DNA of 63,233 nt, filler included, from Conidiobolus incongruus B7586 (GCA_000697335.1; 8 parts of 8 records of this genome joined end to end with filler, not necessarily neighbours in it); one strand, 5' to 3'. Positions 1-63,233 are shown, counted from the whole stretch's first letter. Made by a program: numbers and translations. Notes: a model not told the origin generated them from the letters alone.

Positions 1-83
1 CAGCAATCTAGGGATTGGAATATAAATAACTTCCTCAATGGGGAAACTGTGAAATTACCTTATTAGGATTTACTGATGTTACA

Positions 84-91
84 TGCGTAAT
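84..91 (+). promoter_or_regulatory. TGCGTAAT upstream motif (bZIP-like) shared by the microprotein genes
   Basis: Exact TGCGTAAT at 84, 1253, 2430 and 3801. Variants ATTACGCG at 4950 and palindromic ATTACGTAAT at 6870. All lie about 180-400 nt upstream of a family start codon. Confidence 0.5.
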
Positions 92-295
92 TGTTAAGGT
101 GCCTATTGTTTAGGTACCTGCGCGAAATGCTCAAGCTAGCTGAGGTTGCATTTAATCAAAGTTTCCACTATGACTGGGTAAAAACATTCCAATATGATAT
201 CATTAAATATCGCGAAAAGTCTATAAAAAGGAGCCGTAAGAACTTTAACTCATCATCAAATCAAGTTTCAATCATAACAAATTAAAGTATCAAAA

Positions 296-466
296 ATGGC
301 TACCATCGACTTACATCAAATCGCACTTTTCGAAACCTTCACCATCGATCCCAAACTACGTGAACAAACATTTCCAGGATCTTCCAGAAACAGTTTGGAT
401 TCTGCAAAGGAATCAATCGCTAGTTCCAAGTCAAAACGCTCTAAATTTAAGTTACCTTGGTTTTAA
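296..466 (+). CDS. Microprotein family copy 1, 56 aa: MATIDLHQIALFETFTIDPKLREQTFPGSSRNSLDSAKESIASSKSKRSKFKLPWF
   Basis: Manually translated ATG(296)..TAA(466). AAAATGG start context, TATAAAAA at ~222. Homologous to 7 other copies with many synonymous differences. Confidence 0.88.
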   Translation: MATIDLHQIALFETFTIDPKLREQTFPGSSRNSLDSAKESIASSKSKRSKFKLPWF

Positions 467-1430
467 TTGCTAATGTCCCATATGTGAGACAGTTATATTT
501 ATCCTACTGAGTTGTATTTTAATTAATATTTAACATTTGAAATTGATGTATATACCTTATCTATTTTTTATTAATAAACTCTTATTATAACCAAAGTATT
601 AATTAATTTACAATTTATCAATATTTTAAAAATATCATCGTTTGTATTTTATCAATTTGCTACTATTTAATATATATATATGATATTTCAATCTAATGAA
701 TTAATGATACAGAATGTCAATTCAAATGTACTGTTGTTATTTTGTATTGTAAAATTATATACAATCGAGTATTAATAGTATTAATAAACGAATATTAATT
801 TTCATTTAATTTAAATATGAAGTCAATATTACACATACACTAGAAGAAAAATTTATATCAATATAACTATTGTAATTCTAGTTGATATTTCGTTAGTGTT
901 ATAGGCAATAGATGACATAGATGAATATATGATTTCATTTCTAAAGCTCTCATAATCTAGTAATCTAAAGGATCTTAGTGATTAAAAGTGCATGATGATA
1001 TAAGAAGATTTACTAAGCATAGTAGCTAAATTCTGTGACATACAATCATATAAAAGAAATTATTACATGGCGATTCTTGCTGTAATTGAAATGAAAATTA
1101 ATTGAAAATCGCAGTCAAATTAATGATTTAGGGAATGTGTTTAATATCACTATATATGGAAGCAATCACAATTAGACTTGTTCTACAATTTAATTGATTG
1201 TTGAATGCCAAACCCTGTATTTCACTATACAAATTATGCAACTTTAAACATCTGCGTAATTTTCAATATGTTCAGTGATTGGCGGAAATTTACTAGTATT
1301 ACTGGATTACTGATATGATTATTGTAAATTTATGATGTGGAATTTATATCAGAAAACAATATATAAAGGTCTTGATGCCACTATCAAACTCTACGTCAAA
1401 CAATCTATTTATCACTTCATCAATAATCAA

Positions 1431-1601
1431 ATGGCTATTGTCAGTTTACACCAAATTGCTGTCTTTGAAAACTTCACCATCGATCCTAAATTACGTGAAC
1501 AAACATTTCCAGGATCTTCCAGAAACAGTTTAGATTCTGCAAAGGAATCAATCGCTAGTTCCAAGTCAATACGCTCTAAATTTAAGTTACCTTGGTTTTA
1601 A
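1431..1601 (+). CDS. Microprotein family copy 2, 56 aa: MAIVSLHQIAVFENFTIDPKLREQTFPGSSRNSLDSAKESIASSKSIRSKFKLPWF
   Basis: Internal ATG of track ORF 1332..1601 aligns with the family start. TATATAAA at ~1360 lies inside the apparent N-terminal extension. Confidence 0.88.
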   Translation: MAIVSLHQIAVFENFTIDPKLREQTFPGSSRNSLDSAKESIASSKSIRSKFKLPWF

Positions 1602-2832
1602 TTGCTAATGTCTCATATGTGAGATAGTTATACTTATCCTCTTCTCGAGTTGTATTTTATTAATATTTAGCACATGCTGTTGATGTATATACTTTATTTA
1701 TTTTTTTATTCATAAACTTTTATTATAATAACTATATTATTTTTTCAAATTTTCTATATCACCATGTTTTTATTATCATTTTTGATTTTTATTTCATTGA
1801 GATTATAACAAATTAGTACATATTTTAGAGTTTATATTCAATATTACTAAATCTATTGGCTACTTTTATGATTATTTAGAATATATAAATTTATATTATT
1901 TAAATTATAACAAGTCAATATTACTATTATCTTTGTTTTTGGAAAAATGTTCAGCTTATTAAATTTGAGCTTTAAATATATCAATTTATAATTATTTATT
2001 AATATGCTTAATAATCGAATATTATCAAAGTACTTGTTAAGTTATTGTTGATAAAATTATTGTGCAACCTATTTTATATTATATTATAATTACATCTAAT
2101 ACATGATATTATTCACCAACACTTCATTGTGTATAATAATCTAAAGAGAATTAGTAATTAATAAGGTGAAGTGATGATATGAAATTTATGAAGTAACTAA
2201 ATTCTGTGGCATACGAGCATATAATACAAATTAATTCTTGGCAATTCCTGCTCAAATGAAATTGATTAAAAATTGCAGTCAAATTAGCACATCGGGAAAT
2301 GTGATTAAAGTTACTATATATAGGAGAAATACTAAATTTCCTTTTGTTTCCCCTCCAATTTTTCTCCAATGCCAATCCCTCAAGTTTAATTGCCTGTTTC
2401 AGTTATTCAATTATGTAACTTATATATTCTGCGTAATTTTCTATATGATTGTTGATTAATGAAAAATCTTGCAACTAATAGGATTTAGAACCCCTAATGA
2501 TCTTCGAAGATCAGAGAATTATGTTCATGTCTCAAAAGATATTGAACTTTGATTTAATTTTATATGAAAAATACATATTTTTGATAAATTCATATACTTT
2601 ATGTTTGGGTATTAAGAAAGTTCTTTTTGCTTCAGATATTATCTGGGGTTCTGAGAAATGGTGGTTTGATTAATAACGAGTATTTACGAATAACTAATAT
2701 GTTTATTGTAAAATACATAAGTGGTAATTTGCATTGGAGAATTTATTTAATGACAGAATTTAGTATATAAATACTGAATAGTTACCATGAGATTCTTGAT
2801 CAAATTAAATCTATTACTTCATCAATAATTCA

Positions 2833-3054
2833 ATGGCTGGCATCAGTTTACACCAAATTGCTGTCTTTGAAAACTTCACCATTGATCCTAAACAGCGTGA
2901 AATTACATTTCCAAGATCTGGAAAAAATAGTATGGAATCTACAACTTCAATCTCTACAATAGGATCCAAGAGCTCTTTAATCTCAACATCTACTATTTCA
3001 TCCATGAAATCTAAGTTGAAGTTGAAGTTGAAGTTGAAACTTCCTTGGCTTTAA
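2833..3054 (+). CDS. Microprotein family copy 3, 73 aa, with longer Ser/Thr segment and (KL)5PWL tail
   Basis: Track ORF with the same N-terminal block. AAGTTG hexamer expansion near 3013-3040. TATATAAA at ~2764. Confidence 0.85.
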   Translation: MAGISLHQIAVFENFTIDPKQREITFPRSGKNSMESTTSISTIGSKSSLISTSTISSMKSKLKLKLKLKLPWL

Positions 3055-4002
3055 TGATTATCTTCAAACCATTTTTTCTAATTCATGTTTTAAAATGAAA
3101 TTTGTATAATATTTTATATATTACATAATAAAATCGAATACATTATAAAATTTAAATTTAATGATGCTCTTAATATTTATAACGAGATCTTGAAAATATT
3201 ATTTCAATATAATTTATCAGATATTTTTTAACTTTTTTTTCAATAATATACTGTAAGAATCTATTTACCTTCAAGATGCGATATAAATATATAAAACTAT
3301 TATATCAATTGACATATCAAAAATAAATAGATATTTTACTTTGTTAGACATATAATTCTAACATCATTGATAATTTGGTACTCTCCCGACAAATCAAATA
3401 TTAAATAAATTAAAATATGCTATGAATTATAGATCAATATATTGATAATATTCAAACAGGAAATAATGAATAAATCAATATAAAATAAAATAATATAATA
3501 TTCTATAAGTTTGTATTCATAAAAGCTGACTATAATATTGGATGTTCTAAGAAATATCCATTATAGTTAATATTTATTAATTAGTAAGAATTAGTAAACT
3601 ATAAACAAACAAAGCATATTTGAATCAAATGAACTTGGCAATGTGTATATAAAATTTTTGATTATAACTAACTCTGCCAGATTTGGTAATAATTCAAACA
3701 GATTACCTTTTATTACCTGTTCTGAAATCTTTCGAGATACAATTGAAATTCCGGTTTCAAGTAATCAAATTAAAGTAACAAATAATCTGCGCAAAAGTTG
3801 TGCGTAATAAGCATGAGTAAAATTGACTGAGCTGAATTTACAGAGTAATAATATTGAATATTACCTTATATGTGAATTTAGATTAAATAATTATAAGTAA
3901 ATCAGTAATTATATTTGAGTCGAAATTAATATATAAAGACCCTATCTTACTAGTTATGTATCACCAAATATCAATTTATCGAATTCTAACAATAGTTATC
4001 AA

Positions 4003-4176
4003 ATGGCTGCTATCAGTTTACAACAAATCGCTACTTTGGAAAACTTTACTATTGATCCCAAACTCCGTGAACAAACATTCCCAGGATCTGGAAGGAATAG
4101 CATGGAATCTACAACTTCAACTTCTACTCATAGATCCAAGAGATCAGTGCTCAAATTTAAGTTTCCTTGGTTTTAG
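4003..4176 (+). CDS. Microprotein family copy 4, 57 aa: MAAISLQQIATLENFTIDPKLREQTFPGSGRNSMESTTSTSTHRSKRSVLKFKFPWF
   Basis: Manually translated ATG(4003)..TAG(4176). TATATAAA at ~3930. Track ORF 3956..4186 is an off-frame shadow. Confidence 0.88.
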   Translation: MAAISLQQIATLENFTIDPKLREQTFPGSGRNSMESTTSTSTHRSKRSVLKFKFPWF

Positions 4177-5244
4177 CCTTCTATGAGATCCCTTAAAAAT
4201 TGTCTATAAATCATGGTCCACTAATGAATTTGTATATATGTTAACCTGTATTTTTATCTAGTAAAAATAAATAAATAATATTAAAGAAAACATTTTTGAT
4301 AATTGAATTTATGAATGTTTTTTATAGCTTTGATTGAATAAACAAACTAATTGTATTAATATCAGATGCTATTTCAATTTTAAATGAAATCGACTTTCCA
4401 TAACATTGCTTTATGTCATTTGACAGTTCATACGATATTGAATTTGCTTTATATTAGCAAATAATTTATTGATTGATGTCATTTTTATGAATGCGCTGTT
4501 TGTCATTAACATTTCACAATAATTTTACAAAAATTTCAATTTCACCTAATAAAATTTTTATTCTTTATTAATGATACCTATGCGCTAATATACATCAAAA
4601 TACAATATATTCTATTACTCTAAATTGCTTTTTACATATTTTGTTGTAGCAATATAAGATTAATATATCAAAATAGTTATCAGTTTATATATGTTAAATA
4701 TGCCAAACTATAGCAATAAATCAACTTGAAACTATTAGGGTTCAACATTAGATCAATTTTAAAGTGGTAACAATATTTCAAAATTCAAAATTTACACTTA
4801 GGCACAGATTAATTAATTCAGATGTTCTATACTAAACTATTCCTAGTAATGAAAACGATCTTGTTTTGATTTTAGTTATTCTCAGGTTAATCAAACCAAA
4901 TGATGATTTTGAAATGAATTTCGCAGCGTATTCAATTTAACCCTAATATATTACGCGAAATATGTGATTAATGATAAATTACTTTCCTGTAATTACCCTT
5001 ATAGATTTTAAAAATTCAATTGCGTTTCTTTTCTCTATTAACACTTACTAATGAAGAATAATCTTTGTAAAATAAATTAGCTTTTTGGCATAAGGAACAG
5101 TAAATTAATGTTATCATCATATATTACTATTCAGCTCAAATAGCCGCGTGAAAATTAATAACGAAGTTTAGGTAATCTGACATATAAAATAATCATGAAA
5201 AATCTCACTATATCTTCATCAAATAGCAATTTATTAATTATCAA

Positions 5245-5405
5245 ATTGCTGACATTAGTTTACATCGAATCGCCACTTTGGAAAACATTACTATTTATCC
5301 CAAGTGAGACTTCATCCACTGAATCGAATTGTAATGATATTAACTTTGCAACAAGCTTCACTCCTATCATAAGGTCTATAAAAATGTTCAAATTCTTTGT
5401 TATAG
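5245..5405 (+). pseudogene. Microprotein family copy 5, pseudogene: (I)ADISLHRIATLENITIYPK*
   Basis: ATG>ATT at 5245 and premature TGA at 5305-5307. Weak KMFKFF remnant of the tail near 5381-5400. 3' limit approximate. Confidence 0.75.
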
Positions 5406-5959
5406 TCTTATTTAATATCATTTATTATCATATTATGCATTTTTCCATTTAATGTGGATTATGATATGGCATTTCTAGAGAACTTAAATAAAATTTAAAA
5501 TAGCTAATAATTGTAAGATGCATTGAAGCTTTATAGATAATTTTAATTGTATATTATTTAAAATTAACATATTGTTGCTATCTTCAGTAAGGTAATAACA
5601 AGTTATCAAAAACAACCTTTGAATTTTTATTGTGATACATATTTTATATGGATGAATTTTTACGTTTATTCTGATATTTTTCAAGTTGAGCTATATTTGA
5701 ATGAACATATCATGATCAAAAGGGCATATTTAAAATATTTGTATAATTTTGATTTGATAAAAATTGATAGTTGAAGGAAATTAAATTGGTTTTTTACCCA
5801 TTATATATCTCAAAATGTAATATGAAATATATAAAAAAATTAAAAAGTTAGCGAAGAGTAAAGAAATGAGATAATATTATAGATTCAAGTTATAATATGA
5901 GCATGCAAAAGAAAGTATGAAAAAGGAGATTAAAAATAATAAAGTTGATACTAAAACAA

Positions 5960-6031
5960 AGCTCTGCCTGAGAATCGAACTCAGATCGCAGGATTCAAAG
6001 TCCTGAGTGCTAACCATTACACCAGCGGAGC
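5960..6031 (-). tRNA. tRNA-Gln (TTG)
   Basis: Reverse complement GCTCCGCTGGTGTAATGGTTAGCACTCAGGACTTTGAATCCTGCGATCTGAGTTCGATTCTCAGGCAGAGCT folds as a cloverleaf. Anticodon loop CTTTGAA. Confidence 0.93.
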
Positions 6032-6514
6032 ATATTAAGCTAATAACTTGATTCATTTTGATTGGTAATTAATAATAATATTATATTATTATATTATTAG
6101 TATATTTTAGTTTATTTCAATGATCTTATACATCTCAGTCCAAAACTCCGATTTTATACATTGTTAATTTTATCATAAAAATATTATAACTCAAAATAAT
6201 CATTTTCAATGCTACTCATTTGACACTATTAAAATTCAAATGTTTGTTTCTCTGCTTAGAATATACCATATGCTCATAAATACAGTTTCAATATAAAATA
6301 TTAAATACGTATTGATTATTCAAACTGAAAATATTGATGTAATAAATAATATGTTTGAAAATTTGAAAATACAATTTTAATAAAACCAGTGTTTTTTATT
6401 TTGATCATATTTATTAATTAATTTAAGTAATATAAATGCATCTGTTAGGCGATGTTTCAAAATGATATTTACAAGAATTGTTTTGACGTCGGCTTACAAT
6501 AAAGGCTAGAGGGA

Positions 6515-6685
6515 TTAAAACCATGGGAATTTGAGCTTAAAATGCTTAGATTCGGATTTTTGATAAGATCCTGAAGATAATTCTAAACTGCTTCTAGCAG
6601 ATCCTGGAAACTCTTGCTCACGCAATTTAGGATCAATAGTAAAAGTTTCAAAGAGGGCGATTTGCTGTAAACTGATAGTGGCCAT
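6515..6685 (-). CDS. Microprotein family copy 6, 56 aa: MATISLQQIALFETFTIDPKLREQEFPGSARSSLELSSGSYQKSESKHFKLKFPWF
   Basis: Manually translated on the minus strand. Intact ATG..TAA, TATATAAA about 65 nt upstream. Confidence 0.88.
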   Translation of the reverse strand: MATISLQQIALFETFTIDPKLREQEFPGSARSSLELSSGSYQKSESKHFKLKFPWF

Positions 6686-7098
6686 TTTATCTGTAGTTAT
6701 TTATAAGTAATGTGTTCAAACTGATAATCATCATTCACCAAAGCATCCCTTTATATACGCCAAAATAACCAATGCGCAGATATTTACTATTAGTCATATT
6801 AGTAATTGAATATAGTATATCATTCAGTTTATAAGTAGATTTGGGTATGTGAATATTTTAACCAATTTGATTACGTAATATATCGAGTTTGGATTATTCT
6901 GGAATTTCATTTAAACTAAATTTAATCTTTTTAACCAAGTCTAAATCTATCAGTTTGACAACAATTTACCAAATGGAGAAATAGTATCTCATTGTAGAAG
7001 GTTGCGAACTGATTGGAAGGATATATTATTTTTGCTGTTATCTCACCTAGCTATTACATCATTTTTGATCTAATTCATAATTATAATTAAGTTTCAAT

Positions 7099-7099
7099 A

Positions 7100-7181
<82 letters not shown>
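7099..7181. repeat. (ATT)n microsatellite, about 27 units
   Basis: Perfect trinucleotide run read directly. Confidence 0.95.
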
Positions 7182-8046
7182 GTAATATTATATTAAAACT
7201 GGTAAGATTTATTCATTGATAGTGAAATGTAATTATTATCAAATTTCCATATTTGATACTGTTTAATATTTGCTGTAAGAGTATATTAATATCTATAGTA
7301 AACATAAAAATATAACTTTTAATATCAACTTTTTGAACAAGCTAAGATTCACTCTATCCATAATAATAAAGTTAAAAAATATTTGTTCCAATGATATCTA
7401 TAGTAAATATATAAATAATACTTTATTTTCAATACCAGATAAACTTGCTTCAATTTTTTAAAATGTATTATTTGTAAAACAAAAACATTCTGATTATTTT
7501 TATATTTAATTTATAATTGTAATCAAAAATCTTTTGGACTTGAACACCTTAAAACCTTTAAATGATATTAAAAGAATGTTCCTATATTGAAGAAGTAACT
7601 TTGAAATTTTTCCATTCTTTATTCTACACAATAACTATATACTCTCAAATGATTTTCTCAAGAGTGATTCAAAGTCTCTGACATTTTCAAAACATCTTAT
7701 AGGAGCCAAACTAAAAATGATACTATAAGTTAGTTTTATAATATTTGAATTTTAACTTTTCTATACATAACTAAGATTTTTACAATTGCTAATTAATAAG
7801 TATTCTGTCACTTGATTTCACATTTCGAATTCTCGGATATCTATAAATCACAATATTAAATATATTTATTACTTAAATCATTTAATCAAACTAACAATAT
7901 AATATCCAAATATGTTTGAAGATAATATTTTTTTTTATTAAATATATAAAATAAATGAATGAATGACGATAAATATGGTAGCTATTTACAACTTTTTACA
8001 ATAGACACAGTCTTATACTTGAAGCAGATGGATTGATCAAAGTGAA

Positions 8047-8217
8047 TTAAAACCAGGGAAACTTGAGCTTAAAGCGCTTGGGTTCAGATTCTTGATGATA
8101 TCCTGATGTTGATTCTAAACTGCTTCTAGCAGATCCTGGGAAGACTTGTTCGCGCATCTTGGGATCGATGGTAAAAGTTTCAATGAGAGCGATTTGTTGA
8201 GGACAGATGGAAGCCAT
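8047..8217 (-). CDS. Microprotein family copy 7, 56 aa: MASICPQQIALIETFTIDPKMREQVFPGSARSSLESTSGYHQESEPKRFKLKFPWF
   Basis: Manually translated on the minus strand. Intact ATG..TAA, TATATAAA about 70 nt upstream. Confidence 0.88.
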   Translation of the reverse strand: MASICPQQIALIETFTIDPKMREQVFPGSARSSLESTSGYHQESEPKRFKLKFPWF

Positions 8218-9144
8218 TTTAATATTTATTACTTGAAATATATCTTATTGGTATGAATTGATGATGATACTATAGATCATTTTGACTGTTTATATACACT
8301 TAATTTCATAAGGGATTGAAATTCTCATGAACTCAATATTTGGCTAAACTTACCTTGTGTTACTATTTTCGGAATTGCAAAGCTATATGAAATTCTCAGC
8401 ATACAGAATTCAGCCATAACTACCCGAAAGCAATTATTCTAGATTATTCGCATCATTTTAAATTTTTTAACTGCATTTTTTCCAAACGGATAATTTTGGA
8501 AAAAATTGCCAATTGGATATTTTTACCATTTATGCAGGCACTTGATGGATACAAATTTATAACTCAAAGTTTTTTGGGGTGCTGGATATTTTGATGACAT
8601 CATTTGCGAATAAAAATAACTAATCAAAATACAGCATTTAAAATGATATATTATGTATCTATATGTTTTTATTTCATACATTTTTAATCTATCATAGAAT
8701 ATAAAATATACAATGACAAATTTAATTATAAATAGAATATAAACAATCAATATTATTTATTTTTGTAGGCCAATATATTAACTATTTGCAGTTTGTGCTA
8801 GATTAAGAATCTTAGAATATAATAGATGCATATTATTTGAATCTGGTTGGATGGGAGGATAAAAAGATATAGCTTATTAATTCAGATGAAGACTTATCTA
8901 CTCAAGAACCTTGGAAATCGCTAAAGCTTTAAAATATATCAAAATTAATTATTTATAAATGTAATAATAAAATTAATGTATGAACCCAACTAGTTTCATT
9001 AATTTATTAATAAAAAATTCATATTCTAATTATATATAGTAAGTTTATTTACAATGTGAATAAGAAATATGTGATAATGATAATATACAGGGTTATCAAT
9101 TCAACAAGTGAATGAAATCAAAAACTAAAATCTTGATCTAGACT

Positions 9145-9369
9145 TTAAAACCAAGAAAACTTGATTTTAAAATGCCTTAGCGCAGAAGTATAACTTTGTC
9201 CCTTATTCGAGTCTAAACTATCTCTGTCTGATCCTGGAAAAGCTTTTCGACCTAGTTTGGGATCAATGATAAAAAATATTTCAAAGTGAGCAATATGATG
9301 TAAACTGGTGGCACCTAATTGAAATAATGATGATTCGAAAATATAATGTAATTGAGTGAATAAACTCAT
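9145..9369 (-). CDS. Microprotein family copy 8, divergent, possibly pseudogene: ...LGATSLHHIAHFEIFFIIDPKLGRKAFPGSDRDSLDSNKGQSYTSALRHFKIKFSWF
   Basis: Homologous ATG lost (near 9318). Frame stays open to an upstream ATG at 9369. One-codon insertion and P>S in the PWF tail. Confidence 0.6.
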   Translation of the reverse strand: MSLFTQLHYIFESSLFQLGATSLHHIAHFEIFFIIDPKLGRKAFPGSDRDSLDSNKGQSYTSALRHFKIKFSWF

Positions 9370-12300
9370 TATAATGAAATCCTTTTACATAACATTTTGG
9401 CGAATAATTACAATTATTTTGATTCAACACTTGTAATGAAAATTTTAACCGTCATTGATAATTTATAAACCTACTATTAGCAAACGTACCATTAAAGATA
9501 CCAAGTTATATTGTGAACTATTCTAGATATATGGAAAATGAACAATTGATAGCTTCATATAGTCAATACTGTTGTAATTATCTATTAAATATTATATATG
9601 TATATTATGGTAATCTGGGAATAATATATTTTAATTTTTTACATAACAAGCACAAAATATATTGACGACAATTTGATCCCAATTCCCATTGCTCTTAGCT
9701 TGTTGACTCATTGAATGGATACTGTTTATAGATATCAAAAATTGAGAATTGAGAAATTTTTTTAAATATAATACACTTTATATATTTATATATGCTAGGA
9801 CTTGGTAAATATTTTCCATCCAATTTGAGCCAAAATAACTGTTGAATGCTATTATCGAAAACAAACTCCTTAATGATATAATACTCCAGTCAATGTAGAT
9901 ACTTCACTTCAAAATAAATAGAACCAAAAATGAAATTGGCTGATAAGTATTAGATCTTTTTAATATAAACTAAATAACAACTCAATTGTTGAGTATTTTA
10001 CACAGATAGTGTTCAAATATTGAGATTGAAAATTCTCACCAAAAATCAAAAAAAATTACGATTTACGCCTGTCAAATTTTAAAAAAACATCGGAAGTTTT
10101 CGGACTATACAATTGTTTAATTGGATTTGGTAAATTACGTCATTTAAGAATCGTTGGCAAATTGCCACATGCAATAAATTCCCAAATTTAGTATTAACAT
10201 ATTTATATAACTATATTAAGTATATTGCGTTGCAAAATATTTTTGGTTAATTGACTGGAAACATGAATGAAATTCTAATTATTTAATAGTAATATACTCA
10301 AAAGTATACATTCAATATTGACCATTTATAACTTAAATTTCGATTCATCAATACAATTTTATTATTATTTCCTGATTATTAATTTCATAATTTTTATATA
10401 AAATCGATATATAGTTAGTAAAATATCAATATATATCCTTTTAATAAGATTTTCATCAAATTATCAATAATATCAATAATATCAATATATGATTTTGACC
10501 TAATTACCCAATTATCCTATATTAACTATATATGTTTAAAAGTACTTGAATTTTTTTATTAAAATGCTTCAATATCAAAATATTCAGCACCAATTTAAGT
10601 ATAGAAAAATTAATGTAATGATTTTTATCTATCTTTCAATTATCAAAACCATAGTTTACCCAATTTGCTACATAAAAATTGGTAACAGTACTGGATTTTT
10701 CAAACAATGTTGTACTGAATAATATTTATTTTAATTGTTTTAGGTATTATTACTATTTTAAATTCCAGCGCAGTTTTATACTAATCTACCCTTGTTATCC
10801 ATTATCTACATAATAGAATATATCATTGTGTAATATCATTAATCGTAATAATATTACTTTATCTTTACATTCAGCATTTATTAATCAGATAGTTTTTATC
10901 TATATATTTTGAAAATATTCAAGAAATTCCAAATAAAATTTACATTTTAAAACATAGTAATATACCAACTGGATTGGGAAATGCATTTTGCTAATTATGT
11001 ATTAGTTTTTCATAATTATGCAGAAATGAAAAATATACCTGATTGTAAAGTAAATTTTAAAAGACTGTGCTTGATAATAATTTAATTATTTTTTGAATTG
11101 AAGTTGATTCCAAAAATTTCTATTTTTATCATTATACAATTGGTTTATTTATTATATATCATTAAAAACTGTATAATTAATTGTTTGTCATGCTTAATGA
11201 ATTAACTAGTTAGATTTTTTTAATATCAATCATTATCCTGAAAAGGATTTAGTAGCGATAAATAGAATTCATTCAATTAATTTTCATTTAAATTTCAATA
11301 TAAATATAAGTAAAAGTACCTTCATCTCTACTCAAAGGTGATATTCGTTAAAAATTAATTGTTTTCAATATATCTTTAGTTATTTAATATTCATTAATAA
11401 TGGGTAGCCACATTAGTTTTTTGATAAATGAAAAAAAATAGTTTTCAAAATATTGAAAATAAATCTTAATATAATGATGCGTTATCCTTGTTTATTAATA
11501 CTGTAAAAATTAAAGGTGTAGAGAATTATTTCTTGAACATTAGAATTTCATTGTAGTTTTTTAAAATGTTTGATATTTTAATGCAAAATTAATTTGGAAG
11601 CATAAAAATATTATATTATTGTTTTGATACTTTTCAAATTTTCATAGCTGAATTAATAATAATATTATTTTTTGATTGAAAAAGATTTATAAAGACAAAC
11701 CACTTTATCTAATCTATATGGTTGGTATCTTTTAAATTGATAAAATTTTTATATCAATATGTCAATTCATAATATCTTGGCTCTATATTTGATTATTATA
11801 TTTTATATATCAGTTAGTTAAATTCCAGCAATATCATTATAAATATATGACAAATCCAGTTAAATTTCAAACTCTATTGGTCGATTATTAATTTTGAATA
11901 TAATATAAATTATTCAGATAAAAATTAATTTTAATTAATTAACAATATTCAAATTTTCATTAATGAAAATTTATACATTAACTCATAGTTCATTAGGACT
12001 GAATTTTTTTTCGTATGGCTTAGTTCTATCAACTTTGATTGATGATAGCTGTGAATTGAGATATGCTAAATATATTATAAACAGAATAAATAAAACTTTT
12101 TACATTTCATCAAATCAATGTAATAATGAATTTGAATATACCGGTTTCAGCCTTGAAATAAAAATCAATATTTTTAAGTCTTAATATATTTTATTTGAAA
12201 AAAGTTTTAAATATTACTTGATGCATCTATTATTTTGATTCATAACTTTTTAGTCAATTCTGCAGGCAATTGTCAAAAGTGGTTATTTACAAAGGTAGAG

Positions 12301-12934
12301 TTTGGGATATAAGCTTTTTTAATGAGAATTTACAACCAGTTTAGTTTCACCTTTAATCATATCCAATATTGTTTTTCGAGGTCATTTAATATCTTTGATT
12401 ACTCTATGATTGGGCTAGAGGCAGTTTTTTGGCCCTTATAAGCATTTCTTTTGTTCCAATTTGATATTTTAGCTAAAATGAGCTTCAAATTGAGCTTAAA
12501 CATTATTTCATTAGAAATTATAATTAGATTATCTACTAAATTAACGATTATAGAACACGAAATCATTTTCTTGTATACTCCAAGAACTTGAAAGTACCAA
12601 ATATTTTCCTTGATGAAATGAGGCGCCTATCGAGATAAATATAAATGAAAAATATTTAATAAATAAACTTTATTAAGCTTAAATTTTCCGCATCCTTGTA
12701 AATAATTCCAAATGTGATGACAAATACCATCCAAAAAACTGGAAATCAACCCATATGAAAATAGATCTAACAATCCATCAAATATCATTATAACAAACCA
12801 TATAAACTTAAAATATTAACTTAAGTTAAATATTATTATAACTTAATTTAAAAACTGTAATGAATAAACTAACTGATTTATCTTGAAAATATAATTCTTG
12901 CAAAATATTTCAAAGTATTCTAATTTTTAATATA

Positions 12935-13422
12935 CACTAGCCTGCAAAAGTGAGTCATAAAATTAAAAATCTTTATATTTTTATCATAATCTTAATTAAT
13001 TGTTATTCAAATGAATTTATATTGAACTATGTAATTGATATATATTTTTTATTTATAATATAATATATAAAGTTAAATTTTAATTAATTAATAACTGATA
13101 TATTATAATTAAAAGTATATTTAAGATAAGTTATATATTTGTGGGTTTTAGTATTGAGAGTAAAATTAATAATTAATATATCTACCTTTTACTTTTTTAA
13201 CCTTTTTAAGTTTATAAGGTATAAAGTTAATTAACTTTTTATATCAAGCAAAACTAATATTATTTTAAACTTCTTAAATATACTTTTAAAATTGATTTAA
13301 ATCTTTTATTAAAAGGGAAGCTTATATTAATATTTTTATTTAATCTTAAAGATATTTAATTAAGTTAAGATTAAAAGATTAAAGAGGTTATTCTATAACA
13401 GTTATTTTGTAATTTTTAAGCT
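12935..13422 (-). mobile_element. 3' end of a Tc1-like DNA transposon, degenerate, truncated by the gap
   Basis: TA then CACTAGCCTGCAAAAGTGAGTCATAAAAT (TIR-like). 13100-13422 is reverse-complement homologous to ~58720-59020. Confidence 0.75.
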
Positions 13423-13522
13423 NNNNNNNNNNNNNNNNNNNNNNNNNNNNNNNNNNNNNNNNNNNNTTAATTAATTAANNNNNNNNNNNNNNNNNNNNNN
13501 NNNNNNNNNNNNNNNNNNNNNN
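13423..13522. other. Assembly gap linker N44-TTAATTAATTAA-N44 (also 26169-26268, 31838-31937, 55863-55962, 57503-57602, 59359-59458, 61344-61443)
   Basis: Identical 100-nt all-frame-stop linker occurs seven times. Confidence 0.97.
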
Positions 13523-13524
13523 AT

Positions 13525-14673
13525 ATTCGATGTTCTGATTCTAATCTGTCTTCTAAATCTACATCTAAAACAAGCCTGATTGTAGTATGTAGCTTAGATT
13601 TAATGAATAGTACAGAATTAAATATAGTCAATGTCTTGCAAGGAAATAGCCAAGTGATCGACTTCAATTTCACATCTCAGCAGTTTATAGACGAATATAT
13701 CGTTTCTTCCTTCAAGCCTTTTGAACTCATCTATCCTTCATCTCATCCATACACTGAGTCTGAAGTACAGTCCTTTGACCAACCAGCTCCTAAAACCCAG
13801 CAATTAAATATCAAATGGTATCAAACATCTGAAGACGTGACGATATCCATCCATACACAATCCCCAATCCCATCTTCAAAACATGTCGCCTGCTCACTGA
13901 AGAAAAATGGACTGAACTTGCAGATTTTAGAGACAGCAGTTGAATTCAAAAGAGAATGGTTTGCTCCAATCATTCAAGAAAATTCATACTGGACAGTTGA
14001 AGATAACCAGATCATTACCCTGCACCTTCAAAAGCTCAATGAGAAAACCAGATGGCCTCATATGTTCATTGAGGATGATGGCATTTTGGAATCAGTCGAT
14101 CCAAGTGATCTTCTTACCATCACAGAAAACCTTGAAAAATATACTCAAAACCACGAAGGCCCTTTTCAACCCACCTCTCTCCATGATCGAATGGAACTTG
14201 AAGATAATTTAGGTGAGGCAGTCACATTCACCATCAAACCCCACGATCGCCATACGGTGTCTCACCAATCACTTGCTCAGCACGCTTGGCTAGGTGCTCC
14301 CCTTCCCCTCGTTGATAGCATTGTTACTCAACCATCAGTTGCCATGAAATATGATGTCCATGGCTTGATTTACAACCTGAGAAACAACAATTTAAAGCAC
14401 ATCAACACCCTTCCTGCAATTGGATATATCCAGGCTTCGAAAAAGGAAAGAAAATTCACCTTTTATCATCCAATCACACTTGACACCTATATTCTCGAAT
14501 ACCAGAACAACGTGTTTATTTATTATTATCCTCACCAACGTAACAATGGAGTTCAAAAAGTAGTTAATTTGGCTACTGATGAAGAAATTCTAGGAGTGGC
14601 TGGATTTCAAAGTGGAAACGGTATTATTCTACTTACACAATCCAAAATATACCACATCTATTCAGATCAATAA
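13525..14673 (+). CDS. NUDCD1: NudC domain-containing protein 1-like (CS/p23 domain), 5' truncated by gap
   Basis: WYQTSEDVTI...NSYWT...LHLQK...RWPHMF...DPSDL...LEKYT and IGYIQASK motifs. Frame is open from the gap edge. Confidence 0.8.
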   Translation: MRCSDSNLSSKSTSKTSLIVVCSLDLMNSTELNIVNVLQGNSQVIDFNFTSQQFIDEYIVSSFKPFELIYPSSHPYTESEVQSFDQPAPKTQQLNIKWYQTSEDVTISIHTQSPIPSSKHVACSLKKNGLNLQILETAVEFKREWFAPIIQENSYWTVEDNQIITLHLQKLNEKTRWPHMFIEDDGILESVDPSDLLTITENLEKYTQNHEGPFQPTSLHDRMELEDNLGEAVTFTIKPHDRHTVSHQSLAQHAWLGAPLPLVDSIVTQPSVAMKYDVHGLIYNLRNNNLKHINTLPAIGYIQASKKERKFTFYHPITLDTYILEYQNNVFIYYYPHQRNNGVQKVVNLATDEEILGVAGFQSGNGIILLTQSKIYHIYSDQ

Positions 14674-16081
14674 ATAATTACAAATTACAAGATCAAGTGT
14701 CAATTTCCGCGCTTCAGCTATATTGATTAGATTGAAATATTTGCCAGCTTAAATTGCAAAACCATTCCACAAAAAACATTATTATAATTCTCAATTAAAC
14801 ATCTTTTAAATACATAATATAGAAAAAAACAAAAACCTCAACGATCTCCGAGTCATTCTCTCATAAAATTATCTATACTATTACACTTGTGTGAATTTTA
14901 TTTCATCTTTATCTTCACTTATGATTTAAAACGATATTAATAATATATATTGTACCTTTTATTTTATAAGCATCAATTTGACCATTTCAAATTACTTAGC
15001 AATTACTAAATTCTTGTAAATTACTATCTGAAATAAGAATATTTAAGAGTATAATAAAAAATGATAGTTTTGCTAAAAATTGAGCTAATTACATTAATAA
15101 GGCCAAATGAAAATAAAATGAATATATTAGCTCATTATTATATAATATGATATTTTGTTTTTTGAATAATTTTCATGCCGTAGTTATACTTTTGGTAATA
15201 ATTGAATATCAACATTACATTTACAAAAAAGTACTTTTTAATTCTATTAATATAATTCATACTAATCAACATCAATTTAATTTTAAAATCGCAATATTGG
15301 GATCATATATTCAACTTGTGTAATTTTTTATATTTTAGTTTGAACATATATAATAAACATGCTAACTTGGTTCTAGTCCGTGGTTGAATATAAATAGCAC
15401 ATTTACATTGTTGATATTATTAAACTAAATTGCTTATATAATTTGCAATTGAAAAATGTTGATAATTCTAATAACTGATAGTAACACTCTATCCAAAGTG
15501 TTATCTATAAAATACAAACTATTACGTTCCAAATAAAATAAATCACATATAATATCAAATCAATATTAATTTACTTTTCTCATTGAATAGTATAGACATG
15601 CTAAATGATAACTTTAACTCATCAAGTTTTATCTTAATTTGTGAATTATTGAATATACTTTTGAAATTAACTCTATAAATATATATTGGTGAAAGTTTCA
15701 ATACTTAATATTAAATAACATATAATTCAATATTGAAAAACATATGATATAACTAAGAGTATCAATTCATGGGTATTGAATTTTACAAAAAAAATTCATC
15801 AATTATATTAAATATTTCAAGATACTTAAATTTTGCATTTATAAGGTTGTTTTTTATTTTCTGATTTAATTGAATTATTATTAGATTTGCAAAAATAAGG
15901 AAGCACAAAATTAGTTTTAAAACCATTAAAATTAATTATTTTTAGAAAATTATCAAACACAATGAATATCAATTGATCAATAACATAAATAATTAGATTT
16001 TGAAATAAATTATTTATAAGCGAGGAAGATCAGCACATTTAAAATTAAGATTCATTTTCTTCTTGAGTTTTGCTTTTTAAA

Positions 16082-17348
16082 ATGATTAATAAATCACCAA
16101 AATTTACTAATGGAGATAATGGCCATATAATAGAATTAGATGAATTAGACAAATATAATCACAAAATCCAACCTGATGCTTTATTCAATACTTTAACCGG
16201 ATCCAATATCTTGGATTCCCAAATCAAACACAGTACTTCGTCTATTCTCCTTTGGCAATTTGTTTATTTATTCACTGGTATTTTAACAACTTTAGTGTCT
16301 CAATGGATGTTTTATAAAGGTGCAACAGGTAATTTAATATAAATTCGAATTAACAATATAATTTTGATATATATAATTTTATTTTAATTAATTATAGATA
16401 AATCATCCCTATTAACTATAACAGCCAGATTCTTTGGAATGGTTTTGGTTCAACTTACTCCTTTTAAAAATCCTAGTAATATTAAAAGTCTTGCTTCAAA
16501 TCAAGCACCCAAAGGTGAAATTAGAAGAACAATATGGACGTTAACATTTATAGATTTTTTTGGAGATATATTTTTAACCATAGGTTTATTTAGTATCGGA
16601 AGTGGTGTAAGTTTATTCATTTATTTTTATTTTATTTTATTTTAATTATAAAATCATTTATTATTAGATATTCCAAGTATTGGTTTCCTTATTAATTCCC
16701 ACTACTGCTTTATTATCTAAAATATTTTTAAATAAAAGGCACACTGCTCTGCAGTGGTGGGGTATTTTATGCATTATGGTCGGCTTAGGCTTGACTGCTA
16801 TGGGAAAAATAGCTCAAGACGAATCTGAACCTTTAAAGTTCCATCATTTGATATTGGGAATTGGAATAAGCATCGTTGGAATTTTATTCTATTCAGTTCT
16901 CTACGTGTTAACTGAGAGAACAATGAACCTTCCGACTGCACCTAACACAAATAGACTTTGTTACACAATGGGACAATATGGTAGTGCTCTATGCTTAAGT
17001 TATCAAATTTTATATGTTATACCCTCTAGATTACCTGCTGTCCAGACTGCCCTTAGCAATTATAATGAAAAGGAATCTATATTGAGCATATTCGTAGTTG
17101 GATTTATTGTATTGGTTCTTTCAGCTTTATTCCACAATTTGGCATATTTCTCATTGATGGAGACAACGGGTGCTGTATCAATTGGAGTATTATTGGCCTT
17201 AAAAACCGTTGGTGTATTTATTATGTCAGGATTCCTATTTTGTGGTACTGATGAGAGTCAATGCTTAAATCCCGGAAAATTCACCAGCTTAACAATTGTC
17301 GTATTAGGAGTATTAATTTTTACATTTTCTAAAGTAGCAAAAAAATAG
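16082..17348 (+). CDS. DMT/EamA-superfamily (SLC35-like) multi-pass transporter; exons 16082-16328, 16398-16606, 16668-17348
   Basis: GT-AG introns join three track ORFs in frame. Many hydrophobic helices; IGSGIFQV..S and LQWWGI motifs. Confidence 0.78.
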
Positions 17349-17390
17349 AGTGATACATATAATAAATGGACCTAATATCATCAATGATTG

Positions 17391-18052
17391 TTAAATTTTA
17401 TTATTAGTTTCATTCAATCCAATCATGTAATCAATCTCTTGTTGCAAAGACGAAGTATTTAAAAAAATTCTAGTATCGTCATTACTCAAATTCCTCTTTA
17501 ATAATTGAACAATTAAATTGATTGTTTTTTCTGGTATATTAGATTTTATCAATGTATAATTATTTTCTAATTGGCTATATTTTAAATAAATAACAATTCC
17601 AAATCCCTCCGATTTGTATGGTTTTTTAAATTGACTAATAAAGTTTTCAAGTATTTCAATTCCTTCATATCCTTGAACTCTAGTTGGATGATTTTTCCTA
17701 TTCATTATTCTTTGTTTACATACCTAATTTAATTAGTATAAAAATTACTTCTAAATCAATAAATATTTCTTACTTCAATTGGAATATCTAAGTATATACA
17801 GTTAATATCTACACCTAATTCTTTGGCCAAAGTTAACCAGATATTCCTTTGTGACTTGTTAAAATTGCAACGATCGATTATTACATTGGTCCCTTTATTT
17901 AAATATTTTCTAGCTTTCTCTTCACATTCAATTCTTGAGCCTAATTCATCTTGACTAATCCTCTTGTACGAAGGAAATCTTTTACACCAATATTCACTAA
18001 AATGAGTTTTTCCACTCCCAGGTGTCCCTACTAATAATAAAATATTTGGCAT
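17391..18052 (-). CDS. P-loop AAA_33 / polynucleotide-kinase-like protein; exons 18052-17774, 17723-17391
   Basis: GTPGSGKT Walker A, RISQDELG, VIIDRCN, R..HPT and EGF motifs. In-frame 50-nt intron. Confidence 0.8.
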
Positions 18053-18825
18053 TTATACATTTATTAAATTTTTAATGATTTAATAATTTTAATTCAATAA
18101 TTATTAATAATCTAATTATCTTATTCAATTAATATGGGATGTTTGAATTTGACTAGTAAGATTGTTTAAATAGAATTTAGCAAAGAAATTGGTTATTTTT
18201 ATTTTCAATGATAGTTATCAATATTTAAATTATCTCATTCATTTTATCTTAAATCAATAAAATTTATCTTTATTTCCTATCATTTTGTATAAAAATTTCT
18301 AAATCCTAAGCTTGAATCCTTTTCTATGAATGCTTTTTAATTAACAATGTGAATTAATAAGAACAACAATTATTATTATTAAAATTATAATATATAACTA
18401 TTACTATAAATATAAATTTTTGATTCCTAGTAATATTTATCTAATCTTTATTAATATAAATATTGTACATTTTCAATATTTTAATATTAAACTCTAATTT
18501 TTGTCAAAATTATGATCAAAATGATAAAATATTTATTAAGATATTCATTATAATAATACTATGTCAAAACTACTTTAAATTTAATTTTTTAATATATAAA
18601 TTCCTCAAATCATATATATTATATATATCTTATATATTTTTGTTTTAAAGCCAATGTTTAACAATTCAAAATATTGACTTTCTATATTAGGAATTTTACA
18701 CCACATAGTTCTCTTGTTTTCCATAAAAATCTTAAAAAATCAAACCATATTAAAATTGACCATTTATTTCAGGTCAAAATTCAAGCTGAGATTTCGTCAC
18801 TCTTAACTCTTTATCAATAATAAAT

Positions 18826-19857
18826 ATGTTATTAAAAACAATCTATAGAAATCAAAATAATCTATTAAAGCATTTATCTCACTATTCAACCTCCAAGAAT
18901 CTACCGCCATGGCAATTGAGACCTTTTCAAATTGCCATAGATGGTCCAGCCGCTAGTGGAAAAAGTAATGTCTTTACTCATTTATATTCTACATTTTTTA
19001 ATGAATCTATTACTTTAGGTACTACTAGTAGAAAAATTGCTGACTTCTTCGGATATGTTTATTTGGAAACAGGTGACAAATTTTTATAAAATATTTATCA
19101 AGCAACATGATCTAATTTCCTTATGATAGGGGCTTTATATAGATCAGTAATACTATTCAAAAAATTTAAATCTAAACTCTTGCTTAATTTGTTAATATTT
19201 TAATTAAAATAGGTAACCTATAAAGCTTTACAATTGAATCTATGGAATGAATCCTCTTCTCCTGAAAAGTTGAAAGAATTACTTATTGAAGTAGCCAAAA
19301 ATTCAACCATATCATTGGAAAGAAACCCTGAAACCGATGAAATTCAAGTACTTCTCGATGGTACCGATATAACCCAAGATATTAGAAGTCCTTTAGTAAG
19401 CCAAAAAGTTTCTGAAGTAGCCTCAATTCAACCTATTCGTGACCACCTACATTCTTATCAAAAACACCTTGCTTTCAATAGTCCTTTAATCAACCCCAAA
19501 GATCCAAAGACTCATAATGAACACGGACAAATCGGTGTTATATTAGAAGGTAGAGATATTGGCTCAGTCATTTTACCTCAAGCAGACATCAAATTTTTTA
19601 TTAAAGCTGATGTTAATTCCCGAGCTCTTCGAAGATATCAACAGCTATTAGCTTCAAAACCATTAAATTCTCAGAAAGTTAGCTTAGAAGAAATCAAAAA
19701 AGAAATTGAAGCCAGAGACTTGGCTGATACCACAAGAGAAGTATCTCCTCTAATCCAACCCAAAGATGCAATTGTTATCGACACTACCAATATGACAATT
19801 GAAGAGCAAGTTCAAAAGATTATTAGTTTAGTTCAGAAGAGACTCATTGATTACTGA
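18826..19857 (+). CDS. cmk: Bacterial-type cytidylate kinase with putative mitochondrial presequence; exons 18826-18964, 19019-19072, 19130-19146, 19213-19857
   Basis: Spliced product reads IAIDGPAASGKSTT...YLETGALYRSVT...VS.VAS...EGRDIGSVILP.A..KFF...RD..D..R..SPL...DA..IDTT. Confidence 0.88.
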
Positions 19858-21460
19858 GTTAGTACATTATTCTATATTGCTTCATTGCACACATTCCATA
19901 TATCAAATGCTCATTAGGTTAACTTGGAATTTATTTGACAAATTAAACAATAAAATAAATCAATATATTGAGAAACATGTAGCCAATAAATACTATCCTT
20001 TATTTCAATGAATATCATTATTCTACAATGTAATGATTTACCATGTAAAAACTAGTTAGAATATTTAATTTTCATTATAAGTAATTACTATATAAGCCTT
20101 GAATATTTAAGGAATACTTATAAATACTATAAAATAATCAAATAATTTAAATTTAATAGGAATATAGCTATTTTTATAGAGTTAATAAGCTATTCAAGAT
20201 TCAATAAATTAGAGATATTGAATTAGTAATAATTCTGAAAAAAAACTTATTATAAAAATAAACCAATTAATAAGAAAAACATAGCAATATGTAAAAGATT
20301 TTTTTTCTTAATATAAATAATCTTGATCAAAAAATCCAAAAATATATTAGCATTTATCACACTATAGAATGAGGAATCTAGTTATTTTAATTAGCATCTT
20401 GAATTATAGTATAAATCAACAAATACAAAAGATTTGGACAAAAGTGAAAATAATAATTCCATTATATTTTTGACTTGATAAGTATTGTAAATATTCTTGT
20501 TTTGCATAAATTAATACTATCAGTAGTAATAATAAACCTTACTACAATATATTTATTAAACTGAATTTTAATTATTTAATAAATAGAGGTAAATTAACTA
20601 AATTTTAAAATTAAATAAAATTGGTCAAATATCACCAAAATATAAAATAAAAATTTATAAACTTTTAAAATAATTAAATAATTAAATATTTATGTAATGA
20701 CAAGAATAAAAATTTGAATATCATCATTGGTTGCGATAAATATTTATATTTATCAATATACTAAATATCAAAAACTTTAGTATATGATAAGCTTAATTTA
20801 ATATTGATAGATATTCAACTAATATAATAAGAGTAAAATATTTTGGACAAAAGATCAATTTTACATGATGGTGAAAATCAATAATTAACTTGTTTTGGAT
20901 ACAATGTGCTCATCATAAAATATCAAGTATTAATGAATTTATTTCAAAAAAGTAGTTATATAAATATGATAATAAAATCATAATAAAAGATTTTTTAATT
21001 TCAAGTTAATAAAAATAATCGTAATTAATAATATATACTGAAAATTTTTCAAATTAAACTTGATATTATATTTAATAAATTTCATACATTTTTAGTCAAT
21101 TATATTCAATTATAATATACAATGTATTTCTAAGTTTGAATTAAACTTCGATATGGTTTTATCACAGGAAATGAGACAAGTACGTGAACTATGCAACAAA
21201 CCTAATATATAGGATAAAAAATCGTATATGAAAATATATTTAATATTTATGATGTATTACAATGTTAAATAATTTTTAATAATAGTAATCAATTGAATAT
21301 ATTAATAAACAAACTTAAATTTTCAATACAATTAATCTTATTAAAAATATAACCTAAATAAAAAAGTATTTAATGTAATAGTTAATAGATTTCAATATAT
21401 TAAAAATATATGTAATAACCGTTTATTATAGTTTAGATATAAAATGATAATGAAATACGC

Positions 21461-23779
21461 TTATTCCAAAATTTCTTCAGTCTCTTCAACAACTTCTTCA
21501 ACCCATTCCTCAATTTCTTCATTCAAGTTAGCATCAGAAGCGTATACATTGGCATCAGAAGAGTACTTTTGGCGTTCAGCTTGAATTTCAGCTTCAACCT
21601 TAGCGCGCCAGGTGTTCCATTCGGCATAGAGTTGATTGCGCTTCTTGAGGAGAGCAGCAGAAGCGGCATTGCGGGAGTAGTAGTCTTCCTTGTCAAATTC
21701 GCCAGAATAAGAGTCCAAATTCTTTTCAATTTCTCTCTTTTGCTTTTCATCGAGCAAAGATTTAGGACGAGGACGCCATAAAATTTGACGGAAATCTTCA
21801 ATGACCTTCTTGGTAAGTTGATTGCCGTTCAAATCCCAGAGAGTGTAACCGTGCTCCATGCCATGTTGCCATACGGAGGCACTGGAGATAACATATCGGC
21901 CTGATGGATCCCATTCGAGCTGAGTGAGGCCATAGTGTTCAACAGTGTTGATCAAATGGACGCTGGTTTCGACATTCTTCTTGTCAGAAGGATATTTGGC
22001 AGGTAATTCGACATCCCAAAATTCAATATCAAAGATGGATTGAGTCTTAAGAGTAGCAAAGACCAAGTGTCTGCCTCGAGGAGACCAGAATACAGTGTTG
22101 ACAGCCTTTTTGTCGAAGGAAGCCATGTGACGGAAGACGTCCTTGCTGGCTCCCAAATTACCGTTGACGGTTCTTTCGCGCTTGTAGAAGTGGATAGCGG
22201 TCTTGATAGGAGCAGGAGCAGCGCCTGAAGCAGAAGGGGCAGGATTAGGATCGTTGGTTGTAATGACGACAAATCGATAATGATAGGTAGGTTCCCAGGC
22301 AAATTGGATGGCAACGTCCTTAAGTTCGATGACTTCAACAGGGATATCTTTTTCTCTGACGCGGAAAATTTCCAAGTTAGAAAATTGAGATTTCTTGTTC
22401 TTGGTGTGACGATTGACTCTGACGGCTAATAATTCGCCCAAAGGATGCCAGTGGAAGTGGCAATCGGAAACATTGAATAAGGTCTTGTTACGGAGAATTT
22501 CTTTATCGGGAACACGGAGCAAGGATACACGAGCAGGTTGATTGCCCATTTCAGGAGTCCAGTAGACCAACATTTCATCGAAAGGCTTTCCTTTAATGGA
22601 GTGAGTAGCAGGAGCCCAAGAGAAATCAACAACACCTTCAACTTTGTGACTCTTTTTACCAAGCAAATACATTGAGGGAGCTTCGTAAATGGAGATTTGT
22701 TGCTTAGGATGAAGACGGGCAAAGTATTTGTCTGAGGGAGACCATTTGAAAGCAGGCCAGCTAATTCTAACAGGGCCATCATCAGAAGCAGGCAAATTGG
22801 GGAAAGTTCTCAAAAGCATTCCGGTCTTAATATCCCAGATACAGAAGTTGTGGCCTTCTTCATCAGGACCGAAAGGAGAAGGATGATTAGGGGTAGCACC
22901 GGCACCGGCAACAATGGGTTGATTACTCCAAGTAACGACATATTTTTCATTAGGAGAGAAATCAATCAAACTAACTCCTGGGTGAGGAAATTTGACAATT
23001 TGTTTCCAGCTTGGACCGCCCCATAGAGCAATACCTTGACGGTGAACGGTAGTGAGGTAAGTACCCTTAGGTGACCACAAAACGTAAGATTCAGTCCAGT
23101 TGGGACGGGACTCGATCTTTTCAGGGGGATTACTTTTATTATTCCATTCAATAGTACACATGTTTTTAATAAGAGTGACGTATTGATCACGACCGGCTGG
23201 ATCTTTCAAATGACTTAATAAATGTTCCTAAAATGATTAAAGAAAGATTGTGAGATAAAATTAAAAAAATAAGCTGTGATTACTAACCTTGGGTTGGAAT
23301 TCTTCATAAGTAGGTTCGACATATTTATCTTCCAAACTAGTGTATTTTTCGATATCATTAAGTCTGTTGACAAGAAGAACGTGCTTTTTATCCATAGGAT
23401 AATTGTTGACATTTTTAATAGCAGCAGTAACTTGTTCTGGGGTTTCAAATTCAATAAAAGCAAAACTAAAGAATGAAATGTTAATAATAAATAAAATGCA
23501 ATAAAAAATTATTAATTACCCCTTTGAGGTTAATTTGCCATTGACTTCTTCCTTGGGCATATAAATACCATTTTCTTTGATCGTACCACTAGCTTTAAAG
23601 ATCTTGCGTAATACATTACATAATCTTTCTTCTTTGGATTCATCAATAATGGGAATATTGTCAACAATAGCAATATTGTCAAAATTAGTATCTAATTCCA
23701 AATTGTATTTTTCATCCAAGGATGAAAAGTCTAGATCAGCTTCTGAAGTAATATTTTTGAAATCTAAAGCGGGAGCCAT
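21461..23779 (-). CDS. PRT1: Translation initiation factor eIF3 subunit B; exons 23779-23520, 23465-23288, 23227-21461
   Basis: N-terminal RRM (SKGFAFIEF), WTESYVLWSPKGTY, WDPSGRY, WRPRP motifs. In-frame introns. Confidence 0.95.
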
Positions 23780-24984
23780 TTTTAAAATATATAATATTTA
23801 AAAAAATTAATTTAAAATTGGTTGAATAATATATATATTAATCAATAAATTTAATATCAAATTATATATATTAAGCCCACCAAATAGGTATTTGCAATTA
23901 TCCTATTATCAAACTTAATACTCGGTTAATTTATACTTATACTTTTACTCAAAACAATTTCTTTATTTTGAAGTTATGGGAATTCATTCAATTGAACAAT
24001 TAATCAATTCCCTTACTAAAACAAGTAATCTTAATTATATACATTCAAACTTCTTAATCGAAAATAAATATTTATTAAATTGTGCAATATTTTTGAAAAG
24101 ATCTCATCAAGAGTTATGATTCCGTGGTTTAATGAATTATAATCCTTAAATATTAGAATAATTTTGCAATCAAATATAATATTAAACTTATTTAATTATT
24201 CTCCTATATTTTATATTTGGATGTCAAATATTCCTTTACTCAAATTATAAAATTTATGACTTTGATATCATTATTAATATTTATGCAAAATTTATGCAAT
24301 AAACTTTATTTAGTTGTTATATTTATCTATTATAAATAACAACAGTATATTTTATTTAATATATTAATATATTGAATTATCAAAAATTAGATAGAGTTTC
24401 AAATATATATTTATAAAATTATAAATCAAATTATATTTTCTTTTAAATATTATAAAATAATTATTGATTATTTGAATCATAAAAAAACTATAATTGAACC
24501 ATCCTTGATATTATATAAAAATAATTTTAAAACTTAATATCTTTTGAGATATAGATAATCCAAACATTAATAGTATTACTTGATAAGTTTTATATTATCA
24601 TGTTTCTTATATTTAATTTAAAAATATTCATTTGGCTGCTAAAAATAATATATATAATTTGAACCCAAATTTAAATAAAGTTAATAAAATATGTTTTAAA
24701 TTTTGAATTTTTTTAACCATAAAAAATTAAAAAACCTTATAATATAAAGCAATGTCCTAATATCAAATATTGGATTAATATGGCTAATTAAATGAATGAT
24801 AGATATTTTCTTTCTATGCTATAATATGAAGCAATATAAATGCCTATTTTTTAAACATATTAAAAGTGTTGGATATCAAGATATAAATAAAGTAATTAAT
24901 ATAATAAAACAGAAATCTAATATATAAATACCTGAATTTCCTATTATTATTTCTTTATTTGAAAATTTAATGATAAATATATAT

Positions 24985-26010
24985 ATGATTAAACTAGCAA
25001 ATGATTATCAAATATCTTTTATTTGGAAATTTTTAAAACATAACTATAAACCCTTTAAAATCCTTTAAAATCTATTAAAATATCAAAGTAGCTTTTTAAG
25101 ATTGTACCCTATATAAAATTTCACTTTGTTGATGAATTTATGACTATATAGCTAGAAGACATACTATCCAAGATTTGCCTAAATTTGTCAGGCTAATTTC
25201 TTTAAAAATTCTTCTAATTAATAAATAAATTAATAACTATATTAAAAACTATTTTTTATAATATTAACAGATTTATTAAGCTATATGAAAATAATTTATC
25301 AATGTGTATTATATATCGAAATTTAAAATCGGTTTAATTAGAAAAATATAATATAAATAACATATATTTTAATATAAATTCAGAGAAAATATACGGTAAT
25401 TATAGTATTAAATAATCTATTAAAACTTAGCTAGTAATCTAAAATTTTATAATATATTATCAAAATTAATGAATTTCAAATCTCTTGTTATAATATTATA
25501 ACTGAACTCAAATCAAAATATTCGGTAAGCCAATACTAACCCTTTATTGATATTAACAAATAAAAATTTTATCAATAAAAATATTATTTACTTATATAAA
25601 CCTTAATATCAAAAATCTTTTTATTTCATTTTTGAAGGTTATATGGTTTAATCATAGTTTATATTTAAATAAAAAAATCTCTAGATGTTATTATTAGTTT
25701 AAGTTAGAAATGCATGTTATTAGATAATATAATGATAAAATATATAGAATTAAAGCTAGAAAAGTTTCGCTTAATAAAAATATTTGGAACAAGTTGCTGT
25801 ATTCATTATAAATTACTAATTATAACCAATGTGATTATAATTATTTTAGATATTTTAAAAAAATTTTCAATAAATCAAATTCGAAAGGATAAAATAATCA
25901 AGGTTAAACCATATTATATTTTAGTTTTAAATAAAAGACAATATTTTAATTATTTTACACTTATTGAAGGTAAAGGAAAAAGATATTAAGAACAGAATAA
26001 AATGATTATT
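24985..26010 (+). mobile_element. Highly degenerate mariner-family transposase relic
   Basis: Colinear with the 61971-63050 copy (MIKLANDY...NYKPFKI vs MLKLDCDY...NHKPFKI; YNQCDYNYF). Ends approximate. Confidence 0.65.
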
Positions 26011-26269
26011 CTATTATATATAATAGCTTCATTATATTAAATATTTAAATTAATATTAAAATATATTTGACAAAATATTTTAATTAATTATATTGAGAAA
26101 TATTAGTTTTATTTTTGATAAATAATTTTTTTAATATAATTTAAATATTTGGAATATTAATAATATTANNNNNNNNNNNNNNNNNNNNNNNNNNNNNNNN
26201 NNNNNNNNNNNNTTAATTAATTAANNNNNNNNNNNNNNNNNNNNNNNNNNNNNNNNNNNNNNNNNNNNA

Positions 26270-27606
26270 GATACAAGCGTATCTTCAGCTTTTACCACTG
26301 AACCAGCTACAGATTTGGTCTTTGTCCCCAATAAAAACCTCGTTCCAATTTCCACATCCAACTTACATAATGTCCCTGATCATTCTACTTCCATTGCTGC
26401 CACTACCTCTATTATTGATTACGATGCTAACCGCTGGAACAATGTTTTCAAAATACTTTCGAATGATATTTTCAAATATCTCGACCGCCAAACTGTTTTC
26501 AATTTAGGCCAAACCAATAAATTTATATCCAATGTGACATTACCTATTCGCTCATCCCAATTATGTGTCTTACCACTGAATGTGGATGAGATCATATCAG
26601 ACTTGAACTCAACATCGGATCAAACTCTTTCTATCCAAATAGATGACTATCGTAATCAGTTACAAGGATTATTGCGACATGCTAATTGGCTTAGACTGCA
26701 AGGGATTAGAACTATCTTTTTCAAAGAAGTTTTAGATCTAGCTCCTAATCTAAGAACATTAATCCTTGATAAAATTCAGATCGATTTAAATTTTTTCGTC
26801 AATATAATCAAAAATGCTTCGCAACTTTTAGTTCTCAAAAAGAAGTGAGAATTAAGGATTCCGAATATGAAATCCAAGCTGTATCTCTACCGTTATCACT
26901 CAAACACCTTGAGTTCAAGCCACCAAACAATAGTCTTCCCATGAAGTTTTACGCTCTCTTTTATACATATGGTGAACTTGAAACCTTGGACTTTAGTTAC
27001 CTGGGTTTGGCTTTTCATTTACGCCAATGCTCTAACAGCCTAAAAAAACTCGAAATTAATTGTGTGGGCTCAAATTTACTAGATCATCACGCTGATTATT
27101 TTGGTGATTTAATTAATCTTAAGCAAGCAAGGATTAGAGTAAGGAAGATTAGTCATAACGTAATTGAACTTTTGTTAATGCTGGATAAACTAACCTCATT
27201 AACCATTGATTCAGAATTCGTCAATTTTAATGGAACGACATTCTATATAAAAAATTATAATTTAACAGAGTTGATATTAATTTCACCACTCGAAGTTGGA
27301 TGGCTGGATTTCTTTATCCAAAAATGCCCAAATGTCACTAATCTAACTCTCCATTATGTCTCGATTAAAGACAATGTTCGTCTGCTATATCAATTGAAAA
27401 GCCTCAGTAAATTGATAATCGTAAACTATTCAATCGAAGAATTTGATTTAGCTGAAGCTGTAAAGCATGAAAATATTAAAAAAATCATATTTTATGGTTC
27501 TGAATTACATCTTTTAGTACCTTCCTTGACTAACTTCATCCAAGCCGAACCCCAATGGAAATTTAAATTATATTCCTATGTCTGCAATTTAACAAGAGAA
27601 AAATAA
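26270..27606 (+). CDS. F-box-like / leucine-rich-repeat (RNI-like) protein, 5' end in gap, frameshift at A-run near 26837-26841
   Basis: WNNVF..LSNDIFKYLD F-box-like motif and repeated LxxLxL / CPNVTNLTL motifs across two overlapping ORFs. Confidence 0.65.
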
Positions 27607-27855
27607 ATTTGATAGCAATAGAATATTGCTGAATAATTATTGAAAATTTGAAAAGATTAAATTTTTTATTGTATTAATTAGTTAATGTGTTATACCAAGT
27701 AAAAAGATGTTTACGATATTTCGATATCTTAAGCATTGATTTATTTCAAATTGCGGAAATTAATTTTTTAATTTCTATACTGTAATCAGAAAATTTTATT
27801 TAAATAGACTTAGGTTTGATGAAAAAATATGCACAAAATGTTACTTGTCCATGTA

Positions 27856-28715
27856 GGACTTTTGATTAGTGCCATCGCTGGTATCTGATCTCAGATTGTC
27901 CCGTTGCCTATCTCTGTTGTTGCTACAAGACAGCAGATGACCGATTTAGAGCATCTTAATGGTGTATTCAGCAAATAGCAGGAGATCATTAATGAGGACG
28001 GCCTGACAGGTCTTTAGAGCGGGTTAAAACCCTCTCTTTTATTAGTTATCAACCCTTCCATTAGTTATACTGTATTCAAAAACTCTAGGCCTTTTGGTTG
28101 AATACTGTAGGTCTGCTGGAAAGTAGCCTGCAATAAGGATCAAGTATATTCGATAAAATGGGCCAAGAGTAGCTAAGGACATACTTTAAAGGGTTTTATT
28201 AAAATATCAAGATGTAGGACTTAGCCCTAATCGAGATGATCCCTTGAGTAAATATATGCTCAGCGACGATTTTATAGCGCTTCAGGCCTTGTCCAATGTG
28301 TTGGAACACCGATTACAGTTGTCCGGAATTTCGAATTGTACAAGGGTTTTTTAACAAACTTGTGTGTGGATTATGTTCTAAATAAAGTTGAATGGTGAGC
28401 GGACCTCCTGGTCCATGACAATGCTATAAGCATAAAAATTTAACCGCTTTAAAGGCGTTTATCATTGAAACAATTCCCACTTTTGATGTAACAGTAATCA
28501 CTTATCTTCTTATCATGGCTAATATAAGACTCCAGCGGAAGCAATCAAAGTCTGCTCATCAAGATAAGACTACCAAACTTACGAGAACAGTTGGGTTATT
28601 ATTATGCATATATACAACTGTGAATGGTTCCTCAGACGATATAATGGAATGCAAGCTTAAATTTCTAAGGTTGTCTTACGACAAGCATTATTATGCTAAT
28701 TCAATGGAGAATTAA
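27856..28715 (+). pseudogene. Peroxisomal adenine nucleotide carrier (ANT1/SLC25A17-like) pseudogene
   Basis: GLLISAIAGI*SQIVPLPISVVATRQQ...K*QEIINEDGLTGL*SGLKPSLLLVINPSISY, then VITYLLIMANIRLQ and YNGMQA*ISKVVLRQALL. Contains stops and frameshifts. Confidence 0.75.
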
Positions 28716-31700
28716 TTACATAATTACGCTGATAATTGCTGTATGACCGAAATTAGTTGTTACCAAATCTAAAGCTCAAAAATCTTAAATTCAAATTATA
28801 AAAATTTATATATTCTAGATTATTGCTTGAATTATGACAATGGTTTTTATTATTTATCTATCAAGTTTTACATATTAGCTAATAAAAAAATTGAATAACA
28901 TAAAACTGTAATATATATACTTTTTATCATTTCAAATTTAGTAATATATCTAATCAAACTTGGCATATGCAAAAAGATTGCTATATTACAAACTATTACA
29001 AAATGAATATTATATTAATTAAGGAAATTTAGTTAATAATTTACTATATCAATATATGTATTTACAAACATTACAACTGTTTTTTAATACCTTTGAAAAA
29101 GATCATAGTTGAATATTGATTGATTTGAGTAAAAGGATTCTTTAAACAATTTGGCTGATTATTGTTAAAACAAACGATTTAAAACAATATTCCGTGAGAA
29201 TATTATGCTCTTTATATACTAAATAAATACAATAATATCAAGTACATCAAGAAGTGTAACTCATTTGGATTAATATAAATATTAATTAATTATGTATTAA
29301 TATCGCCATTAAATAGATGAAATTAGGATTTAAAAAATTTTTATATTTGTTCATTAAATTATATCATATAAAATAAGCTGAGATAAAAGTTGATCTCATA
29401 TTCTTTTTTAATATTCTGCAATTTTTTGTGTTGCATTTTTGAAATTAAACAATTAAATTAATAGAAATAATGAAAAATTCAGTCAAAATATATCAGATAC
29501 GCTACGTTTTAATTCTAGTCAAACCCAATGGTTCGATTATAATAAATTTAATGACTTTAAGGTTTATATGAAATATGAATATAAATAATTATCTATTGAC
29601 CTAATAAGTGCTATTGATAGGATTCAACCAGAATTCAACTATTAAAAAACCAATATGTCAGATTAAATTAAATATGAACAAGATATAATTAAATCCTTAT
29701 ATTGAAATAATCAAAATTATCAACCCAAACAAAATATACATTTGATTTATATTGCATTGAAATTTGATGAAATTAAGGTTAGTTAGTGTTGCGGTCATCC
29801 GTTCATTTCACGGAATGCTTGGTGGTTATTATCACGAATCTGAAATAATGATTTCGTTCCAAGTGAAAAGCAAAGTCAACCGCATGATCAATATACTTAT
29901 CTAATCTCAATTCATTTTGAATTTTATTCTCTCTAGATTGAATATATGGTTGTAAAACCCTATGCTTGTTGGAGAATGTCTCTTTTGATTCAAGGTTCGA
30001 ATCTCGTTCAGATTATTATTTAAATTTTTCTAATTTAGTACCATAATTAGTTCAATAATATATATAATTATACCTTTTTTCAATTTTACTTTTTATCAAA
30101 AATATTGAAACATAGTATTATATATTTATCCATTGATATTTAATGCAACTTTATGGATATCCTTTCAATATTTTTGTATTTTCTATTCCTTTTCAATTAA
30201 TGGCATCAAAATTATATGAATTACTGTAGTTTAATTCATGAATGTTTATTGAATGATTCATTTTTCAGAATTATTAAATTTGCCTAAAAATATTTATATT
30301 CTATGTATCTTAAAGGATCATTTGAATAAGCTTATTCATTGTTTTGTATTAACTTGATTTGATACATATCTTATTTATATATACTAACACTAACTAGGAA
30401 GTCGGTTGTCTCATAATTTTAAGTAAAGTAGTCGTCTTCTGAGACAGCGCGTGTTAGATGGTACAAAGGGGGTAATTAAATTTTTAATATAGACTGTAGT
30501 GCAAAATCATAGGAAAAGGATCGATGTGACAACTTAGTTGTAATAGATATATTTATTTTTGGGTTGACGAGTTTGGATGTAGTTTTGTAAAAGGTCAGAT
30601 GAAATGGTTGATTCTGTGGCTTGGGTGTATTAGCTAATTATGTTTTAGTTGGATCTGTGTCTGGGTTTAAGAATGATTCGAGTTGTGGGGGTCTAACGGG
30701 TCTTCCTGCCCATTAAATAATATGATTTTAATTTTTTTTCTTTTCAAGATTAGAAACAAAAATAAAGTAATTAAAAATAATTTATTCTTTATGATGATTT
30801 TTTGCAAGCTTCAAGAGATTGAAAAGCTATATCAATCAGCTAATATGAAGATGAAAAAGGCACTATAATTTCTCTATTATACTTGAAAAGGACATTTTAC
30901 CCCCTTATCTCAAGAACTAGTGATATTCTAGAAATTCCAATTTACGAGCCACTGTTTAAGAGGTGAATTATTTAGATCATTCAACTTTCTAAAATTAATC
31001 CTTACCTCTATTATCTTCAAGTCTATTCTTTCCTTTATATTGTTCTTACCTGTTTGGCCATTTGCCTAGGTGGATCTATACCCTTGACATACCCTGATCA
31101 CTTATTTGTATTGATTCAAAATTTATATTTTAATAAAAGCGTAGTTGATCTAATTTATATTTTTTGTTCTTTTGGTATAATCTTTTCTTTGAAATTTGAG
31201 ATTAACAATTTTATTGTTGGATTGCTTGTCATTATTTAAAATTAATATAAAAATTTGTCACTTCAAAACAAATGCTGTATTTTTTAAACTCCATCAGAAA
31301 GCAATGAACTAAATATTCCTTTATATTATGATGACAATTAATTTTCAATGCAGTTATAAATATTGGATTAAATACTGTCGTATATAAATTATACTCTTTT
31401 ATATTATCTAACTGGAATTCTTAATATTAAATGTTTTTCATATATATATATTTATACTTGTTTAAATTTATTTCATATATTTATAATTATTTACTTATAA
31501 CTAAAAATTAAATTTATTTAATAAATGTTTTTTTTTGCTTAAATAATATTCATAAGATAATTTTTAATATCCAAAATATTTAGTATTTGGTAATTATTTT
31601 ATTTGTTAAACTAGCAATGCAATATAATAATTTTTATATTTAATATTTCATGCAAATACCCCTAATAAATAATATTTATAAATAAAAAAATTTGAATATT

Positions 31701-31937
31701 AAATATAAGGCAGACTTTTAGATAGTTATGTTAAAGTATTTATTTGGTTAATTTTTATATTAAGATTTATAAATATATTATTAATAATTTATATAATATA
31801 TAATGATATTTATTATAAAATAGAGCTTAAATGATATNNNNNNNNNNNNNNNNNNNNNNNNNNNNNNNNNNNNNNNNNNNNTTAATTAATTAANNNNNNN
31901 NNNNNNNNNNNNNNNNNNNNNNNNNNNNNNNNNNNNN

Positions 31938-32580
31938 AATCAGATTCTTCAACCTTGGCAACAGCCTTGGGAACTTCTTCAGAATCAGAATCAGAGTCGC
32001 TGCTGCTGTCGCTGTCTGAGCTGGAAGAATCAGAGTCGGAATCAGATTCTTCAACCTTAGCAGTAGCTTTGGGGGCAGCTTCGATTTCAGCATCAGAGTC
32101 GGAATCGCTGTCTGAGCTGGAAGAGCTTGAAGAATCGGAGTCGGAATCAGATTCTTCAACCTTGGCAACAGCCTTGGGAACTTCTTCAGAATCAGAATCA
32201 GAGTCGCTGCTGCTGTCGCTGTCTGAGCTGGAAGAATCAGAGTCGGAATCAGATTCTTCAACCTTAGCAGTAGCTTTGGGGGCAGCTTCGATTTCAGCAT
32301 CAGAGTCGGAATCGCTGTCTGAGCTGGAAGAGCTTGAAGAATCGGAGTCGGAATCAGATTCTTCAACCTTGGCAACAGCCTTGGGAACTTCTTCAGAATC
32401 AGAATCAGAGTCGCTGCTGCTGTCGCTGTCTGAGCTGGAAGAATCAGAGTCGGAATCAGATTCTTCAACCTTAGCAGTAGCTTTGGGGGCAGCTTCGATT
32501 TCAGCATCAGAGTCGGAATCGCTGTCTGAGCTGGAAGAGCTTGAAGAATCGGAGTCGGAATCAGATTCTTCAACCTTGGC
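31938..32580. repeat. Coding tandem repeat, three apparently identical 207-nt (69-aa) units
   Basis: Unit starts at 31938, 32145 and 32352, with a partial unit at 32559. Runs into the gap. Confidence 0.9.
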
Positions 32581-33362
32581 AATGGCCTTGGGGGCAACTT
32601 CGGCATCTGAGTCAGAGTCGGAATCACTGGAAGAGCTGGAGGAGTCGGAATCGGAGTCAGATTCTTCAGCCTTAGTTTGGGTTTTAACAGGAGTAGTTTC
32701 ATCATCAGAGTCAGAGCCTGAACTGGAAGAGGAGTCGGAATCGGATGAGGAATCAGAGTCGGACTCTTCAACCCTGGCAACGGCTTTAGGGGCTACTTCA
32801 TCGGAATCGGAGTCAGAATCAGAATCTGAGCTGCTGCTGCTGTCACTATCGCTGTCAGCTTGTACAGTAACTTTTTTGGGAGAATTAGCCTTGGTAGAGG
32901 AGGCACTGGAGCTAGAACTAGAACTAGAACTAGAGCTAGAGCTAGAGCTAGAATCGGAATCATCACCAGAGTCTTCATCATCAGAAATATCCATAGCGTC
33001 GTCAGAATCTAAAAATCCATCTATTAATTTCTGTGGATAAATCATGTGAAAATATTGAACTACCATCGGAGCTGCTGCTACTATCGCTAGAATCTTTACT
33101 ATCACTAAAAACCTCAAGTTAGTCAAAACCAACAAATTTAAATAATTACAACATACCACGATTGGTTAAAAATTTCCAATAAACTCTTCTCGGGCTTATC
33201 TTCACTAACCTAAAACTCAAAATATCAATACCACATATCTATAACAAATCAATTAAAACTTACACCCTTGACTTCGCTCTTTAAACTTTTGGCAACTTTA
33301 CTGAGACCTTGCTCATTGAGGAAATGATAAATTAGGTTGTATAATTCTTTATTTTGAGTCAT
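31938..33362 (-). CDS. SRP40: SRP40/Nopp140-like nucleolar Ser/Asp-rich protein with N-terminal LisH; exons 33362-33264, 33209-33157, 33104-33064, 33008-gap
   Basis: [30 protein letters not shown]isH-like motif, then alternating acidic-Ser and K/A/P blocks. C-terminal domain not visible (gap). Confidence 0.7.
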
Positions 33363-33944
33363 TGTTAGTTAGATCTATGATATATAACAAATGTAGTCTA
33401 TAAATTAAAACAAATAAAATCTAAAAACCAAATGATTTAGTATTTGCATAATAAAATAAATAAAAGAGTTAACTATACTACTTTTTTGAACTTTGAATTT
33501 GAATTGTTTTTTGATTTTTTGGTTAAATGATAATCAATTTTTTGGTTGAAATTCAATTTATCTAAAAAATTATTTGTATTTGTTATAATTCAAGTTGTGG
33601 GATAACTTTGGTCAACTTGAATTCATTTATAAATTTGATTAATTATTGATTCATTAAAGATCATTAATTGTTTTCTCATAATTTTATCTTCACACAATTT
33701 TGTTAATCTTGTCAATTTTATTTCTAATTAATTGCCTTTAATGTTAAAATGAATCAAGAATAGATCCGACCTCAATACTTTATTAAAATCCCATAAATTC
33801 TAATGAAGTTGGAGAATTTAATAAATAGATGAGCTTCCAAATGATATCTCACCGCTGGTGATATAATGATAGAATACTCGCTTTCCTAGTGATAACTCAA
33901 CAAATTAGAAACTTCAATCAGGTTTACTGCATATATCATATAAA

Positions 33945-34421
33945 ATGAATCGATTTACCCCAATAATCACATTAACCAGTCGCCATAATATCAAAACTGT
34001 ATTGAAATTTATTACCACACCAAAACTATTACCATTTCCACTTTTTAGACAATTTTCTTCATTTCAACCCCAGTATCACCAAAGTAATCCCCAGGAGGGT
34101 CGTATGTTAATCGGGCTCACTTGTAAGGTATGTAGTCACAGAACCCACAAAACATTCTCGACGACTGCTTACACGAAGGGGTAGTTATAATTCAGTGCCC
34201 AAGTTGCGAGAACCGTCATCTCATAGCGGACAATCTCGGATGGTTCAGGGATAATAAAGTGAATATTGAGAACTTGATGCAAGAAAAAGGTGAAAATGTA
34301 AAAATTTGTCACTGGCAACGATATGGAGGCTACGGAGTGGGTACTTAGGGTGGTGAATGAGGAGAATGAAAAAATTGAAAAGTTGAAGTTGCAGAGTGAG
34401 GATGAGGATAATAGGGAATAA
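33945..34421 (+). CDS. ZIM17: Mitochondrial DNL-type zinc finger chaperone (Zim17/Tim15/Hep1), with apparent homopolymer frameshifts
   Basis: Presequence, TCKVC..R..KTFS..AYTKG, then in a shifted frame [22 protein letters not shown]. Shift at G-run 34178-34181; a second probable shift near 34300. Confidence 0.82.
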
Positions 34422-34434
34422 ATTAGAGGTTTAT

Positions 34435-35416
34435 TTATAATAATAAATTGCCATTGTAGTGACCGCGAACTGAGTTGAAGAGTTGAATCTTGCCTCCTTC
34501 CTAAAATTTATGTGTTGAGTAGTTATACATATATATTGATAAATTTCTTAGAATTACCTTAACACATTTAATCAACTCTTCTTTAGTAATTACTCTCTCT
34601 TTCAACATTCCAGAGTCCAATAATTCTTGTCTCTTAACACCTGGCAAACACCCTAACGCCAACTTAATCAGCCAACTAATCCCAATCCATCCACAAACAA
34701 ACTTACCACAACTAACAGGAGGAGTATACCAAGTTGCATCATTTGCAAATTTTACTCCAACATTCATAATTGTTGACTCTGTAATCTCCCCCTTATCATT
34801 TACCAATATTACATCGAATACTGAGTCATATTTCCCATCAACATCTACTCCAAATTAATTTTTAATAATTTTCAATTTCATAATCATTTACTATTTCTAA
34901 TCCTTGCCTCATTATATATTTTTCTATTTGTAGTTTTGTTAATTAAATATTGATTTTCCTCCAGTGATATGGTTCCAATGTCAATTACAACGTTAACAAG
35001 ATCTAATTACATAATTAGCAATAAATTAAAAGATATTTTTATTAAATACCTTTAGGAGGTTCAGGCACTGATCTATTTGAAAATTCCAAATTGCCATTGT
35101 GACTTAATTCCAATCTAATCTAAATAACTATTTATATATCCATTACATCATCATTAATCATTTAATACTTACAACTAATTGATCTCCCTCAACATTTACA
35201 CTTTCAATATATTGATTTAACTTTTGGTGAATATTATTAAGTTTTATAGAGTTAGGGAAATGAAAATAGTTGATCGAAGATTGGAGACGGTTTAGATGGT
35301 AATTTAATCTTACTATACCTATTTCAATTGATAAATAATCAATTAGAATAAAAATGAATTGATTTATTACCTTCGGATTTGGTGTATAACATAGTTTCAA
35401 TTAGGTTGAAAGGCAT
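34435..35416 (-). CDS. ABZ2: Aminodeoxychorismate lyase-like (class IV PLP enzyme), several short introns
   Basis: IETMLY...YHLNRLQSS...KTTNRKIY...DVILVNDKGEITESTIMNV...WYTPP...GCLPGVKR...FNSVRG motifs. Confidence 0.78.
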
Positions 35417-35815
35417 GATAGATATATTAACAGCTATAGGTTTTAAAATAATAATTAATATTAAAAATTGCTAATTGTTTAAAAATTGTGTATATAAAAA
35501 ATATTTAGATAAACATTAACAATATATTATTATATGATGGAAAAAACGAATTTTGAAAATATAATAATTTAATTAATATTACATTATAATAGTTACAATT
35601 TAAATTTTTAATATAAATATATTAATGTCAAATTGCTAACAATGATTTTGAAGGAATTTTTATGACATAATTAAAATTAATTCATCAATTTATGTCGAAT
35701 TTATTTAAATTTAGAATTTTGGGATAGGAAGTAATTATTATAAAAAATTAAATATAAAATTCAGAAAAAAATTTATTTGAAAGAATTATTCAAAGAACAT
35801 ATGAAAATGTTGTTA

Positions 35816-35888
35816 TGCCTTCTACCAGAATCGAACTGGTGACCTTCCGCTTACTAGGCGGACGCTCTGCCAACTGAGCCAAGAAGGC
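35816..35888 (-). tRNA. tRNA-Thr (AGT)
   Basis: Reverse complement GCCTTCTTGGCTCAGTTGGCAGAGCGTCCGCCTAGTAAGCGGAAGGTCACCAGTTCGATTCTGGTAGAAGGCA. Anticodon loop CTAGTAA. Confidence 0.93.
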
Positions 35889-35898
35889 CTTATTCAAT

Positions 35899-36438
35899 TA
35901 TTGTGGTTATTAGCTTTTAGAGCGTCATCAAGGACACCGACGCAATCATTGTGTAGGTCAGGTTGTGAAGTATGGCATTTACCAGCTGGCGTAGACTACC
36001 GAGAATCAGTTCCCTGGCTATTCGGCCATGATCATCTGTAAAAGGGATGTTGTAAAGAGCGACTACATCAGTAGCAATAGTAATGGCGTCAGGATCCAAC
36101 ATGCTAAAAAGATGGAATCACAAAATATCAATAGGAACGAGTGTAGAGTGAATAAAGGAAGATGACTCAAGTGGATCTGTAGGTAGCTACTTGAGCATAC
36201 TAAAAGGGTGTTTTGGAAGTTGGAAAAAGGTTTATTTGTGTGAAGAAGAGAGAGAAGAGGAGGGAGAGTCCTTCTATAATTAAATGAAATATATAGGCAT
36301 AAGTATGCAACGACTGAGTAATAGTGAGGTCACTCAGACATGGACTGATAGAATGTTGATAAGGCCTAATTTGGTTAATCAGGGACTTGGTAGAGAATTG
36401 GAGTGAGAAAAGGTATCAATCAGGTAATAATTGTCAAA
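35899..36438. mobile_element. Solo LTR family A, copy 1 (540 bp), TSD TCAAT
   Basis: Colinear with 41712-42285. TCAAT at 35894-35898 and 36439-36443. Confidence 0.8.
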
Positions 36439-38409
36439 TCAATCACTCTCGAGGATTAATGTAATTTTTAAATGTTCAAATTATTGTATATCAAAATTAT
36501 AATAAATTTTTTAAATTTGTGATGATTTTTATTTTAAATTAATTTTTGATCAATGAAATATACAAAATTGAGACAATTCAAAGCTTTAGAAAACGAAGAA
36601 TTCAAGACATTATTATTTTTTTCTATATTTTTTGGAATTTATTGAATCAATTCATTATTTAAATAAATATTTTAATGATTATGGTTGTTTTAAAATTATT
36701 TTTATATATGATAATTACGATTAAAATACAACAGTGAATTCAAAATCTCCGTCTTAATATCATCTTCCAAAATCTCCATAATTTCACTAAACCAAACTAA
36801 ATGTTCTGCGACTTCCACACTCTTTGACGTCCACTACCAATACTAATTTTGACCCTTTGACAATTGATACAACATTTCTAATACTGAAATCAACTCTATC
36901 AAAATTTGATCTGGGTTTAGCGGATTTTGAAGTGATTGGGACCTGATCGTTAGTTATAAGATGAGTTTCACAGTTTTTTGAATTAATTAATAATGTTTTC
37001 AAGTTGGAAGGTAATTTCATATTGAAAATCAATGTGGACAGATTCATGGAGACGAAAGCGACTCAATTCACGGCAATACCAGCTATTAAAGAAGTTTTTT
37101 TGCATGCTGTAGTATTACAAAATATTTTCATTTTCAATTAATTTCTATAAGAGCAACCAAAATTAAAATTACCAGGTGTTCGTATCTATCTCAATTTTAA
37201 TTTTAATTATTATGCAAATTTACCATTTAATTGGTATTTCAACTGATTATAATTTAACAAATATTGTTAATCTATTTTATCTCATAAATTTCAACGATAG
37301 TTTACATACAGTTCTCAATCTATTAAGAGATTAGAGTATATAAAATTTTGAATATTGATCAATTATCGTTATAAATATAATCTGATAATATTTTAATTAA
37401 CTTTTATATTTATAATAATTTAAAATGCTCTTAATAATATTTTAATTGTATTATGATACTTTTTTAAAGATATTCTTCATATTTCTACATTATCGCTTCG
37501 AATTCTTTAGGAAACAATCCAGCATATTGCCAATTGACAATTCCAATGGGTTGGTCTTTCTCAACAACATAGGATTGGTAGTTGAGGGAGTTAAGTCAAA
37601 ATACAGGAAGTGAATACTTGGTATTTTTGAGCTCCTTCAGTATCTGTTTACTAATCTCAGTCCCTATCAATTGACTTGGCACTTTCACTCTTTCATTCAC
37701 TTCGCCCTTGATTTTCTTTTCATACTATTGTATCAACTCAGAGATATTCCCACCCTTATTCTCGAGTATAGGCGTTCTTACCTCTACGCGCGTGTCCACC
37801 AATCCTATATCCCCAATTTCACTAAACCTACCATAGTATGGATTTTCATTGGTCGCAGTTAATAGTAACTCCTTAAACTACATTACTTGTCTTTGTATTT
37901 CTTCCTTATATCTATACTCCTCCCATTCCATTTTACTTTCAAACATTTTCCCTTTTACATGTCATGCCCCTACTACCGGATACTCACCCTTTGTATTTCT
38001 ATATAGTAATGTTGCATTATATCGTTTGTATTTTTCGGCTATTAGAATCATGATTTTTACCATATTTTGAAAACTTACTAATGGAATTGTCTATTTCAGT
38101 TTGCTAGATTCCTTTAATTATGTTATGAGTACTAGTACACAAGTTATTCGGTCAATATTCCAAAAACGATCAAACAGAAATTAGGTTATGAATTTTTGAA
38201 AATAAAATATTTTTTATTGTAATAAATACTCCTAAAGATCATAAAATAAAATAATAAATTAAATCAATTGAATTGACTCGACTTGAGTAAGAAGAAAAGT
38301 CTGAGAAATCCAGATATGGTGAAGTTGGACAATTAGTTTGTGAATGAAGCAATCAAAAGAGAGTTCATTTTTTCATTTCAAATTGGATGAGTGCAGAGTC
38401 AATTGACAT

Positions 38410-40109
38410 TTAATTATTTATTATTTTATCTCTATATTAATTGCATTAATAAATTAAAGTAATCTAGATTTAGTGATAATAAAATTACCTATATTCTTCA
38501 ATATTTTCAAATGTAAGAATGACTAAATCACGCTTGGAGAGTGGATTCTTAGTAAGTGGACAAATGTTCTTAGAGTTGGGATTAGTGAGACACCTGAGCC
38601 AAGTGTTATAGCCCATAACGTGACCATAGGGTGAGATAGCTGGCTTAACAACTGGATCGAGTGTGATAGGATCGATGAAATCAGGAATGGGATTGTTGGG
38701 ATCACATTCATCTTCTTCATCTTCATCGTCGGGAATAAAGGTGTTGACAGGGACAACTGGACATGCTTCTTCCTCTTCATCGTCGAGATTGTCTGCTGCG
38801 GTGGATCGAGTCCTGGCAGTGGTTCTCCATGTGGTGGAGTTCTTGCGTGTGTTTTCGTACCACTCACCACTGGAGTCGTCTGAGTCATCATCTCTAGCAC
38901 GTCTCTTTCTTCTTGTGCGCGTGGTTGATGAGCGAGTTCCCGTAGATTGATCATCGCTATTATCTTGTTGAGCACCCCTCATTATATGCTTGGTATGTGT
39001 GCGGAACGTTCTCTTGACAGTTCCATCTTTATTCTTTTGCTTAGTGGCGAAGAGGTAATGGACTTTACCTTTTTCGTCGATGACGTAGTTGGGATCATGT
39101 ACCTCACCGTTAACGACGAGTTGACGATAGAAATTGGAGCATTGATAACCTACGCGACCAGGGATTGTCATTGAGAAGATACCCCACTGGCCGTCAGCAC
39201 CGATTTCGGCCAATCGATCGAAAAATAATTTTCTTTCATGAGCCGTCCAAGCACCAGTTCTCTGTTCCTCACCAGGGGCATTGAACCTGTAGTAATATGT
39301 GTTTGGCTTGGTGTCGATAGCCTTGTATGCCTTGATACGTGCTTCGGACCATCCTGCCATGGCTTTAGAGGGATCCTTTTGAAGTTGTTCTAAAGCGTCG
39401 TCAAGAGCAAGGCGGGCTACGGTATGATAATGTCTTTTGGCAGTGTCAGAAGTATTCTTCTTGGAGGTGGAAGTTCTCTTAGCCACTAACTTTTCGTAAG
39501 CTTCAATTTGTTCTACACTCATCATATTTGAATGCTTATGTTTCTGGTGCTCAGTGGCAATTTGCTTTCTAATAAAGCTCAAGTAACCAGGTTGAGAAAA
39601 TTGAGCGATAACTTCTTGCTAAACAAAAATTAAAATCTTTAAAAATTGATGTTAATTAAAAAATATTACTTCGTCATTATCATTCTCATTTAAAGCCTTT
39701 TTAATTTCTTCATCGGACAAAAATTCGAACACCTCTCTAATTTTACCGGATTTCTCGTTAAATTCCCTCTGTTCAAACTGTTTAAATTTTTCTTGTTGTA
39801 AAGCTATTCTCTGTTGAATAATATCTTTTTCGGTTTCCGTTACCGTACCACTATAGATATTATCTTTACGGATGTTCCCTGTCGTTGAAGGGTTATATAA
39901 CTCGTTTAAGTTAAGATTGTTTACTTTTTCTGATAAATGAAATTCATTTGTAGGGGTGGCTACTTGTGTTTGGTTCTTAATTAATAACTAAAGTGACAAG
40001 GTTGAGTTAAAGAGATCAGCAAAAGGGATAAATATCTATAGTGAAATAAAAATATGATACTTACCTTAATATCAACTCTGGATTCAGTTGGAGGGTACCA
40101 AGGTGTCAT
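38410..40109 (-). CDS. CUE-like + Myb/SANT-like + U-box-like protein; exons 40109-40065, 39987-39670, 39618-38489, 38431-38410
   Basis: WT..ERKLF...QWGIFSMTIPGRVGYQCSNFY (Myb-like), FIDPITL..V.KPAISPYGHV...CPLTK.PL (U-box-like), VFEFLSDEEIKKAL (CUE-like). First exon less certain. Confidence 0.75.
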
Positions 40110-40760
40110 ATTCTAAACTTATTCTAATTAAAATTTTCAGTAATGATAAAAAACTATAGTAAAATGAAAGATAAAACACTATTCAAAGATAAAATTAGTT
40201 TAAATATTAAAAAACTAATACCAATTTTTAAGAATTTTTTCTTTATTGATGTTATGGAAAATTTTTTCTAGAAAATACAATTATTCAACTATTTTGGAAA
40301 GTTGAATAGTTATTAACTGAATAAATGTTATTGATTGACAATATCATAAATGATGATATATCAAAATAGGTTCGCAATATTTAAACTCGAAAGGAGCTAT
40401 GATTAAATAAAATGAAATAGTGAATACCTTAATGAATATTAATCAAATAAATTTAAGAAATAGACAACTCTAAATCTGTCTATCAATTTTTTCTTTTTTT
40501 AATCTGGTTAATTTATAATGTTTTTAATTAAGGGTTAATTCATCCAATAAAAATATTGATTGGTTGAAGCTGCATGATCACTTAAATTTCAATTTTAAAA
40601 CGCGAAACTTTGATTCTCAGCCAATCATTAGAATCATATTTTAATTTAAGGTGATATATTTGAATTTTGGTATTATGTAAATATGTGAACTTTTATGAGA
40701 TTTTATGTGTATTTAAATTGATTAAAACAACATCAAATTCAAAATGTTTCAAAAATTATT

Positions 40761-40792
<32 letters not shown>

Positions 40793-41627
40793 GCTATTTT
40801 ACATATAGTAAATGCAATATAAGATAAATTATAAGTTATATTTTTAAATGCCGATTTTAGACAAAATCAAGTATTAATCTTAAATTATAAGCTTGATCAA
40901 CTGATTACAATTAATTTAATTTTAATCTATTAAAATAAAGTATATGAGAAGAAAATTTATATAAAATATAATAAGAATAATATTAATATTTCAAAATATT
41001 GGTATATTAATCACTGGTTAAGTATTGATTAATTATCTAATATATTTAAATGATTTATTGCCAATTTATTCAAATAATAAAAATCTAAAATTTTTTAGTC
41101 GATGAGAAATTCTTTAAATAGAAATATTTGAGTCCTAAAATAATGATTTAATTATACAAGATTACTAATTATAATTTATTTTAATTTATCATAAAATATT
41201 TAAATCAAAACTAAACATATTTTATAAATCTGATATATAATTTAACTTACATCTAATTCAAATAAATTAATATATAACTAACATATAATTAGGATATACT
41301 GAAATAATTAAAACCATAGATTTGATATATTACTATTTTCAATAATTAAAAGAATATGCTTAACAAAAATTTTAACCAAATTTCAAATATTAATTCATTC
41401 TATTATACTATAATGAACTTTTAAATTTGATTCATTTAATTTTCGAATAAAATTTTCATTATTTTAATATTTATAAAAAATTAAGTAATAATCGAAATAA
41501 AAATCCATTATAGTGTTGTATAATATAATTTTGATGATAAAATTTGTAATATAATAAATAATATAGAAAAATATCAAATCTAAATTGAAAATTCATTAAT
41601 ATTAATTAAAAAATTAAATTAAAAAAA

Positions 41628-41701
41628 TGATCTCGCTCAGATTCGAACTGAGGACCGTCTGTGTGTTAGACAGACGTGATAACCAACTACACCACGAGAT
41701 C
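41628..41701 (-). tRNA. tRNA-Val (AAC)
   Basis: Reverse complement GATCTCGTGGTGTAGTTGGTTATCACGTCTGTCTAACACACAGACGGTCCTCAGTTCGAATCTGAGCGAGATCA. Anticodon loop CTAACAC, followed by a T-run terminator. Confidence 0.93.
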
Positions 41702-41711
41702 CTATTGGCTC

Positions 41712-42285
41712 TATCACGGTTATTAGCTCTTGGAGCGTCATTGAGGACACTGACACAGGCATTGTGTAGGCCAGCTTGTGAAGTATGGCATTTACCAGCT
41801 GGTGTAGACTACTGAGGATCAGTTCCCTGGCTATTTGGCCATGATCACCTGTAAAAGGGGTGTTGTAAAGAGTGACTACACCAGTAGCAATAGTAATGGT
41901 GTTAGAATCCAACATGCTAAAAAGATAGAATCACAAAATATCAATAAGAACAAATGTAGAATTAATAATAGAAGATGACTTAAGTGGACTATAGGCAGCT
42001 GCTTGAGTATACTAGAGTTAAGGTTTTGGAAGTAGGCAAAAGGTTTATTTGTATAAAAAAGAAGAAAAGTAAAGAAGAGAGGTAAAGGAGAGAGATCAAA
42101 GAGGAGGAACCAAGTTCTTTTTATAATTAAGTGAAATATATAGGCATAAGTATGCAACAACTGAGTAACAGTGAGGTCACTCAGACATAGACTGGTAGAA
42201 TATTGATAAGGCCTAATTTGTTTAATCAGGAACTTGGTAGTGAATTTAAGTGAGAAAAGACATCAATCAGGTAGCAATTGCCACA
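41712..42285. mobile_element. Solo LTR family A, copy 2 (574 bp), TSD GGCTC/GGATC
   Basis: Homologous to 35899-36438. Ends TATCACGG...TTGCCACA. 4/5 TSD match. Confidence 0.8.
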
Positions 42286-42290
42286 GGATC

Positions 42291-42559
42291 TGTAACAGAT
42301 CTGACCCTATTTCTCTTAAGGCTTATAACATTCTACCAATAAAATCATATCATATATGTATTACTCTATCTTAGCATTGGTATCATTGTATAAATACCAT
42401 CTTTGGCACAATAAGCCTTATACTTGTTCTTAACATATTTCTGTTTATTAGGGGTTTACCTACCAGTGTACAGTATAGTTTTAATTATATAAGTTATGGA
42501 TTGGTAACAACTCCCAGTAGAATAGGATATCAGTGGCAATGCCATTGAGAGCTGTAACA
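42291..42559. mobile_element. Putative solo LTR family B (269 bp), TGTAACA...TGTAACA, TSD GGATC/GAATC
   Basis: Canonical TG...CA ends. GC-richer than flanks. 4/5 TSD match. Confidence 0.6.
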
Positions 42560-42859
42560 GAATCAATTTTAAATTTTCTTCAATTATATTATTTATGATT
42601 CAATAAATAAGACAAATTGTCTTAATATTAATCTCTCATTATATTTAATATTAATTAAAAATTTTTAACAACTTTTTTATTTGTTATTTCTTTTTTTTAA
42701 CATTCAACAAATAAATAATTTGATAATTATGTTAATTACCAAAGATTAAGAAGATAAATCATTTTTTCAGTATTCTAAAATGCATTAATATAAAACCTTT
42801 ATATAACTAATATTTTTATTATATTAATTATTTTAATATATATATTGCAAGTTTGACTG

Positions 42860-44059
42860 AGACAATTTTAAAATTAAATTTGATCACCAAATTTCATCTT
42901 ACTCTTTGCAGAAAAAACTTTAATAATATGATAAATTTGAAAAATTACAACTCCTTCAATTCCAATGACCTCATTACTTTATAATAAAAAACAATTAAGT
43001 AATTTCTAATCTTCTCAATTAATATCTACACTGCATTCAAAAATTAAAAATATTGCATAACAAATCACATCAAGTAGCTTTATATTTGATAGAATTAAGA
43101 TTTAATAATTAATCATCGATTCATTTCGGTTGAATGGATATTAATATTTATATTCTTAATATTGGATTTCGGCTGTAGATTGATATCATATAAGGCCTGT
43201 ATAGATAGTATCCATTTGATAGTAATTTCGGTTTTAGTTATACCAACTGGGAAAATTTCAAAGTGATATTTTAACAAAGGTAAATTTCAAATTTATATTA
43301 ATCAAATCCAGCAATATTTTATATATCTAAATTACAGATCAATAATATGCGAAGTGGCCTAAAATATTTAAAATCATCTTACATTTAAATCTTTTCTTAT
43401 AATAGGTTGGTGGAATTTAAAATTGATTATACTCAATAATTAAATGATACAAACCTTGGTCATAATAGTTCATTTTCACACCTTTAAATAATTTTTGATA
43501 TATAGAAATAACCAATAAAAACATTAAATACCCTATATGCTAAATGAACTATCAATGTTTATTAGTTTTTATTAAATTATTATTCAAATTGTGATAATTG
43601 TCACCATCAATTGTTACAATTATACGGTAATGATAACCAATCTAACAAAAGAATGTAATCCTTTATTTAATTAGGATAAATTTTTCCAATTTTGTGATAA
43701 TTTTTGATAAGTCCAATATAGATGAATATTGAATAATGATATCATCATTAAGTTTAATAAACCTATAATAAAATAAATCTCATTATTTGATAATTGATCC
43801 AATATTAAAGACCAGTTGAATCCTCTTTCAACTCAACATTTTTATGAATATTAATAATCCATTTTAAAAACTTCCTTCAATTTATTAGATCAATTCTGAA
43901 TATTACAATATTAATAACAGTTATGTTTAATAAATTTCTTATTTTCCAAAGTTATATTATTTCAATACTGGAATAAAATATTTATTAAATCAAACTATTT
44001 ATCCCAGCGTCAAAAAAATATTCTAAATATATCACATCTCAATTTCTAATTTTAGCCAT
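42860..44059 (-). pseudogene. Possible decayed F-box/LRR-type gene
   Basis: Starts MAKIRN*DVIYLEYF and ends near WVIKF-like text. Many stops and shifts; weak resemblance only. Confidence 0.25.
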
Positions 44060-44518
44060 ATCTTGATAATATTTAAAAAAAATTCTTTGAATTGGATTTA
44101 TAAAACTTGGAAATGAAACTCAGGAATTAATTAACTGCTTAATTCTCAAATTTCTTGAAATTTCTCGATAATGGAACAGCTAGGAGATTTGGTCCAGAAA
44201 TTATTAAAAATTTATTGACAGTGGGTTGTATAGGTTGCAATGACAAAGTCAAATGATCAAGATATTAAGGGTTATATTCAGATCCATTCATAACAATCAA
44301 TAATTTATCATCTTATAATATTCAAAGTCATTTGACTTGTGAAGGTCATTAACTACCCCAACATCATTGCAAACACAAATACTGAAATAATCAAAGTAAC
44401 GATGCACACAAATTTAAAATTTTATGGAACAATTTTTATTCAAAATTTATACATTCAATGTACATAGGTTAATTATGAATCGGTTAGTTAATGATAATGA
44501 TTAAATACTGATGCCGTT

Positions 44519-45970
44519 TTAATATGAGTTATTGAGTTTCAGTTTTTCATAAGGTTGAGGATTAGGTAAAACCGCAGTAATGAAGAATGCTATAATGGAG
44601 ACGAGTGCATAAATTTGATAGAGGTATGGGACAAAGGCACTGGGGCCGCCAATATTCTTGCAGTAAATGAAAAGGAATTGTGACGCTACAAAGCCCAAGT
44701 TTCTCATGGCTCCGTAGTAGCCGTTGGGAGATGGCTCGGACGATGGTGTGATGATGGTGGGATTGAATTGGGGCATGGATGTGCCGTTGGGGCCTAATTG
44801 AACAAATGCATTGGATAGGGCCATAAGCCACACGTAAAGATGAGGAGATACATCCTTGATTTGGTGAAATGCGAACCCGAGAACACTGTACATGATAGTC
44901 ATACCTGCAAAAGCGATTAATTGCAAGTACTTGCGCCCGATTCTTTCAATGAGAAGAGTGGCTACAAGGTAACCAGGAAGAATACCAATAGAGACAATGA
45001 CTACACCACCAGTAATGGTAAAATTAGTGGTGGCAGGTGTGGAAGTATCAAGAAACCCGACAGGTGTGAAAATGACACCCAAATTCAAGTTATACCCCCA
45101 GTAAATGAGATTAGTAGCAAACATGGTATACATACCGCCAAGAAGAATTTTTAAGTTTTTAAATTTAGAAAAATGGGAAATGGAATCGGACCAAGTGAAT
45201 GATACTGGACCTTCAGCTGGGAGAGATTCATTTAATGTGTGACTAGAGACCAATCTCTCGGTATCTGCCTTTAATTCAGGATCTTTACGTTCAGTCATTC
45301 TATAATAAAGTGTAATGGCTGTTGGAATAAATATAGCAGCTTCATAAATCCTCCAACCATAGTCCAAAAGATCTGTATTATCTTTTGGAACATATCTAAG
45401 AGCACCAGCAACTACCAAACTAAGAACCGAACCGACGATAATAGCGAGAGTGAAAGGAACAAAAATCGCTATCATAATCAATTTTGGAGTAGCAGTAGGA
45501 GCCAATGGTGATTCTGCAATAGCTTTAAAGGGATTGTCAAGGGCAAACCCAATACCAATAGCAAAACGCCAGAATACCATAGCTGCGATGAAATCTATAC
45601 CACGTCCCCTACCAGTCAACGCCAGTCCAATACTACTTGCCAACACAATTAAAAGCCCAGAATTTTTAACAGGTTGGGAGATCTTATTAGCAAACATATA
45701 ACTCATCCATTGTGCTACCAAGCAACCTATAGGAGCAGCTACCTTTAGTAAAATATCATAAATATAAGGGATATTCCCATCAAAATATACCAAAGACACA
45801 AATAGTACGAAAAAAGCGAGTACAAAACTATCGTAACAATCTATAAAATAACCCGCGCCATCGATCATATATTTCCTCAAAATTGGCCAAGTGATTTTTG
45901 TAGAATTGACTTGATGATGGCCCAAAGTCTCTTCAATCACAACCTCTGAACTATTAGTCGTCTTGACCAT
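44519..45970 (-). CDS. MFS transporter, divergent PHO84-like paralog 1 (intronless)
   Basis: GAGYFIDCYDSF, D..WR, LPGY...IERIGRKYLQL, GPN motifs; about 12 hydrophobic segments. First ATG at 45970 (track ORF starts at a GTG). Confidence 0.85.
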   Translation of the reverse strand: MVKTTNSSEVVIEETLGHHQVNSTKITWPILRKYMIDGAGYFIDCYDSFVLAFFVLFVSLVYFDGNIPYIYDILLKVAAPIGCLVAQWMSYMFANKISQPVKNSGLLIVLASSIGLALTGRGRGIDFIAAMVFWRFAIGIGFALDNPFKAIAESPLAPTATPKLIMIAIFVPFTLAIIVGSVLSLVVAGALRYVPKDNTDLLDYGWRIYEAAIFIPTAITLYYRMTERKDPELKADTERLVSSHTLNESLPAEGPVSFTWSDSISHFSKFKNLKILLGGMYTMFATNLIYWGYNLNLGVIFTPVGFLDTSTPATTNFTITGGVVIVSIGILPGYLVATLLIERIGRKYLQLIAFAGMTIMYSVLGFAFHQIKDVSPHLYVWLMALSNAFVQLGPNGTSMPQFNPTIITPSSEPSPNGYYGAMRNLGFVASQFLFIYCKNIGGPSAFVPYLYQIYALVSIIAFFITAVLPNPQPYEKLKLNNSY

Positions 45971-48900
45971 TAGTGCCACTACTACTACTACTACTACTAC
46001 TTTATAATCACAGAAGATTAATTAAAATTGATCAAAGGATCACGAAATCAAAGGCGCTCCTTTTATACACTTCCCAAATTTCAACTTTTATCCAAAATCA
46101 TGACCTGAAAAAATATTGCAAACAATTCTCACTAATGTAAGGTAAAAAAGGAGATTAAAAGAGAAATAAAGAAAAAAGTTGGGAATAGTGGATGAATATA
46201 TCCTTCACAGAGACTGAATATTAATTACTAAACTTTTAATATTGATAAATTTTCAATTGCGGAATATTATATTTAAAATTTTTATCTCTTTTTAGGGGTT
46301 GGATTAAGAACCATTAATTAAAATTATCACTTGTTTCACAATTTAATATAATTTTAGGGATTGTGAAAATGATTAGTTGATCAGTATATTAAATATATAT
46401 ATATATATATATAGAACTCAAACTAAGATTTAAAATAAAAGTCGAAATATAATTTTATATAATGTCTAGTATACTATAAGAATTTTTATTTATTATATAA
46501 TTTTTATATTTATATATAATTAAATGATTATTTTTTTTCATCAATCTATTTTTAAAGTATAAAAATTAGAAATTTTTTTTGTGATATTTATAAATTTTTC
46601 ATTTATTTTTATAATTATTATTAAAAATTTTATTATTATTTTAAATTAATTATATTATATTATATTATGTCTCATCCAAATTTTGTAAATGTTCATGAAT
46701 TATTCATAGTTATTATTTTTTGAAGATCTAGGTTTATATATTTGGGATATTATAGGTAAAGTAATGCCTATCCTTAAACAACAAAGAACTTTAAAGTATG
46801 ATTGATTTCTGATTATCTTTTTCATTTTAATTATATCATGTATTTATTAAAGTAATAATATTAATATTTATAATTTAAAAAAAAATATTTTTTTTATAAA
46901 TTAGATATAATTTTTGAATTATAGTTAAAATAGAATAATTCACTATGAATATTATTTTAATTAATTTTATATTAATTCAAGGATTTATTAATCAATAGGG
47001 GTATCTCACTTAAAATCACTCATATCAAAAAAATATGATAGAATTTTTCATTTTACAGTTTGATTGGGTAATTATCTCCAGGGCGGTTAATTATTTTCTC
47101 AAGTTTGGGTAATACTGTGTGGATCTTGGGTAATTGATATTTAAATTGATTTGAATTGATGTATGCATGCTATTATAATTTAATAATCTGTCTATTGCCC
47201 AATACTAATAATTATTGAGAAAAAATCTAAATATGATCACTTTCCTTAAATTTACAGTATACTGCTTCACGACAAAGATTCATAAACTGTTCCTAAATTA
47301 ATTTACTCAATCTTAATAATCAAGCCCCCCAAAAACTGTTGATAAAATTTCCAAAATGGTGACTTGTGTTATAATCACGCGGGAATATAGTGATTGATTT
47401 GGGAAAATACATTTAGTCATGAGGCTTGATAAGTTATTTTTAGTGGATAAATAGATATTTATATAAAAAAATTTTATTATTATGTAATCAACTTGTCAAA
47501 TTTATCAATTTAAAAATCTATTAAATAAAATTTTATTAATTTTTTAATTCATATATTAAAAAGTTGTATATAAATTAAAAGTTTGTTTAAATTTAATTAT
47601 ATAATATTTTAATTTATTTAAATTAATTATTATAAGTTCTTAATTTTTTTTAAAAAATTTTATTTTTTGAGTTTATGTATGAAAAAAATAATAGATAAAT
47701 TATTAAGTAAAATAAATGACATAAAATATTAATATAAGTTAATAACACTAAATTTCAAAATATTTTATTTTCATTATTTTATAATATCAATAGATATATA
47801 TTTGTTATTAGAACTCTTTAATAATAAAAAAATTCTAGTATATCTTCAACGATATTATCAATTCAATGTATGTTGTAAATTTAGTTAATAAAAGATGTAA
47901 TTAGTTTGGTGTTTTAAATATTATCAATGATAAAAGATCAATTCACCTATAAAACTCTATGATCTAATTTAATATATAAATATATATATATTATATTCCA
48001 ATTTATTTTGATCATAAAAAGGTTAACATTTATTAAAAAATTCAACTAAAAATAAAATTTATTCATAATTCCAATTGAATATTTAAATCAAACACAATTA
48101 TATAAATTAATATTAAAAAGTTATTATTTATATATTAATATTGATTAAAGAGAAAATATGATATAATAAGATATAAATATTCTATTTTATTTATTATAAA
48201 TTAATAATTAAAATTTTCCAAATTAACTTGAATCTAATAAATTTTAATTTAATATAAAATTTATAAACCAACTTATTAATCAATATTTATCAAATTAAAT
48301 CTATATCCAAATCTTAATTAAACAATTATATAATTAAAACTAGTTCAAATTTTGGATAATTATTTATAATATTATAAAATCAACATAATTTATATAATTT
48401 ACTAATTTATATCTTTAAAATTATAATATTTTCAATATTATATTATGAATTATAATAGAATGATTATAAAAGTATTATACTTATTCTAAATAACTGACTA
48501 TAAATATTTTTATCTTATTTTAAATGAAAACTTTATATTCATTAATTTATATATTTTAATAGTTTTAATTTATATTATACAAATAGTAAAAATTTTATTT
48601 ATTTGATTATATTGTAACTATATATAGAATTGATTCCTCACTGATTATAATCATAATCTTGAATAATTTAGGTAGGATTCATACTGATATCAATTTCAAA
48701 TTTTTAGTTCCATAATCTAATGTGAAAACATAGTGCTTATATTTTACAAAAGTGTCTAATATTGAATGAATATAGTACTATAGATTTAAATATTAACCTT
48801 TCATTATCAATTTATTGATTTTATATACTTTACATGAGCTTGATCTAAAATTTTTATAACTTAATCTGTTAAAAAGTTTCAATATTTAAAATAATAATTA

Positions 48901-49958
48901 GGTTTAATTAAGCTATCAAAGTATATGGCTATTATTTTTAACCTCAGAAAAATAATGGAGAATTGAATTATAAGTATTAAAACTGACATTCAATTAATAA
49001 TAAAAGTTAAATTATAATCACATCACTTATTTAATAATCAACTCTAGTTAAATAACTTTTTTCAATATACTAAAATATATTTAATAATCTTGAATCAATA
49101 ACTCATATTTTGAACTTTATTAATTTCCAGTATAATAAGATATATAAATCAATTGAATAAATGATTTGAGATACAATATTAAGCTAATTTAGTAATGTTG
49201 TTATTACAATGAAATTAATAAAAGCTTTAATGCTTGTGAATGCAATCCTTAAGATCTTGGGAGCACCACAATAAGAGGGAGCGGAAGATGGTTAGGTTGA
49301 TAGATCTACTTTCGAAAGAGATAAAATGCTTGGATTTGTAGGAAATGACATAGAATTAATAGTAGATGCTTCACCCAATGAAGAAAACCATGCTCATGGG
49401 AGAAGGGAGAGAGATGAATGTGAATTTACGAGCGATATTTTAGCCTTAAAGTTTGGAACACCACTAGAAATATAATTCTTCATTATACTCTAAAAAAGAT
49501 TTAAATTAAATTTGAAATCAACTGATTAAAATCATCTGAGTATTATTTCCCCTCACTAATCAATGAAAATCATTGATAATTCAAGTCAATAACTCAATGC
49601 ATATGGTCTTAAATAGTATCTGTATTATTAACTATGAATAATCTTTTCAAATTATTGTGTTTTAATTTTTATAATTTATCAGTGGAAAAAGAAATTTATT
49701 TTTAAAATTAAAATAGGAATATTTAATTATATGCAAGTTTAATGAGTTTAACCACTAACTCAATTCATTTCAAAAAATACTTTAGATTTTAAGGTTCAGT
49801 TATAAATCAAATTGTTTATTTTTCAAATTTTTAATACTTAAATTCAATATTTTATATTTCAAATAATTTGAACATATTTGTAATATAACAATTATATACT
49901 CTCAATTATGAAAATTAATTCAATTATATATGAAGTAACATAATAATATCACCTTGAC

Positions 49959-49997
<39 letters not shown>

Positions 49998-50500
49998 CAA
50001 TAAGTTGAATAACTTATTTTAACTTATAGTTACAAATTTCAACCAAATTTGAAATAAAAATATATTCATTAAAATAGAACATTAAAATTTCAAAAATACA
50101 GTAAAAAAAATCAAGAGGTTATAATTTAAATTATTAGTTAATAAAATTTGGTTAACTTTTCAAATTGAAAATTATAAAAAATTTATCAAGTAATTTAACT
50201 ATTATTTTGAGCTTTAATTATTCAAATAATGAATAATTAAAGAGTACTACATTATGTAATACTTTTCAATACATTATCATTGTTTGATTAAACAAGCTTA
50301 CAAAGATAAAACAGTTGAATTAATTTAAAATTATTATTTAAAAGCCTTGATATTTATATTGAGTAAATTAGTTTAATAATACGAATTAAGTCTAAAATAA
50401 AGATAAATCAAATTAATATAATTCCAAAATTTTATTTAATAGTTATATAAATATATAATTTATAGTGTGTTCTTTAGATGTACAAAATTAAAATCGAATA

Positions 50501-51919
50501 TTAATTATTGAGTTTTTTATAAGGTTGAGGATTTGGTAAAATTAAAGTGACAATGAATGCAAGTAAGGATGTAAGTGCAAAAATTTGGTAAAGATATGGA
50601 ACGAAAGCGTTCAACCCTCCAATGTTCTTACAGTAAATAAATAGAAATTGACCTGCTATGTACCCGAGTTTGCTCATTGCAAAGTAATATCCGGTAGGAG
50701 AAGGATCGGAGGTGGGCGTGATAATCGTTGGATTGAAAGTTAGCAATGAGGTAGCATTGGGTGCTAATTGTGTGAATACATTAGATAACGACATAAGCAG
50801 GATGAAAAATATGGGCGATACTGATTTAACTTGGTTAAATGCAAATCCAAGAACACAATACATAGCAGTCATTCCAGAAAATCCAATAAGCTGCAAGTTT
50901 TTACGTCCAATTCTTTCAATGAGAAGAGTGGCAATAAGACAGCCAGGGAGGAATCCTAGAACGACAATAACGACTCCAACAGTGACTTTGAAATTAGATG
51001 CGGCTGGTGTGGAATTATCTTCGAATCCAGCGAGAGCGAAAATCGGGCCAAGATTTAAATTAATTCCCCAGAAAGGGAGGTTGATAGCAAACATTGTGTA
51101 CATACCACCCAAGAGGACTATCAGATTATTAGGTTTTGAAAAATACGAAATAGAATCAAACCAAGTGATTTGAGCAAGCTCTTCTGCAGTAAGATTTTCA
51201 TTCAAATCTTGGCTAAAAACTAGCATTTCTTCATCTGTTTTACGATCTTTAACTTTATGTTCAGTAATTCTATAATACAGAGTAATGGCAGTGGGTATAA
51301 ATATAACACCTTCGTATATTCTCCATGCATAATCAAGAAGCTCAGTTTTATCAGCGGGAATATATCTAAATATTTCTGCTACAATCAAACTAATAACCGA
51401 ACCAACTAAAACACACAGTGTAAGTGGTGTGAAAATCGCTTTCATAACCAACTTGGGGGTGGCAGTGGCTGCAAGAGGAGATCCCATAATAGCTCTGAAA
51501 GGATTGTCCATAGTCAAACCAATCCCAATAGCAATGCGCCAGAAAACAAGAGCGGCCATGAAATTGATTCCACTCCCAACTCCTGTAAGGGAAATACCAA
51601 GACTACCAGCTAGAACAATCATGAGACCAGCATTTCTGATCGGATGGGTGATTTTATGAGTAAAAGTATTGCAAAGCCAGAGGCTGATCAAATTGCCAAT
51701 GGGTGCACCCGCTTTTAGCAAAATGTCAGTAATATATGGTATATCCCCACCAAAATATACCAATGATACTAAATAATCAAAGAAAGCGACCATGAAGTTA
51801 TCATAGCACTCAATAAAGAAGGTAGTGCCTTCTATCATATATTTTCTCAATATTGGCCAAGTTATTTTATTCAAATGTTTAGTATCATTTTGATTTAAAT
51901 TTAATTCAATTTCATCCAT
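50501..51919 (-). CDS. MFS transporter, divergent PHO84-like paralog 2 (intronless)
   Basis: Colinear tandem paralog of 44519-45970. Confidence 0.85.
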   Translation of the reverse strand: MDEIELNLNQNDTKHLNKITWPILRKYMIEGTTFFIECYDNFMVAFFDYLVSLVYFGGDIPYITDILLKAGAPIGNLISLWLCNTFTHKITHPIRNAGLMIVLAGSLGISLTGVGSGINFMAALVFWRIAIGIGLTMDNPFRAIMGSPLAATATPKLVMKAIFTPLTLCVLVGSVISLIVAEIFRYIPADKTELLDYAWRIYEGVIFIPTAITLYYRITEHKVKDRKTDEEMLVFSQDLNENLTAEELAQITWFDSISYFSKPNNLIVLLGGMYTMFAINLPFWGINLNLGPIFALAGFEDNSTPAASNFKVTVGVVIVVLGFLPGCLIATLLIERIGRKNLQLIGFSGMTAMYCVLGFAFNQVKSVSPIFFILLMSLSNVFTQLAPNATSLLTFNPTIITPTSDPSPTGYYFAMSKLGYIAGQFLFIYCKNIGGLNAFVPYLYQIFALTSLLAFIVTLILPNPQPYKKLNN

Positions 51920-54900
51920 TAAATTATTATTTTATATATATTTTTCACTTATTTAATTATTTAACCAATTTTAATTTATTATCATAATCCCTCACTATAT
52001 ATATAATCATTTATAATGAATCAAAAGCTTGAAAAAATAACGTGACATAAATAGGAGTTTATATATAGTATATAATGAATATAATGAGTATGAAAGTCAA
52101 ATTGAAGTAAATAGTAAAGGAGAAAAAAAAGTTGATCTATAAATTTTAACGTTAGGGGAATGCCAATCTCAGAGATGATAGACTCAATAAATTTTGATAT
52201 TTCAATTGAGGTTCATAATTAAATTAAAAATTTATTAAATAATTATAAAATTAAAAATAATAATATATAAATATAAATAATATAAAATTTTGATTAATTA
52301 ATTATTTTAATAATTTTAAATATATATATATATATAGATAATTTAATTTAATTTTAATTTTAAATTTATTTTTTAATTAATTTTTGATAAATTTGATAAG
52401 ATTTACTCCCCCTTGAATTGTATATCATTGAATAATTATTAAAAATTTATAAATTTTGGGGAATAATATTTTGATAAAATATTCTAATAAAAATAATAAA
52501 ATGGGATTATGTGCAAATTAGATATATTGAAAATGTGAATTGTATTCCTGGTTTATTCTTTTATCTAATTTTTTAGAAGATTTTAATTAAATTTGAAAAT
52601 CTCTTTATTCGATTAACATTCAATAAGATTTTTATTGGTTAAATATTGATCAATATTAATTATTATTATTGATTTAAATTTGTAAAAAATATCAAATTAT
52701 ATAAAATTTTAATAATCTATTTATTTGTAAAATTCATAGCTATTCAATAATATAATCTTATAATTATTTACAATATCTCAAAAAGTAATTCTCAGATATA
52801 TGCAATTAATTATCATAGGAATTATAATATACAATATTTATTATTTTGAAAATAATGACAAATTTTGAATCTGATAAGTATTTTTTATTCATTAAAATTA
52901 TAATATAAATTATATTTTGATATTTCAAGTTTAATAGTATATATAATATCAAAAAATATTATTGAATATATTTTCAAATCTAACATCCAGCTAGCAACGA
53001 AAAGGAAAGGATGAATTATCAAATTCCTTGAAGGACAAAAGGTAGCAGCTTTCTTAAACTGGATTATATATATTATATTATCTTATAACATTTTATTAAA
53101 GAAAATTACTGAATATGATCTCATTTTTAAATATTTATAATTTAACTTTTATATTCATTAAATCATTTTAAATTTATAAAATACTCAAGTAGTTAATATT
53201 GAATTTCATTATAAAAGATATTTTTATATGATAATATATATATTGTGTAAAATATCTATTAGCTATATATCCTATAAATCAAATAATTATAAGTAAATAT
53301 CAAAGACAGGTTTGAAATTATAATGGTTATGAATATAAAATAATATACTATTGATTTTACATTTATTCAATATTTAATTATTGGTCTATATACACCAATA
53401 GATTTAATAACAATTAACAATTCATTTTCAAATTTTATTGAAATGAACAGATTAAAATTATATATCAATAAGTAAAAAGGTCTACCCAAAAATCTATAAA
53501 TTATATTTAATAGCAACAAATCAAATATATGAAATTTTATATTATGACAAAATTATAAGTTGATTTTCCAGATACATATTCACCAACTAGTCCAAAAATA
53601 AAAAAATTTAAAAAAAAATTAGGTAAAGCATAAAAGGATAAAATGGAACCTATCTGAGAGTAATTTTTAAATAGCGGAACTAAGAGCGTATCTATACGTA
53701 AGTAGGAAAACCTAAAAAAATTTATAATGTTGAATCGGTGTTGATAAAGACGGAGGATGAAGCAAATAATACTGACTAGAACAACACCAATATAAACGAG
53801 TATTTTGATAAAATTGTTGATATTTTTTGACAACTCGGATATTCAAAATATAATTAACATACAAGATATTAGCAAAAATTCAAATTTTCAACAATCTGTA
53901 ACTTAGAGGGACAGTTGGTATATTAATAGCTTAAATGTTAAAACATTAGAACTCAGAAAGTTCAAATGTCATAATATGAATTCAAATTCTCAAAACTATA
54001 ACTATAATGATAATATAATACAATAATTCAGATAGTATAGTTGATCCGAAGAAATAAGGATATGACCAAGTACGAGGTAATATTAATTTAGAAAAGTAAT
54101 GAATTTCTAGCAACTATGGATATCAAATAAAATGAATTAAAAAATGAAAAGAGTTATTATTCAAAACAATGCACAATCTCAAAATATTATGGTTAAAAAA
54201 ATCAAAGTTTGATCCAAAGTACTAGTCAAATTATAGAAAATATATCCAAAGTTTAATTTAACATCGGTAGAGAAGAGCCAATCGAAGATGTATTTGGCAA
54301 TATGTTAAATAAAGAAATTACAGAGAAAAATTCTCAAAAAATTGAGAGCACATCAATAATCCTGAATAATTCTAAGGTTAACAAGCAAAATGATAAGAGT
54401 TTGTATAGCATCAGAATTTGAAATATTATTATTTCAAACTTTGAGCATAATCAAGAAGTTGGAAGAATATTTAAGGAAAAGTTTATTTTGACAAATAATA
54501 GTGATAACAGAAAAAATGATGTAAAGAATAATAGAATAAAATATATTATTCCTCTTGAAGAAAACTTCAAGATCTATTTAACCAGGATAATTGAGGATAT
54601 TGCAAAGTCTGATGTTAACAATGATACACAAGATTTATTTAAATTAAGTGGTCCTACCAGTATTGAAAATTACAAAAATGAAAATCCAAATAGCTTGATC
54701 AATAAAGACTAAAAACCAATTATATAGAATTATGAATGAATTAAATTATATTGGATGAAATTAAACTGTTAGAATAATAAATAATTTAATAAACACTTCA
54801 AATATAATAATTATGAGTGAGATAAAACAGATGTTATCTAATTCAATAATTGATCAAACTTAATATTATAATAATCTTGTAAATTATAAATTCATTCTGT

Positions 54901-56021
54901 AAAACTTAATGTAAAAGACTAATATATTAAAAACTTTTCACAAAAATTATAAAATTCTTATATTATTTACTTCAAATGCTCTGGAAAAAGTGTAAAAATA
55001 TTATGATCTTATTATTGTATAAATTAGTTAAATTGATATCATATCATAAAGTCATAGTAAAACTATGGTATAATTTAAAAGTTCATCGAATAAATATATA
55101 TATATATATATATATATATTGAAAAGCTAAATATGAATTAAAGTTATTAAAACTAAATATCTTTAAATAATATAAACTAGTAAATAAATATTTAATATAA
55201 ATTATCAAAGTAAATAATCACTTATTTATTGAATTTTAAATATATTTGTCCTTTATTTTCAAAATGCCAGTTTATTTTAACTTGAAAGTTTATCCAAAGT
55301 TACTCCATAATTGGGATGGTTTTATTGACCAATAATCAAACAATATACTTTAACATCTTTCTTTAGAATTTACTTGTATTTTATGCCACTTATTGAGTAT
55401 ATTATTGACATCCAAAATTAATCAAAAAAATAAAAAGAACTTTCTACGTATTTTGCTATAATATTTGATTAATAAGTAAACTCTAAAATAAATAATCCTA
55501 ATATATTAAAAAAAAGCTAATAGAATATATATTAGATTATAATTCAATTTTTTCAAACAAAAATTTCTATTTATATAATATATTATAACCCTGAAAATTT
55601 TTAAATTTATATATATTAATTTTGGAAAAATAATTAAATATGATTTTATTGATTTATTAATATATTTATAATCATTATATAATGAAGTTTGTTAATTTAA
55701 TATTTTTGAAATTTTGATATCAATAACAAAGTTTATAATTAATAATAATAAATCAAAATAATATTTTTATAATTAATATTATATTTTAAAATAAATAATA
55801 AATTTTAAAATCAAACAATAATATAGATATTGTTTTTAATATAAAAAAAATAAATTGATAAANNNNNNNNNNNNNNNNNNNNNNNNNNNNNNNNNNNNNN
55901 NNNNNNTTAATTAATTAANNNNNNNNNNNNNNNNNNNNNNNNNNNNNNNNNNNNNNNNNNNNATATTATTATATTTAATATAAATCAAATATTTTTTTAA
56001 ATAATTTATAATAGTTAATTA

Positions 56022-57336
56022 TTAGTACAAAAATTAAATATTGGCACAATTTTAAAACTGAAATTAAATAAATAAATTAATAAATAATATATAAGAATTA
56101 ATAAATAATATAAAATTAATAGCCTCTTTTATAATTAATAACTCTTTCTTATACTTTTGGTAAGCTTTTAATTCCTAAAAAATAGTGCTTTTTATTAAAG
56201 ATTGAAATTTAATATTTTAGAAACTAATTTAATATGTTTGCAGGAATTTTTTTGCTTATAAGCTATTCTTTTAATTGTCTAAAACAATTATAATAACATG
56301 GGTTATAATCAGGTGAATATATTAGATATGATAACCCTTCAATTTTTTTATATAAAAAATCTTTTATAGCTTTAGCTTTATGTATTTTACAATTATCATG
56401 CAAAATAATAAGTGTTTTTAATTTATATTAAGAACACTATTTAGAAATTATTTTATTTAAAAAAGTAATATATAATTTACTATAAATTAATTTTTCTTGA
56501 GGTATTAAATAAAAAAACTATATACCATTATAATCCATTATAATTATTAACATTTGCTTATATTTAAAATACTTATTTATTAGAATTTATAGAGGGGATT
56601 AATTTAGCTTAACCTAACATCTTGTTTTATTTTTAGGTAAAAGATTATATAAAAAAATCTAAGATTTATCAATTATAAGTATTTGCTGTAAAAACCTTTT
56701 TTTAATTATATCTTAATAAGTTTAGTTTAGCTATAGTTATTTTAATTTTCTTTTAGGCTTTTGTTAAATTATAGATTATCTATTTTATATTTATATTAAT
56801 TAATCTAGATTTAAATTTAAGTAAATATAATATGTTTGTATAATTAATATTAAATTGCTTTAATAACTCTATAATAGAAATTAAAAGGTATTTCTTAATA
56901 TATTTTTTTACTCTATTAATAAGTGAAAAAGTAATAATAGAAATTAGTCTTTTAGATTTTAGTAAATTTTAAATAATATCCCTTCTAGCATTAAAATCAT
57001 GAATCTAGCAATATATGGTAGTTTTAGATAAAATATCATCTCTATAAGCTATTTGCAAGTTTTAGATGATTTTAAAGGGTTTATGTTTAAATTTTAAAAA
57101 TATAAAAATAAAAGCTTTTTGATAATTACAATCTAGTTTAAATATAATTAAATTTAAATATAAATTTTAAAATCAAAATATTTTAATAATAAAATAATTT
57201 TAAATTGAGTATATATATATAGTTTGAAAATATTCATTTTCCTATATATTAAATATATATAAAATCTTTCAAAATATATAATATGTTTGAAAGATCAGAA
57301 ATTAAAAAAATTGCTATTTTTTAATTTCTATACTAA
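56022..57336 (-). mobile_element. Full-length degenerate mariner element (1315 bp)
   Basis: TA-flanked imperfect TIRs (TTAGTACAAAAATTAA / TTAGTATAGAAATTAA). HDNCKIHK and YSPDYNPC motifs. Reverse-complement homologous to 61778-63077. Confidence 0.82.
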
Positions 57337-57639
57337 TATATATCTAATTTATATTATATAATTAAAGAAATTAAAAAATTATTAAATATTTAATTTAATA
57401 AATAATATTAATTTAAAAATAAAGATATAAAAAATTAAAAAACAAAATATATATTATTAAATTAAACCAATTAATTTAAAATTAAAATTATTTAATATTT
57501 AANNNNNNNNNNNNNNNNNNNNNNNNNNNNNNNNNNNNNNNNNNNNTTAATTAATTAANNNNNNNNNNNNNNNNNNNNNNNNNNNNNNNNNNNNNNNNNN
57601 NNAAAACTTTATATTATAATTATTTTAATTTATTATATA

Positions 57640-59203
57640 TACTAATCAATTATAATAAGTCATAAAATCAAAAATATATATTTTAATTAATAACTAAAAA
57701 ATTTATATATTAGATTACTTGAAATTATAATATATAATTAAAGTATATTTTATGATAATAATTATATCTATTTAGATATATTTAGTAAACTATTAGTAAA
57801 AATATTAACCTTAAATATTTAACTACAGTAAGTTATAAATTTGAAAGTGTTTGAGATAAAAGGATATATGTAATAATATATAACTATATCTTTTTTCTCT
57901 TTTTGCTATTATTTTATATAATATTTTATAGATATATTAAATTTTTTTTACTAGTATTATGATACTTAAATCCCTCTCTAAAAAAATTTATTTATGTATT
58001 AATCAACTTTATAAAAAAAATAAATCAACTTATAATATTATTAAAATTACTAATGTTAGTTAATCTACTATAGTTAAAGTTATTAAGAATAACAATAAAG
58101 AAACATTTAAACTTAAACTTAAATATATTAAAATTATAAATAAACATAATAAGAAGTATATTTATAGGTTAATTAATATAAGCAAGTGTAGTATTATTAT
58201 AGAAATATAACAGGAATTAAAAAACTATGTAAGAATATTAATTAACACTAATACTATTATATATACTTTATTTTAACATAGATATTATTTATATTTTAAG
58301 AAAAAACACCCTCAATTAAAAAATCCCACTATAAAATTAAATGGGAGTTTAAATATCACCACTAATATTAAATTAAAACTAATTGGAATAAGGTTATTTA
58401 GTTTAATAAAACAAAAATATATTTTAATAAATCTAATAGAAAAGCTAGATATTTTAGAAAAGATGCAAAACTACTTTATAACCATTATATTAATTTAACC
58501 TAAAAGTATAATAATAGGTTAATTATTATATAAAGATATATATTATCTTTAGATATAAGGTATCTTTATAAAATTAAAGAAAGGAATTAATATTACAATA
58601 TACTAAAGTATTTTAAACAATAAATTACAAAAACCATTATATAGTATAGGATAAATAAATCTAATATTATTTTCTAGTAAGATAATGCTTCTTGCTATAC
58701 TATAACTTTTACTACTAAATAACTTAAAAATAATAAGATAATAGTTATAAAGTAGCTTTTTTAATCTTAAATTTAATCTAATTAAATATCTTTAAGATTA
58801 GTTAAAAAAAGCTATTAAAGCTTTCCCCTTAATAAAAGATTTAGATAAATTTAAAAATATGTTTAAGAAGTATAGAACAAGATTAACTTTTTTTAATATA
58901 AGAAGTTAATTGATTTTATACCCTATAAACTTAAAGAAGTTAGAAAAGTTAAAGGTAGATATATTAAGTTTTAATTTTTTTTATCACCAAAAACCTACAA
59001 ATTTATAACTCACCCTAAGTAAAATTTAAGGGTTTATATTTTAGCTAATTAATAACTAAATATTATCATTTAATAATATATATAATTAATAAATATAATA
59101 GATTTTAATTATTTAATTTAGGTTTAATTGATTAAATATTAATTAAGTTATTAGTAAAAATATAAGTATTTTGGATTTTATATCTTATTTTTATAGGTTA
59201 GCA
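57640..59203 (+). mobile_element. Full-length degenerate Tc1-like element (about 1.56 kb)
   Basis: NWNKVI*FNKTKI (58381) and IIF**DNASCYT (~58666-58700) match WxxVIWSDETKI and FQQDNAxxH. TA-flanked TIR remnants match 12935 and 61480. Confidence 0.78.
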
Positions 59204-60229
59204 TATTATTTATTAATATTATAAGTTTAAATTTAAAATTCTATTATTATTTAAATTTTATTTTAATATATATAGTTTGAACAAAATTAATTATTATTAA
59301 ATCAAATTATATTATTAAAATATTTTTAATTAATAATACTTAAAATATTAAATATTAANNNNNNNNNNNNNNNNNNNNNNNNNNNNNNNNNNNNNNNNNN
59401 NNTTAATTAATTAANNNNNNNNNNNNNNNNNNNNNNNNNNNNNNNNNNNNNNNNNNNNATTATTAATTATTTTTCCTTTAAAGGTTAAATAAAAATAAAA
59501 TATATATAATTAAAATCTATTATTTGAAATTAATATTAATTTATAAATAAAATGACTATTTAAAGGAATTTATAAAAAAAATTATGATTTATTAATTATA
59601 TTGATTTTTTATATAAGCTTTAGTTTTATATTATAATTTAATAAATTTTGTTTAATAATAATTACTGTTAAAAGACTAGTTCTCTAAATTCTTATATATA
59701 CTTTCATATAATTCAATTAACTATAATTTATATGCTTAATTTATACTTATATAGTTAAATTAATTATATAAATTGTATTGAATTATCTAATAAATTAGGT
59801 TCTTCTTTTTCCTCTCAATTCTTACTATTTTTACTTTTACACTATTTCTAAGATTAAGATTATATTCTGTCAATATTATAGGATATTGGCACTACCTAAT
59901 ATAAATCTTAATATATCAGTGACTCATCCTAGTTTGAAGCTTAATTAAACTTTGTTTACACTTGCACACTACAGCCATATTATATTACCATATTCTACAC
60001 ACACTACTTTTATATTAAGTCTTCCTCTATATTATATTAGTTTAACTACCACTATATTTATAATTACTTTAATTTTTTTAAGTTATAATTAAATCACAAG
60101 GTATTTATTTTATTTATTAATTAATTTAAGTTTAAACTTTGATATTACTCTGTATTTTTAATAATAGGAATTTTTTGCAATTCAAAATAAATAAATATTT
60201 TAATATATAATATATAAAAAAATATATAA

Positions 60230-61320
60230 TATAAATTTAATAGTTTCTTTTATTATTAATAACTTTTTGCTATATTTTTAGCAAAAATCTAATACTTAAA
60301 AAATAGTTCCTTTTATTAAAAACTGAAATTTGATGTTTCACAAACTAATTAAATTTTTTTGCAAAAATTTTCTTTCTTGTAAGCTGGTTTTTTAATTACT
60401 TAAACCAATTATAATCACATAGGTTATAATCTAAAGAATATATTAAATATAGTAGTTTTTTCTAGTTATTTTTAATTAAAAAGTTTTTTATAGCTTTAGA
60501 TTTATATATTTTGTAATTATTATATAAAATAATAGTTCTTCTCAAATTATATTAAGAATACTAATTAATAATACTTTTATTTAAATAAGCAATATAAAAT
60601 TTACTATTAATTAATTTTCCTTCAAGAATTAAATAAAAATAGCATATACCATTATAATTAATTATAATAATTAGCATTTGCTTATTAATAAAATGTTTAT
60701 CTAAAAGGATTTGTAAAGGGGGTTGATTTAACTTAATCTAATATCTTGATTTGTGTTTTAGTAAAAGATTATACATAGGGATTTAAGATTCATCAAATGT
60801 AATTATTTGCTATAGAAGTTTAGGCTTCTAATAATATTTTAGTAAGTTTTATCTAATAATAACTACTCTAGCTTTTTTTTAAGCTTTAGTTAAATTATAA
60901 GGTATTTATTTTATATTTTTATTTATTAATTTGAGTTTAAATTTTAATATATATAAAATACTTATAAAACTAAAATTAAAGTGCTTAAATAGTTCTCTAG
61001 CTAAAATAAAAAGGTGCTTTTCAATATATTTTTTCACTCAATTAATAATTAAAAGAATAATAGTTAAAGTTAGTTTTTTAGATTTTAACAAGTTTTAGAT
61101 AATTTCTCTTTTAGCTTTAAAGTAATTTACTTAGTGATAAATTGTTAATTTAGATAATACTTTATTATTAAAAGCTGCTTTTAAATTTTAAATAATTTTA
61201 AATGGTTTATGGTTAAGTTTTACTGATACTAAAATAAAAAACTTTTAATGATCACTATTTAGTTTAATTATAATTAAATTAAACAACCAATTTTAAAAAG
61301 TTAATTTTTTAATCAACAAA
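60230..61320 (-). mobile_element. Degenerate mariner element, more diverged subfamily
   Basis: TFDES and YSLDYNLCDYNWF motifs. 34 codons between the second and third catalytic Asp positions. Ends approximate. Confidence 0.75.
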
Positions 61321-61479
61321 ATTATTATATATATATATATATANNNNNNNNNNNNNNNNNNNNNNNNNNNNNNNNNNNNNNNNNNNNTTAATTAATTAAN
61401 NNNNNNNNNNNNNNNNNNNNNNNNNNNNNNNNNNNNNNNNNNNTTAAAGAGCTTAAAATAATATTAACCTTGTTTAATA

Positions 61480-61777
61480 TACTAACCTAAAAAATGAGTT
61501 GTAGAATCAAAAAAATATATATTAATTAATAACTAAATCAATTATATATATTAGATTACTTGAAACTATAATATATAATTAAAATATATTATTTAATAAT
61601 AAATAAATATATTTAAATATATTAAATAAAATATTAGTAATAATATTAATCTTTAATATTTAGCTATGGTGAATGATAAATTTATAGGTTTTTAAGATAA
61701 AGGGATATATTTAACAATATATAACTATATCTTTTTTCTTTTTATGTTATTATTTTATATAATATTTTATAAAAATA
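61480..61777 (+). mobile_element. 5' fragment of the Tc1-like element
   Basis: Colinear with 57640-57940. Confidence 0.75.
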
Positions 61778-63077
61778 TTAGTATAGAAATTAAGAAATGG
61801 CAAATTTTTTAATTTCTGATCTTTTAAACATATTATATATTTTGAAAGATTATATATATATATAATTTATAGGAAAATAAATATTTTCAAACTATATATA
61901 TATATATTCAATTTTAATTATTTTTTTTATTAAAATATTTTGATTTTAAAATTTACACTTAAATTTAATTATGCTTAAATTAGATTGTGATTATTAAAAG
62001 GCTTTTATTTTTGTATCTTTAAAACTTAACCATAAACCCTTTAAAATCATCTAAAACTTGCAAACAGCTTATAAAGATGGTGCTTTATCTAAAACTACCA
62101 TATATTGCTGGATTTGTGATTTTAAAGCTGGAAGGGACATTATTTAAAATTTACCAAATTCTAAAAGATTAATTTCTACTGTCACTCTTTTATTTACCAA
62201 TAAAGTAAAAAAATATATTAAGAAATACCCTTTTATTTCTGCTAGAGAACTATCAAAGCAATTTAATATTAATTATACAAGCATGTTATATTTACTTAAG
62301 TTTAAACTTATGATTAATTAATAAAAATATAAAATAGATATTTTATAATTTAATAGAAGCTTAAAAGAAAACTAGAGTAACTATAGCTAAACTAAACTTA
62401 TTAAGGTATAACTAAAAACAAAGGTTTTTACAGCAAATACTTACAATTGATGAATCTTGGATTCTTTTATATAATCCTTTACCTAAAAATAAAACAAGAT
62501 GTTGGGTTAAGCTAAATTAATCCCCTCCACAAATTCTAATGAATAAGTACTTTAAATATAAGTGAATATTAATTGTTGTAATAGATTATAATGGTATATA
62601 GTCTTTTTATTTAATACCTCAAGGAAAATCAATCAATAGTAAGTTATATTTTACTTTTTTGAATAAAACAATTTCTAAATGGTGTTCTCAATATAAATTA
62701 AAGACACCTATTATTTTACATGATAATTGCAAAATACATAAAGTTAAAGCTATAAAAGATTTTTTATATAAAAAAATTAAAGGGAGTTACTATATCTAAT
62801 ATATATACTTAATTATAACCTATATAGTTAAATTACTTTAGATAAATAAAAAAATAACTTGTAGGAAAAATAATTCCTGTAAATAAATTAAATTGGTTCA
62901 TGTAATATTAAATTTGAGTCTTTAATAAAAAGAACTGTTTTTTAGGTATTAGAAGCTTATTAAAGATATAAAAGTAAGTTATTAATAATAAAAGCAGCTA
63001 TTAATTTTATATTATTTATAAATTTATTTATTTAATTTTAATTATAAATTTATACTATTACTTAATTTCTATATTAA
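61778..63077 (+). mobile_element. Full-length degenerate mariner element (1300 bp), transposase relic from ATG 61971
   Basis: AYKDGALSKTTIYCWICDFKAGR (HTH), FLQQILTIDESW, IILHDNCKIHK motifs. TA-flanked TIR remnants. Confidence 0.85.
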
Positions 63078-63233
63078 TAACTAATTTATTATAATTAAGG
63101 TTAATAAAAATAATTTAAATAAATACTTGACTTATATATATATTTTAATATTATAAATAAATATAATAAAAAATATATTTGTAGATTTATTAATATAAGT
63201 AAATATAATACTATTATAAAAATATAATAAAAA

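What the first reader, a model, noticed from the sequence alone, without database searches (positions are those of the whole stretch)
296..9369. Hidden tandem array of eight genes encoding an unrecognised ~56-aa microprotein family
Seen: eight homologous intronless units about 1.1-1.5 kb apart, most with a TATA box 60-75 nt upstream. Four copies are exactly 56 aa. All intact copies have a conserved ~35-aa N-block (MAxIxLxQIAxFExFTIDPKLREQxFPGSxRxSxES), a hypervariable Ser/Thr-rich segment and a conserved terminal K(F/L)K(F/L)PWF. Conserved residues often differ at synonymous sites while spacers diverge, which points to selection on the peptide. There is no signal peptide and no Cys pattern, and I recognise no family. 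Inference: the conserved-variable-conserved layout resembles RiPP precursors (compare Amanita MSDIN leader-core-follower), but no maturase is in the window. A co-regulated cytosolic effector or phospho-regulated microprotein family is equally plausible. The array may continue left of the window.
Basis: partly seen in the sequence, partly recalled or inferred. Interest (0 to 1): 0.88.

Follow-up and report, generated by a model that had tools for sequence, protein, structure and literature searches.

The report
Fungal array of tiny conserved proteins
Six intact and two decayed copies of a gene for a roughly 56-amino-acid protein lie side by side in a likely Conidiobolus-type fungus and show purifying selection; the protein fits no described family and likely acts inside the cell as a phosphorylation-controlled binding tether rather than as a cyclic-peptide precursor.

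Summary
The array is real. There are exactly eight homologous units in the window: six intact ORFs (56, 56, 73, 57, 56, 56 aa) and two decayed copies. Five lie on + and three on -, converging on a tRNA-Gln gene. The N-block (pN/pS 0.28) and C-tail (0.13) are under purifying selection; the Ser/Thr-rich middle is relaxed (0.75), not diversifying. All six intact copies keep a TATA box at -69 to -79 and both decayed copies lack it. Six of eight share an upstream bZIP-like motif. Six outside relatives exist: two hypothetical Conidiobolus coronatus gene models and four unnamed JGI proteins. There is no Pfam, PDB, fold or literature hit. The MSDIN/RiPP reading fails every defining test I could run. 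Best reading (0.4, inferred): a cytosolic, mostly disordered microprotein with two conserved docking segments held at a near-fixed distance and a basic-x-Ser-hydrophobic-acidic site in 13 of 13 sequences, acting as a phospho-switched tether or inhibitor, amplified by tandem duplication. Expression, processing and partner are untested. Verdict: a genuine, undescribed, lineage-restricted microprotein family of a familiar general kind.

The parts
296..466 (+). copy 1, intact 56-aa ORF
   Evidence: 81% identical to C. coronatus KXN65410 over 95%
1431..1601 (+). copy 2, intact 56-aa ORF, sister of copy 1 (89% identical; 3' flank still alignable)
2833..3054 (+). copy 3, intact 73-aa ORF with a longer linker and expanded Lys-Leu repeat; possibly relaxed (1 syn : 7 non-syn private changes)
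4003..4176 (+). copy 4, intact 57-aa ORF, sister of copy 3
5245..5400 (+). copy 5, pseudogene: start codon lost, frameshift and stop after about codon 20; right end approximate
   Evidence: nhmmer 5247-5305, E 9.7e-9
5960..6031 (-). tRNA-Gln(TTG) gene between the two converging sub-arrays
6515..6685 (-). copy 6, intact 56-aa ORF
8047..8217 (-). copy 7, intact 56-aa ORF, sister of copy 6
9145..9318 (-). copy 8, decaying: homologous start lost, TATA lost, 1 syn : 11 non-syn private changes; frame still open from an upstream ATG at 9369
222..229 (+). TATA box of copy 1 (-74)
1360..1367 (+). TATA box of copy 2 (-71)
2764..2771 (+). TATA box of copy 3 (-69)
3930..3937 (+). TATA box of copy 4 (-73)
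6750..6757 (-). TATA box of copy 6 (-72)
8289..8296 (-). TATA box of copy 7 (-79)
85..91 (.). shared upstream ATTACG[C/T] motif (bZIP half-site-like), copy 1, -211
1254..1260 (.). shared upstream motif, copy 2, -177
2431..2437 (.). shared upstream motif, copy 3, -402
3802..3808 (.). shared upstream motif, copy 4, -201
4950..4956 (.). shared upstream motif, copy 5, -295
6870..6879 (.). shared upstream motif, copy 6, a full TTACGTAA palindrome (the YRE-A sequence), -194

Best explanation
This is a tandemly duplicated family of ~56-residue proteins under purifying selection that likely stay in the cytosol of a likely Conidiobolus-type fungus, are predicted to be mostly disordered, and likely work uncut as phosphorylation-switched tethers or inhibitors of a larger fungal protein. 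Shown: six intact ORFs, two conserved segments (residues about 5-35 and the last 7), a relaxed linker of near-constant length, an invariant Ser33 in an [RK]-x-S-hydrophobic-acidic context, conserved TATA boxes, local duplication and decay of copies. Inferred: a bZIP-type factor switches the copies on together (stress or development); copy number supplies dosage; the two conserved segments, both with alternating hydrophobic/polar periodicity, dock as extended strands on a partner, or the basic-aromatic tail docks on acidic membrane; a basophilic kinase phosphorylates Ser33, and perhaps the downstream serines, and changes that binding.
For: Selection: pN/pS 0.28 (codon bootstrap 0.17-0.41) for codons 2-35, 0.13 (0.01-0.34) for the tail and 0.75 (0.54-0.98) for the linker, pooled over 15 pairs of 6 intact copies. 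[RK]xS[ILMV][DE] occurs in 13 of 13 sequences, including the two most divergent (42-47% identity), with Ser always at position 33 in the 11 measured. The Ser33-to-Trp distance is 21-23 residues in 9 of the 10 sequences that have the Trp, although the linker sequence is not conserved. Residues 28 to the tail are 68-95% disorder-promoting (11 of 11), and AlphaFold2 finds no confident fold (pLDDT 61, pTM 0.21). No hydrophobic 15-mer exceeds 1.21 on the Kyte-Doolittle scale in 13 sequences, so no signal peptide or membrane span is evident (crude test). The strand-period hydrophobic moment exceeds the helical one for residues 14-27 in 11 of 11 and for the tail in 10 of 10. Upstream ATTACG[C/T] is found in 6 of 8 promoters, against 3 of 71 control tiles; the best CG-containing 7-mer reached 5 regions in only 2 of 500 shuffles. 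TTACGTAA is the yeast AP-1 YRE-A element (PMC3111461, passages). Neighbouring copies are sisters in the DNA tree.
Against: No partner, phosphorylation, transcript or peptide was shown; the kinase-site reading rests on a recalled consensus. Only 1 of 13 has the full R-R/K-x-S pattern. No recalled docking motif is conserved in register: PP1-type RVxF matches 8 of 13 at differing positions, FxFP 2 of 13, a BC-box 1 of 13, and WRPW, CaaX and PTS1 0 of 13. AlphaFold2 drew short helices (6-13, 19-25) where the moment analysis suggests strands. Copy 3 has a 31-residue linker and 1 syn: 7 non-syn private changes, so the constraints are not uniform. The promoter motif was chosen after looking, is absent from copies 7 and 8, and may be inherited through paralogy. 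A multi-copy, fast-turnover array confined to one lineage is also typical of host- or competitor-facing genes (own knowledge).
Confidence: 0.4

Rival explanations
1. Precursor of a processed (RiPP-like) peptide. A cytosolic protease would excise either the Pro-flanked octapeptide at residues 20-27 or the aromatic C-terminal 7-10 residues, and a distant maturase and an exporter would complete the pathway.
For: Conserved-variable-conserved layout and a clustered multigene family, as for MSDIN (PMC5159998, passages). Pro27 is invariant in the 11 aligned sequences and Pro19 is present in 10 of 11; they enclose 8 residues, the modal MSDIN core length. Lys-Arg lies shortly before the tail in 6 of 13.
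Against: Length 55-73 versus 33-37 aa. The variable segment lacks flanking prolines, is 13-31 aa and Ser/Thr-rich, and has pN/pS below 1. The Pro-flanked octamer is charged and conserved rather than hydrophobic and hypervariable, and P0006 has Ser in place of the first Pro. There is no signal peptide for Kex2 access and no repeated cores. No peptidase, methyltransferase or DUF3328 hit among the 24 window ORFs scanned (24 of the 43 listed), but this is weak because of the artificial joins.
Confidence: 0.14
2. Leaderless, unconventionally released cationic peptide aimed outward (at competing microbes or an insect host), with the Lys/aromatic tail binding membranes.
For: Net charge +1 to +7, with a basic-aromatic amphipathic tail. 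Lineage-restricted birth-and-death array with two decayed copies. Conidiobolus s.l. includes arthropod and vertebrate pathogens (PMC9409958, passages).
Against: No segment shows pN/pS above 1. No secretion signal and no Cys scaffold. The conserved kinase-like site and acidic N-block are not needed for membrane lysis. Copies 6 and 7 are nearly neutral (+1).
Confidence: 0.16
3. Abundant structural or stress-protective small protein (self-assembling beta-strand tail, or a disordered desiccation protectant) made in bulk during spore formation.
For: Many copies with strong TATA boxes suggest a need for dosage. Alternating Lys/hydrophobic tail, expanded in copy 3. Mostly disordered.
Against: Sequence-specific invariant residues (E13, I17, F26, P27, S33) point to a defined binding surface. 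The Pro before the Trp in most copies would break a strand. The protein is not a Gly-rich or repeat-built hydrophilin.
Confidence: 0.14
4. Not functional as protein: relics of a repeat, a mobile element or an RNA family.
For: Two of eight copies are decayed; no expression data; no exact match among about 15 billion proteins for 8 of 8 translations.
Against: Codon-position bias and pN/pS 0.38 overall (0.27-0.50). Start, stop and TATA positions are conserved only in intact copies. Relatives at 42-81% identity keep the same length and frame. Rfam finds only 3 tRNAs in the window. The long inverted repeats are the genes themselves.
Confidence: 0.04

Closest known systems
Conidiobolus coronatus hypothetical proteins CONCODRAFT_12996 (KXN65410) and CONCODRAFT_80912 (KXN64805)
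   Same: Same family: 81% and 47% identity to copy 1 over 95-98% of its length; same length class and motifs
   Different: Uncharacterised gene models with no Pfam. The KXN65410 model ends without the Trp tail, whereas its cluster mate P0005 has it, so the model may be mis-spliced (inference). Their genomic arrangement could not be seen.
Amanita MSDIN cycloamanide/amatoxin precursors
   Same: Small leaderless ORFs, clustered multigene family, conserved ends around a variable middle
   Different: No sequence similarity found; fails on length, Pro-flanked variable core, core size and composition, terminal Leu-Cys and the coding intron (PMC5159998, passages)
Disordered phospho-regulated inhibitor microproteins (PP1 inhibitor-1/DARPP-32, endosulfine/Igo1, PKI); recalled, not tested by alignment
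   Same: Works-like analogy: a short docking motif plus a basophilic phosphosite about 20 residues away in a disordered chain
   Different: No homology (Pfam 0 of 7; PDB no real hit). RVxF is not conserved in register. Those are ancient low-copy genes, not lineage-restricted arrays.
Dikaritin/Kex2-processed repeat precursors and borosins
   Same: Fungal ribosomal peptide precursors; Lys-Arg occurs in 6 of 13 family members
   Different: No signal peptide, no repeated cores, no fused methyltransferase (PMC6514808, passages; one search found no longer fused form, which is weak evidence)

Membership tests
MSDIN (cycloamanide) precursors | Precursor of 33-37 aa (10-aa leader, 17-aa follower) | tested here: not met
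   55-73 aa versus PMC5159998 passages
MSDIN (cycloamanide) precursors | Hypervariable core of 6-10 aa flanked by conserved Pro | tested here: not met
   Variable segment is 13-31 aa without flanking Pro; the Pro-flanked octamer is in the conserved block
MSDIN (cycloamanide) precursors | Core biased to Pro/Ile/Phe and against Thr/Arg/Ser | tested here: not met
   Linker is 28-60% Ser/Thr in the 12 sequences measured
MSDIN (cycloamanide) precursors | Terminal Leu-Cys and an intron near the last codons | tested here: not met
   ORFs run uninterrupted to a stop after Trp-Phe/Leu; no transcript check
MSDIN (cycloamanide) precursors | Dedicated prolyl oligopeptidase POPB in the genome | not testable with these tools
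   No genome held; no peptidase among 24 window ORFs scanned
Dikaritin / Kex2-processed repeat precursors | Signal peptide | tested here: not met
   N-terminal 20 residues average at most 0.88 and best 15-mer at most 1.21 on Kyte-Doolittle; SignalP not available
Dikaritin / Kex2-processed repeat precursors | Repeated cores between KR sites; DUF3328 in the cluster | tested here: not met
   No internal repeats; no DUF3328 among 24 ORFs scanned, weak because of joins
Borosins | N-methyltransferase domain fused to the core | tested here: not met
   56-aa stand-alone ORFs; the search for longer forms found none among 7984 candidates (weak evidence)
PP1 inhibitor-1-type regulators | Conserved RVxF docking motif | tested here: not met
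   Recalled pattern matches 8 of 13 at inconsistent positions; most tails have Pro at the disallowed position
PP1 inhibitor-1-type regulators | Conserved basophilic phosphosite | tested here: inconclusive
   [RK]xS[ILMV][DE] in 13 of 13; phosphorylation itself untested
a-factor-type lipopeptide pheromones | C-terminal CaaX box (recalled) | tested here: not met
   0 of 13
Transposon or viral fragment | Homology to mobile-element or viral proteins; terminal repeats | tested here: not met
   Only a 19-aa match inside a long phage ORF, E 13-130 at database scale; no plasmid hit; no terminal repeats evident

The most novel reading that the evidence does not exclude
The family is the precursor set of an undescribed, leaderless fungal peptide pathway in an early-diverging (Zoopagomycota) insect- and vertebrate-infecting lineage. 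A cytosolic protease releases the Pro-flanked octapeptide or the Lys/aromatic C-terminal peptide, the conserved Ser33 phosphosite gates that processing, and the array is induced en bloc by a bZIP factor, giving a new class of ribosomal signal or effector peptides.
Probability: 0.12. Interest if true: 0.85.

Novelty: new variant of a known kind. Interest (0 to 1): 0.46.

Why it matters
Entomophthoralean fungi are genetically little studied, and genes this short are easily missed: 0 of 8 translations from this array are in a collection of about 15 billion proteins, and the two named relatives are unlabelled hypothetical proteins. The array gives a compact, testable object: a selected, probably co-regulated microprotein family with an invariant candidate phosphosite, whose only named relatives are in Conidiobolus. 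If it is a phospho-switched inhibitor, it is a lineage-specific regulator of a kind usually ancient and low-copy. If it is processed, it would add a new ribosomal peptide class in early-diverging fungi. Until expression and a partner are shown, it remains one more orphan family.

Tried and rejected
Family and structure searches. Pfam: 0 families for 7 of 7 copies at E<=1. NCBIfam: 1 of 11 members had one E 0.079 hit to a beta-lactamase model, dismissed. PDB sequences: one 14-residue hit at E 0.98 to the start of a Mei2 construct, chance. Foldseek PDB: 0 matches; VIA-align over 48,161 chains: 0 at Z>=2; both used a low-confidence model. ESM Atlas: no usable hit for copy 6; for P0001 only sub-0.9 leads and matches to a pLDDT-0.43 model. 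Longer or fused forms: none.
Context searches. Metagenome contig scans: 163 and 129 pattern matches, 0 confirmed, so no relative's neighbourhood was seen. Viral contigs: 7 loci, all the same 19-aa stretch within a long phage ORF (778 aa; 452 aa in the cut locus L006), rejected. Plasmids: no match.
Homodimer prediction: 'no answer' (score 0.00, alignment not used); not used as evidence either way.
Trees. The 13-row protein tree was unresolved (0 of 10 branches starred), so I make no claim on whether subtypes predate speciation, although P0006 is 73% identical to copy 6 and P0001 81% to copy 1.
Recalled motifs considered and rejected as not conserved: BC/SOCS box, FxFP, WRPW, PTS1, CaaX, insect-kinin C-terminus.
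Earlier findings of this scan: three look-ups, nothing.
Literature. No paper held CONCODRAFT; the accessions or the core motif; Conidiobolus + microprotein; or TTACGCAA + bZIP + fungal. Listings showed nothing on this family. No supplements were opened; expression tables there could list the C. coronatus models.
Full report
OBSERVATION. The region holds eight homologous units and no more: tblastn, a protein HMM over six frames and nhmmer agree. Six are intact ORFs (296-466+, 1431-1601+, 2833-3054+, 4003-4176+, 6515-6685-, 8047-8217-; 56, 56, 73, 57, 56, 56 aa), 61-89% identical to copy 1. Copy 5 has lost its start and is frameshifted and stopped after about 20 codons. Copy 8 has lost the homologous start and carries 1 synonymous against 11 non-synonymous private changes, compared with 8 against 6 summed over copies 1, 2, 4, 6 and 7. 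Five copies on + face three on -, with a tRNA-Gln gene between. Neighbours are sisters (1+2, 3+4, 6+7; support 86-94/92-96, none starred), which indicates local duplication followed by birth-and-death turnover.

SELECTION. Pooled over 15 pairs of the six intact copies, pN/pS is 0.28 for codons 2-35 (codon bootstrap 0.17-0.41), 0.75 for the linker (0.54-0.98), 0.13 for the last seven codons (0.01-0.34) and 0.38 overall. Third positions vary in 46 of 55 columns, first and second in 26 and 22. The pairs are not independent and some pS values near saturation, but the direction is clear. Copy 3 is an exception, with 1:7 private changes and a longer linker. No segment shows diversifying selection.

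PROMOTERS. A TATAWAWR box sits at -69 to -79 in 6 of 6 intact and 0 of 2 decayed copies; the background chance is 0.07 per slot. Upstream regions (-450 to -100) mostly no longer align: of 28 pairs only copies 2 and 3 stand well above shuffles (z 9.1; next 3.0). Yet ATTACG[C/T] persists in 6 of 8, against 3 of 71 control tiles. With the choice of motif paid for, 2 of 500 shuffles gave an equally shared CG-containing 7-mer. Copy 6 has the full TTACGTAA, which is the YRE-A element of yeast AP-1 factors (PMC3111461, passages). A bZIP-type regulator is an inference.

RELATIVES AND ORGANISM. None of 8 translations is in the protein collection. Profile searches returned five proteins: P0001 and P0002, P0003 and P0004, and P0006 (where P0001-P0004 match by construction). 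P0005 came as a cluster mate of P0001. P0001 and P0003 are hypothetical proteins of Conidiobolus coronatus; the rest are unnamed JGI proteins. With 81% identity to a C. coronatus protein and 24-27% GC in the gene-bearing pieces, the window likely comes from a Conidiobolus-type fungus; I did not test this with a marker gene. No relative's genomic context could be fetched. Pfam, NCBIfam, PDB sequence, two fold searches and the ESM Atlas gave nothing credible. The seven viral loci are a 19-residue coincidence in a long phage ORF.

ANATOMY. Across the 13 sequences: no signal- or membrane-span hydrophobicity; net charge +1 to +7; [RK]-x-S-[ILMV]-[DE] in 13 of 13; a [KR]-hydrophobic-[KR]-hydrophobic-x-W tail in 12 of 13. 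Ser33 lies 21-23 residues before the Trp in 9 of 10, and 1 to 4 residues follow the Trp, so the carboxyl end itself is not fixed. The middle is 68-95% disorder-promoting, and both conserved blocks show strand-period amphipathy. AlphaFold2 gives no confident fold (pLDDT 61.4, pTM 0.21, low-confidence helices).

CONTEXT CAVEAT. The window consists of eight pieces joined by identical 100-nt spacers with a six-frame stop linker. The array occupies piece 1-13422, where no stop-to-stop frame reaches 100 codons. The genes beyond (CS-domain protein, transporters, kinases, eIF3b, aminotransferase, Myb/U-box protein; 24 of 43 listed ORFs scanned) include no maturase but may not be true neighbours.

MECHANISM. 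Best reading (0.40): an uncut cytosolic, disordered microprotein in which two docking segments are held about 20 residues apart, with a basophilic-kinase site between them acting as a switch on binding to a fungal protein or acidic membrane; the array gives dosage under a shared inducible promoter. The gene structure, selection and motif conservation are shown; localisation, phosphorylation, partner and induction are inferred. Against it: no recalled docking motif is conserved in register, only 1 of 13 has a full RRxS, and nothing functional was measured. Rivals: outward-facing cationic peptide (0.16), processed RiPP-like precursor (0.14), bulk structural or protective protein (0.14), non-functional (0.04); the remainder (about 0.12) is mechanisms I have not thought of.

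COMPARISON. MSDIN precursors are 33-37 aa with a Pro-flanked 6-10-aa hydrophobic core biased against Ser/Thr/Arg, a terminal Leu-Cys and a late intron (PMC5159998, passages); this family meets none of these. Dikaritins need signal peptides and KR-flanked repeats, and borosins a fused methyltransferase (PMC6514808, passages); neither is met. One residual RiPP-like feature remains: prolines 19 and 27 enclose eight residues in 10 of 11 aligned sequences. The functional analogy to inhibitor-1, endosulfine or PKI is recalled and is not a membership claim.

NOVELTY. No paper in the searched library names the gene models, accessions or motif; the library lacks most subscription papers and I opened no supplements. 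PMC11105155 and PMC9409958 were seen as passages only and did not mention the family in those passages. Verdict: a real, undescribed, lineage-restricted microprotein family of a familiar general kind; interest 0.46, rising sharply if processing or a phospho-dependent partner is shown.

Noticed in passing
window 55963-63233 (four pieces): Four small pieces are copies of one repeat family (three pieces 74-84% identical over 1.2-1.4 kb, the fourth over shorter stretches), 14-16% GC, with 0 CpG against about 39 expected and low CA/TG. This is a methylation- or RIP-like decay signature in an early-diverging fungus; PMC11105155 (passages) reports possible RIP in Entomophthorales. The array's piece has CpG o/e 0.66, like the gene-bearing pieces.
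   Followed up: partly
window 13423-13522, 26169-26268, 31838-31937, 55863-55962, 57503-57602, 59359-59458, 61344-61443: Identical artificial 100-nt spacers (N runs around a six-frame stop linker) join eight pieces, some cutting through ORFs; adjacency across them is uncertain.
   Followed up: yes
window 38485-39987 (-): Gene with weak Myb-like and U-box hits in one 377-aa exon: an unusual Myb plus U-box combination.
   Followed up: no
window 18790-19857 (+): Cytidylate kinase (PF02224, E 2.6e-39) split over exons, with a basic N-terminal extension that looks like a mitochondrial presequence (inference).
   Followed up: no
window 44519-46021 (-) and 50501-51931 (-): Two paralogous intronless MFS transporters in tandem; they look like phosphate transporters (own judgement).
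   Followed up: no
window 31882-33165 (-): Long Ser/Asp-rich repeat ORF (nucleolar Srp40/nucleolin-like by appearance, recalled), cut by an assembly spacer.
   Followed up: no
window 7101-7181: Long (ATT)n microsatellite between copies 6 and 7.
   Followed up: no
window 958-1280 vs 2134-2457: Far-upstream regions of copies 2 and 3 still align (73-79%) although their coding sisters are copies 1 and 4, which suggests a duplication unit or conversion tract that spans gene boundaries.
   Followed up: partly
P0001 vs P0005: The C. coronatus model KXN65410 ends without the family's Trp tail while its near-identical cluster mate keeps it, so the public gene model may be mis-spliced; P0005 in turn carries a 73-residue N-terminal extension that may be a gene-caller overrun.
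   Followed up: no
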